This document shows positions 1 through 64,000 of a DNA stretch of 64,000 bases, one piece after another. The stretch comes from Vulcanimicrobiaceae bacterium. GTDB lineage: Bacteria; Vulcanimicrobiota; Vulcanimicrobiia; Vulcanimicrobiales; Vulcanimicrobiaceae. The stretch spans positions 32,111-96,110 of the forward strand of contig DASXEW010000002.1 in the NCBI GenBank assembly GCA_036489885.1. Direction: 5' to 3'. Position 1 is the stretch's first letter. The number at the start of each line of letters is the position of its first letter. A model generated the notes under the pieces. It ran no database searches. It saw only the letters and a program-made list of their open reading frames with translations, and was not told the origin of the DNA. Made by a program: the position numbers and the translations under genes.

Positions 1-2
1 CA

Positions 3-1412
3 GCTACGCGCGGCCGGTGTCGAGTTCGTGGAAAGCACGAGCATATAGCCAACTCGAGCCTTTACGGCAACCGGCTCGTCGAAATCGAGCCCTTCGGCAT
101 CGAACCGATCGGATCTGAAGAACGGCACGGTAGACCGCGCGATCTCTTCGGACTCTGGTTTGCTGCGAATGCGGAGACCGCTACATGGTCGGTCGGCGTT
201 CTCGCGCTCGCGTTGTACGGCACGACGCTACCGGCTGCAATCGCCGGGATCGTCGCAGGTAACGTGCTCGGCTACGCGATTCTCGCACTTCTTTCGATGC
301 TTGGACCTCGCTACGGATTGCCTCAAATGATGCAGTCGCGCCTGGCGTTCGGAATACTCGGGAATGTCTTCCCGGCGGTCCTCGCGTTTCTCGCCGGCGT
401 CGGGTGGTTCGCCGTCAATTGCGTCCTCGGCGCATACGCACTCGGTACGCTTACGCACTTGCCGTATCTCATTGCACTGGGCATCATGCTTTTGATTCAG
501 GTTGCAATTGTCGTGTACGGCTACAACATGCTTGCCCATTTCGAGCGCATCACTGCCTTTGCGCTGCTCGGTGGTTTCTGTGTGCTCGGCGCCGCGACGA
601 TACGACACTCCCAATGGAGCGCGCCGTTTAACGTGCATGCGCCAATGTCGCAGGGCGGCGAAACCGGGGGCGCCATTATGGCATTCGCGCTCGCGTTCTC
701 GTATGTCGTCGGATGGGCACCCGCGGCATCCGATTACTCACGCTATCTGCCCCAGACCGCAAGTGCGCGCTCGATATGGATATGGGTGTTTTTCGGTGGT
801 TTCATCCCGAGCACGATTCTCGAAGTTATGGGAGCCGCGACGGTTACTGCTTTACCCGGAATAGACTTGAGCACGCTCCAGCCCACCGCGGCGATTCCGC
901 TCTTGCTCGGCAGCGGAGTTGCGGCTTTCTTTGGGCTCCTGACCATTGTGCTCGGGACGTTGACGGCAAACTGTTTGAACCTCTACTCGGGCGCACTCAG
1001 CGCGCTTGCAGCGGGCGTTCGCGTCCCGCGCTGGCTGGCCGCCGTTCTTATCGGAACGATCGGCGGCACACTCGCGATCCTCGGCTCGCAACCCCAGAAA
1101 ACAGCAGAAACCTACACGAACTTTCTGCTGTTGCTTGCGACGTGGGCGGCGCCGTGGGCCGGCGTCGTCATCGCCCTGTGGTGGCGGACGCGCTCGCAGC
1201 CGGTTGAATCCGCACGCGCATTTGCTCTGCGACCGCTGGTGCGCAATGGATTTCTGGCATGGATCGCCGGCATCGTTGCCTCGATTCCGTTTCTGGATCA
1301 GGCGTGGTTTACGGGCTGGGTCGCACGCGCCAATCCGCAACTCGGCGACATCTCCTACGTCGTCGGAATGTTCGCCGCCGGTGGCGCAATGCTCGCACTC
1401 AGAAGGCGTTGA
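3..1412 (+). CDS. NCS1-family (cytosine/purine/allantoin-type) permease, 5' end at or beyond the window edge
   Basis: The track ORF 213..1412 is a polytopic membrane protein with CodB/NCS1-like motifs (GPRYGLPQMMQSRLAFG, GWFAVN). The same frame stays open back to nt 3 and encodes the expected N-terminal segment VEIEPFGIEPIGSEERHGRPRDLFGLWFAAN. It contains no ATG, GTG or TTG, so the start lies upstream of the window or is non-canonical. Confidence 0.75.
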   Translation, partial: ATRGRCRVRGKHEHIANSSLYGNRLVEIEPFGIEPIGSEERHGRPRDLFGLWFAANAETATWSVGVLALALYGTTLPAAIAGIVAGNVLGYAILALLSMLGPRYGLPQMMQSRLAFGILGNVFPAVLAFLAGVGWFAVNCVLGAYALGTLTHLPYLIALGIMLLIQVAIVVYGYNMLAHFERITAFALLGGFCVLGAATIRHSQWSAPFNVHAPMSQGGETGGAIMAFALAFSYVVGWAPAASDYSRYLPQTASARSIWIWVFFGGFIPSTILEVMGAATVTALPGIDLSTLQPTAAIPLLLGSGVAAFFGLLTIVLGTLTANCLNLYSGALSALAAGVRVPRWLAAVLIGTIGGTLAILGSQPQKTAETYTNFLLLLATWAAPWAGVVIALWWRTRSQPVESARAFALRPLVRNGFLAWIAGIVASIPFLDQAWFTGWVARANPQLGDISYVVGMFAAGGAMLALRRR

Positions 1413-2583
1413 AGCCGGTTACCGCCTGACCCAAAATCAGTCCGTGTACGTCATGCGTGCCTTCGTACGTGTAGACCGATTCCAGGTTTGCCATGTGACG
1501 CATCGGGCTGTACTCGGCGAGGATCCCGTTTGCGCCAAGCATGCGGCGCGCCGTGCGCGCGACGTCGCACGCCACGTCGACGTTGTTGCGCTTCGCCAAA
1601 CTGACTTGCTGCGGCGTGTACGTGCCCGCATCTTTGAGACGGCCGAGGTGATATGCAATCAGCTGCGCGCCCGTTATCGCCGTCAGCATCTCGGCCAGTT
1701 TTTCTTGTTGCAGCTGCTTTGCACCGAGCGGTACGCCGAAAACTTCGCGCGTCTTGCTGTATTCGACGGCTTGCTCGAAACACGCCATCGCGGCGCCGAT
1801 CGCGCCCCACGCAATTCCGTACCGCGCTTGTGTGAGACACATCAGGGGCGATTTCAGGCCTCCACTTTTTGGTAAGACCGCGTCTTCTGCAAGCTCGACT
1901 TCATCGAAGACTAACTCGCTGGTATCGGACGCACGCAGTGAATGCTTGCCTTTTTGATCCCGTGCGCTGAATCCGCGTGACCCGCGCTCGACGAGAAAAC
2001 CGCGAATCGATGATTCGTCGCCGTCGTCGGTTTTTGCCCACACGACCGCGACGTCCGCACGCGAGCCGTTGGTGATCCACATCTTCGAGCCGGAGAGAAT
2101 CCACGAACCGCCCTTGTGCCGCGCGCGCGTCAGCATCCCAGCCGGATTCGATCCGAAGTCCGGCTCGGTGAGGCCGAAACAGCCGATCTTTTCGCCTTTC
2201 GCGAGCGCGGGCAGCCAGCGGCGGCGTTGCTCTTCGCTTCCGAACGCGTAGATCGGATACATGACGAGCGCGCCTTGCACGCTTGCGAACGATCGCAAAC
2301 CGGAATCCCCGCGCTCGAGCTCTTGCATGCACAGCCCGTACGCGATGTTGTCGAGTCCCGCGCACCCGTATTCTTCCGGCAGCGTCGCGCCAAACACGCC
2401 GAGTGCCGCGAGCTCCGCGGTCAGCTCGCTTGGGAACCGTCCCTCGAGCCATGCCGCATCGATGACCGGAGCTACGCGTTCGTCGACAAAGTCACGGATC
2501 GTGTCGCGGATCTGACGCTGCTCGGGCGTCAAGAACGAATCGATATTGTAGAAGTCGATCGGACGGGTTCGCGTTGCTTGCAT
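1399..2583 (-). CDS. gcdH: glutaryl-CoA dehydrogenase (acyl-CoA dehydrogenase family)
   Basis: 394 aa. Close to GCDH along the full length (CFGLTEPDFGSNPAGMLTRA, WITNG, ARYGIAWGAIGAA, YTYEGTHDVHGLILGQAVTG). Its 3' end overlaps the convergent permease by 14 nt. Confidence 0.85.
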   Translation of the reverse strand: MQATRTRPIDFYNIDSFLTPEQRQIRDTIRDFVDERVAPVIDAAWLEGRFPSELTAELAALGVFGATLPEEYGCAGLDNIAYGLCMQELERGDSGLRSFASVQGALVMYPIYAFGSEEQRRRWLPALAKGEKIGCFGLTEPDFGSNPAGMLTRARHKGGSWILSGSKMWITNGSRADVAVVWAKTDDGDESSIRGFLVERGSRGFSARDQKGKHSLRASDTSELVFDEVELAEDAVLPKSGGLKSPLMCLTQARYGIAWGAIGAAMACFEQAVEYSKTREVFGVPLGAKQLQQEKLAEMLTAITGAQLIAYHLGRLKDAGTYTPQQVSLAKRNNVDVACDVARTARRMLGANGILAEYSPMRHMANLESVYTYEGTHDVHGLILGQAVTGFNAF

Positions 2584-2593
2584 CAGCGAGATT

Positions 2594-3031
2594 TCACCGG
2601 CGCAGGACGCGCGCCATCTTATCGAAGAGCGCGGTCATCGTGCGCTCGTGGACGTCTTCAAACCGGCGCCAGAAGAGGCGGCCTTCCGGTTCGGAGAGCA
2701 CGGCTTCGATCCGGTGCGCTACCGTCGTCTGCTTGCCCTCGACCGAGATGTAGAAGCCGTGGGTCCCGCTGACGCCGTCATTGAGAAAGCGCCAAACGAT
2801 CTTTTCTTCGGGGACGACCTCTTCCAAGGTAGCGTGCACGCCGCTGTGCCACTCTTCGGTTCGGTCCGGAATGAGCGGCCCCGGCGAGCGCATAAACGGC
2901 TGCGAAGCGAAGGGCCAGATCACGTCGTTCGAGGTGCCCATGTCGACCAGCAATTGGAAAATCCGGCGCTTCGTCCCATTAAAGGTGCGCTGGTGCGAGA
3001 CCCTGAGCGGCGTGGTCGGCTCGGCTGCCAT
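2594..3031 (-). CDS. SRPBCC (START/polyketide-cyclase-like) superfamily protein
   Basis: 145 aa, with size and pattern typical of the SRPBCC fold. It lies 10 nt upstream of gcdH on the same strand. The family call is weak. Confidence 0.4.
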   Translation of the reverse strand: MAAEPTTPLRVSHQRTFNGTKRRIFQLLVDMGTSNDVIWPFASQPFMRSPGPLIPDRTEEWHSGVHATLEEVVPEEKIVWRFLNDGVSGTHGFYISVEGKQTTVAHRIEAVLSEPEGRLFWRRFEDVHERTMTALFDKMARVLRR

Positions 3032-3070
3032 TCAGATAATCTTCTGTGTTTGTCTGAGCCCTCCTCAGCC

Positions 3071-3098
3071 AAACAACAAAAAGAGCGCCTAGGCGCTC
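3071..3098 (-). terminator. rho-independent terminator downstream of rpsJ (possibly bidirectional)
   Basis: Perfect palindrome GAGCGCCTAGGCGCTC (3083..3098). On the minus strand it is followed by TTTTTGTTGTTT (3071..3082). On the plus strand it is followed by ATTTTCT. Confidence 0.7.
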
Positions 3099-3127
3099 AT
3101 TTTCTCGGGGCCTGGGCTAAATGAGCC

Positions 3128-3436
3128 CTAGGCCTTCAGTTCGATGTCGACACCAGCCGGCAAGTCGAGGTGCATCAGCGCATCCATCGTCTTGGGCGAG
3201 GCTTGCAAGATGTCGATGAGGCGCTTATGGGTGCGCATCTCAAAGTGCTCGCGGCTTTTCTTGTCGACGTGCGGTGAACGGTTCACGCAAAAGCGATTGA
3301 TCTCGGTCGGAAGCGGCACCGGTCCGCTAACGAATGCGCCGGTACGCTTCGCCGTCTCGACAATCCGCTCGGCGGACTGATCCAGGACGCGATGATCATA
3401 GGCTTTTAAACGAATTCGAATTTTCTGCTTCGCCAT
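3128..3436 (-). CDS. rpsJ: 30S ribosomal protein S10
   Basis: [21 protein letters not shown]...[14 protein letters not shown] prefer the ATG at 3436, because the track ORF adds 6 residues from an upstream GTG. Confidence 0.95.
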
Positions 3437-3474
3437 TTTCTTAGAACCATTCACTTTTCAAGGAGCGGGGAACC

Positions 3475-3500
3475 GAGGAGCCGTCTTTCGACGGCCCCCC
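3475..3500 (-). other. stable hairpin in the tuf-rpsJ spacer (11-bp stem, GAAA loop)
   Basis: The minus strand reads GGGGGGCCGTC-GAAA-GACGGCTCCTC. It has no U-tract, so it is probably a processing or stabilising element or a partial attenuator. Confidence 0.5.
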
Positions 3501-3511
3501 ATTATATCATG

Positions 3512-4714
3512 TTAAACCTGGATCGCTGTGACGACGCCCGCGCCGACCGTGCGGCCACCCTCGCGGATTGCGAAGCGCAGGCCTTCCTCGCACGCGATCG
3601 GCGTGATCAGCTCGACGTTCATCGTAACGTTGTCGCCGGGCATTACCATCTCGACCCCGTCCGGAAGCGCGATCGTTCCGGTTACGTCGGTCGTGCGGAA
3701 GTAAAACTGCGGACGATAGTTTGCAAAGAACGGCGTGTGGCGTCCGCCCTCTTCTTTGGAGAGGACGTAAACCTCGGCCGCGAACTTGGTGTGCGGTTTG
3801 ATCGAGCCGGGCTTCGCGAGAACCTGACCGCGCTCGATGTCGGTACGTTCCACGCCGCGCAGCAGCACGCCGATGTTGTCGCCGGCAATACCGGTGTCAA
3901 GCAGCTTGCGGAACATTTCGATTCCGGTGACGACGGACTTGCGCGTCTCGGCGGTGAGACCGACGATCTCGACTTCCTCGCCAACCTTGACTTGACCGCG
4001 CTCGACGCGTCCCGTTCCGACCGTTCCGCGGCCGGTGATCGTGAACACGTCTTCGACCGGCATCAAGAACGGCTTGTCGAGTGCGCGCTCCGGCGTCGGG
4101 ATATATTCGTCGACCTTTTCCATGAGATCGAAGATTGGTTTGGCATCCGCGTCTTCACGCTTGCCGCTCGATTGGAGCGCCTTAAGAGCCGAGCCGCGGA
4201 CGAACGGAATGTCGTCGCCGGGATACTCGTACTTCGAGAGCAGTTCGCGAACTTCGAGCTCGACGAGATCGAGAAGCTCGGCATCGTCGACCATGTCGAC
4301 TTTGTTGAGGAAGACGACGATATATTTCACGCCGACTTGCTGCATTAACAAGATGTGCTCGCGCGTTTGCGGCATCGGGCCGTCCGTTGCGGAGACAACC
4401 AGGATCGCGCCGTCCATTTGAGCCGCGCCGGTGATCATGTTTTTGATGTAGTCGGCATGACCCGGGCAATCGACGTGCGCGTAATGACGCGCTTTCGTCT
4501 CGTACTCCTGGTGCGAAATCGCGATCGTGATACCACGCTCTTTCTCTTCGGGAGCGTTGTCGATGTCATCGACGCTGCGCTTCGCAATGTTGGCATTCTC
4601 GGTTGCCAAGCAATTGATGATCGCCGCCGTGAGCGTCGTCTTGCCATGGTCGATATGACCCGTGGTGCCGATGTTGACGTGTGGTTTCGACCGTTCGAAT
4701 TTCGCTTTCGCCAT
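3512..4714 (-). CDS. tuf: elongation factor Tu
   Basis: 400 aa, with [18 protein letters not shown] and NKVD motifs. Confidence 0.98.
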
Positions 4715-4764
4715 GATTTACGTTGCCCTTATTTCCTCTCTGCGTGCTTTCTTGTAGACCGCGC

Positions 4765-6861
4765 CTATGCGGTCGCGAGCTTTTTACCTTGAGCTTTTGC
4801 TACGATCTCTTCTTCGACGCTTCGCGGCGCCTTCTCGTAGTGTGCGAACTCCATCGTGTACGTCGCCCGGCCTTGCGTCGATGAACGCAGGTCGGTGGCG
4901 TAGCCGAACATCTCTGAGAGCGGAACGTTCGCCTTGATAACTTGCGCACTACCTTGCGCTTCTTCCGTCGATTGGATCATGCCGCGACGACGCATCAGGT
5001 CGCCGTTGACGGCACCTAAGTAGTCCTTGGGTGTCGTAACCTCGACGCCCATGATCGGCTCGAGTAGGATTGGCCCGGCCGCTTTGTTGGCGTCGCGGAA
5101 CGCCATCGACGCGGCGATCTTGTACGCGATTTCCGATGAGTCTACGTCGTGGTACGAACCATCGATCGCGGTCGCTTTGAAATCGAGAACCGGATAACCA
5201 GCCAGAACGCCGTTTTCGGCGGATTCCCGGATGCCCTCTTGGACGGCTTTCGAGTACTCCTTAGGAATCGAGCCGCCGACGATCTTCCACTCGAAGACGT
5301 AGCCGCTTCCGGTCTCGCCGGGTTCGACCCGAATCGTGACGTCGCCGTACTGACCCTTACCGCCGGTCTGGCGGATGAAGCGTCCCTGACGTTCGACCGT
5401 CTTCGTGATCCACTCTCTGTAGGCCACTTGCGGCTTGCCGACGTTGGCTTCAACCTTGAATTCGCGCTTGAGACGATCGAGGATGATCTCGAGATGCAGC
5501 TCGCCCATTCCGGCGATGATCGTTTGTTGCGTCTCCTCGTCCGTCCGCATCTTGAACGTCGGATCTTCTTGCGCAAGCCGTGTGAGCGCCTGACCGAGCT
5601 TGTCTTGATCGGCTTTGGTCTTCGGCTCGATGGCCTGCGAGATAACCGGTTCGGGGAACGTGATCGTCTCGAGGATGATCGGGTTCTTCTCGTCGCACAG
5701 CGTATCGCCGGTGCGCGTGTCGGAGAGACCGACCGCTGCTGCGATGTCACCCGCGCCTATCCAATCGATGTCCTCGCGGTGATTCGCGTGCATGCGCAGG
5801 ATGCGCCCGATGCGCTCCTTGCGTCCCGTACGCGCGTTGTAAATGTACGTGCCTTTTTCGAGCACGCCCGAGTACACGCGGAAATACGTTAGGTTGCCGT
5901 ACGGATCGGTCGCGATTTTGAACGCAAGCGCGGAAAACGCTTCGTTGTCGTCCGGCTTACGCCTAATCTCGGCGCCGGTTTTCGGATCTTTTCCGATGAT
6001 CGACTTGGCTTCGAGCGGTGAGGGCAAGAAGTCGACGACGGCATCGAGCAGCGGCTGAACGCCCTTATTCTTGAATGCCGACCCGCACAACATCGGAAGC
6101 ACGGTACCGGCGATCGTGGCAAGACGCAGCGCGCGCTTGAGACGCTCTTCCGGAATCGTCTTTCCTTCGAGATACATCTCGGTGAGCTCGTCGTCTTGCT
6201 CCGCGATGGCTTCGATCAGCTGGAAGCGCCACTTCTCGGCCAAATCGCGCAGCTCGCCGGGTTCGACGTCCTTGTGCTCGATCGTGTTGCCGAGATCGTC
6301 GGTATAGATGATCTTCTTCATCGTGAAGAGATCGACAACACCGAGGAACTTGTCTTCGGCGCCGATCGGAACTTGAATCGGAACGGCCGGCGCGCCGAGA
6401 CGCTCGCGGATCTTGGTGACGCAGTTAAAGAAATCTGCGCCCATGCGATCCATCTTGTTTACGAAGATGATGCGCGGGACGTTATATTTGTTAGCCTGAC
6501 GCCAGACCGTCTCGGACTGCGGCTGCACGGCGGCAACCGAGTCGAATAATGCGACGAGGCCGTCGAGGACGCGCAGTGAGCGTTCAACTTCGACGGTAAA
6601 GTCAACGTGGCCAGGCGTATCAATAATATTGATGCGCGTGTCGCGCCACGTGCACGCCGTCGCCGCTGAGGTGATCGTAATGCCGCGCTCCTGCTCTTGG
6701 ACCATCCAGTCCATCGTTGCGGAGCCGTCATGAACTTCACCCAGCCGATGCGTACGGCCGGTGTAGAAAAGGATGCGTTCGGTCGCCGTCGTCTTGCCGG
6801 CATCGATGTGCGCGGCAATGCCGATGTTTCGCGTCCGCTCGAGTGGAAACTCCCGGGCCAT
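4765..6861 (-). CDS. fusA: elongation factor G
   Basis: 698 aa, with [17 protein letters not shown] and NKMD motifs. Canonical str-operon position. Confidence 0.98.
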
Positions 6862-6873
6862 TGTTTTTAAAAT

Positions 6874-7344
6874 CTACCAGCGATAGTGTGCGAAGGCTTT
6901 GTTGGCCTCTGCCATTTTGTGAGTGTCGTCGCGCTTCTTGACCGAAGCTCCGACGTTATTAGCGGCATCCATCAGCTCGCTCGCAAGCTTTTCTTCCATC
7001 GAGTGCCCTGGACGCAGCCGTGCAAAACCGATGAGCCAGCGCATCGCCATCGCTTGACGGCGATCGGGACGCACCTCCATTGGAACTTGATACGTCGCGC
7101 CGCCGACTCGGCGGGGACGAACCTCAACCATCGGCATTGCATTTCCGAGGGCTTGCGTGAAGATATCCATCGGGTCGCGTCCGGTCTTCTCTCCAACGAT
7201 GTTGAGAGCTTGATACGTGATCCGTTCCGCGATGGATTTCTTCCCGCGCATCATCACCTTATTAATGAAGCGCGCGAGCACTTTGGAATTGAACTTCGGA
7301 TCCGGTAGGATCGGTCGCTTGGGCGAGGGTCCTTTGCGGGGCAT
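6874..7344 (-). CDS. rpsG: 30S ribosomal protein S7
   Basis: 156 aa, ending in ...KAFAHYRW. Confidence 0.97.
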
Positions 7345-7358
7345 CTTTTCTGCTTTCG

Positions 7359-7793
7359 CTATTTCGGGCGCTTAGCGCCGTACTTGGAGCGGCCTTGTTT
7401 GCGATTCGCGGTACCCGACGTGTCGAGCGTTCCGCGAATGATGTGGTAGCGCACGCCAGGGAGATCCTTGACGCGGCCGCCTCGTACAAGAACCACGCTG
7501 TGCTCTTGAAGGTTGTGCCCGATGCCTGGAATGTACGCGGTCACTTCCTCACCATTGGTCAGGCGGACGCGCGCGACTTTGCGCAAGGCGGAATTGGGCT
7601 TCTTCGGCGTTACGGTCTTCACTTGAGTGCACACGCCGCGGCGCTGCGGATTGCCGGTAACTTCAAAACTGCGCGTCGGCAAATCAGGATGACCGGGTTT
7701 TGGACCCGTTTGAATCACGCGGAATGCGCGGGTCTTCACCTTTTTTGCAATTTTCGAACGGCCCTTACGGACCAGCTGACTGATTGTCGGCAA
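7359..7793 (-). CDS. rpsL: 30S ribosomal protein S12 carrying a ~20-aa N-terminal-region insertion
   Basis: TTG start with a GGGAG Shine-Dalgarno. Conserved [18 protein letters not shown] and [13 protein letters not shown] motifs. 144 aa against the usual ~124 aa. Confidence 0.95.
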
Positions 7794-7804
7794 CCTTGCT
7801 CCCT

Positions 7805-7843
7805 AGAACAACACAAAAGTGGCCACACCGACGGGGTGGGGCC
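7805..7843 (-). terminator. terminator-like hairpin plus U-tract inside the rpsL leader (candidate attenuator or 5' stabiliser)
   Basis: The minus strand reads GGCCCCACC-CCGTC-GGTGTGGCC followed by ACTTTTGTGTTGTT. It ends 11 nt before the rpsL TTG and lies downstream of the promoter at 7855..7883. Confidence 0.5.
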
Positions 7844-7854
7844 GCAACCACGGG

Positions 7855-7883
7855 ATTATAGCAGTGGCTCTGCGTCCGGTCAA
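7855..7883 (-). promoter_or_regulatory. sigma-70-type promoter for the str operon
   Basis: The minus strand reads TTGACC (7883..7878), a 17-nt spacer, then TATAAT (7860..7855). Confidence 0.6.
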
Positions 7884-7922
7884 TTCGGTTGAAGAGCCCG
7901 CTGCGGGCACCTCGCCAGACCC

Positions 7923-8300
7923 CTATTGGAAGAGAATAGTGGCGGTCGCCCCTCCGGCGCTTGACCTAATCCTGACGGCGCAGCCTGCGGGGCTGCCCGT
8001 GCGGGTAAAAGTGAACGGTCCACTCGAGGTGACCGGGTTGCCCGGAAGCGGCCGCGAGTCGCCGGTGAGGGTCACGGTTCCCGTGCACAGCATCCCCGGC
8101 GTCGCGATGAAATAGGTCCCGGCCGGGGCATGGTCTTGCGTGGCGGTTGCCGACTGTGAGGTCGCGCCGGCAAAGCTAATCCCGTACGTGCTCTTTCCCT
8201 GGACGAGCACCGGCCCAACGGCGGCAGGCGCAGCCGTTGCACTCGGCGTCGCGACTGGGAGCGCAAGAATCAGGGCGGCTAACGTTGTGGTGGCCAACAT
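7923..8300 (-). CDS. small secreted hypothetical protein
   Basis: The ATG at 8300 gives 125 aa with a signal-peptide-like N-terminus (MLATTTLAALILALPVATPSATAAP) and two Cys. The longer track ORF (to 8567) would overlap the SDR gene. Confidence 0.5.
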   Translation of the reverse strand: MLATTTLAALILALPVATPSATAAPAAVGPVLVQGKSTYGISFAGATSQSATATQDHAPAGTYFIATPGMLCTGTVTLTGDSRPLPGNPVTSSGPFTFTRTGSPAGCAVRIRSSAGGATATILFQ

Positions 8301-8332
8301 TGCGCCGCGTTTATACCCCGGTTGCCGGCAGC

Positions 8333-9070
8333 TTAGGCCGGCGCGAATCCCGTCGTGCGGCCGCCGTCGATCGCGAGAACGATCCCAGTAATGTACGATG
8401 CATCGTCGCTCGCCAAGAACAAGGTAGCCGCTGCGACTTCCTCGGGACGCCCGGCGCGTTGCAGCGGCGTTCCCTCGAGCGCGAGATGCCGGACCCGTTC
8501 GGGGATCGCAGCCGTCATCGGCGTTTCGATATAGCCCGGTGCCAGCGCGTTGACGCGCACGTTCCATTTTCCGTACTCGAGCGCAAGCGTTCGCGTCAAG
8601 CTCACGACGCCACCCTTGCTTGCCGCATAGTTCGATTGGCCGATGTTGCCAAGATACGAACGGGACGACGTCAGGATGATGCTGCCGCCACCGCCGGCGC
8701 GCATTTCAACCGCAGCCGCACGCGCCGTCAGAAACGTTCCGGTCAGATTCACGCGCAAGACTTCTTCCCACGCGTCGAGCTCGAGTTTCGACGCCATCGC
8801 GTCTTTCGTGATGCCCGCGAAGTGCGCGAGCACGTCGACCCGGCCGTGTTCGTCCTTCGTACGCCCGAAGAGCTCCGCAACGCTCGCTTGGTCGGCGACG
8901 TCGACGTCGAGCGCAAGCACTGCGTCCCCCAAGACCGTTCGCACGCGGTCGAGATCCAGATCCGCCGCCACGACGCGCGCGCCTTCTTCCGCGAATCGCA
9001 GCGCAGTTGCGCGGCCAATGCCGCTCGCCGCACCGGTGACGATCGCGACCTTTCCCTCGAGCCTGTTCAC
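8333..9070 (-). CDS. SDR-family oxidoreductase (FabG-like)
   Basis: TGAASGIGRA glycine loop, YAASKGG catalytic motif, 245 aa. Confidence 0.85.
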   Translation of the reverse strand: MNRLEGKVAIVTGAASGIGRATALRFAEEGARVVAADLDLDRVRTVLGDAVLALDVDVADQASVAELFGRTKDEHGRVDVLAHFAGITKDAMASKLELDAWEEVLRVNLTGTFLTARAAAVEMRAGGGGSIILTSSRSYLGNIGQSNYAASKGGVVSLTRTLALEYGKWNVRVNALAPGYIETPMTAAIPERVRHLALEGTPLQRAGRPEEVAAATLFLASDDASYITGIVLAIDGGRTTGFAPA

Positions 9071-9678
9071 TCCGTTACGGGTTCGTACACTATGGGCGGC
9101 CCGAAGACTTGATACCGGCCACCCGACTCGTGCTCGAACGTGATCCGTTTCGGCAATCGTTCGAGCGAACGTCCGTAAGCGTGCAAATGGAGCGAATTTC
9201 CATTGCCGCTCACGCAGATCGTATGAAAGTCATTCGGCATGAGCGCGACTGCGTTTCCACGTTTCACGGTAATCGCACCGACGTGCTCGAGCCGGCCTTC
9301 GTTTGGAACCGAACGATCGTCGCTACGGCGGTACAGCACGTTGCGCTCGTCGCCGAAAACGCCGGAGATCACCGCCCACGTGGTGTGGTTGTGCGGCGGC
9401 TGTGATTTCCCGGGCGCACCGACCGACGCATACATCGCAAAGCGGCCGTCCGCGTCTTCGGACAGCCGGTAGATGCGCGGCGCCGAACCTTCACCCAGCG
9501 GAAAATGTTCCCACGGAAAGAGCTCCGTCTGCGACGCCAGCTCCGTAAGCAGCGTCTTGATGTTCTCCAGACTTTTTCGCGAGATGCCTGCGGCGCTGAC
9601 CTTGCGGATCGCATCGATCGTTTGCGCGACCTTGTATGCGCGGAGGCCTTGCGTCGTCGTTGTGTTTTGCGTCAGCAT
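9067..9678 (-). CDS. cupin-fold metalloprotein (cysteine-dioxygenase-type / COG5553-like)
   Basis: Cupin motif 1 is GKSQPPHNHTTWAVISGVFG and motif 2 is GNAVALMPNDFHTICVSG. It overlaps the SDR gene by 4 nt. The start is uncertain: ATG at 9678 or TTG at 9735. Confidence 0.6.
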   Translation of the reverse strand: MLTQNTTTTQGLRAYKVAQTIDAIRKVSAAGISRKSLENIKTLLTELASQTELFPWEHFPLGEGSAPRIYRLSEDADGRFAMYASVGAPGKSQPPHNHTTWAVISGVFGDERNVLYRRSDDRSVPNEGRLEHVGAITVKRGNAVALMPNDFHTICVSGNGNSLHLHAYGRSLERLPKRITFEHESGGRYQVFGPPIVYEPVTE

Positions 9679-9747
9679 AAAGGGGAGGTGGAGCACGTTC
9701 CGCCGGGAAGTCGGCGGTCCCTCGCTTCCATCCAAAAGGGGAGTTCA

Positions 9748-10305
9748 ATGCGCTCGAGTTTTGGGATGTTGGTCGCTCGATCGATCATCGGCGGTGGGAT
9801 GGCGGCGCATGGCGCGCAAAAAGCGTATGGGTGGTTCGAGGGTTCGGGGCCCGCGAAGACCGCCGGCTTCATGCGCATGCTCGGTTTCGAAGATGCCGAG
9901 CAAATGGGAACGGCGGCCGCTTATAACGAGCTGATCTCCGGCGGTTTGATTGCCGCGGGGCTATTCGGTACCGTCGGCCCGTCGATCATGATCGTAAACA
10001 TGCTCGTCGCGATGTCGACGGTGCACAAAGACAACGGCTTCTTCGCTTCCGATAACGGCATCGAGGTGCCGCTGCTCTATGCAACTGCCGCGCTCGCATT
10101 CGCAGCGGGCGGTTACGGGGAATGCTCCCTCGACCGTTTATTCCGTCTTGAAGATTTCTTCTCGAAGCGCCGCTGGTTCTATCTCGGAGTCGGCGCCGCG
10201 ATCGGCACGGCAATTGCCGTGCTCAACAGACGGGTCCCCCCCACATCGCAGTCGAGCGCGCAAGAACAAGCGCCGGCCGCACAGCCACAACCCGCACCGA
10301 ACTAA
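9748..10305 (+). CDS. DoxX-family membrane protein
   Basis: ATG at 9748 preceded by AAGGGGAG. Four predicted TM segments and a GGGMAAHGAQKAYGWF motif typical of DoxX. Pro/Gln-rich tail. Confidence 0.7.
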   Translation: MRSSFGMLVARSIIGGGMAAHGAQKAYGWFEGSGPAKTAGFMRMLGFEDAEQMGTAAAYNELISGGLIAAGLFGTVGPSIMIVNMLVAMSTVHKDNGFFASDNGIEVPLLYATAALAFAAGGYGECSLDRLFRLEDFFSKRRWFYLGVGAAIGTAIAVLNRRVPPTSQSSAQEQAPAAQPQPAPN

Positions 10306-10316
10306 GGAGAAACTTC

Positions 10317-11141
10317 ATGAAGCTCGTCCGTCGCCTATTGATCGCGTCGCTCACCGCCCTCGTATTAGGGCTGTGGGTGGCCGCACCGGCATCTGCACGT
10401 GACACGCTCGCCGATATCAAGCAGCGCGGCAAGCTCATCGTCGGCGTCAAAACCGATTACAAACCGTTCGGCTTCCTCGATCCCTCAGGAAAAGTCGTCG
10501 GCATCGAACCCGACTTGGCTGCAGACGTTGCGAAGCGCCTTGGCGTCGGAATCGAATACGTTCCGGTCGTTGCGGCCAATCGCATTCAGTTCTTGCAACA
10601 AGGTCGCATCGATTTGATGATCGCGACGATGACAGACACGCCGGCGCGCGAAGAGCAAGTTGGCATCGTCAAGCCGAGCTACTACGCAGCCGGCGTCGAC
10701 ATCATCGCGCGCAAAGCTTCCGGACTGAAAAGCTGGGACGATCTCAAAGGGAAGTCTCTATGCGGCATTCAGGGCGCGTTTTACAACAAAGACATGCAGG
10801 ACAAATACGGTGCGACGGTCGTCGCGTTCCCGGGGACGCCTGAAGCGCTCAACGCTTTGCGAGCCGGAACCTGCATCGGCTTCGTCTATGACGACTCGTT
10901 CAACAACCCGCTCTCGCTCGATCCGGCGTGGAGTGGTGGATTCGATCTGCCGCTCGCGTCGATCGACGTTCAGCCGTGGGGTCTTGCAGTCGATAAGGGC
11001 GATGACAAATTCATGGCGTTCATGTCGGACGTCGTGAAAGATTGGCACAAGAAAGGCACGATCATCGCGCTCGAGAAAAAATACAACGTCCCGGTGTCGA
11101 CGTTCTCGAAGCAGATGAACGCCGACGCGAATAAGAAATAG
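10317..11141 (+). CDS. ABC transporter substrate-binding protein, family 3 (polar amino acid/opine type)
   Basis: Signal peptide, then LADIKQRGKLIVGVKTDYKPFGFLD, typical of SBP_bac_3. AAGGAGA Shine-Dalgarno. Confidence 0.85.
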   Translation: MKLVRRLLIASLTALVLGLWVAAPASARDTLADIKQRGKLIVGVKTDYKPFGFLDPSGKVVGIEPDLAADVAKRLGVGIEYVPVVAANRIQFLQQGRIDLMIATMTDTPAREEQVGIVKPSYYAAGVDIIARKASGLKSWDDLKGKSLCGIQGAFYNKDMQDKYGATVVAFPGTPEALNALRAGTCIGFVYDDSFNNPLSLDPAWSGGFDLPLASIDVQPWGLAVDKGDDKFMAFMSDVVKDWHKKGTIIALEKKYNVPVSTFSKQMNADANKK

Positions 11142-11245
11142 ACGCGCTCGCGGCTTTCGGCCGCTGGCTCGCAACTAACGCGCACGTTCGTCTCACGTTT
11201 CTTTATGAAACGGGCGAGCGTACGCGTATACTCCACGGATTCGAG

Positions 11246-11881
11246 ATGACAGTCTGGCTGTCGATCGTTACGATCGCAGCCAGCACGCTCATCGGCGTGA
11301 TCGGCGTCTGGCTGCTCGGCACGCGTTGGCGAATCGTTCGGCAAATTATCACGGCATACGTGCAGTTCTTCCGCAACACGCCGCCGCTGGTTCAGCTCTA
11401 TTTCTTCTTTTTCGCGCTCAGCCCGCTGCTCTCGACGCACTCGGCCGATGGTCTGCGGCATCCGCTTCTCAACAACGTCTTCTGGGCGTCGCTCTCGCTC
11501 TCGCTTTTTGCCGGGGCATTCAATGTCGAGATCTTCCGTTCAGGAATCGAAGCGATTCCGCGCACGACGCTCGAGGCCGCCGAGTCCCTTGGATTCTCAC
11601 GCCTGCAAAGCTTCGTTCGCATCATGTTTCCGCTCGCGTTCCGGATCGGATTGCCGGCGTTCACGAACAACATCGTCAATCTCGTAAAGACGACGTCGCT
11701 TGCCTACGCGATTGCGGTCCCGGAGCTCCTTTACGCTTCGAGCCAAATATGGTCCGACGAGCTCAACGTCCCCGAGATGATGGTCTTTATTCTGATCGCG
11801 TATATTATTCTCGTCGCGATCGTTGTCTGGGCAATGGAGCTGATCGAGAAACGTTTACGCATTCCGGGTTACGGCCTGTGA
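11246..11881 (+). CDS. amino-acid ABC transporter permease (HisM/HisQ family)
   Basis: FRNTPPLVQL and the EAAESLGFSRLQSFVRIMFPLA EAA-loop. Confidence 0.85.
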   Translation: MTVWLSIVTIAASTLIGVIGVWLLGTRWRIVRQIITAYVQFFRNTPPLVQLYFFFFALSPLLSTHSADGLRHPLLNNVFWASLSLSLFAGAFNVEIFRSGIEAIPRTTLEAAESLGFSRLQSFVRIMFPLAFRIGLPAFTNNIVNLVKTTSLAYAIAVPELLYASSQIWSDELNVPEMMVFILIAYIILVAIVVWAMELIEKRLRIPGYGL

Positions 11882-12645
11882 TCACGAAACGCGTGCTCTT
11901 CTTTTCCATTCTGTTTTTTGCGGGATCCGTCGCGTTCGCGCAGGCGCAAACCGCGGCTGGGGAACCCGGGGTACTCGCGACGCTAGCAAAGTGGACGCCG
12001 CTACTCTTTCACGGATTTCTCTTCAATATCGCGATCAGCGTCTTTTCGATGGCGCTCGGATCGCTGTTCGGCGTCGTGCTCGGAATCTTCTTGATCTCAC
12101 GGCGCGTCCAGGTTGAGCGTCCCGCGTACTGGTTCATGCAGATCTTTCGCAACGCACCTTGGCTCGTTTTGATGTTCTTCGTGATGTACCTGACGCCGTT
12201 CCAATTTCATACGCCGTTCGGTACCATACCGTTTCCGGATTGGATCAAAGCCACGGTCGGTCTCGCACTGCCCGTCATGGCGAACGTTTCCGAGATCTTT
12301 CGTGGCGGCGTTGTTTCGCTACCCTATACACAGTGGGAGGCTGCGCAGTCGCTCGGTTTTGATTATCTGCAGACACTTAGGCTGATCATCGTGCCGCAGG
12401 CGGTCAAACGCATGCTTCCGCCATGGATGAACCTCTACGCAATTCTTACGCAATCGACGACGCTTGCATCGATCCTAGGCGTCACCGAGGTCCTGACCCT
12501 GACGCGGAACGTGCTTGGCGCCGAAGGCCGAACCGAGCTGCTGATGCCGTTTTACGGCTACGTCCTCGTATGGTTCTTCCTCTACTGCTATCCCATCGCC
12601 GTCTATACCAAGCGGCTCGAGCGCCGTTTCTCGGTGGCCTCGTGA
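11878..12645 (+). CDS. amino-acid ABC transporter permease (second subunit)
   Basis: The GTG at 11878 overlaps the upstream stop (GTGA). FRNAPWLVLMF and the EAAQSLGFDYLQTLRLIIVPQA EAA-loop. Confidence 0.8.
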   Translation: MITKRVLFFSILFFAGSVAFAQAQTAAGEPGVLATLAKWTPLLFHGFLFNIAISVFSMALGSLFGVVLGIFLISRRVQVERPAYWFMQIFRNAPWLVLMFFVMYLTPFQFHTPFGTIPFPDWIKATVGLALPVMANVSEIFRGGVVSLPYTQWEAAQSLGFDYLQTLRLIIVPQAVKRMLPPWMNLYAILTQSTTLASILGVTEVLTLTRNVLGAEGRTELLMPFYGYVLVWFFLYCYPIAVYTKRLERRFSVAS

Positions 12646-13385
12646 GCGAGCGTCCTCTAGTCGAAATTGCCGGCGTCCGCAAAGCTTTCGGAGCGAACGT
12701 CGTCTTGGCCGGCATCGACATCGAAGTCGCTCGCGGCGGCGTGTGCTGCATCATCGGACCTTCGGGGTCCGGGAAGTCGACATTGCTTCGTTGCATCAAC
12801 GGACTCGTCCCAATCGATGCAGGCACGATTCGCGTCGACGACATAGCGGTGCACGCGTTACGCAGCGACCAGGAGCTGATCGCGCTGCGCAAGCGCGTTT
12901 CGATCGTCTTTCAGCAATACAATCTCTTCCCGCACAAGACGGCGCTCGAGAACGTCATGATGGCGCCGATCCACGTGCTGCACGAAGATAAAGCTGCAGT
13001 CGAGCAACGGGCCTACGCGCTGCTGGCGAAAGTCGGACTGCAAGACAAAGCCGACAGCTTTCCGGCGCAGCTCTCGGGCGGACAGCAACAGCGCGTCGCG
13101 ATCGCGCGCTCGCTTGCGATGAACCCGCAGGTCATCTTGTTCGACGAGGTTACCGCCGCGCTCGATCCGGAGACGGTCAAAGAAGTCTTGCTCACGATTC
13201 GCGGACTCGTTGCCGACGGTCTGACGTGCATTTTGGCGACGCACGAAATGGGCTTTGCGCGCGAGGTCGGAAATTTGATCGTCTTCCTGGACGGAGGCAC
13301 GATCGTCGAGCGCGGCACGCCGGCCCAATTCTTTGCAGCGCCGCGAGAGGAACGCACAAAGGCTTTCTTGAGTCAGATTCTATGA
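12642..13385 (+). CDS. amino-acid ABC transporter ATP-binding protein
   Basis: The GTG at 12642 overlaps the upstream stop. Walker A GPSGSGKST, signature LSGGQQQRVAIAR, Walker B ILFDE. Confidence 0.9.
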   Translation: MSERPLVEIAGVRKAFGANVVLAGIDIEVARGGVCCIIGPSGSGKSTLLRCINGLVPIDAGTIRVDDIAVHALRSDQELIALRKRVSIVFQQYNLFPHKTALENVMMAPIHVLHEDKAAVEQRAYALLAKVGLQDKADSFPAQLSGGQQQRVAIARSLAMNPQVILFDEVTAALDPETVKEVLLTIRGLVADGLTCILATHEMGFAREVGNLIVFLDGGTIVERGTPAQFFAAPREERTKAFLSQIL

Positions 13386-14527
13386 GCTGGGACACGGTCG
13401 TACTCGGACTCGGCGGCATGGGAAGCGCAGCGCTCGCGCACGTCGCGTCGCGCGGTAAGCGCGTCATCGGACTCGAACGTTTTCAGCCGTTGCACGGATT
13501 CGGTTCCTCGCACGGCAACTCACGCATCATTCGCCAAACCTACTTCCTGGATGGCCGCTACGTGACGCTGGTGCAGCGCGCGTACGAGCTATGGCGCGAG
13601 CTGGAGGCCGAAACTGGCGAAGCTCTGTTGAACATCACCGGCGGATTGTTCGTGAGCACTCGCGACAACACGATCGTTGACGGCGGGCTTCAGAGCGCGC
13701 GCGAGCACGGGCTGGCGCACGAGCTTCTCGAACGCGATGAAGTCGCGCGCCGCTATCCGTCGATGCACTTTCGCGAAGGCGAGGTCGCGCTGTTCGAGCC
13801 GACCGCCGGGTTCTTGCGGCCAGAGGCGTGTATCGGCGCGCACTTGCGGCGTGCGATCGAATCCGGCGCTCAAGCGCGTTTCGGGACGAGTGCGACGCGC
13901 TATGAAGCAACTGCAAACGGCGTGCGGGTGTGGACCTCCGACGGCGAGGTCATCGATGCCGATCGCCTGATCGTCACGGCCGGCGCTTGGCTCGGAGGGA
14001 TTGCAGCGGATCTCGGCTTGCCGCTCGTCGTCGAGCGGCAGGTCATGCATTGGTTTGCGCCGGCAGGTACACAGAACACGGACGCGCTCGAGTCGTTGCC
14101 GATTTTCATCGTCGCCCGCAAAGATGGACGCGTCTACGGATTCCCCTACGTCGCGGGTGAGGGAATAAAGATCGCTTTCTACCGCAGCTTCCAACCCACC
14201 GATCCCGACGACGTCGGCCGCGAAGTCAGGCCCGAAGAGGTCTTGCCGATTCGCGCATTCTTGGACGGCTTGATCCCCGGCGCCGCGGCAACGTATCTGC
14301 GCTCGAAGGTGTGCCTGTACACGCTCACACCCGACGAGCATTTCGTCATCGGCTTGCACCCGGCACAATCCAACGTCGTCATCGCGGGCGGGTTCTCCGG
14401 TCACGGCTTCAAGTTCTGCAGCGTCGTCGGCGAGATCGTCGCCGATTTGGCGCTCGAAGGCCGCACGCGCCATTCGATCGGATTTCTGTCGCCGGATCGC
14501 TTCGCGGGGGTTGCGAGCCCGACCTAA
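13382..14527 (+). CDS. FAD-dependent amine oxidase of the monomeric sarcosine oxidase / N-methyltryptophan oxidase (SolA) family
   Basis: ATGA overlap with the ATPase gene. VVLGLGGMGSAA dinucleotide fold, GSSHGNSRIIRQTY and GFSGHGFKF motifs. Confidence 0.8.
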   Translation: MSWDTVVLGLGGMGSAALAHVASRGKRVIGLERFQPLHGFGSSHGNSRIIRQTYFLDGRYVTLVQRAYELWRELEAETGEALLNITGGLFVSTRDNTIVDGGLQSAREHGLAHELLERDEVARRYPSMHFREGEVALFEPTAGFLRPEACIGAHLRRAIESGAQARFGTSATRYEATANGVRVWTSDGEVIDADRLIVTAGAWLGGIAADLGLPLVVERQVMHWFAPAGTQNTDALESLPIFIVARKDGRVYGFPYVAGEGIKIAFYRSFQPTDPDDVGREVRPEEVLPIRAFLDGLIPGAAATYLRSKVCLYTLTPDEHFVIGLHPAQSNVVIAGGFSGHGFKFCSVVGEIVADLALEGRTRHSIGFLSPDRFAGVASPT

Positions 14528-15883
14528 ATGGGCGCAACGCTATTCGAGAAAGTCTGGAACGCGCATTTGGTGCGTGAGCTTCCCGGACGCAATGCGCTGA
14601 TCTTCATCGATCGCGCCGTGCTGTACGAGCTGCTCGGGCCGCCGGCGATCGATCTGATCGAACGCGACTTCGATGGCAGCTTGTACGATGCGGCGCGCGT
14701 CATCGCCGTCAACGATCACGTCGCGCCGGCCAAAGACACTTCAAGCGCCGAACTCGCGCTCCAGCTGCGCACCTGGGCGAAAAAACGCAGCGTCCGTCTC
14801 TACGACGTCGGCAACAACGGCATCTGTCACGTTCTGGTCCCCGAACGCGGTCACGTCATGCCCGGTTCGACGCTCGTGTGCAGCGACAGTCACACCTGCA
14901 CGATCGGCGCCTTCGCATCGTTTGCGTTCGGCGTTGGAAGCACGGCGCTAGCAGGTGCACTGCTATCGAGCGCCGTCGTCGTTACACGTCCGAAGGTTAT
15001 GCGTATCGGCGTGCACGGACGCTTACAAAAGGATGCGACCGCGAAGGATCTCGCACTGGCGGTGGTCGCGCAGCTCGGTTTCAAGGGCGGGACCGGCTAC
15101 GTGCTCGAGTATACGGGTGACGGCATCGCGGCGCTCTCGATGGACGAGCGCATGACGCTGTGCAACATGTCGATTGAAGCCGGAGCGACGACCGGGATGT
15201 GTCCGGTCGACGAAACTACCCTTGAATATTTGCGCGGACGCGAGTTCGCACCAAAGGGCGATGAATTCGAAGGCGCCGCTGCACGTTGGCGCGCGTTCGC
15301 TCCAGACGCGGATGCGACATACGATGCCGAGCTGACGATCGACGCGAGCGCGCTACGCCCGACCGTTACCTGGGGAACGAATCCCGGTGAGAGCGCTCCG
15401 CTATCCGGGAGCGTTCCACTTGATGCCGATGCTGGGGCGCTCGAATATATGGGGTTACAACCCGGGGTTCTGCTGCGCGGGATCGAGCTGGATCAAGCCT
15501 TCATCGGCTCGTGCACGAATGCACGGATCGGCGATCTGCGCGCCGCCGCCGCAGTTCTCGCCGGCCGCAAGGTCCGCATCCCAACGATTGTCACACCCGG
15601 CTCGCAACTCGTGAAACGGCAAGCCGAGGCTGAAGGTTTGCACGACATCTTTCAAGATGCGGGCGCACTCTGGACGCATTCGTCCTGCGGAGCATGTCCC
15701 GGTCTCTCGACCGGCGTGCTCGCGCCGCAGATGCGCTGCATCAGCTCGAGCAATCGAAACTTTCCCGGACGGATGGGGACGGGCGGACGCGTCCACCTTG
15801 CTTCACCGGTCGTGGTTGCGGCGAGCGCCGTGCTGGGACGGATCGCAAGTCCTGATGAGCTCGAAAGCGCGGTTCTTGCATGA
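14528..15883 (+). CDS. aconitase-family dehydratase large subunit (LeuC-like)
   Basis: VCSDSHT, GSCTNARIGDL and SSCGACPG Fe-S ligand motifs, 451 aa. It starts immediately after the oxidase stop codon. Confidence 0.8.
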   Translation: MGATLFEKVWNAHLVRELPGRNALIFIDRAVLYELLGPPAIDLIERDFDGSLYDAARVIAVNDHVAPAKDTSSAELALQLRTWAKKRSVRLYDVGNNGICHVLVPERGHVMPGSTLVCSDSHTCTIGAFASFAFGVGSTALAGALLSSAVVVTRPKVMRIGVHGRLQKDATAKDLALAVVAQLGFKGGTGYVLEYTGDGIAALSMDERMTLCNMSIEAGATTGMCPVDETTLEYLRGREFAPKGDEFEGAAARWRAFAPDADATYDAELTIDASALRPTVTWGTNPGESAPLSGSVPLDADAGALEYMGLQPGVLLRGIELDQAFIGSCTNARIGDLRAAAAVLAGRKVRIPTIVTPGSQLVKRQAEAEGLHDIFQDAGALWTHSSCGACPGLSTGVLAPQMRCISSSNRNFPGRMGTGGRVHLASPVVVAASAVLGRIASPDELESAVLA

Positions 15884-16407
15884 TCGTCGAGGGCAAGCTC
15901 TTCCCGCTGGACCGCGCCAACGTCGACACCGATCAAATCATTCCGACGCGCTATCTGGGCGCCGTCGATGCGAAGGGTCTGGGTGCGTATTGCTTGGGCG
16001 GACTGCCGGGGATCGACGCGCTCTACGCCACGCACCCGGACGCGACGATAATCGTCGCGCGCGAAAACTTCGGCGCCGGCAGCTCGCGAGAACATGCAGT
16101 CTGGGCGTTGCAATCGCGCGGCTTCAAAGGCGTCATTGCGCCGAGCTTCGCGCGCATCTTTGAAGAGAACGCCTATAACAACGGTTTCCTGTTATCAGCG
16201 GTCCCGGCTGACGCGATCGATCGCATCATCGCTTGCAGCTCCGCACGGATCGACGTTGCGGCGCAAACGATTGCAGCCGGCGGCGAAACGATTCCGTTCA
16301 CGCTCGATCCGCTCCGCAAAGAGTTTCTCATCGGCGGCGGGTTCTTACACTACATGGCCGGACAAATCGAAACCGTTCGCGCGTGGGAGGCGTCTGCGAG
16401 AGGGTAG
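15880..16407 (+). CDS. aconitase-family dehydratase small subunit (LeuD-like)
   Basis: ATGA overlap. DTDQIIPTRYL and NFGAGSSREHAVWAL motifs. Confidence 0.8.
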   Translation: MIVEGKLFPLDRANVDTDQIIPTRYLGAVDAKGLGAYCLGGLPGIDALYATHPDATIIVARENFGAGSSREHAVWALQSRGFKGVIAPSFARIFEENAYNNGFLLSAVPADAIDRIIACSSARIDVAAQTIAAGGETIPFTLDPLRKEFLIGGGFLHYMAGQIETVRAWEASARG

Positions 16408-16413
16408 CCTCCC

Positions 16414-16998
16414 GTGTCGCATCAGCTAGGACTCTTCGCCGCTTCCCCCCTGACGGTCGTCGCCGATGACGAGACCGGCAAGATCGTATATACGCCGGAC
16501 GTTTTTTCTCATGAGGAAACCGCGCGCATGTTTGCGGCGTTGCGCGACGAGATTCCGTGGGAGTCCGATCGCCGCTGGATGTACGACCGCGAAGTCGATG
16601 TCCCGCGGCTGGTTGCGCACTATGGGGAGCCACCCTTCCCAAGCATTCTGGAGGAGATCCGCGCGCGCATCGAGCCATTTGTGCACGTCAGGATCGAGCG
16701 CATCGGCTTGAACTTCTATCGCGACGAGCACGACAGCGTGGCGTGGCACAATGACCGCATTGCGGTTTTTGGATCGGCACCGACCATTGCGCTCGTGAGC
16801 TTTGGCGCGACGCGCCGTATGCTGTTGCGCACGAAGCCGGTCGTCGCGCGCAAGCGTTCGCTCAATCTCGATCTGGAAGCCGGAAGTCTGCTCGTGATGC
16901 AGGGCGCAAGCCAGCTCAATTGGGAGCATGCTATACCGAAAGAGCGGCGTCCGATCGGCCCGCGCATCTCCGTTGCGCTGCGCAAAGCCTCGGACTAA
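16414..16998 (+). CDS. AlkB-like Fe(II)/2-oxoglutarate dioxygenase
   Basis: WHNDR (HxD), WEHAIP (distal His) and RISVALR motifs. 6 nt after the LeuD-like gene. Confidence 0.7.
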   Translation: MSHQLGLFAASPLTVVADDETGKIVYTPDVFSHEETARMFAALRDEIPWESDRRWMYDREVDVPRLVAHYGEPPFPSILEEIRARIEPFVHVRIERIGLNFYRDEHDSVAWHNDRIAVFGSAPTIALVSFGATRRMLLRTKPVVARKRSLNLDLEAGSLLVMQGASQLNWEHAIPKERRPIGPRISVALRKASD

Positions 16999-17002
16999 CA
17001 AA

Positions 17003-17028
17003 ATAGGCTGCGCGTTTGCGCAACCTAT
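17003..17028. terminator. bidirectional hairpin terminator between the AlkB-like gene and the tRNA cluster
   Basis: ATAGGCTGCGC-GTTT-GCGCAACCTAT (one mismatch). On the minus strand it is followed by TTTTGTT, and it follows the 3' end of tRNA-Met. Confidence 0.6.
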
Positions 17029-17038
17029 CTTGGAAAAA

Positions 17039-17110
17039 TGACTCGGGTAGGATTTGAACCTACGACCTAGGGCTTATGAGTCCCCCGCTCTACCCCTGAG
17101 CTACCGAGCC
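17039..17110 (-). tRNA. tRNA-Met (anticodon CAT; elongator or Ile2-type, not initiator)
   Basis: Cloverleaf folded by hand: acceptor GGCTCGG/CCGAGTC, anticodon loop CTCATAA, T-loop TTCAAAT. G1-C72 is paired. CCA is not encoded. Confidence 0.85.
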
Positions 17111-17152
17111 ACTAGGTTTCTTTTTTACGTGACATTATGTTGTTCTGCAAAT

Positions 17153-17226
17153 CGCGGTCGGAGGGACTCGAACCCCCAACCTACAAGTTCGTAGCCTGTT
17201 GCTCTATCCAATTGAGCTACGACCGC
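17153..17226 (-). tRNA. tRNA-Arg (anticodon ACG)
   Basis: Acceptor GCGGTCG/CGACCGC, D-arm GCTC..GAGC, anticodon loop CTACGAA, T-loop TTCGAGT. Confidence 0.9.
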
Positions 17227-17266
17227 GCGTTGTAGTTTTTTTTTATTTTCTCTTTTTGTAGTGCAT

Positions 17267-17355
17267 CGGAGAGAGAGGGATTCGAACCCTCGATACGGTG
17301 TTATCCGTATAACGGTTTAGCAAACCGCCGCCTTCAGCCACTCGGCCACCTCTCC
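17267..17355 (-). tRNA. tRNA-Ser (anticodon GCT)
   Basis: Acceptor GGAGAGG/TCTCTCC, anticodon loop TTGCTAA, long variable arm, T-loop TTCGAAT. Confidence 0.9.
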
Positions 17356-17462
17356 ATCGCAGCGCGGCGTTCTCCATAAACATCGCTTTTGCCCTTGTCG
17401 GCAGCGACCCATCCTTCGTCTAAAGGTTACGCCTCGACCGACCGACAGCCAGATTAGGCTCT

Positions 17463-18518
17463 ATGCGAGAAACATGCCCATACAGCACACAACCGGACGC
17501 CGCTCATTGGCGACGCTCCGTTGCTGGTGTGCCCAGACCCGCGCTCGATCCAACGATGCCAGGCCGCTTCGCAATCGACGAAACGATGGCCATCGCGACT
17601 GCGGGAAGCTGCTTCGCGCAGCACGTTGCAAAACAGCTCGTGCAGCGCGGCTTCAAGTACATGGTGACGGAGCCGGGACCTAAGGGTCTTTTCGACGACG
17701 ATCTCGCTGACCGTAATTACGGCATCTTTCCGGCACGTTTCGGGAACGTTTACACGACTCCGCAACTCGTGCAACTCTTCGAGCGTGCCTTTGAACGATT
17801 CACGCCGATCGAAGATCATTGGTTGGACGATGGCCGCTACTACGATCCGCTCAGGCCATTCATCGAACCCGAAGGATTTGCGTCGCTCGACGCGTTGCAC
17901 CACGACCGGAAAGCACATCTCGCGGCAGTTCGCGAGATGTTCGAACGCTGCGATATCTTCGTCTTCACCCTCGGACTGACGGAAGGCTGGCGAGATCGCC
18001 GCGACGGCACCGTATACCCGACATGTCCGGGTTGTTCGGTGGGAACCTTCGACCCGGCGCGTTACGAATTCGTTAACTTCGGCGTGCGCGAGACGACGGA
18101 TTCGCTCTTCGAATTCATCCGTGCCTTCGGACTGCTTAATCCGCGTGCAAAGGTCATTCTGACGGTCTCACCGGTTCCTCTGCTTGCGACCATGAGCGTC
18201 AACCACGTCGTGCAAGCAACGACGTATTCTAAATCGGTATTGCGCGTGTCCGCCGAAGAGGCGCGCTCCAGCTTTGCTCACGTCGACTATTTTCCGTCCT
18301 ATGAAGTCATCACGGCTACGCAACGTACCCACGTGTTCTTTGCCGGCGACGGTCGAACGGTTACACCGGCCGGCGTGAAGCGCGCGATGGATTTGTTCTT
18401 TGCGCAATACGCGGGCACGCCAGCTCCGCCGCCGGAGGCCGGCGAAGATCCAAGCGACCCCGGGCCGCCGACCGACGACGTCGTCTGCGACGAAGAGACC
18501 GCGCTTTCGGCAATCTAA
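17463..18518 (+). CDS. GSCFA-domain protein (function unknown, SGNH-like fold)
   Basis: Contains the eponymous motif (IATAGSCFAQHV) in the expected N-terminal position. Pro-rich acidic tail. 351 aa. Confidence 0.75.
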   Translation: MRETCPYSTQPDAAHWRRSVAGVPRPALDPTMPGRFAIDETMAIATAGSCFAQHVAKQLVQRGFKYMVTEPGPKGLFDDDLADRNYGIFPARFGNVYTTPQLVQLFERAFERFTPIEDHWLDDGRYYDPLRPFIEPEGFASLDALHHDRKAHLAAVREMFERCDIFVFTLGLTEGWRDRRDGTVYPTCPGCSVGTFDPARYEFVNFGVRETTDSLFEFIRAFGLLNPRAKVILTVSPVPLLATMSVNHVVQATTYSKSVLRVSAEEARSSFAHVDYFPSYEVITATQRTHVFFAGDGRTVTPAGVKRAMDLFFAQYAGTPAPPPEAGEDPSDPGPPTDDVVCDEETALSAI

Positions 18519-19537
18519 TGGAAGCCGTCCGAACCATCCCGAGGGAAATCGACTGGGCCGAAGCCTACGTCGGGGGCGACTACCTGTTGCTGCGCACTTC
18601 CGAACGTAGAAATCATCATTTAAACGCTGTCATTTGGCGATGCGCGGTTCGCGAGTTTAACGATTTCAATGCATTCTTCGCAGAGTTCGGCCGTATGTGC
18701 GCCGGTCGCGAGGTCGTCATCGCCTTGGGTGACTCGAACACCGCGGGTGACCGTGCATGGCCGCGGCGTCTCGCAGAGCAAGACAGCGCAATCGATGAAG
18801 TTGCCGTTCTCAATCTCTCCGACTTCGATCAAGTCGTCGATCAGCAGACGTATCGTCTCCGGTTGGGTGCTTCACATCCGTCCTTGGCGCGGGCCTCTCG
18901 AAGGACGGTAGTGTATCTGGGCGGTCTCGTCGACGTCGAGAGGCGCCTTGTCTATCACCTAGACTTTCTCGCCGGCCGGCGGTCATCACCGCTCTTACGC
19001 AGTGAAACTGAACTCGCGGAGGACATCTACGGCTCCGAGATCGCGCGGCTTCTTCGGCAAATTCCGTCTGACGAAGACGAAGCGCAACGCTGGATCGCCC
19101 GCCGCACCGTCGCTGCGGTCAAGATTCTCGATCGCATTTGCGCCGACTTGGGTCACAGATTCCTCGCCGTGCTGCAGCCGTTATGCTATCAGGATCTCGT
19201 CCCGGCGTATATGCAATTCCTAAAGCGCGGGTACACGCAGGAGAGTCATGAGCTAACGTTCGAGCAATGGTGCGCTAAGTGGCCCTTTTTCATCGACGCC
19301 GACGATCGCTTTAAGTTGCCGGTGCGTCCGTATCTCGACCGCTTACGAGATTTGTGGCAGCGAGAAGCCGCGAAATCATCTCACGGACGCTACATTGACG
19401 CCGCGGCTTCATTCGAAGCCGTGTCAGAATGTCCTTACGGCGACCAGGGCGTAGGTCAAGATGCCGTGCATTACAACGATGAGGGCGCGCATTTCATTGC
19501 TCGCATGATCCTTTCGCTCTCACGCGACGATGTTTAA
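18518..19537 (+). CDS. SGNH/GDSL-type hydrolase-like protein
   Basis: Its start overlaps the GSCFA stop by 1 nt. Block I is VVIALGDSNTAG and block V is DAVHYNDEGAH. 339 aa with no signal peptide. Confidence 0.55.
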   Translation: MEAVRTIPREIDWAEAYVGGDYLLLRTSERRNHHLNAVIWRCAVREFNDFNAFFAEFGRMCAGREVVIALGDSNTAGDRAWPRRLAEQDSAIDEVAVLNLSDFDQVVDQQTYRLRLGASHPSLARASRRTVVYLGGLVDVERRLVYHLDFLAGRRSSPLLRSETELAEDIYGSEIARLLRQIPSDEDEAQRWIARRTVAAVKILDRICADLGHRFLAVLQPLCYQDLVPAYMQFLKRGYTQESHELTFEQWCAKWPFFIDADDRFKLPVRPYLDRLRDLWQREAAKSSHGRYIDAAASFEAVSECPYGDQGVGQDAVHYNDEGAHFIARMILSLSRDDV

Positions 19538-20697
19538 TCCGATCGCGAGCCGAGTGCAGTAGCGGTTAGTGGTTCGCGTTCCACCAGATGAGAAATGAGC
19601 ACTGCCGCATCAGCGGCCGCTTCCGGTCGCCGCAGCGTCTCGGCGCGCGCAAGTTGCCGGTCGCGCTCGTGCGGCCACTGCAGCACACGTTGTACCGATT
19701 GCGTTATCTCATCGATCGTCGAAGCATTGAGTGCAGCGCCGCGTTCGAGCAGGTAGCGCGTATTCCGTTGCTCCTGGCCGCCGAGCGGTTTCACGAGCAC
19801 CATTGGAATGCGTGCCACGAGCGCTTCGGAGATCGTTAGTCCGCCGGGCTTCGTTAGCAACACGTCTGCAGCGTGCATGTAGTCGTAAACGTTCTCCTCG
19901 AAGCCGCGTACCAGTACCGGATACGGTAAACGCGAAACCCATTCACGCAAGCGCGCTTCGCGACGCGCATTTTTCCCCGTTAGCACGACGGCTGCGACCG
20001 AGTGCGAGACGTCCTCGAGACCACGCAGCATCATTTCCAGCGGGCCAATGCCGAGCCCCCCGGCCATCACAAGCACGAGTCGCCGTTGACCGAGCGTCCC
20101 AAGACCCAGCGCAATTCGAGCCTGCGTCTTTGATGCGATCGAACCAAAACGCGGATCGACCGGGATTCCCGTCGTTTGCACGCGCGACGGATTGACACCG
20201 CGCGCGATCAGCACGTCGCGCATCTGCGGCGTCGCGACGGCGTAGGCATCGATGTTCCGGTAGATCCAAAACGGGTGCACGACGTAATCGGTGACGATGC
20301 CCATGACCGGAAGCGTCGGATCGATCCCGGCTTTGTAGTCCGCCATGATGCCGCATGGAAAGGCGTGCGTGCAGACGACGCAACTCGGCTGAATTGACTC
20401 GATCAGCGCGTGCAGGTTCTGCGCACCCAGGCGGCTGAGCCATCTCCGCGACGAGCCGACCTTGCGGGCCCGCTCGACGCGATCGTACAGAAATCCGTAC
20501 ATCCACGGCGCGACTTTGACCATCCGGATGTAGCCGTCGGCAGCGATCTTCGAAAAGAACGGAACGGCATGCGCGTACGCGTCGACGATGCGCACGTCGA
20601 GGTCGTGCTCGCCGAGCGCCGTCTCGACGGCTTTTGCCGCCGAGGTGTGCCCTACCCCGACGCTCGCCGAAAGAAAGAGAACCGGACCCGGCGTAAT
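19534..20697 (-). CDS. glycolipid synthase, GT28 MGDG-synthase/UgtP-like (proposed ATT start)
   Basis: MGDG_synth-like sequence. The conserved N-terminal loop VLFLSASVGVGHTSAA lies in frame upstream of the first canonical start (GTG at 20595). The only plausible initiator is the ATT at 20697..20695, 10 nt after GGAGG. Confidence 0.7.
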   Translation of the reverse strand: MTPGPVLFLSASVGVGHTSAAKAVETALGEHDLDVRIVDAYAHAVPFFSKIAADGYIRMVKVAPWMYGFLYDRVERARKVGSSRRWLSRLGAQNLHALIESIQPSCVVCTHAFPCGIMADYKAGIDPTLPVMGIVTDYVVHPFWIYRNIDAYAVATPQMRDVLIARGVNPSRVQTTGIPVDPRFGSIASKTQARIALGLGTLGQRRLVLVMAGGLGIGPLEMMLRGLEDVSHSVAAVVLTGKNARREARLREWVSRLPYPVLVRGFEENVYDYMHAADVLLTKPGGLTISEALVARIPMVLVKPLGGQEQRNTRYLLERGAALNASTIDEITQSVQRVLQWPHERDRQLARAETLRRPEAAADAAVLISHLVEREPLTATALGSRSD

Positions 20698-21005
20698 TAC
20701 GGCTTTCCCTCCGGCTCGTCTTCGTCAGCTTCTTCCGCGAGCGCAAAGAAGTCATCGAGGATTTCTTGCGCGAGCGCCTCGTCTGCAAGCAGATTGCCCG
20801 TCGCGTCGGAGACGACAAACTCGTCCTCACCTTCGCTGTAGCAGATTGCATACGTCGTTTTATCCTCGTCCTCGACGAGCCCGACGACCTCGAACTCGAT
20901 CTCGCGACCGTCTGTCGTCTCCACGACGAAGGTCTCGCGTAGCTCGAGCGCTGCGTCGCCCTCACCAGGCGAAAGGGCCTCACCGTTTCCGTTATGCGAG
21001 CTGAT
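20697..21005 (-). CDS. DUF1292-family protein (proposed ATC start; minimal version 20697..20924 from a GTG)
   Basis: ETFVVETTDGREIEFEVVGLVEDEDKTTYAI with an acidic tail, typical of YrzB/DUF1292. GGAGG lies 6 nt upstream of the in-frame ATC at 21005. Confidence 0.6.
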   Translation of the reverse strand: MSSHNGNGEALSPGEGDAALELRETFVVETTDGREIEFEVVGLVEDEDKTTYAICYSEGEDEFVVSDATGNLLADEALAQEILDDFFALAEEADEDEPEGKP

Positions 21006-21019
21006 GGCGGGCCTCCGAT

Positions 21020-21997
21020 CTAGTGCAGATAGCGTTCGACGTTTGCGTTGTGTTCCCCGAGCGTCCGGGCAAATGCGTGGTGGCCGTTCCCTTTATAGAC
21101 ATAGTAATAGTAATCCGTTCGCTGCGGATGCAATGCTCCCAGCAAGGAGGGGAGGCCGGGGTTGGCAATCGGCGTCGGCGGGAGCCCCACGTGCAGATAC
21201 GTGTTGTACGGCGTATCGGTACGCAAGTCGGCACGCGTAATCTCAATATGATGATTCGGAAACGCATATTCCAGAGACGCATCGACCTGCAGAGGCATAC
21301 CTTTGCGTAAGCGGTTGTAGATGACGCCGGCGATCAAAGCACGCTCGTCGTCGGCTTTCGCTTCGCGCTCGACGAGCGACGCGACCGTTACGACCTGCGG
21401 AAGCGTGTATCCCAAACTACGCGCCTGCCGCTGTGCATTACCGGGCAGCTCCCTGCGAAACTGGTCGACAAGAATGCCGGCTGCAACCTCCGGCGTCACG
21501 GAAAGCGGAAAGAGATAAGTGCTCGGAAACAGGTAGCCTTCCAGACTCTGTGTGCGCACGCCGCCGAGCACGATCGTTTGGTGCTCGAAATATGCTTGGT
21601 ATGCCGCTTGCGACCCAAGCTTGTGCCCCGCGAGCGTGTCCGCGATTTGTACGGCGGTAAAGCCTTCGGGGATCGTCACCCACGTGGCAACGCGCGCGCG
21701 ACCGACTAAGAGCTCTTGCAAGACTTCATCGAGCGTCTGGTGTGCGGGAAAAATGTATTCGCCCGCCTCGAGATCGCGATCGACGCGCCGGGCTCGCGCC
21801 AAGATTCGCAGCGGCAGCGGATTCGCGATAACGTGATGCTGCGCCAACAGCACTGCTACGTCTCCCGAAGTCGCGCCGTGCGGGATAACGACGTCGGTAG
21901 CTACGCTCGGCCGGCTCCGGTCGGCAAAAGCGACGTACCAAAACAGTGCGAGCGCCGCGACGGCGAGCAGCGCGAGGATTGCGGCGAGGCGCCTCAA
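21020..21997 (-). CDS. mltG: endolytic murein transglycosylase MltG (YceG-like)
   Basis: N-terminal TM segment, SLVEREA catalytic motif, YNTY motif, 325 aa. Confidence 0.9.
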   Translation of the reverse strand: MRRLAAILALLAVAALALFWYVAFADRSRPSVATDVVIPHGATSGDVAVLLAQHHVIANPLPLRILARARRVDRDLEAGEYIFPAHQTLDEVLQELLVGRARVATWVTIPEGFTAVQIADTLAGHKLGSQAAYQAYFEHQTIVLGGVRTQSLEGYLFPSTYLFPLSVTPEVAAGILVDQFRRELPGNAQRQARSLGYTLPQVVTVASLVEREAKADDERALIAGVIYNRLRKGMPLQVDASLEYAFPNHHIEITRADLRTDTPYNTYLHVGLPPTPIANPGLPSLLGALHPQRTDYYYYVYKGNGHHAFARTLGEHNANVERYLH

Positions 21998-22410
21998 CCG
22001 TGCTTCCGTCGCGCGAGGTAGGTATCGAGGATCAAGGCCGCGGCCAGTTTGTCGACGACTTGCCTTCGTTTCTTGCGTGAGACGTCGGCGGCGATCAGCG
22101 ATTTGGTCGCTTGTGCGGTCGTCAAGCGCTCATCGACACGTTCGATCATTCCGTTCCATCCGCGTTCGAGCTCGGCGACGAACTTATCGATCTTCTCCGA
22201 AGCTAGTCCGCGCTCGCCGCCCAAACGAACCGGATCGCCGACGACGACCACGCGGACGCCGCGCTCCGTCGCCAGTGCGACAATGCGTCCGATATCGTCA
22301 CGAATCGTCGTCCGCTCGATGACCTCGAGCGGCAGGGAAAATGAATCGCTTGGGTCCGAGACCGCTACGCCGATCCGCTTCTCACCGATATCGAGCGCTA
22401 GAATGCTCAT
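21994..22410 (-). CDS. ruvX: Holliday-junction-resolvase-like / pre-16S rRNA nuclease RuvX (YqgF)
   Basis: MSILALDIGEKRIGVAVSD. ATGA overlap with recO. The track ORF extends upstream artefactually. Confidence 0.9.
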   Translation of the reverse strand: MSILALDIGEKRIGVAVSDPSDSFSLPLEVIERTTIRDDIGRIVALATERGVRVVVVGDPVRLGGERGLASEKIDKFVAELERGWNGMIERVDERLTTAQATKSLIAADVSRKKRRQVVDKLAAALILDTYLARRKHG

Positions 22411-23174
22411 CGGCCGTGCGCCATCTCTTCGAGAAAGGCTGAAGCCTTCGCGCGTTTCCCGAGATGATAGACGAGCAGCGCATCGACCGCACGCGCCACC
22501 GACGGCAACGCGAATGTCGTCGCACCGCGCTGCGCAGGCGGTATCGCGAGCGCGTGAATGTTCTCGATCTCGTTCCCTTCGAGCTTTCCGGCATCGCCGC
22601 CGGAGTGACAAGCACCGCATACCAGGCCGCCTGCCGATGGATCGAGCCACGCTTCGCGAGCCCCTTCGAGCGACTCGCCGCACCGCACGCATACGTCCAT
22701 GCTCGGCAGGATGCCGAGCACGTCGAGCAGCCGCAGCTCGAAGCGCGGCAAGAGCTCAGGCGGCCGTTGCACAGAGACGAGCGCGTGCACGACACCGCGC
22801 AGAAGGTCGTATATCTCCGTCTGCGCCAGATCCGGTTCGCAAAACGCATCGATCAGCTCGGCGACGACGTTGGCAGTTGCAAAGGTGCTGGGTTCAACGA
22901 TTCCTTCCCACTCGGAATGCAGGATCGACGCACCCGTGATGACATCGAGCGACCTTCCGGCGTGCATCGTCAACGAGGCTTCCGTCAAAAACTCGAGCCT
23001 GCCGGCATTTTGACTCTTAATACGGCGCACGCCCTTCGCGACCGCGTCGATCTTTCCGCGCGCGCGCGTGAACAGCGTGAAAATCTTGTCTGCTTCGCCG
23101 AGATTACGTCCACGCAGGACGAACGCGTCGGTCTTATATGCCCGTTCGTGCAAGGTGCCGCGGACCGAACGCAT
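22407..23174 (-). CDS. recO: DNA repair protein RecO
   Basis: OB-fold N-terminus (DAFVLRGRNLGEADKIFTLFT) and a Cys-rich zinc motif (CVRCGE...CGAC). The exact start is uncertain. Confidence 0.85.
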   Translation of the reverse strand: MRSVRGTLHERAYKTDAFVLRGRNLGEADKIFTLFTRARGKIDAVAKGVRRIKSQNAGRLEFLTEASLTMHAGRSLDVITGASILHSEWEGIVEPSTFATANVVAELIDAFCEPDLAQTEIYDLLRGVVHALVSVQRPPELLPRFELRLLDVLGILPSMDVCVRCGESLEGAREAWLDPSAGGLVCGACHSGGDAGKLEGNEIENIHALAIPPAQRGATTFALPSVARAVDALLVYHLGKRAKASAFLEEMAHGR

Positions 23175-23526
23175 CCGGTAGGAGATCGCGCAGGGCCACG
23201 TCGTCGCATCCTTCGCGAACGACGCGCATGTCGCCGAACTCGGAGAGTGCCTGGCGGCAAGCGCCGCACGGCGTCAGAGCGACGCCTTCGGGCCCGACGA
23301 TTGCAATCGCGTCAAAGTCACGGTGTCCACGTGCCACCGCCGAAAAGAGTGCCGTTCGCTCCGCACACATTCCGACCGGATACGACGCGTTCTCGACGTT
23401 TGCGCCGGTGACGACGTCGCCGGCTTTCGTTGCGAGCGCAGCCCCGACCGCAAAATTCGAATACGGTGCGTAGGCGTGCTCGCGTGCCTTGCGGGCCGCT
23501 GCGAGCAGCTCAGATGCTGCGGGCAT
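23134..23526 (-). CDS. cdd: cytidine deaminase
   Basis: CAERTA and PCGACRQ zinc-binding motifs, 130 aa. Confidence 0.9.
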   Translation of the reverse strand: MPAASELLAAARKAREHAYAPYSNFAVGAALATKAGDVVTGANVENASYPVGMCAERTALFSAVARGHRDFDAIAIVGPEGVALTPCGACRQALSEFGDMRVVREGCDDVALRDLLPDAFGPRHLARTGI

Positions 23527-24817
23527 CGGCCTCGAGCGATTCTTCCGTATGGGCGTGACCGTTGAGCTTGATGCGAATTGAGAGGATGCGCCGGTTCCGC
23601 ATGCGCTCGACGCGTAGTTTCACGCCGTCAACGGTAGTCATCTCCTCTCCCTCGTGTGGGAAATGACCGAGGCTTCCAACGAGATACCCACCGATCGTCT
23701 CGAACTCTTCATGCGCGAGATGCGTTCCGAGCTCCGCGTTGACGTCTTCGATGTTGACGCGCGCATCGACGATCGCTTCGGTCGGATCGAGCACGTGAAT
23801 CGGCTCTTCTTCGCCTTGATCGTGCTCGTCCCGAATCTCGCCGACGATCTCTTCGAGAATGTCTTCATCCGTGACGAGACCAGCCGTTCCGCCGTACTCG
23901 TCGAGCACGATCGCCAGCGAAAACTGATCGCGCTTCATATCTCTGAGCAGATCGGCGACCTTTTTGTTTTCGGGAACGACGGCGACCTTACGCATGATGG
24001 AGCGGATCGACGCCGATGCGATGCTCCCGTTGGCGAGCGCGATCAACAACTCGCGCTCGTAAACGGCACCGATGATGTTGTCGATCGTCTCCTCGTAGAC
24101 GGGCAGTTTCGAATAACCCTCGGAGATGACGAGCTCGAGTGCCTTACGCGGCGTCTCGTTGACGGCGATGCACACCATCGTCGGACGCGGCTGCATGACC
24201 TCGCGAACAATCGTGTCCCCGAATTGGATGACCGAATGAATCATCTCCCGCTCTTCTTCTTCGAGCACTTTTTGCTCCGCACCGACGTTGACGATCGTGC
24301 GAATATCCTCTTCCGTGATGAACGGGCCTTGCATGCTCGGTCGAATGCCGAATGGCCGGACGAATATGTAGGTGATGCCGACGAAGACGCGATTGATCGG
24401 ATTGAGCAACCACGCGCCGCGCTCCAGCGCCGGGGCGAGCCTTATTGCCCACCGCTCCGAATTCGCGACCGCAACCGTCTTCGGAATTATTTCGCCGAAC
24501 AGCAAGATCAAGACCGTCATCAGGAGCGTCGACCAAATCGCGGCGTGAGGGATGCCTTCGCGAATGAAAATCCAGGTCGCAAGCGAGTCGGCCGCAAGCA
24601 GCACGACGGTATTGCCGATCAAGACGGTCGCGAGCAACCGGCTACGCTCGTCGAGGAGACGCAGTGCGGAGCGGCTCCCGCGGACTTTCTGCTCGACCAT
24701 TTGGCGCATGCGCAAACGCGAGACCGAGATCAGCGCAGCCTCGGACGCGGCAAAAAATGCCGCTCCTCCGATGAGAAGAACGAGCGCCATGATCTCCCAG
24801 GCTAAGTTGGCCGGCAT
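23510..24817 (-). CDS. CNNM/hemolysin-family protein (DUF21-CBS pair-CorC_HlyC)
   Basis: Four N-terminal TM segments, a CBS region and a C-terminal CorC/HlyC-like domain. 435 aa. Confidence 0.85.
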   Translation of the reverse strand: MPANLAWEIMALVLLIGGAAFFAASEAALISVSRLRMRQMVEQKVRGSRSALRLLDERSRLLATVLIGNTVVLLAADSLATWIFIREGIPHAAIWSTLLMTVLILLFGEIIPKTVAVANSERWAIRLAPALERGAWLLNPINRVFVGITYIFVRPFGIRPSMQGPFITEEDIRTIVNVGAEQKVLEEEEREMIHSVIQFGDTIVREVMQPRPTMVCIAVNETPRKALELVISEGYSKLPVYEETIDNIIGAVYERELLIALANGSIASASIRSIMRKVAVVPENKKVADLLRDMKRDQFSLAIVLDEYGGTAGLVTDEDILEEIVGEIRDEHDQGEEEPIHVLDPTEAIVDARVNIEDVNAELGTHLAHEEFETIGGYLVGSLGHFPHEGEEMTTVDGVKLRVERMRNRRILSIRIKLNGHAHTEESLEADARSI

Positions 24818-24924
24818 GTTGCTTCCGTAACCGTGCCTTACGGTGTGGGCGCCGGCTCGGGACTACCCGGTAGTGGGTCCGTACTCAAGCAGAGGTACTA
24901 TACCACGCCTTCGGGCTGTGTCCC

Positions 24925-25263
24925 TTAATGTGCCAAGAAGGCAAGCGCTAGGAGGATACCGACGGCAAGAGCACCGAGCGCGGCTATCAGGACCGAGCCG
25001 GCTGCCGCATCCTTCGCTGCCTTCGCGAGCGCGTGCCGCTCGGGCGAAACCAGGTCGACCAGCGCCTCCAGGGCCGTGTTCATGGCTTCGAAAGCGAGCA
25101 CGAAGGCGATCGTGAGGGCGAGGATTGCGAAAGCAAGCACGGGTGCGTGCAGGGCAGCGAATGCCACCATCGCGACAACGGCGAGCACGACCTGAATGCG
25201 AAAGTTTCTCTGCGTCCGCCACGCATGCACGATGCCGTCGGACGCGTGCTTCAGTACGGCCAC
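24925..25263 (-). CDS. dgkA: diacylglycerol/undecaprenol kinase DgkA family
   Basis: FEAMNTALEALVD motif, three TM segments, 112 aa. Confidence 0.85.
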   Translation of the reverse strand: MAVLKHASDGIVHAWRTQRNFRIQVVLAVVAMVAFAALHAPVLAFAILALTIAFVLAFEAMNTALEALVDLVSPERHALAKAAKDAAAGSVLIAALGALAVGILLALAFLAH

Positions 25264-25685
25264 GGCATACCGATCGCGCGCGCCAAGCGCTTTTCCTCGC
25301 GTTCCATCTGGAGACGCTCGTTGCGCCTGTGATGATCGTGACCTAAGAGATGCAAAATACCGTGAATCAGCAGACGCTCGAGCTCACGCTGCAGCGTGGC
25401 GTCGTATTCGGCAGCTTGACGTTTTGCGGTCGCAACGCTTATTACGACGTCGCCTAATAGCGGTTGCCCGGCGCCGTCGCCCAGCGGAAAGCTCAGAACG
25501 TCAGTCGGCCGATCCTTGTGACGGTACTCGCGATTGAGTTTGCGAATCGCGGCATCCCCGACCAGCGTGATCGAAAGCTGCGCGTCCGGATAGCCGATGG
25601 CGTCGAGCAACCGCTGAGCGGTACGCCGCAACGACGTCAACTTGAGGTCGCGGCTACGAACGCGGCTTACGAGCGCGACGGGCAT
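25251..25685 (-). CDS. ybeY: rRNA maturation RNase YbeY
   Basis: HGILHLLGHDH zinc motif. I chose the ATG at 25685. The longer track ORF runs out of frame over phoH. Confidence 0.9.
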   Translation of the reverse strand: MPVALVSRVRSRDLKLTSLRRTAQRLLDAIGYPDAQLSITLVGDAAIRKLNREYRHKDRPTDVLSFPLGDGAGQPLLGDVVISVATAKRQAAEYDATLQRELERLLIHGILHLLGHDHHRRNERLQMEREEKRLARAIGMPWPY

Positions 25686-26562
25686 AGGCGCGGACGATTT
25701 CCGACACGAGCGGATGCCGAACGATGTCGGTGTCGTCGAGCTCGACGATGTCGATGCCCTCGATGCCTTCGAAGAGCGTAGGCGCCTCGAGCAAACCACT
25801 GCGCACGCCGCCCGGCAAGTCGATTTGGGTGACGTCCCCGTTGACGACCATCTTGGAGCCATTGCCCAGACGCGTCAAGAACATTTTTAGCTGTTCGTGC
25901 GTTGCGTTCTGCGCCTCGTCCAGAATGATGAACGCATCCGACAGCGTTCGTCCCCGCATGTACGCGAGCGGCGCGACCTCGATCGTTCCGCGTTCGAGAT
26001 TTTTCACGACGACGCTATCGTCCAGAAGCTCGCCGAGCGCATCGTAAAGCGGGCGCAGATACGGATCGACTTTCTCGCGTAGATCGCCCGGAAGAAAACC
26101 GAGCTTCTCGCCGGCTTCGACTGCGGGACGCGAAAGAATTAGCCGCGAGACTTCGCGTGCGCGCAACGCTCGCACGGCCATGGTGACCGCCAAGAACGTC
26201 TTCCCCGAACCGGCCGGGCCGATTCCGAACGTAAGCGGCGAGCGTTCGATAGCGCGCACCAAGCGCGCTTGCCCGGGACTCTTGGGCCGAATCTCACGTC
26301 CGCGATGGGTCGTGTATAAGGTTGTCGGAATATTTTGCGCCGCAGCGTTGTCGATTTCACGCACCGCGAGCGCGACGTCGTCGGGTGTTAGCGTGCTACC
26401 GCCGCGCGCGGCGACGTTCATTTGCTCGAGCACGTGCATCGCGCGCGCCACCGCGGGTTGCTCGCCGCTCACGAAAACGCGATTCCCGTCCAGGCGCACG
26501 ACGACCGGGACGAGCGCTTCAAGCGCCGTCAGATTCTGATCGAATTGACCGAAAACGCGCAA
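25654..26562 (-). CDS. phoH: PhoH-family ATPase (YbeZ-like)
   Basis: Walker A GPAGSGKTF and DEAQN motifs. A TTG start at 26562 would make the N-terminus short; see noticed_but_rejected. Confidence 0.9.
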   Translation of the reverse strand: MRVFGQFDQNLTALEALVPVVVRLDGNRVFVSGEQPAVARAMHVLEQMNVAARGGSTLTPDDVALAVREIDNAAAQNIPTTLYTTHRGREIRPKSPGQARLVRAIERSPLTFGIGPAGSGKTFLAVTMAVRALRAREVSRLILSRPAVEAGEKLGFLPGDLREKVDPYLRPLYDALGELLDDSVVVKNLERGTIEVAPLAYMRGRTLSDAFIILDEAQNATHEQLKMFLTRLGNGSKMVVNGDVTQIDLPGGVRSGLLEAPTLFEGIEGIDIVELDDTDIVRHPLVSEIVRAYARRARKPRS

Positions 26563-26651
26563 TGGATCGACGGCTCGTCCGAGCTCAAAAATTTCTTCGC
26601 TGCTGATTTGCTTGACGGCTAAGCCTCGTCGCCTGTAACGGTCACAAACTC

Positions 26652-26984
26652 CTAAACGCCGGGCGGGTCCCAGAGGTTCTGCCGGCGCAGCGCCAGCGGC
26701 GGCCCGAGGATCTCCGTCGCGACGACGGTGCGGATCAAACTCTGCGGGTCGGCGAACAGCCGCCTGGGTTCGATCCGCCGTTCAGCAGGTTGGACGGGTG
26801 GCGGTTCCACACGAGGTTTCGCCCGGTGGATCACCGGGATGACGGGCGCGGCCTGCGCGGCTGGCGGAGCCTGACGCGAGGGAAGGGCGCTTGGGAGTAC
26901 GGCGGCCTCTTCCCCACGGCGCGCGCGCGCCGCCGCGGCAGCGTCCGCAATGCTCTCGATGATCGAGACGAGGATGTCGCTCAC
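26652..26984 (-). CDS. hypothetical Pro/Ala-rich protein
   Basis: GTGA overlap with the floA stop. 110 aa, low complexity, no recognisable domain. Confidence 0.4.
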
Positions 26985-27985
26985 GAGGTGGGGGGTGCCA
27001 TCGACGGCGGCGGCGGCTCGGGTGTGACGCCGCCGGAGATTGCGGAGCGCATCTCGGTATCAGCCTTGATGTTGTTCATCCTGTAGTAGTCCATGATGCC
27101 GAGATTCCCGGAACGAAACGCCTCGGCGACCGCGAGCGGCACCGCGGCTTCGGCTTCGACAACGCGCGCACGCATGCGCTGTGTCTCGGCCTTTTGCTCC
27201 TGTTCGCCGGCCTGGGCAGCGTATTGACGCTCCGCCGCTTTCGCTTGTGCGATCCGCCGGTCGGCTTCAGCTTGAGAGATCTGCAGCTCCGCGCCGATGT
27301 TCTTTCCGACGTCGACATCCGCAATATCGATCGAAACGATCTCGAATGCCGTGCCCGCATCGAGACCCTTCGAGAGAACCGCTTTCGAGATGCGATCCGG
27401 ATATTCGAGAACTTCCTTATGATCGATGGCCGCTCCGACCGCGGAAACGACGCCTTCGCCGACGCGTGCGACGATCGTCGGCTCGCCGGCGCCGCCGACG
27501 TACCGATCCAGATTGCTTCGCACCGTAATACGTGCCTTGACGTTGAGCTGAATGCCGTTTTGCGCGACGCCTTGGAATGTCGGCGTCTCGATCACTTTCG
27601 GAACTACCGACGTTTGCAGCGCTTCCAAGACGTTGCGCCCGGCGAGATCGATCGCCGCGGCGCGCTGCCATTCGAGCGGAATTTGGGCGCGCTGTGCCGC
27701 GATCATTGCGAGCGTGACGTTATCGATGTTGCCGCCTGCCAGCAGATGTGATTGGAGCTGGTCGATCGTCAACGGCAATCCGGCTTTGCGTGCGCGAACC
27801 AAGTTGGTCACGATCGTCCCTGGAGGGATCCCGATGAGCCGCATCCGGATCAGGGAGAGAATCGAAAGCGGGACGCCCGCCGCGATCGTCCTGATCCACA
27901 TCCCGAGCGGAAAGTAGTACAGGAAGATCATCAAACCGACAATGGCCGCAAGCGCGATCAGGCCGATGCCAAAATCCAAGGTCAT
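26981..27985 (-). CDS. floA: flotillin-like SPFH protein FloA (UPF0365/YqfA)
   Basis: MTLDFGIG..., N-terminal TM hairpin, [20 protein letters not shown] and [10 protein letters not shown] motifs, C-terminal coiled-coil. Confidence 0.85.
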
Positions 27986-27986
27986 A

Positions 27987-29399
27987 TCATGCTTTCTCCG
28001 TATTGACTTCGACCGCCGGCCGTACGAAAATGCGCGCGCCTTCGACACGCGTCACGGTGACGGCCGTTCCCGCTCCGACAAAATCGCCCTCGGTTAATAC
28101 CGGGATTCGCTTACCATCGATCGTAACAACGCCGGCCGGACGCAGATACGAAGTCGCTAGTCCCGTCTTCCCGACAAGCGTATGGTAGTCGGCCGATGCG
28201 ACATAATCCGAACCTTGTTCGGCAGCAAAAACGATCCGGCGCATCCATGCATTTTCGGGGAAAACGCGCGACGTTCCCCAAAACACGAGCGCGGACAAGA
28301 CGATCGCAATTGCAAGCGCTTGTGTGGTGACGAACACGAACGGCAAACCGCCGAACGCCAGGAAGACGGCCGCAATCAGCGCGACTGCACCTGCAATCCC
28401 TGAAATGCCGTGCCCCGGGAAGACGTGCAACTCGAGCATGATGAGCACGATGCCGGCAATGCCGAGCAAAATAACGAGCGTATTGCTGAACCCGGCGTAA
28501 ACGTGCGAGCCGAAGAACAGCGCAAGCGCAGCTGCACCGACCGCGCCGGCGATGCCGTGCAACGTTTGCAGCTCGATCAGAAACCCGAGAAATCCGAGCG
28601 ACAAGAGCATTCCACTCACCTCCGGATTTGTGGCGAAGCGGGCGAGCCGCTCGCCGAACGTGTACGCTGGCGTCACAATCGTTGCGCCGGCCAAACCGAA
28701 TTCTTTGAGCGCATCTTCTTGCGTCATCGCGATTCCGTCGCTGAAGTGCGCTCGCACCGCGTCGTCTGCCGTCAGGCTGAGTATCGCGCCGGGCTTCTTA
28801 TACGGAGGTACGGAGAGATTGGCGTCGACCATTCCGCCGGCGATGTTCGGATCGCGATGCGCGCGCTGCGCGGTCGATTCGAACTCGGCGCGCAGTGCCG
28901 AAACCGTTTTAGGCGTCTTCGGAATCGGCTCGGCCGCTCCGATACTCGAGCCCGGCGCCATCACGATCTTACCTGCGGCGAGCGTGATAAGAGCGCCGGC
29001 TGACCACGCGCGTTCCGAAACGTAGGCGTCGACCGGAATGCCGGCCGAGTACAAAGCATCGCGAATATTCGTCGCGGCATCGACCAAACCGCCGAAGGTG
29101 TTCACGTCGAGAACGATTGCCTTTGCATGATCGTCGCGCGCTTCGCTGACCGCGCGCTCAACCAGGTGTTCCATTCCGGTATCGATCGTGCCGTGGATCG
29201 GAATCACGACGACGCTCGCGCTCGTGTTCCCGAGCCCTAAGACCGGGACGAACGATAACAGCGATCCGAGCGTGACCAAGACAAGCGAGAAACGTCGCAC
29301 GCTAGGTTGTACCGGCCCTGAAGGCGTTAGTTTCCTGTTAAAAGGCGCTCCGGACCAGGCTCCGCGCCCTCCATGCTTCGCATGGCCCCCCCACACCAT
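27987..29399 (-). CDS. NfeD-family membrane-bound ClpP-class serine protease (YqeZ-like)
   Basis: ClpP-like periplasmic domain, multi-TM block and C-terminal OB (NfeD) domain. The ATG at 29399 is preceded by GGGAGGGAG. Confidence 0.8.
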
Positions 29400-29448
29400 C
29401 GCTCCCTCCCTACTACGAAGAGGCAACATTCCCCGAGGGGTCGCGTAA

Positions 29449-29889
29449 CTACCCTTGCTTCAATTCCTCGGTGACGATCTGGGCGACGAGCTTACCGTCG
29501 GCGACACCCTTCATCGCGGGCATGACCGCTTTCATGACGGCTCCTTGGTTGCGCGCCGTCCCCGCTCCCAACACGTCGCGAACGGAGGCCCTTATCTCGT
29601 CCGCCGTCTTCTGCTTTGGGAGGTAAGCGAGCAAGATCTCGCGCTCCCGCGCCTCTTTGTCCGCAAGCTCGGTACGGCCGGCCTTGGTGAACTCCTCGAT
29701 CGAGTCGCCCCGCTGTTTGACCGCCTTCGCGACAACGTCAAGCTCCTCGCTCTCCGTCAAGTCATGTCCGGCTTCGACGCGCCGATACGAAAAGCCGGAG
29801 AGCGCGGACCGCAACGTATCGCGGCGCAACGCATCTCCGGCTTTCATCGCAACTTTTAGATCGGCGCTAATCCGATCTTTTAGGCTCAA
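29449..29889 (-). CDS. GatB/YqeY-domain protein
   Basis: [19 protein letters not shown]... is the typical YqeY pattern. It overlaps the rpsU stop by 4 nt. Confidence 0.85.
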
Positions 29890-30056
29890 GCGCGACGCTT
29901 ACGAGCCGCCGCAGATTTCTTCTTACGGCGAACGCTCGGCTTTTCGTAATGCTCGTGCTTGCGCGCTTCAGCCAGAACGCCGGCCTTCTGGGTGGCTTTC
30001 TTGAAACGCCGCAACGCGCTTTCGATCGTCTCTCCCGGCGCAACGCGAACTTCCAT
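29886..30056 (-). CDS. rpsU: 30S ribosomal protein S21
   Basis: [20 protein letters not shown]...[14 protein letters not shown]. Confidence 0.9.
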
Positions 30057-30138
30057 GAACAACCCTCCCTTCCAATCGGCGCGGCTAAGCCGTCGCACAA
30101 AATTTTCGGTTCGAATGAACCCAAGCCCAGACTATACG

Positions 30139-30495
30139 TTATCCCGGGGGCCAGGTCAAATGCCGTCCCGCCAGGACGTGCAGATGCAGGTGGCTCACGG
30201 TTTGACCGCCGTCGGGTCCCTCGTTGATGACGACGCGATAGCCCTGTCCATCGCGCTGAAAGCGTCCGCCAACCTCGGCTGCAGCCGCCAAGAGCTTGGC
30301 CTTGAGATCGGGCAAGGCTTTGGCGTTGAACTCCGAGAGGTGATCGGCGTGCAGTGTTGGGACCACCAAGATGTGCGTCGGGGCTTGCGGATTTAAATCG
30401 TGAAATGCGACGACGTCCGCGTCGCGCAGCACTTCCCGCGCGGGTATGTCCCGGCGGATGATTTTACAAAAAATGCAATCCTCGGGGTCGCTCAC
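30139..30495 (-). CDS. HIT-family (histidine triad) nucleotide hydrolase/transferase
   Basis: HLHLHVL triad. The GTG start overlaps the stop of the upstream substrate-binding-protein gene. Confidence 0.9.
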   Translation of the reverse strand: MSDPEDCIFCKIIRRDIPAREVLRDADVVAFHDLNPQAPTHILVVPTLHADHLSEFNAKALPDLKAKLLAAAAEVGGRFQRDGQGYRVVINEGPDGGQTVSHLHLHVLAGRHLTWPPG

Positions 30496-32066
30496 GTCTT
30501 CGGTTTCATCAGCTGATACCAGATGACGTTGTTCGGATTCGGAACGACGCCCGTGATGTTCGATTTCATCGCGAACGGCACGGTCGTGTGGACGAGGGGA
30601 ATCGCCGGCGCCTCATCATGCACGAGCTGCAAAGCCTGCGCGTAGATCTTGGCGCGTTCGCTGTCGACGATCGTCGTTTGCCCCTCGAGCATCAGCTTAT
30701 GGAAGTTTTCGTCGCGCCAGAACGAGTAATTCTGGCCGCCCTTCACGGCTGAATCCTTATCGAGCAGCGGATAGAGGAAATTGTCCGGATCGCCATTGTC
30801 GCCGGTCCACCCGATCAAGCACATCGGATGCTCGCCGTTTTTGATCTTGCTGAGATACACTGCCCACTCGAACGGCTCGAGCGTCACGTTGACGCCGATC
30901 TGCCGTAAGTCGGCTTGAATCGCCTCGGCCACGCGTTGCGGCTCGGGCATGTACGGACGTGGCGCAGTTCCGTAATAGAGCTCCGTGCTAAAGCCCTTGC
31001 TCATTCCGGCAGCAGCCATCAGTGCTTTCGCCTTAGCGATGTCGTGCGGATAGGCTTTAACGGCGGGATTCCCTCCGAGCATCCCCGGAGGATTCCATTC
31101 GTTCGCGACCACGCCGCCGACCGGATAGAATGCGTGCACGATCGCGGGGATGTCGATCGCATATGCAATCGCTTGACGAATGCGCCGATCGGCAAATGGT
31201 TTCTTGTCCATGTTCATCGCCAGATACGAAACGTTGTTCGAGGGCTGGCGATAGATGGTGATGTTCTTGAACTTGGCAAGATTCGTCGCGTCGTCGGGCC
31301 GCAGATCCGAAAGGCCGTCGATGTCACCCTTCTGCAGTTCGAGCACGCTCGTTGCCTGATCCGGAATGTCGCGAATCACGACGGTCGTATATGCCGGCGC
31401 CGGACGGTAGCCCGGATTCGCGCGCAGCGTAATGTGGTCGTCTTTTACCCACTCGCCGAGCTCGTAGGGTCCGCTCCCGACGGGATGATGATCGAACGCG
31501 ACGATGTCCGCCTTAATCGCGGTCGGCGAACCGATTGCGAACGACGGCATCGCAAGATTCCGCAAGAAGGGACCGTACGGACGCGTCAACTTGAACGTGA
31601 CCTTTTGCGCGCCGTCCACCTGCACGTCGGATATTAGGCCCGGAAATCCGCCGAACTCCGCGACGTAGTACGAAAACTGATAGTTGCCGCGATACTGATT
31701 CGTCGTCAGTCGCCAGCGGTCGAAATTGAACTTGACTGCCTCGGCGTCGAGCGGCGTGCCGTCCGTGAACTTCAGGTTCGGTCGCAACAAGAACGTCCAC
31801 GTCTTGCCGTCTTTGCTGGTCGTCCACTTTTCCGCGATATCCGGAACGACGTCGAACGAGCCGGGACGAAAAGCGACGAGACCCTCCAAGATGAGGTTCG
31901 TCACGTTGAGAGAGAGCCCATCGGTCGCAACGGCCGGATCGAGATCGACCGCATCCTTTACCCGGGCAAAGATCATTGCCGGGGGCCCTGCCGCTCTCAC
32001 CGGACGAGTCAGCGTAACCGAAGTCAAGATCAGAACGGCGCCAAGCGCGCAAAGCAATCGTTTCAT
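30492..32066 (-). CDS. family-5 solute-binding protein (OppA/DppA-like), orphan
   Basis: Signal peptide and SBP_bac_5-like sequence, 524 aa. No cognate permease or ATPase gene is adjacent. Confidence 0.8.
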   Translation of the reverse strand: MKRLLCALGAVLILTSVTLTRPVRAAGPPAMIFARVKDAVDLDPAVATDGLSLNVTNLILEGLVAFRPGSFDVVPDIAEKWTTSKDGKTWTFLLRPNLKFTDGTPLDAEAVKFNFDRWRLTTNQYRGNYQFSYYVAEFGGFPGLISDVQVDGAQKVTFKLTRPYGPFLRNLAMPSFAIGSPTAIKADIVAFDHHPVGSGPYELGEWVKDDHITLRANPGYRPAPAYTTVVIRDIPDQATSVLELQKGDIDGLSDLRPDDATNLAKFKNITIYRQPSNNVSYLAMNMDKKPFADRRIRQAIAYAIDIPAIVHAFYPVGGVVANEWNPPGMLGGNPAVKAYPHDIAKAKALMAAAGMSKGFSTELYYGTAPRPYMPEPQRVAEAIQADLRQIGVNVTLEPFEWAVYLSKIKNGEHPMCLIGWTGDNGDPDNFLYPLLDKDSAVKGGQNYSFWRDENFHKLMLEGQTTIVDSERAKIYAQALQLVHDEAPAIPLVHTTVPFAMKSNITGVVPNPNNVIWYQLMKPKT

Positions 32067-33616
32067 CGTGTTTGAATTGTGAATGTCCAGGATCTGGACA
32101 CTTCATTTCCTGCGAAGTCGGCGACCGCAACCGAGACGTTCACTTGACCGTCGGGAAGCGGAGCGCCGGATGTGTACGTAACGAACGATGAGGTTCTCGT
32201 TACCGAACTGGTCACATCCTTGCCGTTGACCCTGAGCATGACTGAGTTCGGATCGATGCCGAGGTCGGTGGGTGCCGCAAACGTCGCGTAGATGCTGGGC
32301 TTGTTGTTGTTCACGACCTGCCCGCTTGAAGGTGCAATATCGGTAATCTGTGGCGCGATTGTTGCCGCCGAGATCTTGTTCACGGCCTCTTGCGTCGCCG
32401 CGATGCCTCCGACTGCCAGGTGTCCGTAAACCGGCATCTGCGCGAAATTCATGCCGGCCGGGACCGTGAGACTTCCGGCATAAACGCCCGGCGACTCTTC
32501 CCGCATTGCGAGTCCCGTGATAAAGGAGCCGAGATCGAAGGTCGCACGCCCGCCGGGCGTCCCGCGCAGCGCGAACGTGAACTTCTCTCCGAGGCGCAAC
32601 GGTCGAAGCGGTTCTGCCGTGAAGCTTACGATGTTGACGGTCGTTGCGGTTTGCGCGGAAGCTGCAGGCGCAGGCGTCGCCGGGCTTACTGCGATGAGCT
32701 CGCGCGTCTCGCCGGTTTGCGGATTCATCCTCTGTGTCACGATGTCGCCGACGTGCAAATCCGAAAGCGCGGCCGGTTTATCGTCGAGGATGATCGTCGT
32801 CGTATGATCCGGCGTGGCCACGCGACCGGAATCCAGAACGATCGACGTCCCGGAAACGGCTGCGATCGTTCCGACGCGCGAACCGTAGAGGTCCTCGACG
32901 AGCGCGACTGTCCCGTCAGAGTTCACCGTTACCGAAACGGCGTCGCCGACGTGGAGATCGCTGAGCTCGGCATGTTGTTCGGTGCGCGCGACGACGTCGC
33001 TGAGGACGATCCGCGCGCCGGAGTTGATCGCGATAGTCCTCACCGAGTCGCGATATGTTACCGTCAGCGACGGCGGTTCCGAAACCGAATCGATCGCTGT
33101 TAGATTGCCGGTAATCCTCACCTTGCCGTCGCCGACGTTCTGTGAAGGCGTCAGACGACGAATCAGCGTCGATGCGATGACGACTTGCCGTGCGTGCGAA
33201 TCGTACGACGCATTCGCCCCAAGCACGTCGACGAGGAGATCGAGTGGGACGTACGTAGTCGCATCGATCTCCATGGGCGCGACGTCGAGAAAGATCTGAA
33301 GGCGTCCGACGTATGCACGCCGGCTGCCCTCCGTAAGGCGGATCGTCTGGGCGGGTGCTTCGGCGACGAGCACCTTGCCGTGGCGGGAAACGGGAATAGC
33401 AAGCGCGCTGAAAATGCGCACGATCGGAACCATGATACGCCCCGCCACGATACGCGGGCCCGGATGCGGCGCAAGCTGCTGACCATTGACGACGATTGCG
33501 ATGTTGCGCTCGGGAAAACGCGCGTGCTTATGTGCCGTAGCACCGAACGCGGCGCCGATGCTCAAAGCCATCACGATGGCGGCGCTTGCAAGAGCAATAC
33601 TCTTGCGCTGTATCAC
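32063..33616 (-). CDS. secreted multi-domain surface protein (copper-amine-oxidase-N-like stalk domain, two beta-barrel repeats, Ig-like C-terminal domains)
   Basis: The GTG at 33616 overlaps the stop of the upstream GT4 gene (GTGA). Signal peptide. IAIVVNGQQL...RIMVPIVRIFSAL matches the CuAO_N pattern. The LSDLHVGD-containing unit occurs twice. Confidence 0.65.
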   Translation of the reverse strand: MIQRKSIALASAAIVMALSIGAAFGATAHKHARFPERNIAIVVNGQQLAPHPGPRIVAGRIMVPIVRIFSALAIPVSRHGKVLVAEAPAQTIRLTEGSRRAYVGRLQIFLDVAPMEIDATTYVPLDLLVDVLGANASYDSHARQVVIASTLIRRLTPSQNVGDGKVRITGNLTAIDSVSEPPSLTVTYRDSVRTIAINSGARIVLSDVVARTEQHAELSDLHVGDAVSVTVNSDGTVALVEDLYGSRVGTIAAVSGTSIVLDSGRVATPDHTTTIILDDKPAALSDLHVGDIVTQRMNPQTGETRELIAVSPATPAPAASAQTATTVNIVSFTAEPLRPLRLGEKFTFALRGTPGGRATFDLGSFITGLAMREESPGVYAGSLTVPAGMNFAQMPVYGHLAVGGIAATQEAVNKISAATIAPQITDIAPSSGQVVNNNKPSIYATFAAPTDLGIDPNSVMLRVNGKDVTSSVTRTSSFVTYTSGAPLPDGQVNVSVAVADFAGNEVSRSWTFTIQTR

Positions 33617-34611
33617 GTGTCCAGGTCGTCCTCCAGGGTTTCGCGATAGACGGCGGCCACTTTGGTTGCGAAGCGGTCCCATGTATAGTCTCGCGCGATC
33701 TCTTCACCTTCGATCGCAAGCCCTCGAAGCCGCTGCGGTGAACGCACGACTTCTTCTAAAAGAGAACGCAACGCCGGGACACTCAGTGCCTCGAAGCGTC
33801 CGACGAACGCTTTGAGAAAGCCCGGATACGCATCCTCCGCAGCGATGACCGGGACGCGCCGGACGATTGCCTCGAGTACGGGTAAACCGAAACCTTCGGC
33901 AAGTGAGGGCTGAATGAGCGCCGTTGCACCGCGAATCGCGGCTGCGGTTTCTTCCGCGGACAAATCACCGAGGTAAACCAGTTTGCGTCCGCCGTGACGT
34001 GGCGGCAGCTCTACGTCCGCAACCCCGGTCAACGCAAGATCGATGTCGACGTCCGGCGGGAGCGCGTCCCAAGCCGCGACCATCGTTGCGAGATTCTTAT
34101 GCGCACGATGGTTCCCCACGTAGAGCAGGTAGCGCTGACCGACTCGCGGCGGGACATCGACCAACGCCGGATCGTAGCCAAGCGCGATCACGCGTATGCG
34201 CTCGCGGCCAACGTTGAAGAACCGCTCGAGATCGTCGCGCGTTCGCCAATCGCCGACGAGCAGCCGCGCTGCACCGTTGATGAGCCGCCGCACAAAAATC
34301 GAATAGTATGCGCCCGTCGTCAGTGAGAACAAATGCGGGTAGCGCAAATGAATCAGGTCGTGAATCGTAACGACGTACTTCTTCGGTAGAACGACCGGAG
34401 CGAAAATTGTCGGAAAATGCACGAGATCGGAATATCTCGATGCAAACGGAATCTCGACTTGCTCGGTAAAGGAAAAATTCTCGCCGCGCCCGACCGTGCG
34501 CACCGTGATGTCGGGCGCGACGTTCGGCAAGCGGTTTGCTAGTTCGCGCACGTACGCAACCATCCCGGCCGACATGCGCCGCGTCTCGCGCGCGTCGAGT
34601 AAGACGTTCAT
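33613..34611 (-). CDS. glycosyltransferase family 4 (GT-B)
   Basis: C-terminal EGFGLPVLEA motif. Paralogous to the next gene. ATGA overlap. Confidence 0.85.
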   Translation of the reverse strand: MNVLLDARETRRMSAGMVAYVRELANRLPNVAPDITVRTVGRGENFSFTEQVEIPFASRYSDLVHFPTIFAPVVLPKKYVVTIHDLIHLRYPHLFSLTTGAYYSIFVRRLINGAARLLVGDWRTRDDLERFFNVGRERIRVIALGYDPALVDVPPRVGQRYLLYVGNHRAHKNLATMVAAWDALPPDVDIDLALTGVADVELPPRHGGRKLVYLGDLSAEETAAAIRGATALIQPSLAEGFGLPVLEAIVRRVPVIAAEDAYPGFLKAFVGRFEALSVPALRSLLEEVVRSPQRLRGLAIEGEEIARDYTWDRFATKVAAVYRETLEDDLDT

Positions 34612-35587
34612 AGGAAACGCCTGTAAACGTTTGCGGTCAGACTTGCGCAGTGATCCCAGGTCAAATTTGCCGTCTCGCGTTGCGCACGCTGTGTTTGCTC
34701 GCTCAGCTCGCCGCGCAGCGCGCTTTCGATCGCGCCCGTGAGCGCTCGAACGTCGCCGGGCACGAAACTCCGCACGTGCTTCCGCAACACGTCGGGGACG
34801 GAAGTCTGTGCGCAGATCACGGGCGTTCCCACGCGTACCGCCTCCAAGAGCGGCAAGCCGAATCCTTCCCGCAGCGCCGCGTGCACGAGCGCCCGCGCTC
34901 CTTTCATCCAGCGCAGGACATCCGCGTGCGCCAGCTCACCCGCGAAAACGACGCTGCCGCGCTCGCGGCGCGGGATATGAAGGTCGGCGAGCTGGGGTCC
35001 CGTCAGAACCAGATCGAGCTCCATCTGCGGATCGACCGCATGCCAAGCGGCAACGATCGTTTTCAGGTCTTTGTGAGGCCGCCGGTTGCCCGCGTAAATC
35101 ACAAACGGTACCGTGCGGCGGATCGGATCGACATCCGGAACATCGACGCCAAGTGGCACAACGGCGATGCGAGCGGGATCCAATTCGTAAAACCGGACGA
35201 GGTCGTCCGCCGTAGCGCGATCGTCGGTGATAACGCAGCGCGCACCTCGCGCGGCACGGCGTACCGCAACACCGAAGTACCAGCGTGCTTTCGGTTTCGT
35301 CCATTGGGGGAAATTGAGATCGATCAAGTCGTGGATCGTCATGACGTACGGCGCAGGTATGACGAGTGGCGTGAACGGCGTGGGAATATGGACGAGATGC
35401 GGATGCATCCGCGCGATCTGTAGCGGCATTGCCGCTTGCTCGCCCCAATCAAAGTTGTCCCCGCTTCCGAAGGTCGCAAACTGTAGCTCCGGAGCGACTC
35501 GCGGCAGACGCGCGGCGAGCTCTGCGACGTACTGTCGCATGCCGATCGACATGTGCGAGGTTTCGCGCCGATCGAAAGCAACGTCGA

Positions 35588-35591
<4 letters not shown>
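34608..35591 (-). CDS. glycosyltransferase family 4 (GT-B), paralog
   Basis: The ATG at 35591 overlaps the GT2 stop (ATGA). MIDVAFDRRETSHMSIGMRQYV parallels MNVLLDARETRRMSAGMVAYV in its neighbour. EGFGLPLLEA motif. Confidence 0.85.
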
Positions 35592-38016
<2,425 letters not shown>

Positions 38017-38051
38017 CTAATGTTCGCGGGGAAGCGGCCTCGCGCCTTTCG

Positions 38052-39125
38052 TTGCAGAAGCATCGCCGCATGCGACGACCGTATCCGACCACGATTGCCG
38101 GTAGCCTCCCCAAGCCGTCCTGGCTCGCCGAAACCGAACGGCTTTGGCCGGCTTGGCGCCTCGAGGGTGACGAGCTGGAGCCGGCGATCCGCGACGCCAC
38201 GCGTATCGCGATTTTCGAGCAAGCCCGTGCGGGAATCGATCTCGTCACGGATGGCGAGCAATCGCGTCAGCATTTCGTGCATGGCTTTCTTGCGGGCGTC
38301 GCGGGCGTTGATTTCACGAAGAAAGTGAAGCGCGGCATTCGCGCCGACCGGTACGAAGCCGAATGCCCGAGCATCACCGGCCCGGTGAGCCGCCGCGTCC
38401 CGATTTTCGTCGACGACGTGCGTTTTGCAAAATCGCTCGGCCAAAGTGTGAAAATTACGATTCCCGGCCCAATGACGATCGTCGATACGCTCTACGACGC
38501 GCACTATGCGGATCGAAAGACAGCGGCGCTCGCGTTCGCGAAGGTCATCCGCCAAGAAGCCGAAGAGCTGATCGCGGCCGGCGTCGACGCAGTTCAGCTC
38601 GATGAGCCCGCCTTCAACGTTTATTTCGAGGAAGTCGAGGACTGGGGCATCGCCGCGCTCGAGGCCGCATTCGGCGGCTTGAGCGTGATCAAAGCCGTTC
38701 ATATTTGTTACGGTTATGGCATCGAAGCCAACAACAATTGGAAAAAATCGCTCGGCACCGAGTGGGATCAGTACGCGCAGCTCTTCCCCTTCCTCTCGCA
38801 AAGCTGCGTCGATCAGGTCAGTATCGAGCTCGCCGGCTCACGCGTTCCACCCGAAGTCCTCTCGCTCTTACGAAACAAGGATGCCGCGATCGGCGTCATC
38901 GACGTCGCGAGCGATCGCGTTGAAACCGCGCAAGATGTGCTCGCCACGATTCGCCTCGCGGAAAAATATCTGCCCATGGAACGCATCTGGTGTTCGACCA
39001 ACTGCGGGATGGCACCGATGCGCCGCGACATTGCATACGCGAAACTGCAAGCCCTCGGCACCGGCGCCGAGTTGGCGCGAGATCACGCGATGCTTGCTAC
39101 GATGAAACGTTCCAGTCCGGCGTAA
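38052..39125 (+). CDS. cobalamin-independent methionine-synthase-like protein (MetE C-terminal-domain family, COG0620)
   Basis: TTIAGSLPKPSWL, DGEQSRQHF and HICYGY motifs. The start is either 38052 or the ATG at 38070. Confidence 0.75.
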   Translation: MQKHRRMRRPYPTTIAGSLPKPSWLAETERLWPAWRLEGDELEPAIRDATRIAIFEQARAGIDLVTDGEQSRQHFVHGFLAGVAGVDFTKKVKRGIRADRYEAECPSITGPVSRRVPIFVDDVRFAKSLGQSVKITIPGPMTIVDTLYDAHYADRKTAALAFAKVIRQEAEELIAAGVDAVQLDEPAFNVYFEEVEDWGIAALEAAFGGLSVIKAVHICYGYGIEANNNWKKSLGTEWDQYAQLFPFLSQSCVDQVSIELAGSRVPPEVLSLLRNKDAAIGVIDVASDRVETAQDVLATIRLAEKYLPMERIWCSTNCGMAPMRRDIAYAKLQALGTGAELARDHAMLATMKRSSPA

Positions 39126-39943
39126 TCGGTTCCGACCTCGATCCGCACATCGTGCAGTGACCCTTTGACGAGCCCAGCAAGAAGATAGATCGTGGCCGGC
39201 GCGGCTTCGAGCACCACGCTTCCGCCGGGAGCGAGGAGCTCGCTCAAGTGCGAGGTCAAGCGCCGGTAGACGTCCAGCCCGTCCGGTCCGCCGTCTACAG
39301 CGACCGGTGGCTCGTACGCGACCGGATCCGGCGGCAGCGGTACGTCGGCGGTTGGAACGTAGGGCAAATTTGCGACGATGCAGTCAAAGCGCTGCGCCGG
39401 CGTTCCTTTAAAGACGTCACATTGAACGAAATCGACGAGTTCCGTCACTTGTAGCGCGCGTGCGTTTCGGGCCGCAACGTCAAGCGCGTCGCGGCTGATA
39501 TCGGTTGCCGTCACGTGCAATCCCGTCACCTCGAGTGCGAGCGTAATGGCGAGCACGCCGCTGCCGGTACCCACGTCGAGCGCGCGCGTTCCCTTGTTCG
39601 CGCGTAGTGCGTCGATCGCCGCGCTAGCCGCGTGTTCGGTCTCGGGACGCGGGACGAGCACGCGCTCGTCGACATAGAATTCGCGTCCGTAAAATCCGCA
39701 GAGGTGCGTAAGATACGGTATCGGAACGCCCCGCATCCGCTCGTCGAGGAGCAGACCGAAAGCGTCGAGATGCTCCCGTGTGAGTTCCTCGTCGCCGTGT
39801 GCGAGCATCCAGGCGTGATCGACGCCGAGAATCTGCCCGAGCAGCGCTTGCGCGTCGGGGCGGGCGGATTCGCGAACTCCCTCTGCCGCTTGTCCTGAAC
39901 GCAACCGCATGATGCCGACGGCTAAGGCCGAGGCAACGGTCAC
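39083..39943 (-). CDS. prmC: release-factor glutamine N5-methyltransferase PrmC (HemK)
   Basis: DVGTGSG and NLPYV (NPPY-type) motifs. It overlaps the prfA stop. Confidence 0.9.
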   Translation of the reverse strand: MTVASALAVGIMRLRSGQAAEGVRESARPDAQALLGQILGVDHAWMLAHGDEELTREHLDAFGLLLDERMRGVPIPYLTHLCGFYGREFYVDERVLVPRPETEHAASAAIDALRANKGTRALDVGTGSGVLAITLALEVTGLHVTATDISRDALDVAARNARALQVTELVDFVQCDVFKGTPAQRFDCIVANLPYVPTADVPLPPDPVAYEPPVAVDGGPDGLDVYRRLTSHLSELLAPGGSVVLEAAPATIYLLAGLVKGSLHDVRIEVGTDYAGLERFIVASIA

Positions 39944-41022
39944 GCGACCGCGGAGCCCGCCAAGAGCCTCGCTTTTTCGTCCTTTTGCAGTTCGCCGACG
40001 AGACGGTCCATGTCGCCGTCGAGAATTCCGCGGATGTTCCCGAAATTCTGGTTGATGCGATGATCGGTGATGCGATCTTGCGGGAAGTTGTAGGTTCGAA
40101 TCTTCTCGCTGCGATCGCCGGTACCGACTTGCGAACGCCGCAGATTGCCGACCGCATCTTGGGCTTCACGCTGCTTTCGGTCGTACAAAACCGCGCGCAG
40201 CATCTGCATGGCGCGATCCTTGTTTTGCAGCTGCGAGCGCTCCTCGCTGCACGCGACGATCGTTCCGGTCGGGACGTGCGTAATCCGTATGGCAGACTCG
40301 GTCTTGTTGACGTGCTGTCCGCCGGCGCCGCTCGCCTTGAACGTATCGATCTGCAGGTCGCTCGGGCGGATCTCGACCTCGACTTCTTCGACTTCCGGCA
40401 GGACGGCGACCGTCGCGGTGCTGGTGTGAACGCGACCTTGCGCCTCCGTCACGGGGACGCGTTGCACGCGATGCACACCGCTTTCATATTTCAAATAACG
40501 ATATGGCTCGCCGCCTTTGACCGAAACGACGACTTCCTTGTAACCACCGGCTTCGTTCTCACTCGCCGAGACAATCTCGGCACGCATGCCGTGATCTTCG
40601 GCGTAGCGCAAATACATCCGCAGCAAATCCGCAGCGAAAATGCCGGCTTCGTCGCCGCCTGCTCCGGCTCGAATCTCGATGAAGACGTCTTTGTCGTCGT
40701 TCGGATCGGTCGGGATGAGCATCTCTTGCAGACGTTCCTCGAGCTCTTTGCGCCGCTCGCGCAGTACTTGCGCTTCTTCTTCGGCCAGCGCGTGCATCTC
40801 CGGATCGCTCCGATCGGCAAGTAGCGCATCGTTGGCCGCGACGTCGGCGAGGAGACGCGTGTAGGAGCGATACGTTTCGACGGGCTCGACGAGCTTCGCA
40901 CGCTCGCGCGCCAACGTCATATAGCGCTCCTGATCGAACGGGCGGCTGGTATCTGCCAGCGCCGCCTCGATCTCATCGAAGCGTTTGGACATCTGTTCGA
41001 GACGGTCGTAGATAGAGCTCAT
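39940..41022 (-). CDS. prfA: peptide chain release factor 1
   Basis: PVT tripeptide (RVPVTEAQGR), GGQ motif (SGAGGQHVNK), 360 aa. Confidence 0.97.
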   Translation of the reverse strand: MSSIYDRLEQMSKRFDEIEAALADTSRPFDQERYMTLARERAKLVEPVETYRSYTRLLADVAANDALLADRSDPEMHALAEEEAQVLRERRKELEERLQEMLIPTDPNDDKDVFIEIRAGAGGDEAGIFAADLLRMYLRYAEDHGMRAEIVSASENEAGGYKEVVVSVKGGEPYRYLKYESGVHRVQRVPVTEAQGRVHTSTATVAVLPEVEEVEVEIRPSDLQIDTFKASGAGGQHVNKTESAIRITHVPTGTIVACSEERSQLQNKDRAMQMLRAVLYDRKQREAQDAVGNLRRSQVGTGDRSEKIRTYNFPQDRITDHRINQNFGNIRGILDGDMDRLVGELQKDEKARLLAGSAVA

Positions 41023-42329
41023 GCGTTAGGTTGCGGTTGCCACCGCAGGATCAGAGCGTTGGCGAGGAAATCGGCCAGCTCGTCACGTGTAATCACATCG
41101 ATACGTAAAACGGTTCCGAGGACCACCTCGTAAAGAACCTCTGGAATCTTCTCCATCTGCGCGAAGACGCCGCCTCGCAATATCCGGTCGACGCGATCCG
41201 GAGCTCGACCGCTGCCCTCCAAACGCGCCCGAAACTCGCGCGCGCCAACCGCGGGACCATTCGGAAACGCTTGCCCGGCGAGGGCGGACTCGAACGACCG
41301 AAACGACCGCGCGTTGTTACCGTATGCTATGATTCCGCAGGCACGCGACAAGACGCGATCGTCGAGCGCATCGGTGACGATCCATGCGCCATCTTCAAGC
41401 GCCGGGATACGATCGCTGTCCTCAAATACACCCGCAAAACGGTCGGCGAATCGCTCGCGACCCGCTTCTTCCCACACGCCTAGATTTTCGTTTGCCACCA
41501 CCGAAACTGCGCTCGCACCGTCAGGAACGTATGCGAAACACCCGTGCGCGTGCTCGAGCGCATCGGCGAGACTTCCGTTCGTAATCGCAGCGCCGCGCCA
41601 AACGTACGCCGACCATTCTGGTTCTTGGAAGATCGGTGGATATGACTCATCCAAAGGCACCCAAACGCCTTGATGTTCGCTCGCGTGGCAAATCTCGAGG
41701 CGCTTCGCATCAGTGAGATACGGTATGTCGTACTCGCTGTGCGCGTAGGACCGCATCTTCGCGCGCATAACATCAGCGCCGCCGAACGAACTAAAATGCC
41801 ACCCTCCGTCGACGAACTCGAGCTCGCTTTCGGGCCGCTTGCGCACCTGGCTCAAACTACCATATCGCGCTAAGGAACCCATGAGAAGGGCGCGTGTCCC
41901 AACCCACGGTTCGACTGCAACGCGGTTGATGTAACCGTGCGAGCGGCGCTGGCGATGACCGAGCAGAAATCGCTCACGCGGCCGCACCGTCACGTTTCGC
42001 GGATCGGGAACTTCGTCGCAATCGCTCAGCAGCACCAAGTCATCGCTGCTTGCACGCTGAGCGAAGCCGGAAGCAAGATAATCACGTTGCCCCCATTCGT
42101 TCTGCCACGGATCTGCAGAGGGCGGCCCCGGATAGACCAGGTGGACGATCTTTGAGCGCCATTCCGCGAAGCGTTCGCCGGACTCAGCGAACGCGAGTCG
42201 CTTCGGATCACCCCGAAACGTAAAGGGTGCTTCGCACAGCACAAACCAATCGACGACATTCTCGAGCAAGCGCAGCCGAATCTCGAGTAGATCAAGCTCT
42301 TCGGAGAACGTAAAACAGTCGAAAATCAC
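41019..42329 (-). CDS. GT17-like (GnT-III-type) glycosyltransferase domain fused to a ~190-aa uncharacterised C-terminal region
   Basis: The N-terminus MIFDCFTFSEELDLLEIRLRLLENVVDWFVLCEAPFTFRG matches the Glyco_transf_17 hallmark. The stop overlaps the prfA ATG (ATGA). Confidence 0.65.
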   Translation of the reverse strand: MIFDCFTFSEELDLLEIRLRLLENVVDWFVLCEAPFTFRGDPKRLAFAESGERFAEWRSKIVHLVYPGPPSADPWQNEWGQRDYLASGFAQRASSDDLVLLSDCDEVPDPRNVTVRPRERFLLGHRQRRSHGYINRVAVEPWVGTRALLMGSLARYGSLSQVRKRPESELEFVDGGWHFSSFGGADVMRAKMRSYAHSEYDIPYLTDAKRLEICHASEHQGVWVPLDESYPPIFQEPEWSAYVWRGAAITNGSLADALEHAHGCFAYVPDGASAVSVVANENLGVWEEAGRERFADRFAGVFEDSDRIPALEDGAWIVTDALDDRVLSRACGIIAYGNNARSFRSFESALAGQAFPNGPAVGAREFRARLEGSGRAPDRVDRILRGGVFAQMEKIPEVLYEVVLGTVLRIDVITRDELADFLANALILRWQPQPNA

Positions 42330-42373
42330 TGGCCCTAAGAGCCGCCTCGGCCGAAGCCGATGATCAAAGGAGA

Positions 42374-43018
42374 ATGTCCGATTTCGTCAAGATGAGCGTG
42401 CGAGTTGCAACGGTGGTCGAAATGGGATTGCCGTCGTGGATGACTCCCTACGCACAGCATATTTTCGGCGTGCCGACGCACATGACAGTGCGAGAACGTC
42501 TGATGCTCACGCAGACGGCGCTCGGACTTCCCGAAGGCTTCGTCGTTGTCGAAATCGGCAGCTATCTTGGCGCGAGCACGACGTTTCTCGCCGCCGCCGC
42601 AGTGCAGGGGAGCGGAACCGTGCACGCGGTCGATACGTGGATGAACGAAGCGATGGGCGCCGAGGGCATGTACGATACCTGGGCCGAGTTTTGCGCGAAC
42701 ACGGCGCCGTTCACCGACTACATCGTGCCGCATCGCGGCACATCGGAAAACATCCGCGCTGAGACCGGCGGGATCGCATGCGACATGCTGTTCATCGACG
42801 GCGACCATCAGTACGAGGGCGTTCTCAAGGATCTGCGACTGTGGCTTCCGTCGCTGCGTCCAGGTGGAATTCTCGCGATGCACGATTTCGATCGCGCCGA
42901 AGTTCAGCGCGCATTTTCCGAGATTGTCGGACCGAACGTCAGCGACGCCCCACAAACGCTCGACTTGCTGATGATCTGCCGTCCTCAAAGCGGATCCGCA
43001 ATCGCAACGAAGGCCTGA
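42374..43018 (+). CDS. class I SAM-dependent methyltransferase (Methyltransf_24/CmcI-like)
   Basis: VVEIGSYLGASTTFLA motif I, LFIDGDHQYEGV, GGILAMHD. Confidence 0.75.
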   Translation: MSDFVKMSVRVATVVEMGLPSWMTPYAQHIFGVPTHMTVRERLMLTQTALGLPEGFVVVEIGSYLGASTTFLAAAAVQGSGTVHAVDTWMNEAMGAEGMYDTWAEFCANTAPFTDYIVPHRGTSENIRAETGGIACDMLFIDGDHQYEGVLKDLRLWLPSLRPGGILAMHDFDRAEVQRAFSEIVGPNVSDAPQTLDLLMICRPQSGSAIATKA

Positions 43019-43542
43019 ACGCGACCGCGGGCCAGCATCTCACCGTCGTCAACGGTAAACGTTAATGGAGGAACGCTGACGCGCACCGGCAGCGGTCCTT
43101 GGCCGATCCCCTCGTCGTAAATTCGCCGGATCTCCAAGGGCTGCCAACCGCCGTCGCGGAGCAACGGTTCGAGCTCTACTTCAACGAGCGGATGCGCCTT
43201 TGCCAGAGACGTTCCGCGATAGAGTGCGGCAAGCGCGCCGAAATGCGCCGAGTTCGCAACCAGCGCGAAGAGGCGCGCACCCGGAACACTTCGCGTAACT
43301 GCGCGCAGCAATGCGACCGGATCCGCGACCTCATCGAGACCCTCGAGAATGACGTTATCGATGCCCGCGAGGCCGACCCCGTCGAGGTCAGTCGACTCAG
43401 TTACTTCGAGAAGCCGGGTCGCCGGATCGGCGCGCTGTGAAGCAAGCTCGCCTAACCCGGAGGCCCGAGGTGCGACGATCGCGAGTGGGATCGCGGCCGG
43501 AAAGCTCTGCAGTACCGCCCAGCGCAGTTCGCGGGTGACTAT
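42985..43542 (-). CDS. hypothetical protein, degenerate methyltransferase-like fold (start uncertain)
   Basis: DNVILEGLDEVADPVALLRAVTRSVPGARLF resembles post-motif-II of class I methyltransferases. The only canonical start (ATG at 43692) lies 150 nt inside rpmE. An ATA at 43542 overlaps the rpmE stop (ATAG). Confidence 0.4.
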   Translation of the reverse strand: MVTRELRWAVLQSFPAAIPLAIVAPRASGLGELASQRADPATRLLEVTESTDLDGVGLAGIDNVILEGLDEVADPVALLRAVTRSVPGARLFALVANSAHFGALAALYRGTSLAKAHPLVEVELEPLLRDGGWQPLEIRRIYDEGIGQGPLPVRVSVPPLTFTVDDGEMLARGRVQAFVAIADPL

Positions 43543-43808
43543 ATGTCGGCTGTTTTTGCGGCCTCGCGTGCGCGGACGCGCGCAGCCGCTTCTTCCTTCT
43601 TCTTGCCGGCGGCGGCCAGGCGTTGGTTGTACTTGTCGACGCGGCCGGCCGTGTCTACCAACTTTTGCGTTCCGGTAAAGAACGGGTGACACGCCGCGCA
43701 GATCTCAACGTGAATCTCCGGGAGCGTCGAACCGGTCGTAAAGGTACTCCCGCAGTTGCAAACGACTTTGGCCGCGGGGTGCCATTTTGGATGAATCTTC
43801 TCTTTCAC
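43539..43808 (-). CDS. rpmE: 50S ribosomal protein L31 (zinc-ribbon type) with a Lys/Ala/Glu-rich C-terminal extension
   Basis: GTG start. MKEKIHPKWHP..., CNCG...CAACHPFFTG. 89 aa. Confidence 0.9.
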   Translation of the reverse strand: MKEKIHPKWHPAAKVVCNCGSTFTTGSTLPEIHVEICAACHPFFTGTQKLVDTAGRVDKYNQRLAAAGKKKEEAAARVRAREAAKTADI

Positions 43809-43871
43809 AGCCCCAACATTCTAGCACCCGTGGCAAGGCTCGGCCGCCGCGCCGTTAAACAGTAGCGGGTC

Positions 43872-44465
43872 ATGAAACTCCCCCTGCTCGCTCTTGCCGG
43901 CGTTCTTCTGATCTCGCTTCTCTCGCTCGCCGACGCAGGCGCGCAGCAACAGCAGCAGAGCGTTCCGCCTACTCCCGCGCCCGCCATCGAGACCCCGACC
44001 GAGGCGCCCTCGATCAATCCGACCGTTAGTCCCGCGCCTCGTGGACGGCGCGCCAGAGCAACGCCGCGTCCGTCACCATCGCCCGCGGCATCGCCGTCTG
44101 AAACGCCGGCGCCACCTCAGTTCACCAGCCTCGATGGGACCTGGGAAATCGAGCTGCAGACCCGCGCGTCGACCTACTACTCGCACCTCACGCTCCGCCA
44201 AAGCGGTTCGCAAGGTGCGGATGTCTCGGGAATTTGGGATCAGGGGGGCAACCCGGACAAAAAGCTGCCGCTCACCGGGACATTCGATGGGCGCCTCTTC
44301 AAATTTACGGCGTCGTTCAAGGCGAGCCAGTACACGTTCACCGGCTACGTCGAAAACTACAGCGACATCGTCGGAATGGTGAGCGACGGGAAGAACGACT
44401 TGCCGTTCACGGCGCAACATCGCAAGAAAGAGAAGTTCTTCAACAACATCACGCCCGGTCTCTAG
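43872..44465 (+). CDS. secreted hypothetical protein
   Basis: Signal peptide MKLPLLALAGVLLISLLSLADA, a Gln/Pro-rich linker, then a ~110-aa globular part. It ends 4 nt before metY. Confidence 0.55.
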   Translation: MKLPLLALAGVLLISLLSLADAGAQQQQQSVPPTPAPAIETPTEAPSINPTVSPAPRGRRARATPRPSPSPAASPSETPAPPQFTSLDGTWEIELQTRASTYYSHLTLRQSGSQGADVSGIWDQGGNPDKKLPLTGTFDGRLFKFTASFKASQYTFTGYVENYSDIVGMVSDGKNDLPFTAQHRKKEKFFNNITPGL

Positions 44466-44469
44466 GACG

Positions 44470-45774
44470 ATGCAAGACCACAACTTCGGCTTTCGAACAC
44501 GCGCACTGCACGCCGGAACACCACCCGATCCGGCAACCGGCGCTCGCGCTCTTCCTCTGTATATGAGCACGAGCTTCGTCTTCGATTCGACCGAGCACGC
44601 AGCCGAGCTGTTTGCGCTGCGTACGTACGGCAATATTTACTCGCGCATCGGCAATCCGACGGTTGCCGCATTCGAAGAGCGCATGGCGAGCCTCGAGGGG
44701 GGTCTCGGCGCGGTTGCGACCGCGAGTGGCCTCTCGGCACAACTATGCACCGTACTGGCGCTCGCACAAGCCGGCGATCACATCGTGGCTTCCGCGAATC
44801 TCTATGGCGGCACAGTCACTCAATTCACGGTAACCCTTAAGCGAATGGGCATCGAGGCGACGCTCGTTCCCGGTGGGGAGCCGGGACCGCTTGCAGCCGC
44901 GATTCGCCCGAATACGCGCCTGCTGTTCACGGAGACGATCGGCAATCCGGCCGGCAACATCGCGGATCTCGCCACGCTTTCGAGCGTCGCGCACGAGCAC
45001 GGCGTTCCGCTCGTGGTCGACAACACGTTTGCGTCTCCGTATCTCTGCCGTCCGATGGAGTGGGGCGCAGACATCGTCATCCATTCCGCAACGAAATTCA
45101 TTGGCGGACACGGTACGGCGCTTGGCGGCATCATCGTCGAGAGCGGAAAATTCAATTGGGCCGCCGGACGTCATCCGCTTCTTTCGGAGCCAAGTCCCGG
45201 TTATCACGACATGAATTTCGCCGAGACCTTTGGCGAATACGCGTTTCTGATGCGCCTGCGCGCCGAAGTGCTCCGTGACGTGGGCGCCGCAATGTCGCCG
45301 ATGAATGCGTGGCTGATGGTGCAAGGCCTCGAGACGCTTGCGTTTCGCATGCAAGGTCACTGCGCGAACGCTCTCGCGCTCGCGAAGTGGCTCAAAGGCC
45401 GCGACGAAGTCGCGTGGGTATCGTACGCGGGCATCGATGATTCCCAAGCCGACCGTGTTCGCAAATATCTCCCGCAGGGCGCCGGTTCGATCTTCACGTT
45501 CGGGCTGCGCGGCGAACGCGAAGCCGGCCGCGCGTTCATCGAAGCGCTCGAGCTTTGGAGCCATCTGGCTAATGTCGGCGACGCGAAGAGCCTCGTGATC
45601 CATCCGGCGACGACGACGCATCAGCAGCTGACCGACAAAGAGCTGCTTGCGTCCGGCGTTACTCCCGAGATGATCCGGCTTTCCGTCGGTCTCGAAGATC
45701 TCGAGGATCTCATTTGGGATATCGAAAACGGGTTGCGCGCAGCGCGTAGCGCCGGAACGGCAGCGGTCAAATGA
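44470..45774 (+). CDS. metY: O-acetylhomoserine sulfhydrylase (PLP-dependent, Cys/Met metabolism family)
   Basis: GFRTRALHAG, YSRIGNPT and SATKFIGGHG (PLP Lys) motifs, 434 aa. Confidence 0.9.
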   Translation: MQDHNFGFRTRALHAGTPPDPATGARALPLYMSTSFVFDSTEHAAELFALRTYGNIYSRIGNPTVAAFEERMASLEGGLGAVATASGLSAQLCTVLALAQAGDHIVASANLYGGTVTQFTVTLKRMGIEATLVPGGEPGPLAAAIRPNTRLLFTETIGNPAGNIADLATLSSVAHEHGVPLVVDNTFASPYLCRPMEWGADIVIHSATKFIGGHGTALGGIIVESGKFNWAAGRHPLLSEPSPGYHDMNFAETFGEYAFLMRLRAEVLRDVGAAMSPMNAWLMVQGLETLAFRMQGHCANALALAKWLKGRDEVAWVSYAGIDDSQADRVRKYLPQGAGSIFTFGLRGEREAGRAFIEALELWSHLANVGDAKSLVIHPATTTHQQLTDKELLASGVTPEMIRLSVGLEDLEDLIWDIENGLRAARSAGTAAVK

Positions 45775-46277
45775 TTCTGACGACGATTGCGCAGCGGCGC
45801 GCGCTCTTGGACCGTTCGACCAGCGTTGCGATGATCGGTGCCTCGCCGAACGCGACGCGGCCGAGCTATTTCGTTTTTTCCTACTTACGGACGCGGGGAC
45901 GGTACGACGTCGCGCCGATCAATCCAACGACTGATGCCATCGACGGCGTGAAGTCCTACCCTTCGCTCACTGCGTACGCGGCCGAGCGCGGTGTACCTGA
46001 CATCGTCGACGTCTTTCGCAGGCCGGATCAATTGATGCCGATCGTCGAGGAAGCCATTGCAATAGGCGCACGGGCAATCTGGTTTCAGTACGGCGTGATC
46101 AACGAAGATTCGATCAAACGCGCCGATGAGGCGGGTCTCGACGTCGTCGTCGATCGCTGCATCAAGGTCGAGTCGGCACGATTCGACGGCGGCCTGGCCA
46201 TCGGCGGCTTGAACACGCACTTGATCACCTCGCGACGGCGGCAGGTCACCTCATCGCCGGGCGGAGGATTGCGCTGA
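45771..46277 (+). CDS. CoA-binding domain protein (YccU/YneT-like)
   Basis: ATGA overlap with metY. SVAMIGASPNATRPSYFV Rossmann-like CoA_binding_2 pattern. Confidence 0.7.
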   Translation: MILTTIAQRRALLDRSTSVAMIGASPNATRPSYFVFSYLRTRGRYDVAPINPTTDAIDGVKSYPSLTAYAAERGVPDIVDVFRRPDQLMPIVEEAIAIGARAIWFQYGVINEDSIKRADEAGLDVVVDRCIKVESARFDGGLAIGGLNTHLITSRRRQVTSSPGGGLR

Positions 46278-46324
46278 GCCAACCCCGCGAAGCGGCTGAG
46301 CTCGATGCTCGCATCCGCCACGCG

Positions 46325-47371
46325 ATGAGCGAAATTGCGCTGACCGAGCACGAGTTCAACCATCTCGCGCGCGACGTCTTCGCGCACCAGCTTCGCTACA
46401 ATGCACCCTACGCGGCGTTCGCCAACAGCCTCGGATTCGACGGGCAACATCTGCCGCTCGAATGGCACCAGATTCCGGCCGTGCCGACTACAGCGTTCAA
46501 AGACGCGACCCTCGCAACATTCGACGTCGCGGAGTCGCGGATCGTTTTCGAAACGAGCGGCACGACGGCGGTCGAGACCGGCCGTCACCATTTCGAGGAA
46601 AGCTCACTCGCGCTCTACGATGCGTCGCTACTTGCCGGATTCGATCACTTCATGCTCGATCGCGAGCGTGACACGCCCTTACGCTACCTGCTGCTGGTTC
46701 CGGATCGCAAGACGTCTTCGCTCGGATATATGATGCGGCACGTCGCAGAACAACGCGGCGACGCCAAGGGCGGAACGTTCGTCGACGCGAGCGGCGGAGA
46801 TTTAGACGTGGCTTCCTTCGTCGCCGCACTCGGGCAAGCGTTCGAAGATCACGTCGCCGTCTGCATCGCGGGAACGGCTTTCGCATTTGCCGCGCTGCTC
46901 GAGGGTCTCGACGGAAAGATACTTCCGACGCGCACGGGTTCGCGCATCATGGAAACCGGCGGGTTCAAGGGACGAACGCGCTCCCTGGAACGCGTCGACC
47001 TCTATGCGCAACTCGCACGCTGCTTCGGAATCGCGTCGGAACGCATCGTCGCCGAATACGGGATGACCGAGCTGACGAGCCAGTACTACGACGCACCGTG
47101 GTCGCGCAGCCAAGGCGAACGTGTCAAGATCGGACCGCAGTGGCTGCGCCCGTCAATCGTCGATGCGAACGGGAGTCCGGTCGCCGACGGCGAGATCGGA
47201 GTGTTACGCCATGTCGATCTCGCCAATCGCGGATCGGCCGTCGCGATTCAAACCGAAGACCTCGCGTTGCGCATCGGTGAGGGCGCGTTTGTCTTACTCG
47301 GTCGCGATCCGGAAGCGCATATGCGCGGTTGTTCGTTAGATGTCGAAGACCTACTCGCTCGACGCGGCTAG
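46325..47371 (+). CDS. LuxE-like acyl-protein synthetase (adenylate-forming)
   Basis: FETSGTT, METGGFKGRT and EYGMTELTSQYY motifs, as in the LuxE family. Conserved-position Cys near the C-terminus (RGCSLD). Confidence 0.7.
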   Translation: MSEIALTEHEFNHLARDVFAHQLRYNAPYAAFANSLGFDGQHLPLEWHQIPAVPTTAFKDATLATFDVAESRIVFETSGTTAVETGRHHFEESSLALYDASLLAGFDHFMLDRERDTPLRYLLLVPDRKTSSLGYMMRHVAEQRGDAKGGTFVDASGGDLDVASFVAALGQAFEDHVAVCIAGTAFAFAALLEGLDGKILPTRTGSRIMETGGFKGRTRSLERVDLYAQLARCFGIASERIVAEYGMTELTSQYYDAPWSRSQGERVKIGPQWLRPSIVDANGSPVADGEIGVLRHVDLANRGSAVAIQTEDLALRIGEGAFVLLGRDPEAHMRGCSLDVEDLLARRG

Positions 47372-48551
47372 CATCATCGGCGCCGCCGCGGATGCAGCGC
47401 AGCGCTGGAGCGATGCTGATTTTCCGCCGCGCGTCCGAGCGACCGAATCGATCGCCAAGCGCACCGGCTACACGATCCCAGTCGTCGACTACGCGCTCGA
47501 TCGCCTCTTCGGGCCGCTGAGAGCACCGGCGCTCGAACGCGCCATTGCACAGGAGCTCGGTTCGGTGGCTGCACTCGACCGGTTCGTCGAACGTGACGGC
47601 ATTCAGTCGCGGGCGTATCCCATCGGCAACGCCGTCATCATCTCGAGCGAAACGACGATCGGCGTCGCGATCGTTCCAGCGATCTTTGGGCTTTGTGCGA
47701 AGTGCACGGTGCTTGTGAAAGACCGCGAGGACGCCCTGATCGATGCGTTCTTCCAAACGCTCGCGCAAGAGCATCCGGAGCTCGCAAAGCGCGCCACCGC
47801 GCGAGCCTGGAAAGGCGGCGATCCTCTCGAAGATCGCGAGCTGCGCGTCGCCGACACCGTGGTCGCATTCGGGCGCGATGAATCGCTGGCGGAGATCCGG
47901 CGTGCATTGCGTCCGGGCGCGCGATTCGTCGGCTATGGCCACCGCGCCAGCATCGGCTACGTAAGCCGTGAGGCGCTGGCGAACGAGACGCTCGCGCGCG
48001 CAGCCGCCCAAGGTGCGGCTCGCGATCTCATCCTGTACGACGGCGAAGGCTGCATGTCGCTGCACGTGCTTTTCGTGGAGCGTGATGCCGCGATTATGCC
48101 GCATGCATTCGCCCAGATGCTGATTGACGCGGCGGCGGTCGCATCCGTTGAATTTCCGGCCCGGAAGCTCGATCCGCGGGTCGTGACGTACTGCACCGGC
48201 GCGAGTTTTCGCCAGGCGCTCGGGCGCGGCAGCGTGCTGCGTACCCCGTCCGCGGATACGACGCTAGTCTTAGATCCGCCGCATCACGAGCCGCCGCCGC
48301 TTCTGCCTCGCATCCTTCCGCTCTACTCGATCGACGGGCCTGATGAATGCGAAGAGTACGTGCGCAGCCACGGATTGCCGCTGGAAGCGTTTGCGCTCGC
48401 CGCGCCGAGCGAGACGCTCGCGGACCTCGGAGCACGGCTCGGTGCCGCACGCATCGCGCGTCTTGGTGAGATGCAATCGCCGGGACCGGAACTGCACCAC
48501 GGAGGCCGAGCGCGTATCGGCGATTTCATCCGATGGGTGGATGTCGCGTGA
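47340..48551 (+). CDS. LuxC-like acyl-CoA/acyl-protein reductase
   Basis: Aldehyde-dehydrogenase-like fold with VAFGRDESL and YDGEGCMS (catalytic-type Cys). It overlaps the LuxE-like gene by 32 nt. Confidence 0.65.
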   Translation: MSKTYSLDAASIIGAAADAAQRWSDADFPPRVRATESIAKRTGYTIPVVDYALDRLFGPLRAPALERAIAQELGSVAALDRFVERDGIQSRAYPIGNAVIISSETTIGVAIVPAIFGLCAKCTVLVKDREDALIDAFFQTLAQEHPELAKRATARAWKGGDPLEDRELRVADTVVAFGRDESLAEIRRALRPGARFVGYGHRASIGYVSREALANETLARAAAQGAARDLILYDGEGCMSLHVLFVERDAAIMPHAFAQMLIDAAAVASVEFPARKLDPRVVTYCTGASFRQALGRGSVLRTPSADTTLVLDPPHHEPPPLLPRILPLYSIDGPDECEEYVRSHGLPLEAFALAAPSETLADLGARLGAARIARLGEMQSPGPELHHGGRARIGDFIRWVDVA

Positions 48552-49795
48552 ACGATATTCCGGGCCCGCGCTCGCGTGAGCTTGCGGAGCGGCTGCGTGC
48601 GCACGAATCACGAGGAGTTACGTTTCTCGCCGATGATTTCCCGATTTTTTGGGAATCCGCAGACGGCGCGCTCGTCACCGACGTGGACGGCAATCAATTC
48701 ATCGACCTGACTTCCGCCTTCGGCGTCGCAACCGCGGGACACACGAATCGACGCGTCCATGAAGCGATCGTGGCGCAATCCGAAAAGCTCGTCCACGGTC
48801 TCGGCGACGTGCATCCCAATCGCATGCGCGTCGAGCTGCTCGAGAAACTGGCTACGCTCGCGCCCGGTGAGCTTTCCGTCAGCTACCTGTGCAGCAGCGG
48901 CTCGGAAGCGATCGACTTTGCGCTCAAGACCGCTTATCTGCGCAACAAGCGGCCCGGCATTCTCGCGTTCACGGGCGCCTACCACGGGCTGACGTCGAGT
49001 GCCCTCGCCGTTACGGGAATCGAGCGATTCCGCGAACCCTTTGCGCCTTTCATTCGCGGCGACGTTCGCTTTGGGCCGTTCCCGACGCCGCTGCACACGA
49101 TGGAGATGGAGTTTCGCGCCTACAAGATCGGTACGGTTATCGTCGAGCCGATCCAAGGACGCGCCGGCGTCATCGTGCCGCCTCGCGGCTGGCTTGCAGG
49201 CGTACGCGCCATGTGCGATCTCTACGGCGCCACGCTGATCTTCGACGAAATCTACACAGGTTTCGGCCGGACCGGGAAAATGTTTGCCTGCGAGTACGAG
49301 GACGTCGTCCCCGATCTGTTGTGCGTCGGCAAAGCAATCGCCAACGGCGTACCGCTGGCGGCGGTGATCGGAACGCGCAAAGCGATGGACGCGTGGGAAG
49401 CCTCGCGTGGCGAAGCGCTTCACACCTCGACATATCTCGGTAATCCCCTCGCCTGCGCCGCCGCGCTTGCGAACATCACAGACATCGAACAGGAAGGACT
49501 CGTCGAACGCGCCGCAACGCTCGGTGCAAAACTCGGGACGCGATTACGCGAGCTGTCGGGGCGTACGCCGCTCGTCTCGGCCGTACGCGGGCGTGGGATG
49601 CTGTGGGGACTTGCGCTTCCGAGTCCCGAGCTCACGTTTGCAATCACGAAGGCCGCACTCCGGCTTGGGACGATCGTGCTTCCGTCGGGCGTACGCGGCG
49701 ACGTCATCACGCTTGCGCCACCGGTGACAATCGATGAAGGACAGCTGATGCACGCGGTCGATCTTCTCGAACAGGCAATCTTGAAGAGCACGTAA
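48548..49795 (+). CDS. class-III (omega/GABA/acetylornithine-type) PLP aminotransferase
   Basis: The GTG at 48548 overlaps the LuxC-like stop (GTGA). SGSEAIDFALK, DEIYTGFGRTG and VGKAIANG (PLP Lys) motifs. Confidence 0.85.
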   Translation: MNDIPGPRSRELAERLRAHESRGVTFLADDFPIFWESADGALVTDVDGNQFIDLTSAFGVATAGHTNRRVHEAIVAQSEKLVHGLGDVHPNRMRVELLEKLATLAPGELSVSYLCSSGSEAIDFALKTAYLRNKRPGILAFTGAYHGLTSSALAVTGIERFREPFAPFIRGDVRFGPFPTPLHTMEMEFRAYKIGTVIVEPIQGRAGVIVPPRGWLAGVRAMCDLYGATLIFDEIYTGFGRTGKMFACEYEDVVPDLLCVGKAIANGVPLAAVIGTRKAMDAWEASRGEALHTSTYLGNPLACAAALANITDIEQEGLVERAATLGAKLGTRLRELSGRTPLVSAVRGRGMLWGLALPSPELTFAITKAALRLGTIVLPSGVRGDVITLAPPVTIDEGQLMHAVDLLEQAILKST

Positions 49796-49896
49796 CGTGA
49801 AATCAACCATCAGGAAAGACCCTCACATGTTGTTCCTAGGCCGGCGCGCCCATTACTACGCTTTCGAAATGGACATGGGCCGAGGGCCAATGGGGG

Positions 49897-49919
49897 CCCC
49901 GCGCGCGCAGCGCGCGGGG
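49897..49919 (+). other. perfect 10-bp GC hairpin (CCCCGCGCGC-GCA-GCGCGCGGGG)
   Basis: It lies in the 156-nt spacer after the aminotransferase gene. No U-tract follows, so terminator function is uncertain. Confidence 0.45.
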
Positions 49920-49951
49920 GCGCGGAGCCTGGGGCGGAGCGCCTTTAAAAC

Positions 49952-50980
49952 ATGATTCGCGTTGGTATCGTAGGATCAGGTTTCGGGGGAGTCGTTCACG
50001 CACCGGCCTTTCACGCACACGATGCTTTCGAGCTGGTCGCGATTGCGTCGCCGAACAACGCCGAAGCGGTTGCCAAGGAGCGCAAGATTCGCAGCGCCTT
50101 CGGCTCGCTCGAGGCGATGCTCGACGGCGTAGAACTCGACGCAGTTTCGATCTCCACGCCGCCTTTTGCGCACCGCGAGGCGGTCTTACTCGCGCTCTCC
50201 CGCGGCAAGCACGTACTCTGCGAAAAGCCGCTGGCGCGAACGGTCGCCGAAGCCGAAGAGATGGTTGCAGCTGCAAACAAGTCCGAAAAGGCCACCGGAA
50301 TCGGATTCGAGTTTCGGTTCGATCCGTCACGTCAGGCACTTAAAGAGCTCATCGCCAACAATCATCTGGGGCCGCTGCGCGAGATCGAGTTCACGCATCT
50401 CACCACGATGCTGCGCCGGGATGCCGACAAGAAACGCGGCTGGTGGTTCGAGTACTCCCGTGGCGGCGGGATCATTCAGGCTGTCGGCTCGCACATGATC
50501 GACAGCGTCACGTGGCTCGCCGGACGTCCGCCGCGTTCTTATACCGGCTTCTCTCGCACAGCCAACGTCACGCGCAAGGACAATCAAGGTGCGTTCACGA
50601 GCAACGTCGCGGACGGCATGTTCGTGCTACTCGAGTACGGCGACGGCCTCGTCGGCCGGATCGCGCTCGACGCCACCAACGTCGTCAATAGCTCGACACT
50701 CGCAGTTTACGGTGAAGATCGTACGGCCGCAGCCAGCGGCGACTCCTTGGCATGGTCGAAGCTCTTTACGGTCGACGCAAAAGAGACGTCGGAATACGAG
50801 CTAGCTTCATCGCCGTACGACCAGCTCAAAACCGCCCAGCCGAACGTGCCGCTCGTCCTCCGGATGCTTGACCAATTCGCCGCAAAGATCGAAGGCAAGC
50901 CAAACACCTTGCCGACATTCGAAGACGGCTTGCTCGTGCAGCGCGTTATGGCCGCAGTAGGGTACGAGGCTAGTAAATAG
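49952..50980 (+). CDS. Gfo/Idh/MocA-family NAD(P)-dependent oxidoreductase
   Basis: MIRVGIVGSGFGG Rossmann start and EKPLA motif, 342 aa. Confidence 0.85.
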   Translation: MIRVGIVGSGFGGVVHAPAFHAHDAFELVAIASPNNAEAVAKERKIRSAFGSLEAMLDGVELDAVSISTPPFAHREAVLLALSRGKHVLCEKPLARTVAEAEEMVAAANKSEKATGIGFEFRFDPSRQALKELIANNHLGPLREIEFTHLTTMLRRDADKKRGWWFEYSRGGGIIQAVGSHMIDSVTWLAGRPPRSYTGFSRTANVTRKDNQGAFTSNVADGMFVLLEYGDGLVGRIALDATNVVNSSTLAVYGEDRTAAASGDSLAWSKLFTVDAKETSEYELASSPYDQLKTAQPNVPLVLRMLDQFAAKIEGKPNTLPTFEDGLLVQRVMAAVGYEASK

Positions 50981-51992
50981 AGTCGAAGCCGCTTTGCGAA
51001 GCGTGCGACTCTTCGAGGATCGTCATCCAGGCGATATTGTAGCTGCGTGGATGCAGCAGCCGCGTCGGATCGCCGAGCGGAATCTTCTGCAGCATGTCGT
51101 CGATCGATTCGAGCACCGTCACTGAGGGCGTGAACCCGAGCCGCGAGGTCATCTTGGTGTTCGTCATGCGGTAGTCGCGAACGATCTTCGGAAGCCCCGT
51201 CTCTTGCAGCTCGACGCGATGGCTCGCAAGCTTCATTTCCAGCGAGCCTTTGACGAGCATCGCAAGCTCCCGGATCTGATAATTCTCTTGCATGACGTTG
51301 AATATTTCGGCGTGGACGTCGTCACGCTTCGCGAGAGAGCAAGCGATGTGCGCACGCGCGACGTCGGTGACATCGACCAGCGGACGCCACTGCCAACCGC
51401 CCCCGTGTAAGAACAGTTTTCCAAACACCGCCGCGTCTTTGACGAACGTGTTGACGACGAGATCGAAGCGCATGCGCGGGCTGAAGCCGTAAACGGTGCC
51501 TTGCCGCAAGATCACGGGCGTGAAGCTCGCATCCGCCGTCTCGAGCAGCTTCTCTTCAGCGTATTTCTTCGAAAGCGAATATGCACCGCGCGGTTTGACG
51601 TCGGCGGTCTCGTCATACGTGCCGGCCCCGATTCCATCGTAGATCGACGCGCTCGAACCGAAAATCAACCGCCCGACACCGGCACGCTTACAGGCCCGCG
51701 CAAGCTCTTCGGTAGCGACCGCGTTCATCTGCCAATTGGCTTCCGTGTTGTACTCCGCGGTCGGATCGTTCGAGAGACCAGCGAGGTGGCTGACGACGTC
51801 CACCCCCTCGAGCCAGCCGGGATCAAAGCGGCGAATATCGCCTGGAACGAACTCGACCTTCTCGAGTCCGGCCGGCATCTTGCTGCCGAAGAAAAACCGA
51901 TCGACGACGCGGACGTCGTCGCCGCGCGCAACAAGCTGACGGCAAAGCTCGAGACCGATATAGCCGGCGCCTCCGGTGACGAGTACTCTCAG
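50970..51992 (-). CDS. NAD-dependent epimerase/dehydratase (extended SDR), proposed CTG start
   Basis: (L/M)RVLVTGGAGYIG begins exactly at the CTG at 51992, which overlaps the cinA stop (CTGA) and has GAGG 7 nt upstream. The only canonical start (ATG at 52166) would add 58 Arg-rich residues out of frame over cinA. Confidence 0.75.
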   Translation of the reverse strand: MRVLVTGGAGYIGLELCRQLVARGDDVRVVDRFFFGSKMPAGLEKVEFVPGDIRRFDPGWLEGVDVVSHLAGLSNDPTAEYNTEANWQMNAVATEELARACKRAGVGRLIFGSSASIYDGIGAGTYDETADVKPRGAYSLSKKYAEEKLLETADASFTPVILRQGTVYGFSPRMRFDLVVNTFVKDAAVFGKLFLHGGGWQWRPLVDVTDVARAHIACSLAKRDDVHAEIFNVMQENYQIRELAMLVKGSLEMKLASHRVELQETGLPKIVRDYRMTNTKMTSRLGFTPSVTVLESIDDMLQKIPLGDPTRLLHPRSYNIAWMTILEESHASQSGFDSIY

Positions 51993-53281
51993 CGGCGAGC
52001 CTCGGACATGAACGGCGTAATCGGCACGCTCGCGTCGGCGCGTTCGAGATAACGCCAGATCGCGGAGAGACCGGCCATCGTCGCACGCGTTCGAATGTCG
52101 CCGCGGTCGCCGGGGAACGTGGCTCGATACGTGCGCGGCTCGCCATCGGCAATCAGTGCAAACCACACGAGACCAACCGGCTTATCTTCGGTCCCGCCGC
52201 CGGGCCCTGCGACACCCGTCGTCGCAATCGCGACGTCAGCCCCCAAACGGCGGCGCGCACCGCGAGCCATCGCGATCGCCGTCTCGACGCTTACGGCTCC
52301 GTGTTCACGCAAAATATCGGCAGGGACGTCGAGCATCGACCGCTTGACGTCGTTGTTGTACGCGACCACGCCGCCGCGGAACACATCGGATGCGCCGGGG
52401 ACGCGGACGAGCGCGTCCGAGATTGCGCCGCCGGTGCACGACTCCGCGGTCGCGATCGTCTGGCGCCGCCGGCGCAACGCGTCAATGATCTGACTTTCGA
52501 CCGTCTGGGCGTCGACGCCGTAGATACCGTAGCCGATTCGTTCACGGATCTCGCGTTCGATCGGCGCGATCATCGCTTTCGCGGCTTCGGCGGTTTCGGC
52601 TTTGGCCATGATCTTCACGTCGCAGCGTCCGCCGTGTGCGAGCACCGCGATTTTGGGATTTTCCGACGAACGAAACAGATCTTCGATGCGACGGTCGAGC
52701 TCTGACTCCGGGATCCCGATCGTGTGAATCGTCCGCGTTGTAATCGTTTGGCGCAACGCGAAGCGTTCGAGCAACCACGGGACAAGCTTGTCCATCATCA
52801 TCGCGCGCATCTCACGCGGTACTCCCGGCATGCCTGCGACGAACTTACCATCCTCACGCAATGCAATGAACCCCGGCGCAGTACCATGCGGGTTGTCGAG
52901 CACGACCCCGGGCGTCGGTAGCATCGCCTGACGCCGATTGTTATCGCTCATCGTGCGCCGCATCATCGCAAAGCGCTCCTCGATTGCGCGCAGCGATTCC
53001 TCATGCAGCTCAAGATGCGTTCCGGTTGCGGTCGCGACGGCTTCCTTCGTCAAATCGTCGACGGTTGGGCCGAGTCCGCCGGTCGTAATGACCCCATCGG
53101 CGCGATCGAGCGCTCCGCGCAACATTGCCGCCAAACGCTCGGGGTTGTCGCCGACGGAGTGCTTCGCATACACGTCGACGCCGATATCAGCCAGGGCGCT
53201 TGCCACGAACGCGGAGTTCGTATCGATCAAATGGCCGAGCAGCAGCTCCGTCCCGATGGTTACGATCTCTACCGATGCCAA
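51989..53281 (-). CDS. cinA: CinA-family protein (MoCF-binding domain plus PncC NMN deamidase domain)
   Basis: TTG at 53281 gives MASVEIVTIGTELLLG. The C-terminal domain contains ATAESCTGG. Confidence 0.85.
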   Translation of the reverse strand: MASVEIVTIGTELLLGHLIDTNSAFVASALADIGVDVYAKHSVGDNPERLAAMLRGALDRADGVITTGGLGPTVDDLTKEAVATATGTHLELHEESLRAIEERFAMMRRTMSDNNRRQAMLPTPGVVLDNPHGTAPGFIALREDGKFVAGMPGVPREMRAMMMDKLVPWLLERFALRQTITTRTIHTIGIPESELDRRIEDLFRSSENPKIAVLAHGGRCDVKIMAKAETAEAAKAMIAPIEREIRERIGYGIYGVDAQTVESQIIDALRRRRQTIATAESCTGGAISDALVRVPGASDVFRGGVVAYNNDVKRSMLDVPADILREHGAVSVETAIAMARGARRRLGADVAIATTGVAGPGGGTEDKPVGLVWFALIADGEPRTYRATFPGDRGDIRTRATMAGLSAIWRYLERADASVPITPFMSEARR

Positions 53282-53291
53282 GCAGCGCCCC

Positions 53292-53861
53292 TCACTTAAA
53301 CCAGTCGGGATAGCGTACGCTGATCTGCACGTCGAATCCCTCGGCGGCTTCGCGGCCCGCCGCCTTTCGCGCCTCGGGATCAGCGAGCGTTCGATTCGTA
53401 TTGCGTTTTGCACGGAGAGTATCAAGAAAGCGTGCAAACTTCGCGTCGAGTACGCGCTGAATCGCTATTCTCCAGCGTTTGCTCACGGCCGGTGAGACAC
53501 CGCCGGTCGAAACGGTGATGCGCGCCGGGCCGGCTTTCGCAACTGCCTGCATTGCGACGAAGCCGTACGCGGGCTGATCGATACAACACAACAGAAAATG
53601 GTGACGATCGGCGAGCGCACGTAATCGCGCCGAGAGCTTCCCGTCCAGCGGCGTCGAGATCACGAAGAATGCGCCGGCGACATCTTCATCGCGCAATCCG
53701 GCGGCCTCGCGAATCCAGCGCACCTTCGCGCCGGTCTCCTCGAGCGCACGCGTCTTCTCGATTGCTTCGCGATCGTCAGCCGCACCGATGACGACGCACT
53801 CGCGTCCCTCGAGGTTCAACCCGACCGGAAAAAACGCGGGCGGTAGCGGATCGCGATTAAT
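53292..53861 (-). CDS. siroheme-synthase N-terminal-domain-like protein (SirC/Met8 family; degenerate NAD loop)
   Basis: FFPVGLNLEGRECVVIGAADD and ITVSTGGVSPAVSKRWR motifs. The start is either the ATT at 53861 (overlapping the nadE TAA) or the TTG at 53819, which would remove the FFPVG segment. Confidence 0.55.
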   Translation of the reverse strand: MNRDPLPPAFFPVGLNLEGRECVVIGAADDREAIEKTRALEETGAKVRWIREAAGLRDEDVAGAFFVISTPLDGKLSARLRALADRHHFLLCCIDQPAYGFVAMQAVAKAGPARITVSTGGVSPAVSKRWRIAIQRVLDAKFARFLDTLRAKRNTNRTLADPEARKAAGREAAEGFDVQISVRYPDWFK

Positions 53862-54711
53862 AGTCGACCGGCCGCAGATAAAACTCGTTGATCGCAGTGC
53901 TGCTGAGCATCGCGGTCGTCGGTAAGTGCCGTTTCCAATGCGTCGAGTCAACGCGCTTGCGCACGATACGGACTTCTTCGGGCGCAAGTCCCATGCGCAC
54001 GATCTGTTCGTCGTCGAAACCTTGAAGCATCGCAGCCAGGATCGCATCCGCTTTGCGATACGTGATCCCCAGATCGCCTTCGTCCGTTTGATCGGCCTCG
54101 AGATCGGCGCTTGGCGCCTTGTCGACGATCGGCAGCGGAACGCCGAGGTAGCGCGCCAGATCCCAGACTTGGGTCTTGAACAAGTCACCGATCGGGTTGA
54201 CCGGCGGCGTATCGTCAGCGTGCCACGTGAAATAGCCCATCATGCGTTCGGTTTTGTTGCCGGTTCCGATCGGCAGCGCGCCGAGTTTCGCGGATTGATC
54301 GAACAACACGACCATGCGAACGCGCGCCATCACGTTGCCGGCCCGGCGCGCGTCGACGCCGGGTTCGAACTGCAGGTAGCCGTCGACGGCTGCCGTGATC
54401 TCGATCGTGCGCTCGTTGATCCCGAGCGCATCGACGACGAGCTTCGCGTCCGCTAGAGAGGACGGACTAGACTTCTTGTACGGCATGCGGATCGCGTAGA
54501 CGTTTTCCGGTCCGAGCGCGCGCGCGCAGAGATACGCAACGCAAGCGGAGTCGACGCCGCCCGACAGACCTAAGACGGCTTTGTGAATGCCGCGCCGGCG
54601 AACGAGCTCGTCGGATAAAAATGCTTCGAGCCAACGCGCGGTCACTTCCGGATCGCTCTTGACTGCGGCATATGGATCGATCGCGGGAGCCGCAATGACG
54701 GGTAGGATCAT
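53857..54711 (-). CDS. nadE: NAD+ synthetase, synthetase domain only
   Basis: The ATG at 54711 overlaps the upstream stop (ATGA). LGLSGGVDSA PP-loop. Confidence 0.9.
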   Translation of the reverse strand: MILPVIAAPAIDPYAAVKSDPEVTARWLEAFLSDELVRRRGIHKAVLGLSGGVDSACVAYLCARALGPENVYAIRMPYKKSSPSSLADAKLVVDALGINERTIEITAAVDGYLQFEPGVDARRAGNVMARVRMVVLFDQSAKLGALPIGTGNKTERMMGYFTWHADDTPPVNPIGDLFKTQVWDLARYLGVPLPIVDKAPSADLEADQTDEGDLGITYRKADAILAAMLQGFDDEQIVRMGLAPEEVRIVRKRVDSTHWKRHLPTTAMLSSTAINEFYLRPVDY

Positions 54712-55601
54712 CGGCGCATCTCGCTTGGGATCTCTCCCGCGCTCGGGTTCTCGAGCTCCGCAAGCAGATCCGGGAGCACCGCATGCAAATCGCCGAGCAA
54801 AGGCAGGCCGGCACGCGCCACGTCGATCTCCGCGAGATCGATCCGGGCGCGAACGATGCACGCTTCGAGCGCGCCCGCCGAGACGATCACCTCACCGCGA
54901 GGACCGATAATCTGCGAGCTTCCGGTCATTCCCTTGCCGCCCTCGAAGCCGGCCAATCCCGCGTAGATGATGAAGACACCGTGTTCGCTCGCATAATTTT
55001 GCAAGAGCGAACGCCAACGTCCGATGCTCTCCAGTTCCCCCGGCGTCCCGATGCCGCGCCCGGGCGATGCGCTCGGAATCAGAAAAACCCGCGCGCCCTT
55101 GACCGCCGCAATCGTCGGGACGATGCCGTGCCAAGCGTCCTCGCAAATCATGATCGCGGCGCGGCCGAATGCCGTCCCAAACGTCTCGAGGCGTCTTCCT
55201 CTTGAATGAAAACGCTCTTCGTCGAAGACCCCATAGGTCGGCAAAAAGAGCTTACGATGAACGTGAACGATCTGCGCCGCCCCGGACGGATCAAGCTTCG
55301 CATAGACGGCGCTGTTGTAATACGTGCCTTCGTCGTTTTCGAAGAAACCGCTGACGATCTCGACCGGCTTGCGCGCACCCGAAGCCCGCCATGCGGCACC
55401 CAGCCTGCGTGCAAACGCCGCCGCGGTCTCGGCGAGTTCGTAAACGCCGCCTTCGAGGAAATACCCGGTCAATGCAGCTTCCGGGAGGGCGACGAGATCC
55501 GGCGGATCTTCGTGCAGCTGTTTGAACGCGTCGATCAAATCCCGAACGTTTGCGTCGCGATCGCCTTTGCGCGGCTTTGTTTGAATGATTGCGATTTTCA
55601 A
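54708..55601 (-). CDS. carbon-nitrogen hydrolase (nitrilase superfamily), probable glutaminase partner of NadE
   Basis: TTG start. Glu-Lys-Cys triad context (LPEAAL, HRKLFLP, ICEDAWH). Confidence 0.8.
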   Translation of the reverse strand: MKIAIIQTKPRKGDRDANVRDLIDAFKQLHEDPPDLVALPEAALTGYFLEGGVYELAETAAAFARRLGAAWRASGARKPVEIVSGFFENDEGTYYNSAVYAKLDPSGAAQIVHVHRKLFLPTYGVFDEERFHSRGRRLETFGTAFGRAAIMICEDAWHGIVPTIAAVKGARVFLIPSASPGRGIGTPGELESIGRWRSLLQNYASEHGVFIIYAGLAGFEGGKGMTGSSQIIGPRGEVIVSAGALEACIVRARIDLAEIDVARAGLPLLGDLHAVLPDLLAELENPSAGEIPSEMRR

Positions 55602-57031
55602 GGCACGGCCGCTGCCAAGGGAAGGTCACCACGCTGCGCCGCCATGCGCGTGCCTTCGATACGAACGACGAGCTCTTCCGCCGGATAAGTGAGAATCTCG
55701 GCAAGCGTCGGGTGCAGATGCGGGATACGTACGAAATCGAAGACCGTTGCATGGAAGTGCATCGCAGCTATCGCTTCGTGAATCAAGTCGGACGCTTCGG
55801 GTCCGAGAATCTGCACGCCCAGGATGTAGCCGTCTTCGGGGTCGGCCAGCATCTTCACGAATCCTTTGGTTTTACCGATCGAGATCGCCTTACCATGATC
55901 GCTGAACGGATAGGTTGCTTTCAAGTATTTTCGATTCGCCGCGGTAAGCCGCTGTTCGGTTTCACCCGCAACCGCAATCTGCGGATCGCTGAAGATCGTG
56001 TGTGCTTTCGAAAGTGAATAGTCGATCGCTTCACGGGTTCCACGCAGCGCATTACGCGCCGCGATCTCACCTTGCTGAATCGCAACGTGTACGAGCGGGA
56101 AAAGCCCCGTGACGTCGCCGACCGCAAAGACGTGCGGGTTCGACGTGCGCAGAGTCGCATCGACTTCTATTCCTGAGATCGGATGCGCCTTTATGCCGGC
56201 TCGCTCGAGCGCAAGCCCCGCGGTGTTCGGTACACGGCCGAGCGCATAGAAAATCTCTTCGGCCTCAATCGCGTGTTCTTCGCCGCCCTTGCGATACACG
56301 ACGCGCTTGAGGTTGCCGTTCCGTTCGACGCGGGCAACCGTCGCTTGGGCGACGATGCGGATCCCCTCATCACGGAGATATCCGGTCAGCGCCGTCGCGA
56401 CGTCGTCATCAACGTCGGTGAGCAGTCGCGGTTTTCGGATCACGATCGTCGTTGCGACGCCGATTCGTGAAAAGAACTGTCCTAGCTCGACGGCAACGTA
56501 TCCGCCGCCCAGAACGATCAGCGAGCCCGGTGGTCCGTTTAAATCGAGCGCCGCGTCGCTGTCGATGTAACCCGTCTCTTCGAGACCCGGGAAGATCGGC
56601 GGTGCGACAACGCTTCCGGTTGCGACGATGAAGTTCGGAGCGCGCAAAAGCGTGTCATTGCCCACTTTGAGCGCGCCTTCGTCGACGAACGACGCTGGAC
56701 CGTCGTAGAGATCGAACGTTTCGAGTCCCTCGATGCGATAGTCGGCAAAGCCCCGGATGACCTCACGCTTGCGCTCGATCATGGCGCGATAGTCGACGCG
56801 CGGCTCGGCGGAGCGGATCCCGAGCACATCGGATTCACGGATGTCGTGCATCAAATCGCCGCTGGCAATCAAGGTCTTGCTCGGCATACATCCGCTCAGG
56901 ATGCACAGGCCACCGAGCGGACCAACGTCCGCGATCGCCACACGCGCGCCGAGGTCACGCGCAGTGCGGGCCGCGGCGTACCCGCCGGAGCCGCCTCCGA
57001 TGACGACGAGGTCGTAATTGTGTTCGGTCAT
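55598..57031 (-). CDS. class-I pyridine-nucleotide-disulfide oxidoreductase (dihydrolipoyl dehydrogenase / glutathione or mercuric reductase family)
   Basis: DLVVIGGGSGG, redox disulfide CILSGCMPSK, C-terminal HPTLAE. ATG at 57031. Confidence 0.8.
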   Translation of the reverse strand: MTEHNYDLVVIGGGSGGYAAARTARDLGARVAIADVGPLGGLCILSGCMPSKTLIASGDLMHDIRESDVLGIRSAEPRVDYRAMIERKREVIRGFADYRIEGLETFDLYDGPASFVDEGALKVGNDTLLRAPNFIVATGSVVAPPIFPGLEETGYIDSDAALDLNGPPGSLIVLGGGYVAVELGQFFSRIGVATTIVIRKPRLLTDVDDDVATALTGYLRDEGIRIVAQATVARVERNGNLKRVVYRKGGEEHAIEAEEIFYALGRVPNTAGLALERAGIKAHPISGIEVDATLRTSNPHVFAVGDVTGLFPLVHVAIQQGEIAARNALRGTREAIDYSLSKAHTIFSDPQIAVAGETEQRLTAANRKYLKATYPFSDHGKAISIGKTKGFVKMLADPEDGYILGVQILGPEASDLIHEAIAAMHFHATVFDFVRIPHLHPTLAEILTYPAEELVVRIEGTRMAAQRGDLPLAAAVP

Positions 57032-57062
57032 GATCTTCTCGGGGCCGGCAGCCCGCGAGCGT

Positions 57063-58055
57063 CTATTTCGCGCGGTACGGTTTGGCCCCCAGCCTGTGGA
57101 CACTCTCAATGTGCCGCACGGTTCCGCTTTGCGCGTGCATCAGAATGGAATGTGTCCGCGCGGCGTTCCCAAAGAAGCGGACCCCACGGACCAAATCGCC
57201 GTCCGTGATCCCGGTTGCGACAAACATCAGATGCTTGCCGGGGGCGAGATCGTCCATGGTGAGAACGCGATCGAGGTCGCCGAAACCCATGGCTTTCGCG
57301 CGCTGGCCCTCTTCGTCGTTACGCGGTTTGAGGCGACCCATGAAGCCACCACCCAGACACTTGAGCGCAGCTGCGGCCAAGACGCCCTCCGGAGCTCCTC
57401 CGGTTCCCATGCACGCGTGTACGCCCGTGCCTTCGATCGCAGTTGCAATCGCCGCATCGACGTCACCGTCCGAAATGAGTTTGATGCGCGCGCCCGCGTC
57501 GCGAACGGCTGTAATCAAATCCTTGTGACGCGGACGATCCAAAATGATGACCGTGATATCATTGATCGGACGTTCGAGAGCGTTGGCGACCGCGTTCAAA
57601 TTGTCCGAAACTTTCGCGTCGATGTGAACGTAAGGTGCGGCGCGCGGGCCGACCGCAAGTTTTTGCATGTACGAGTCGGGCGCATGTAGCAATCCGCCGC
57701 GTTCTGAAATCGCCATGACGGCAATCGAATTGGGAAGGCCGTTCGCGACCAGATTCGTACCTTCGACCGGGTCGACCGCAATGTCGACCTCCATGCCGCC
57801 GCGTCCGAGCTCTTCGCCGATGAAGAGCATCGGCGCTTCGTCGCGTTCGCCTTCACCGATGACGATGCGGCCCGAAATCTGCATGTCGTTGAGCGCGTCG
57901 CGCATTTTTTCGACGGCGGCGCCGTCGGCGATATTGCGTTCACCGCGACCCATCCAGCGCGAGGCGTTGAGCGCCGCTTCTTCCGTAACGCGCACGAAGT
58001 CGAGCGAATCCGTCGGATACTCGCTGACAAAGCGCGGAATCATCGTGGTCGCCAT
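57063..58055 (-). CDS. glpX: class II fructose-1,6-bisphosphatase
   Basis: GEGERDEAPMLFIGE and DPVEGTN motifs, 330 aa. Confidence 0.9.
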   Translation of the reverse strand: MATTMIPRFVSEYPTDSLDFVRVTEEAALNASRWMGRGERNIADGAAVEKMRDALNDMQISGRIVIGEGERDEAPMLFIGEELGRGGMEVDIAVDPVEGTNLVANGLPNSIAVMAISERGGLLHAPDSYMQKLAVGPRAAPYVHIDAKVSDNLNAVANALERPINDITVIILDRPRHKDLITAVRDAGARIKLISDGDVDAAIATAIEGTGVHACMGTGGAPEGVLAAAALKCLGGGFMGRLKPRNDEEGQRAKAMGFGDLDRVLTMDDLAPGKHLMFVATGITDGDLVRGVRFFGNAARTHSILMHAQSGTVRHIESVHRLGAKPYRAK

Positions 58056-58140
58056 TACTCGCTCCCTTCGCTCACCCGTGCGCTTCCCTATGCTTGCACG
58101 GGACCCCTAACCTGCCAAATGTCCCAAGGGAAGGCGACGC

Positions 58141-59679
58141 GTGCAACCCGAACCGCATCGCGTCGTGGCCAGCCGAACTACTGCCCTAACGCCCTATCTC
58201 TATGGCGCTGGGATCGCCCCGCTACTCATCGTCGGCGCAGCGGGCGCTACGCTCGGTTTCTTTGGCTTTTACGGCTTCGTCTTGCGCGTGCGCGCGTCGC
58301 TGGCCGTCGACGAGATTGTATTCTTGATCGCTATCCCGGTCGGGGTCATTGCGGCGCTGATCGCCTGGAATGCGTATGCGCGCTTCTTTGCACGGCACTG
58401 CGCCGTCCCGCTCGAGACCGCACTAACTGCCGACGCGTTCTCGTGGCTTGCGCTCCTGATCATGTGGGTTGGTTTCCTACGCCCATTCGGAGCAAGCGCT
58501 ACCGGACGCGGCATCGCGGTTGCGCTCGTGACGTTTGCATTCGTCAAGCTCTTCGCCGCCGCGCGATTCAACAGCGCGGTTCGGGACGTCGCGGTCACGT
58601 TCGTCGTCAGCCGCGCCGCCGTCATCGTCATCGCTGAGCTAGCCGCGATGGTCGTCGCGCAACGCCCCGGGACGCATGTCGCCGTTTCTTCGATCCCGAT
58701 CTTAGCGGTATGGGGACGCTGGGACGCCGTGCATTACATCGACATTTCGTCCTCCGGCTACTACGGCACCGACATGGCGTTCTTTCCGCTCTATCCGATG
58801 CTCATCTCGTTGCTTGGGAAGCTGACCGGCAGCCATCTCGTCGCGGGTCTCGTGATCTCAAACGCGGCGCTTTTCGTCGGGCTGATCTTCTTCTACAAGC
58901 TCGTCGAGCATCAGTACAACCGGCACGTCGCGCACCGCGCGGTCTTCTACATCTCCATTTTCCCGACTGCGATCTTCTTCTCGGCCGTCTATACCGAATC
59001 GTTGTTCCTGGCATTGACGGTCGCGTCATTCTACTACATCCGAGAGCACAAGTGGCTCATGGCCGGGATGATCGGCTTCTTCGCAGCGTTGACGCGCGTC
59101 GAGGGGGTGCTGCTCGTCGTTCCGATGCTGATCGAGTGGCTGCGCTCGCCGGGCGCACGTCAAGCCTTCCAATATCCGCTAGAACAATTGATGCGGCCGC
59201 TTGCCGGGATGGCCCTGATCCCCCTCGGCTTGTTGTCGTACATGGGCTATCTATGGATCCTCACCGGCGACCCGCTCTACTTCTCGCACGTGCAGATCAA
59301 TTGGCATCGTCATTTGGCGCCGCCGTGGGTAAGTTTGCGAAACAGCTTCTCGTTGCTGACGCACGCGCACAACGGCAACATGATTGCAAATCAATTCCTC
59401 GAGCTATTCTTCACCCTAATGATGATCGTGCTCTTGGTCGCCGCATTCCGCCGCCTTTCGGCGACCTACTGGAGCTATATGGCGCTCTCGATTCTGGTTC
59501 CGATGTCGACGTCGAGCCTGATGAGCATGCCGCGCTTCGCGCTGGTTTTGTTTCCGATGTTCGTGCTGATGGGTTTGTGGGGCTCACGTCCCTCCGTCAA
59601 CAATGCGATCGTGGCGTTTTCACTTCCGTTGCTGGGACTCTTTACGGTTCTGTTCGCCGACTGGTATTGGGTTGCCTGA
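58141..59679 (+). CDS. GT-C-fold integral-membrane glycosyltransferase, PIG-V/Mannosyl_trans2-like
   Basis: WDAVHYIDISSSGYYGTDMAFFPLYPML hallmark, more than 10 TM segments, 512 aa. Confidence 0.6.
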   Translation: MQPEPHRVVASRTTALTPYLYGAGIAPLLIVGAAGATLGFFGFYGFVLRVRASLAVDEIVFLIAIPVGVIAALIAWNAYARFFARHCAVPLETALTADAFSWLALLIMWVGFLRPFGASATGRGIAVALVTFAFVKLFAAARFNSAVRDVAVTFVVSRAAVIVIAELAAMVVAQRPGTHVAVSSIPILAVWGRWDAVHYIDISSSGYYGTDMAFFPLYPMLISLLGKLTGSHLVAGLVISNAALFVGLIFFYKLVEHQYNRHVAHRAVFYISIFPTAIFFSAVYTESLFLALTVASFYYIREHKWLMAGMIGFFAALTRVEGVLLVVPMLIEWLRSPGARQAFQYPLEQLMRPLAGMALIPLGLLSYMGYLWILTGDPLYFSHVQINWHRHLAPPWVSLRNSFSLLTHAHNGNMIANQFLELFFTLMMIVLLVAAFRRLSATYWSYMALSILVPMSTSSLMSMPRFALVLFPMFVLMGLWGSRPSVNNAIVAFSLPLLGLFTVLFADWYWVA

Positions 59680-60118
59680 GAGCGCGACGACCGCGGCGTC
59701 GCTGATCGGGCGTATCACACAAAGGCGCGGCATCCGGCAGTTCATAAAATTTGCGATCGTCGGAACCTCGGGCTTCGCGGTCAACGGCGGCGTCTTCACG
59801 ATCTTGCAGCTGCCGCTCTCGATCGACCAGCGTCAGATGTGGTATTACGCCATCTTTTCGATTGCGTTCATGGCCGGCGGCGTTTCGAATTATTTCCTCA
59901 ATCGCGTTTGGACGTTCCGTTCGACGGGGCACGCACTGGGCGAAGGCGCGAAATTTTTGACGGTTTCCGCAATCGCGCTGTGCGTCAGCTTGATCGTCTC
60001 GCTCGCTGCCTCGCCGATGCTCGGCAAAGGCCACAAACTGTGGTTCGTCTCGACCTGCGCGGGTATCATCGTCAACTTTTTCGTGAACAAGTATTGGACG
60101 TTCCGGTCCGTCCTGTAG
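59672..60118 (+). CDS. GtrA-family protein (polyprenyl-phosphate-sugar translocation)
   Basis: TTG at 59672. FIKFAIVGTSGFAVN and NYFLNRVWTFR / NFFVNKYWTFR motifs. Confidence 0.8.
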   Translation: MPESATTAASLIGRITQRRGIRQFIKFAIVGTSGFAVNGGVFTILQLPLSIDQRQMWYYAIFSIAFMAGGVSNYFLNRVWTFRSTGHALGEGAKFLTVSAIALCVSLIVSLAASPMLGKGHKLWFVSTCAGIIVNFFVNKYWTFRSVL

Positions 60119-61653
60119 ACCTACAGAAGTATTGGTGGTGGGCACTCGGAGCAATTCTCGTGCTCGGCCTTGGACTTCGGCTCGTCGGCTTGCACGATCC
60201 GATTATGGATCATCCACAGTGGCGGCAGGGCGACACGGCCGCGATCGCGCGTAACTTCGCGCAGCTCAACTTCAACATTTTCTATCCGCAGACCGACTAC
60301 GACGGGCCGCCGCCCAACTATGTCGAGCTCGAATTGCAGATCGTCCCATACCTCGCAGCTATCGGCTACAAGGTCTTTGGCGTCCACGAAGTTTTTGGGC
60401 GCTTGCTCTCAATCGTTTTTTCGCTTGGAACGGTTGGCGTGATCGCCTATTTTGGCTTGTGGTTATTCGAATCGGCACTCGTTGGGCTCATTGCCGCCTT
60501 GCTATTTGCGATCTTCCCGGGCAGCATCTATTACGGCCGGACGTTCATGCCCGATACGGCCATGACGTTTTTCTTTACCCTCGCAATGTACGCCGCCGCG
60601 CGAACGTTACTGGCACCCCTCGCCAAACCTATACCGTGGAAAGACATCGGTTGCGCCGTGCTTCTGGCGCTCGCGTTCCTCGCAAAGCCGGTATCGCTCA
60701 TTGCCGTCCTACCGCTGGCGTGTATAGGGCGCGTGCGAAGCCTGATCGTGATCATTCCGGGAATAACCTCGCTGTTTCTCTATCTCCACGCGGTCGACGC
60801 GCACGCGGAGTGGCATTGGGCCAGCGGCATCACACGCCAGCACGTGCTGCCCTCACTCATGCAAGCGGCCGTCTCGCCGCACGCGCTGGCTGCGAAGCTT
60901 CTGGTTACGCTCATGACGATTCCGTCGATGCTCAGCACGACGATGCTCGGACCGGTTGGATTCGCGCTGATGCTGCTCGGCTTCTTGATGCCGCTGCGCT
61001 CGCGCTCGAATCTCTTCTTGTACTCGTGGCTATTGGCTGCGGCGCTCTACGCGTTCGTAGTCGTTACCGTCGAGCGTGTCGACTATTACCTCTACCCCGT
61101 ACTCCCGCTCGCAGCGCTCGTCGGCGCGTCATTCGTGCGGCGCTTCGCCGAACTCTGGTCGCCGGCATCGCTACGCTTGCAGAAACTTGCGCTCGCCGGT
61201 AGCGTGATCGCCCTAATCCTCGTAATCGGCGACAACGCCGCACAGATCCAGCCGTACTATTATTACAAGCGCAACGTTTATTCCGAAGCGCGCCGCCTGC
61301 ACGCGCTTCTCGCTCCGGACGCGCTGGTCGTTATGGCGCACTACGACCCCTCGATTCTCTACTACATGCAGCACAAGGGCTGGGAAGAGGATCCGCTGCT
61401 CTGGACACCGTTCGACGAACAGAGCGCAATTCGCAAAGGTGCGCGCTATTTTATCGCCGTCGAGCAGAACCGTTTTGCAAAAAACACCGAGCTCTACGCC
61501 TGGATGCAACGCTTTCCGCTACTCGCCGGTAGCGGCGCGTGGCCGGTTTACGAAACCGACGACGCTAAGACTCTGCCGGGCGCCGAGGAGCGCTGGCGCG
61601 AGTTTCGCAAGCGCGAAAAAGAGAGCAAGAGATCAGGGCAACGGCAGCAATGA
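60094..61653 (+). CDS. GT-C-fold glycosyltransferase, ArnT/PMT_2 (GT39/GT83)-like
   Basis: TTG at 60094, overlapping gtrA by 25 nt. Multi-TM N-terminal half with the periplasmic loop HDPIMDHPQWRQGDTAAIARNF, and a soluble C-terminal domain. Confidence 0.6.
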   Translation: MDVPVRPVDLQKYWWWALGAILVLGLGLRLVGLHDPIMDHPQWRQGDTAAIARNFAQLNFNIFYPQTDYDGPPPNYVELELQIVPYLAAIGYKVFGVHEVFGRLLSIVFSLGTVGVIAYFGLWLFESALVGLIAALLFAIFPGSIYYGRTFMPDTAMTFFFTLAMYAAARTLLAPLAKPIPWKDIGCAVLLALAFLAKPVSLIAVLPLACIGRVRSLIVIIPGITSLFLYLHAVDAHAEWHWASGITRQHVLPSLMQAAVSPHALAAKLLVTLMTIPSMLSTTMLGPVGFALMLLGFLMPLRSRSNLFLYSWLLAAALYAFVVVTVERVDYYLYPVLPLAALVGASFVRRFAELWSPASLRLQKLALAGSVIALILVIGDNAAQIQPYYYYKRNVYSEARRLHALLAPDALVVMAHYDPSILYYMQHKGWEEDPLLWTPFDEQSAIRKGARYFIAVEQNRFAKNTELYAWMQRFPLLAGSGAWPVYETDDAKTLPGAEERWREFRKREKESKRSGQRQQ

Positions 61654-62289
61654 TGTTGGCGCGCCGAGATGCTCCGTCTCGCTTTCGCCGGTTCCGGTTT
61701 CGACCGTCTGCCTAAAGCGCGTCAGCCGCGCAGTATTGCGTGTGACCTCGCTCGCGAGTTCCGATGAGTTCTCGATTGCACGCGTGATGTCGATCGTGTC
61801 GTAACTGTACTGAAAGCGCTTGAGGCTGGCGACGATCGAGCCATCGAGCGTCTTGAGGCCGGTGAACGAGCGGATCAGATCCTGACCCGCAGCCTTATAC
61901 GCGGGATAGTTGGAGATGACGATGTCGCGTTTGAGGCGCGCTTGCGAGAGCTGCTGGCGCAGGTCGACGACGGCCGGATTCGTCGGTGAGATTTTCTCGG
62001 CGACGGAGAGATAGTTTACCGCATCCTCGAGTTTCCCGAGGCGGTATGCATTTTCAGCCAAAGTCAGCTGCACCGAAATCGCGCCTGTGCGGGCATGCGC
62101 GTCCTGCGGATTGATGTCGAGCGCCAAACGATAGGCGAGCGCTGCGTCCTTGAGATTGCGCGCTTCAAGTGCGCGATCGCCTTGGTGATCGCGCGTCCGA
62201 ACGATCCACGACTCCACCGAACCAGCACATCCCGACAGCATCAGAGTCGCGAGTGCAGGGAGGAGCATGAGCGTCAGTTTCTTGAGCAT
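61633..62289 (-). CDS. lipoprotein with TPR-like repeat(s)
   Basis: Lipobox LMLSGC, 218 aa. Confidence 0.6.
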   Translation of the reverse strand: MLKKLTLMLLPALATLMLSGCAGSVESWIVRTRDHQGDRALEARNLKDAALAYRLALDINPQDAHARTGAISVQLTLAENAYRLGKLEDAVNYLSVAEKISPTNPAVVDLRQQLSQARLKRDIVISNYPAYKAAGQDLIRSFTGLKTLDGSIVASLKRFQYSYDTIDITRAIENSSELASEVTRNTARLTRFRQTVETGTGESETEHLGAPTSLLPLP

Positions 62290-62302
62290 CCTTCGACTTT
62301 AT

Positions 62303-63178
62303 CTACCTTCTAAATCCGTGCACGAAGAGCGATGCGACATGAGAGATCGCCCACGCGCCCGGCCATAGCAACAGCTGTGAAAGGATCGTCCCGCAGATAG
62401 CCGTGACCGTCAGGCCGATGACCATTGCCCGAATCGAGTTCAGCGAACGCTCGCCTTTAACCGCTTGATCGACCATGAGTGCGGACGTCGGATCAACGAA
62501 GAACGTGAATGCCAAGGTTCCGATGCCGTTGACGATGCCGGAAAGTCCGGCCGCCGTCGTGCGTGCATCCAAATTCAGGACGCTCGCGTAGTATGCGGAC
62601 GGTACGCCGATTGCATAGATTGCCATCACGACAAGGTTGCCGATCAGCAGTTTGGGGGGAATCGCCTCGCGAGTGTATGCCAGAACCGTTCGAATCTCGG
62701 GGAGCCGGATACTCGATAGCACGTCCATCATTACGCGTGGGTCGCCGATCCGCACGAGCGCCTGCAGAACCGAGTTCCGCCGCTCGAACGAGCGAATGCC
62801 GCGCGAAAAAAGATAGATGAACATCGGGAGCAAGAATGCGCCCGCGCATGTCCCAATCGTCCCCGCAGCGACGATCAAACGCATCTGCAGATCGAAGGTC
62901 GCGATCACGTCGGGTGGAACCTGACTCAGCTTCGCAGCGACGCTGGGACGCGTAGCGTTGTCGGCGAGCGCGCCGAGCGACGGCGTCAAGAACAGCGCGG
63001 CCAAACGGCTTGCGGTGACGAATAAATTGAAGAGCGAGATCGACACTGCAATCCGCTGCGTCTGCACGCCGGCGTAGCGCGCTGCGTATGCGCCGATTTG
63101 AATTGCCTGCGTGACCCCATTGAGCGCCATCGCAACGATCAGCTGTGTGGCCCATAGGGATGCGGTCGCGGTCGTCAA
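62303..63178 (-). CDS. amj: DUF2837 / lipid II flippase Amj-family membrane protein
   Basis: AYAARYAGVQTQRIAVSISLFNLFVTASR resembles the Amj (YdaH) N-terminal signature. Polytopic, 291 aa. Confidence 0.5.
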   Translation of the reverse strand: MTTATASLWATQLIVAMALNGVTQAIQIGAYAARYAGVQTQRIAVSISLFNLFVTASRLAALFLTPSLGALADNATRPSVAAKLSQVPPDVIATFDLQMRLIVAAGTIGTCAGAFLLPMFIYLFSRGIRSFERRNSVLQALVRIGDPRVMMDVLSSIRLPEIRTVLAYTREAIPPKLLIGNLVVMAIYAIGVPSAYYASVLNLDARTTAAGLSGIVNGIGTLAFTFFVDPTSALMVDQAVKGERSLNSIRAMVIGLTVTAICGTILSQLLLWPGAWAISHVASLFVHGFRR

Positions 63179-63184
63179 CGTTGC

Positions 63185-64000
63185 CTAAGCGACGGCGGCC
63201 GTCCAGTCGATGTCGTCCTCGCCGATCGGACCGAGAACGCATAAACCCCATTGCTCCGGGGCAAAGAGCGCGCGAGAGAGTCGCTGCACGTCCGCGATCG
63301 TAACCGCGTCGATCTTCCGATCGAGCTCTTCCTCCGAGATTTGACGCCCGAAGGTGAGCTCGTTGCGCCCGAGGCGCATCATGCGTCCTGAGATACTCTC
63401 AAGTGCAAGCGTTAGACTGCCTTTGAGATGCTCTTTCGCAAGCTCGACCTCGCTTTCGCGCAAGCCCTTCTCGTGCGCTTGTGCAAACGATTCCCGGATA
63501 AGGTCGATGACCTCTTGCGCGTGCTCGACGGACGTGCCGGCCGAAACGGCAAACAGCCCCGCCGGCCGGTACGCGATCTGAAAAGAGCTGACGCTGTACG
63601 CCAGACCGCGCTCTTCACGAATATCTTGAAAGAGCCGGCTTGACATGCCGCCTCCGAGCGCCGTGTCGATTACCGAAAGCGTGTAGCGATCGTCGTCGCC
63701 GGCCGGCAAACCGCGCGTACCAACGATGAGATAGACCTGTTCGACATCCCGAGTGATCACCAAGCGCCCTGGTGAAAGGCGAACGCGCTGATCCGGAGGG
63801 ACGCCGCCGTCACCGCTTAGCGATTCGAGAGCTTTTGTAAACGATTCGGCGACTCGCTCGTGCTCGACGTTTCCTGCGACGGTTACGACGACGGTTTTGG
63901 GCGTGTAGCGCTCGCGCATGTGCGCGCGCAAATCGTCAGCGCGCAGGGCCGTGATCGTATGCGGAAATCCGATCACCGGGTCGCCGAGATCCGAGCCCGA
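63185..64000 (-). CDS. M16-family (pitrilysin/insulinase-like) peptidase, C-terminal part; the gene continues beyond the window
   Basis: Peptidase_M16_C-like sequence. The frame remains open to nt 64000. Confidence 0.75.
   Translation of the reverse strand, partial: SGSDLGDPVIGFPHTITALRADDLRAHMRERYTPKTVVVTVAGNVEHERVAESFTKALESLSGDGGVPPDQRVRLSPGRLVITRDVEQVYLIVGTRGLPAGDDDRYTLSVIDTALGGGMSSRLFQDIREERGLAYSVSSFQIAYRPAGLFAVSAGTSVEHAQEVIDLIRESFAQAHEKGLRESEVELAKEHLKGSLTLALESISGRMMRLGRNELTFGRQISEEELDRKIDAVTIADVQRLSRALFAPEQWGLCVLGPIGEDDIDWTAAVA

Follow-up and report, generated by a model that had tools for sequence, protein, structure and literature searches.

A conserved LuxE-LuxC-aminotransferase module of Eremiobacterota and a candidate alternative route to preQ1

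We analyzed a 64,000-nucleotide stretch of DNA from a Vulcanimicrobiaceae bacterium (the window), in which genes for a LuxE-like adenylating enzyme, a LuxC-like reductase, and a class-III aminotransferase form a single translationally coupled unit (Table 1), as a preliminary description of this DNA had proposed. The first two genes overlap by 32 nt (47340-47371), again in line with that description, and its GTGA overlap between the reductase and aminotransferase genes is one of two readings. A GTG at 48548 does overlap the TGA stop in this way, but the start is ambiguous because an in-frame ATG at 48533 competes with it and would give a 19-nt overlap. Upstream, the MetY and CoA-binding genes overlap as ATGA, with a gap of 47 nt between the latter and the LuxE-like gene, and downstream lie a Gfo/Idh/MocA oxidoreductase gene and an epimerase gene, all of them neighbors that had been reported before. 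A hairpin lies in the 156 nt that separate the aminotransferase and Gfo/Idh/MocA genes; no T-run follows it, and terminator prediction made no call there. In most other Eremiobacterota loci, unlike in the window, these two genes abut or overlap.

Table 1. Features of the LuxE-LuxC-aminotransferase cluster and its flanks, in window coordinates
Feature	Coordinates	Strand	Details
MetY (O-acetylhomoserine sulfhydrylase)	44470..45774	+	TIGR01326, 605 bits (cut-off, 495)
CoA_binding_2 protein, small	45771..46277	+	PF13380, 123.6 bits
LuxE-like ANL adenylating enzyme (ORF1)	46325..47371	+	348 aa; PF04443, 31.8 bits
LuxC-like thioester reductase (ORF2), ALDH superfamily	47340..48551	+	403 aa; PF05893, 133.8 bits
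Class-III (fold type I) aminotransferase, atypical, "type A" (ORF3)	48533..49795	+	420 aa; PF00202 (Aminotran_3), 317 bits
Hairpin, 10 bp	49897..49919	+	Perfect G+C stem, CCCCGCGCGC-AGC-GCGCGCGGGG
Gfo/Idh/MocA NAD(P)-dependent oxidoreductase	49952..50980	+	PF01408, 101.5 bits; C-terminal domains also matched
Epimerase	50970-52166		Convergent to cluster

Assignment of the three proteins to the LuxE, LuxC, and Aminotran_3 families, made earlier from the sequence alone, is borne out by Pfam, weakly yet above the cut-off for LuxE (24.9 bits) and well above it for LuxC (21 bits). The top solved-structure sequence match of the LuxE-like protein is LuxE (7xc6_E; E=7e-12), and LuxC (7xc6_A) is the sole PDB sequence match of the LuxC-like protein. 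Three motifs mark the LuxE-like protein, TSGTT (aa 77), YGMTE (aa 245), and RGCSLD, the last containing Cys336 (nt 47330-47332), a residue that every homologue keeps, 15/15 in Eremiobacterota and all 82 from outside the phylum. In the LuxC-like protein, Cys238 of GEGCMS (nt 48051-48053) aligns with the LuxC active-site Cys and is likewise invariant (59/59). Both motifs had been noted before. The LuxE-like protein is predicted to adenylate an acid and then to hold it as a thioester at Cys336, within a flexible C-terminal tail; the LuxC-like protein would pick up the acyl group from there and free the aldehyde by means of NAD(P)H. LuxE::LuxC fusion proteins exist among the relatives.

In its mechanism, the pair would resemble the LuxC-LuxE fatty acid reductase of Photobacterium phosphoreum, also a two-protein acid reductase, in which an ANL-type synthetase acylates itself on a near-C-terminal Cys, then delivers the acyl group to the catalytic Cys of a reductase with the ALDH fold. 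The differences are considerable. Identity to true LuxE is ~23%, and the scores against the NCBIfam LuxE and LuxC equivalogs (34 and 29 bits) fall far under the 550 and 750 bits needed. No luxA, luxB, or luxD is present in the annotated neighborhood, in agreement with the earlier statement that this is not a bioluminescence system, and the aldehyde that goes to luciferase in LuxC-LuxE would here go to an aminotransferase. Family-specific residues of the pocket differ as well. Eremiobacterota retain 51/56 of the positions conserved in the LuxE-like family, whereas true LuxE matches 23/49 of those that can be aligned, and at several sites where LuxE is hydrophobic the family has His, Ser, Arg, Gln, or Asn. 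Myristate is the substrate of true LuxE and LuxC; the window's system likely takes a polar heteroaromatic acid. An AlphaFold model of the LuxE-like protein (pLDDT, 80.9) has PaaK1/2 and other aryl-acid adenylating enzymes as its top fold matches (TM ~0.66), the nearest being PaaK (phenylacetate), ClxA (3-amino-4-hydroxybenzoate), and a phenazine biosynthesis protein, all of which adenylate aromatic or heteroaromatic acids. PaaK-type enzymes are also short ANL proteins, but they pass the acyl group to CoA or another acceptor and have no C-terminal RGCS cysteine tail. An identity as PaaK itself was rejected, as the sequence profile is that of LuxE.

The aminotransferase attains no NCBIfam cut-off, with PigE (263 bits, under its own cut-off) among the matches, and its best relatives are GabT, putrescine, and acetylornithine aminotransferases (E~1e-69 to 1e-55). 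It shares with these the fold, the PLP lysine (Lys267), which had rightly been called intact, and Asp238. In GabT numbering, R141 is an invariant Leu (Leu153), E211 is an invariant Arg (Arg210), and R398 is Thr393, with Ser, Thr, or Ala across the family; both carboxylate-binding arginines of GabT/ArgD-type enzymes are missing. This type A signature (L141/R211/non-R398) is accompanied by a conserved HG(M/L)GDVHP motif and recurs in an orthologue, 45% identical, that lies beside a LuxE::LuxC fusion in locus L084. A second, ArgD-like class-III lineage (D141/E211/R398), found in a clade linked to QueG, holds the same position by the LuxE-LuxC pair and also lacks Arg141. The enzyme is predicted to turn the aldehyde into a primary amine. 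Conversion of a carboxylate to an aldehyde and then to an amine, the logic first proposed for this DNA, is the most economical reading of the three genes, and it is reinforced by the recurrent LuxE::LuxC fusions and by the independent recruitment of two aminotransferase lineages.

To address conservation, we surveyed Eremiobacterota, the phylum of the window, whose genome was placed in the Baltobacteraceae, at 80 genome loci of GTDB species with 8 kb on either side. Synteny of LuxE, LuxC, aminotransferase, and Gfo/Idh/MocA is retained in most sufficiently long loci, so that the trio does co-occur across genomes, as the preliminary description had suggested checking, and its arrangement is far from chance. 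The conserved unit begins with the CoA_binding_2 gene (73 loci), ends at its 3' end with the Gfo/Idh/MocA gene (44 loci), and often has overlapping genes. Neither flanking gene is readily interpreted; the PDB relatives of the CoA-binding protein, PH1109 and TT1466, have no assigned function, and no NCBIfam model attains its cut-off with the oxidoreductase. MetY usually precedes the unit, is absent from several loci, and remains paired with the CoA-binding gene in rearranged Cybelea-type loci; it appears to be a syntenic neighbor rather than a demonstrable pathway member. In the loci from other phyla, no CoA_binding_2 gene was detected beside the LuxE-LuxC pair, MetY is not linked to it, and no Gfo orthologue adjoins it, with just a distant Gfo-family gene in two loci.

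The LuxE-like family is large and spans several phyla; at E<=1e-30 it comprises 622 representatives clustered at 50% identity, and named members come from Verrucomicrobiota, Longimicrobiales, Clostridia, and Myxococcales. We also surveyed 80 metagenome loci fetched by a profile of non-Eremiobacterota members, in which the LuxE-LuxC pair, often with the aminotransferase, adjoins genes of queuosine biosynthesis. Among the 28 loci that extend 3 kb or more to each side, genes within 4 kb include LuxC (26/28), a class-III aminotransferase (16/28), QueE (10/28), and QueG (4/28); the surveyed loci came ordered by their resemblance to a single query and are thus not a random sample. Overall, outside Eremiobacterota, QueE lies directly upstream in 15 loci, and QueG, QueD, and QueA neighbor the pair in 6, 5, and 1. 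QueE-aminotransferase-LuxE-LuxC operons were found at 14 distinct survey loci (LuxE pairwise identity, 43-87%), and an additional, fifteenth locus (L172) has all four genes overlapping. The radical-SAM gene of this operon type scores as QueE (TIGR04349, 307.8 bits; cut-off, 300), and QueG-aminotransferase-LuxE-LuxC, in a separate clade, is assigned by TIGR00276 (385 and 319 bits; cut-off, 200). QueD (TIGR03367, 91-108 bits; cut-off, 89.25) directly follows LuxC in three loci, one of which (L086) also holds QueA, and lies within ~3 kb in two others. Neither sequence searches nor Pfam annotation of loci turned up QueC, QueF, or Tgt at any locus, the QueC and QueF queries being provisional sequences used without a positive control for either gene, and scanning of the window and of 22 queuosine-linked or related loci detected no preQ1 riboswitch. 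In about half of the informative loci the pair has no nearby queuosine gene, and its other neighbors include an amidohydrolase in one locus and an alcohol dehydrogenase in an ADH::LuxE fusion (P0192).

The presence of QueE, QueD, QueG, and QueA in these neighborhoods points to 7-carboxy-7-deazaguanine (CDG), the product of QueE, as the acid. In the canonical route, QueC, a PP-loop ATPase and 7-cyano-7-deazaguanine synthase, converts CDG to preQ0 with 2 ATP and ammonia; QueF, a T-fold nitrile reductase, then reduces preQ0 to preQ1 with 2 NADPH, so that the intermediates are an amide and a nitrile. Tgt inserts the preQ1 base into tRNA en route to queuosine. Conversion of -COOH to -CHO and then to -CH2NH2 on C7 of CDG likewise yields preQ1, an exact chemical fit. 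We propose, with somewhat better than even confidence, that the trio converts CDG to preQ1 via 7-formyl-7-deazaguanine. The LuxE-like protein would adenylate CDG with ATP and move the acyl group to its own Cys336, Cys238 of the LuxC-like protein would accept it for reduction to the free aldehyde, 7-formyl-7-deazaguanine, and the aminotransferase would convert this to the aminomethyl group of preQ1 (7-aminomethyl-7-deazaguanine). The enzymes are unrelated to QueC and QueF, and the route would run through a thioester and an aldehyde; the proposed start, end, and genomic company (QueD, QueE, QueG, QueA) are the same. The nicotinamide cofactor is inferred, as is the amino donor. We found no description of such a route in the literature, nor of any characterized pathway with this architecture, as had been remarked earlier.

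For the window, the link to queuosine is one of homology, since no queuosine gene was found in it or within 8 kb on either side in the 80 Eremiobacterota loci; its LuxE-like protein is 37-45% identical to those of queuosine-linked clades, and the function would be carried over from them. The CoA-binding, Gfo/Idh/MocA, and usual MetY genes are tightly coupled extras with no obvious place in queuosine biosynthesis. An alternative is that the Eremiobacterota clade has diverged and, together with the CoA-binding and Gfo/Idh/MocA proteins, applies the same mechanism to a different, probably polar or aromatic, acid to make an amine specific to the phylum. The modest identity, the missing queuosine neighbors, and a conserved unit whose flanking genes do not accompany the pair elsewhere all favor this, but the Eremiobacterota proteins keep most family-conserved LuxE positions and the full type A active-site signature of the QueE-linked operons. 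Moreover, a neighbor-joining tree places queuosine-linked arrangements to either side of the Eremiobacterota clade, so that a special event would be required for function to have changed there, and we consider divergence unlikely, if worth keeping in mind.

A role in 7-deazapurine metabolism other than a QueC/QueF bypass, such as making a different 7-substituted deazaguanine, or salvaging or repairing an intermediate, beside the canonical enzymes, seems improbable. Gene neighborhoods do indicate a link to the pathway rather than a particular step, and the ADH::LuxE fusion suggests that some members proceed to an alcohol. However, CDG is the only free carboxylate made by the neighboring QueE, association with QueG and QueA, which act at the tRNA level, indicates queuosine itself, and with the provisional queries these loci yielded neither QueC nor QueF, common cluster partners of QueD and QueE.

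We give still less credence to an amino-acid or dicarboxylate semialdehyde route like ArgB/ArgC/ArgD or Ask/Asd/EctB, perhaps tied to MetY or the CoA-binding protein; examples of such routes lead from Glu to ornithine, from Asp to 2,4-diaminobutyrate, and from malonate to beta-alanine. The position of those two genes directly upstream in most Eremiobacterota loci and the top-scoring relatives of the aminotransferase are consistent with it, but the aminotransferase lacks both substrate-carboxylate arginines of GabT/OAT/ArgD-type enzymes and has lost the Glu-Arg switch, MetY is missing from several loci within the phylum and unlinked outside it, and the queuosine genes beside the relatives would have no place.

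The long-chain alkylamines or amino-lipid precursors that the preliminary description derived from fatty acids via fatty aldehydes, and that it named along with amino-acid diamines, are the most doubtful products of all: despite the substrate of true LuxE and LuxC, whose Pfam models match both proteins, a Leu at the site of the distal carboxylate-binding Arg, a trait of amine transaminases with hydrophobic pockets, the many unidentified lipids of Vulcanimicrobium alpinus, and precedents in TabE/TabA and PigE/TamH, the equivalog scores, the polar replacements in LuxE, the aryl-acid ligase folds, a neighborhood with no lipid or fatty-acid genes, and relatives that cluster with QueE, QueD, and QueG rather than with lipid genes all speak against them. 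The systems of tambjamine (TabE/TabA, TamH) and prodigiosin (PigE) biosynthesis also take a thioester to an aldehyde and a primary amine with a class-III aminotransferase, but their substrates are fatty acyl-ACP or acyl-CoA, or else their transaminase carries a fused NRPS-type reductase domain; they occur in secondary-metabolite clusters alone, whereas the window's module has a LuxE-type carrier cysteine.

The trio is apparently a conserved module of housekeeping rather than secondary metabolism. Should its acid be CDG, as the neighborhoods of its homologues in other phyla lead us to infer, it would replace both QueC and QueF in the making of preQ1 and would consume 1 ATP, 1 NAD(P)H, and one amino donor.

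Three consecutive genes of the window, encoding a LuxE-like protein (ORF1), a LuxC-like protein (ORF2) and a class-III aminotransferase (ORF3), lie where a preliminary description had placed them, with an overlap of 32 nt between the first two and two possible starts for the third. Starting at GTG 48548, ORF3 shows the described GTGA overlap with the ORF2 stop, and starting at ATG 48533 it overlaps ORF2 by 19 nt. Profile matches also recover the neighbors named in that description, MetY and a CoA-binding protein upstream and a Gfo/Idh/MocA oxidoreductase and an epimerase downstream, and the annotated neighborhood indeed holds no luxA, luxB or luxD. Housekeeping genes (prfA, prmC and those for CTP synthase, NadE, GlpX and CinA) occupy other parts of the window. 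There, about 5 kb from MetY, a short methionine-synthase-like protein, consisting of the Meth_synt_2 catalytic domain only, adjoins CTP synthase and prmC/prfA, and another gene matches glycosyltransferase family 17, a mainly eukaryotic family. A secreted Pro-rich protein with a signal-peptide-like N-terminus, a Pro/Ser/Thr-rich linker and no family match is kept, at 28 to 86% identity, just 5' of MetY or of the CoA-binding and LuxE-like genes in many Eremiobacterota loci. The aminotransferase and Gfo genes abut or overlap in most related loci, whereas in the window they are separated by a 156-nt gap, in which a larger imperfect inverted repeat encloses a perfect G+C hairpin that has no T-tract and no second copy in the window.

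Positions of features in the window and in fetched loci that carry relatives (L numbers)
Sequence	Feature	Position	Strand	Remarks
Window	Three tRNA genes in tandem	17039-17355	-	
Window	Cobalamin-independent methionine-synthase-like protein	38052-39125		357 aa
Window	Glycosyltransferase family 17 match (PF04724)	41019-42329	-	436 aa; 4-nt overlap with prfA
Window	Secreted Pro-rich protein	43872-44465		197 aa
Window	MetY			Upstream of the three genes; TIGR01326, 605 bits
Window	CoA_binding_2 protein			Upstream of the three genes; overlaps MetY
Window	ORF1, LuxE-like	46325-47371	+	348 aa
Window	ORF2, LuxC-like	47340-48551	+	403 aa
Window	ORF3, class-III aminotransferase	48533-49795	+	420 aa
Window	Imperfect inverted repeat	49842-49929		
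Window	Perfect 10-bp hairpin	49897-49919		
Window	Gfo/Idh/MocA oxidoreductase			Downstream of the three genes
Window	SDR epimerase			Downstream of Gfo/Idh/MocA; convergent
L043, L045, L048, L050, L051, L059, L066, L069, L072, L074, L077-L081	LuxE-like gene, Cybelea-like lineage	~8001-9020		
L084	Aminotransferase-LuxE::LuxC cluster and ThyX	6757-12310		ThyX just downstream
L087	Type-A aminotransferase and ThyX	6196-8350		Gemmatimonadota
L099	Opposite-strand ORF	5551-6990	-	
L102	Opposite-strand ORF	5595-7157	-	
L104	Opposite-strand ORF	5539-7020	-	
L151	Opposite-strand ORF	4328-6322	-	
L117	ICMT/PEMT-like methyltransferase	6279-6704		
L163	ICMT/PEMT-like methyltransferase	6447-6929		
L164	ICMT/PEMT-like methyltransferase	6515-6943		
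L171	MFS transporter	11217-12467		

All three family assignments stand. ORF1 scores weakly but above the gathering score against the Pfam LuxE profile PF04443 (31.8 bits against 24.9), with relatives reaching 55 bits, and its best sequence match among all solved structures is the LuxE of the Photobacterium fatty-acid reductase complex 7xc6. The LuxC of the same complex is the sole match of ORF2 among all solved structures, and ORF2 scores 133.8 bits against the LuxC profile PF05893 (threshold 21), while ORF3 scores 317 bits against Aminotran_3 (PF00202). The cysteines and the lysine singled out earlier are likewise in place. Cys336 of ORF1 (RGCSLD), which lies 12 residues from the C-terminus and which every homologue examined shares, is the predicted acyl acceptor of a LuxE-type tail, the low pLDDT of which fits a flexible segment; Cys238 of ORF2 (GEGCMS), unchanged in 59 of 59 homologues, falls in the alignment on the catalytic cysteine of LuxC; and ORF3 has both the pyridoxal phosphate lysine, Lys267, and the pyridine-nitrogen aspartate, Asp238.

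Likeness to the bioluminescence enzymes does not extend to equivalence. ORF1 lacks a lux operon context and falls far below the cut-off of the NCBIfam LuxE model NF052244, a long-chain-fatty-acid ligase (34.2 bits against 550), and ORF2 reaches 28.6 bits where the fatty-acyl reductase model NF052251 asks for 750. LuxE of P. phosphoreum matches only 23 of 49 aligned family-conserved positions, and polar family residues (His88, Ser131, Ser132, Arg207, Gln253, Arg275 and Asn301) stand where true LuxE is hydrophobic. AlphaFold models the LuxE-like protein (pLDDT 80.9) with a fold nearest to those of short ANL enzymes, most of them acting on aromatic acids: PaaK1/2, ClxA, a phenazine-pathway adenylating protein and 2-hydroxyisobutyryl-CoA ligase.

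Synthetase and reductase occur as a pair, with LuxC next to LuxE in 26 of the 28 loci that are fully flanked and with LuxE::LuxC fusions (847, 785, 867, 811 and 739 aa), among them P0149, P0211, P0218, P0231 and P0247; the exception is a Cybelea-type group of Eremiobacterota, in which the LuxE gene stands apart. A carboxylic acid reductase (CAR; A-PCP-R) combines, within a single protein, an adenylation domain, a phosphopantetheinyl carrier and a reductase domain of the SDR type. The proteins here have no such carrier and no NAD_binding_4 reductase domain. With a cysteine as the predicted carrier and an aldehyde dehydrogenase fold for the reductase, the working would be CAR-like, although the enzymes are not a CAR. 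A LuxCE-type acid reductase joined by a dedicated, atypical transaminase is the description that suits the module best. In a homologous protein of 759 aa (P0192), a zinc alcohol dehydrogenase is fused to the N-terminus of the LuxE-like domain, which points to reduction of the aldehyde to an alcohol in some lineages, instead of or besides amination.

The aminotransferase is atypical at its active site, and no aminotransferase NCBIfam model reaches its cut-off on ORF3. Positions follow an E. coli GabT reference sequence, in which R141, E211, K268 and R398 fall where the literature gives them. In the ORF3 family, Arg141 is replaced by an invariant Leu (L153), Glu211 by an invariant Arg (R210) and Arg398 by Ser, Thr or Ala (T393 in the window protein), so that the Glu211-Arg398 switch and Arg141, the residue for the distal carboxylate, which mark 2-oxoglutarate-dependent omega-aminotransferases of the GabT, ArgD and OAT type, are absent. 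This pattern, here type A, is kept in 46 Eremiobacterota sequences and in orthologues linked to queE, and type-A proteins also conserve an HG(M/L)GDVHP motif. Loss of both carboxylate-binding arginines and of the Glu-Arg switch argues against substrates of the glutamate, aspartate, GABA or ornithine type. Type-A aminotransferases are widespread at 50 to 55% identity in Planctomycetota, Gemmatimonadota and Melainabacteria, where they can stand alone. In locus L084, an aminotransferase with the type-A signature (L/R/S) and 45% identity to ORF3 precedes a LuxE::LuxC fusion with a 1-nt overlap. A ThyX (Thy1) gene lies just downstream of this cluster and another adjoins a type-A aminotransferase gene in a Gemmatimonadota genome, a proximity that may be coincidence.

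The LuxE-like protein is 100% identical to one encoded on a 3.49-Mb contig of a Candidatus Baltobacteraceae metagenome-assembled genome. We scanned one genome per GTDB species, which returned more than 580 LuxE-like relatives. The best 80 of these are almost all from Eremiobacterota (Vulcanimicrobiota), and among them the order (MetY)-CoA-binding-LuxE-LuxC-aminotransferase-Gfo is kept, with frequent overlaps, in most loci that are long enough. The Cybelea-like loci have a LuxE gene convergent with CoA-binding-MetY, with no LuxC, aminotransferase or Gfo gene within 8 kb; rpsD and genes for copper-amine-oxidase-N-domain proteins lie upstream, and a search with LuxC for a separate LuxC-aminotransferase-Gfo group returned no match named Cybelea. 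When 1.84 billion cluster representatives were searched exhaustively, 622 LuxE-like relatives came up at E<=1e-30, the best 150 of which are 35 to 78% identical to the query, full-length matches mostly 36 to 49%. Named relatives belong to Verrucomicrobiota, Longimicrobiales, a Clostridia metagenome-assembled genome and Myxococcales. A Longimicrobiales genome carries the LuxE-LuxC pair alone, and together with the standalone type-A aminotransferases this indicates that parts of the module can be scattered over a genome. Viral contigs, scanned with the LuxE profile for phage 7-deazaguanine clusters, contained no relative.

Outside the Eremiobacterota, the company kept by these genes points to queuosine. 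A profile of members from outside Eremiobacterota retrieved 80 metagenome loci, which we annotated with HMMs from the window families and all-against-all clustering of neighbors; chosen by similarity to one query, the loci are not independent samples. Among the 28 that are flanked on each side by 3 kb or more, LuxC lies within 4 kb in 26, a class-III aminotransferase in 16, a 215-aa radical-SAM gene in 10 and QueG in 4. TIGR04349 identifies the radical-SAM gene as QueE (307.8 bits, cut-off 300), and the arrangement QueE-aminotransferase-LuxE-LuxC occurs in 14 distinct survey loci with pairwise LuxE identities of 43 to 87%, as well as in a fifteenth (L172), where all four genes overlap. A separate clade (L115, L119, L120, L126 and L127) has QueG-aminotransferase-LuxE-LuxC, and QueG is also nearby in L109, making six QueG loci (TIGR00276, 385 and 319 bits against 200). 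QueD directly follows LuxC in L086, L156 and L171, and in L103 and L164 it is no more than about 3 kb away (TIGR03367, 91 to 108 bits against 89.25), while QueA lies upstream in one locus, the Verrucomicrobiota locus L086. Wherever tested, the que genes scored above their NCBIfam cut-offs. In the QueG-linked clade, the aminotransferase belongs to another, ArgD-like lineage with E211 and R398 kept and Asp at 141; that this step was filled twice independently fits the conversion of aldehyde to amine as part of the unit.

A phmmer search with E. coli and B. subtilis queries detected no QueC, QueF or Tgt in any of the fetched loci (7 to 10 kb to either side of each match); QueD and QueA, which that run did detect, were partial positive controls. 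Precomputed Pfam tables likewise list none of the three. Recurrence of QueD, QueE, QueG and QueA in loci where QueC and QueF are absent is what would be expected if QueC plus QueF had undergone non-orthologous displacement. In about half of the loci that are informative, the LuxE-LuxC pair has no que gene nearby, and no que gene lies within 8 kb to either side in the window and the 80 Eremiobacterota loci. No Rfam match to a preQ1 riboswitch reached the gathering score in the window or in any of 22 loci, and five QueE-linked loci gave none at E<=5; riboswitch control of que genes is not universal. Some QueE-linked clusters contain additional genes. In some, a conserved ORF of about 480 to 660 aa, encoded on the opposite strand and matching nothing in Pfam or NCBIfam, separates the aminotransferase gene from LuxE, and in three clusters the same place is taken by a small ICMT/PEMT-like membrane methyltransferase of about 140 aa. 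In the QueD-linked locus L171, an MFS transporter gene between the LuxE-like and LuxC-like genes, with QueD following, could serve import or export of a deazapurine intermediate.

The product of QueE, 7-carboxy-7-deazaguanine (CDG), is the only free carboxylic acid of the queuosine pathway. In the canonical route to preQ1 (7-aminomethyl-7-deazaguanine), QueC forms the amide and then the nitrile, which QueF reduces, and conversion of the carboxyl of CDG to an aldehyde followed by transamination gives the same compound. We propose that the LuxE-type enzyme would adenylate CDG and take it up as a thioester, that the LuxC-type enzyme would reduce the thioester to 7-formyl-7-deazaguanine and that the dedicated class-III transaminase would convert this aldehyde to preQ1. 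Extension of the model to the window draws on the LuxE-like family, in which 51 of 56 positions conserved in at least 90% of sequences outside Eremiobacterota are also kept inside it, far more than in true LuxE, and on the complete type-A signature of ORF3. In a neighbor-joining tree, queuosine-linked arrangements fall on both sides of the Eremiobacterota clade. The module probably belongs to 7-deazaguanine/queuosine biosynthesis, as a branch not described before. We lean toward the CDG-to-preQ1 model for this window and somewhat more firmly for the QueE-linked clades, and we hold as evenly balanced the broader proposal of an undescribed QueC/QueF-free route that would serve Eremiobacterota as well as lineages of at least Verrucomicrobiota, Gemmatimonadota, Myxococcota and Clostridia. 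The CoA-binding and Gfo/Idh/MocA genes are tightly linked in Eremiobacterota only and do not accompany the pair elsewhere, with a distant Gfo-family gene in just two loci of other phyla (L092 and L104), and a search for a consistent role of MetY, the CoA-binding protein or Gfo yielded none.

Other products have to be weighed. The preliminary description read the module as leading from acid through aldehyde to amine, a mechanism that our analysis supports, and suggested long-chain alkylamines, amino-lipid precursors or an amino-acid-derived diamine as possible products, which it does not support. A LuxC-like acyl-ACP reductase that makes the tambjamine alkylamine together with a transaminase is a precedent for a fatty amine. 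LuxC/LuxE homologues are also on record from flagellin glycosylation islands, with a role in lipids guessed at. A tRNA-independent C5 route, from glutamate through glutamate semialdehyde (GSA) to 5-aminolevulinate, was raised since GSA aminomutase also lacks R398; we dropped it because ORF3 is closer to GabT/YgjG than to HemL, because the nearby NAD_binding_7 gene lies outside any hem cluster and because the que-gene association explains more. Routes to proline, ornithine, DABA or beta-alanine are disfavored by the missing carboxylate-binding arginines. As for the preferred CDG-to-preQ1 route, the literature we searched, with subscription-only papers outside its scope and an earlier description therefore possible, links no LuxE, LuxC or aminotransferase enzymes to queuosine. 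Full-text searches found no mention of 7-formyl-7-deazaguanine, the literature searched describes no such pathway for Eremiobacterota with queuosine or LuxE, and the Vulcanimicrobium alpinus supplements contain no que or Lux terms. The earlier remark that its author was aware of no characterized pathway with this architecture agrees with our finding no description of one in the literature searched.

Queuosine, a wobble modification of tRNA, is nearly universal, and its de novo pathway (FolE, QueD, QueE, QueC, QueF, Tgt, QueA and QueG/H) is, to our knowledge, treated as settled. If the proposed route is true, the scoring of queuosine capacity in genomes and metagenomes would change, and organisms lacking queC and queF would no longer be called salvagers. 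Hundreds of proteins of the LuxE, LuxC and aspartate aminotransferase families, now annotated as acyl-CoA reductases or as hypothetical, would gain a function, and LuxCE-type reductases would be shown to act on a polar heteroaromatic acid. The module would then also offer biocatalysis a compact three-enzyme cascade from acid to amine with an unusual transaminase active site.
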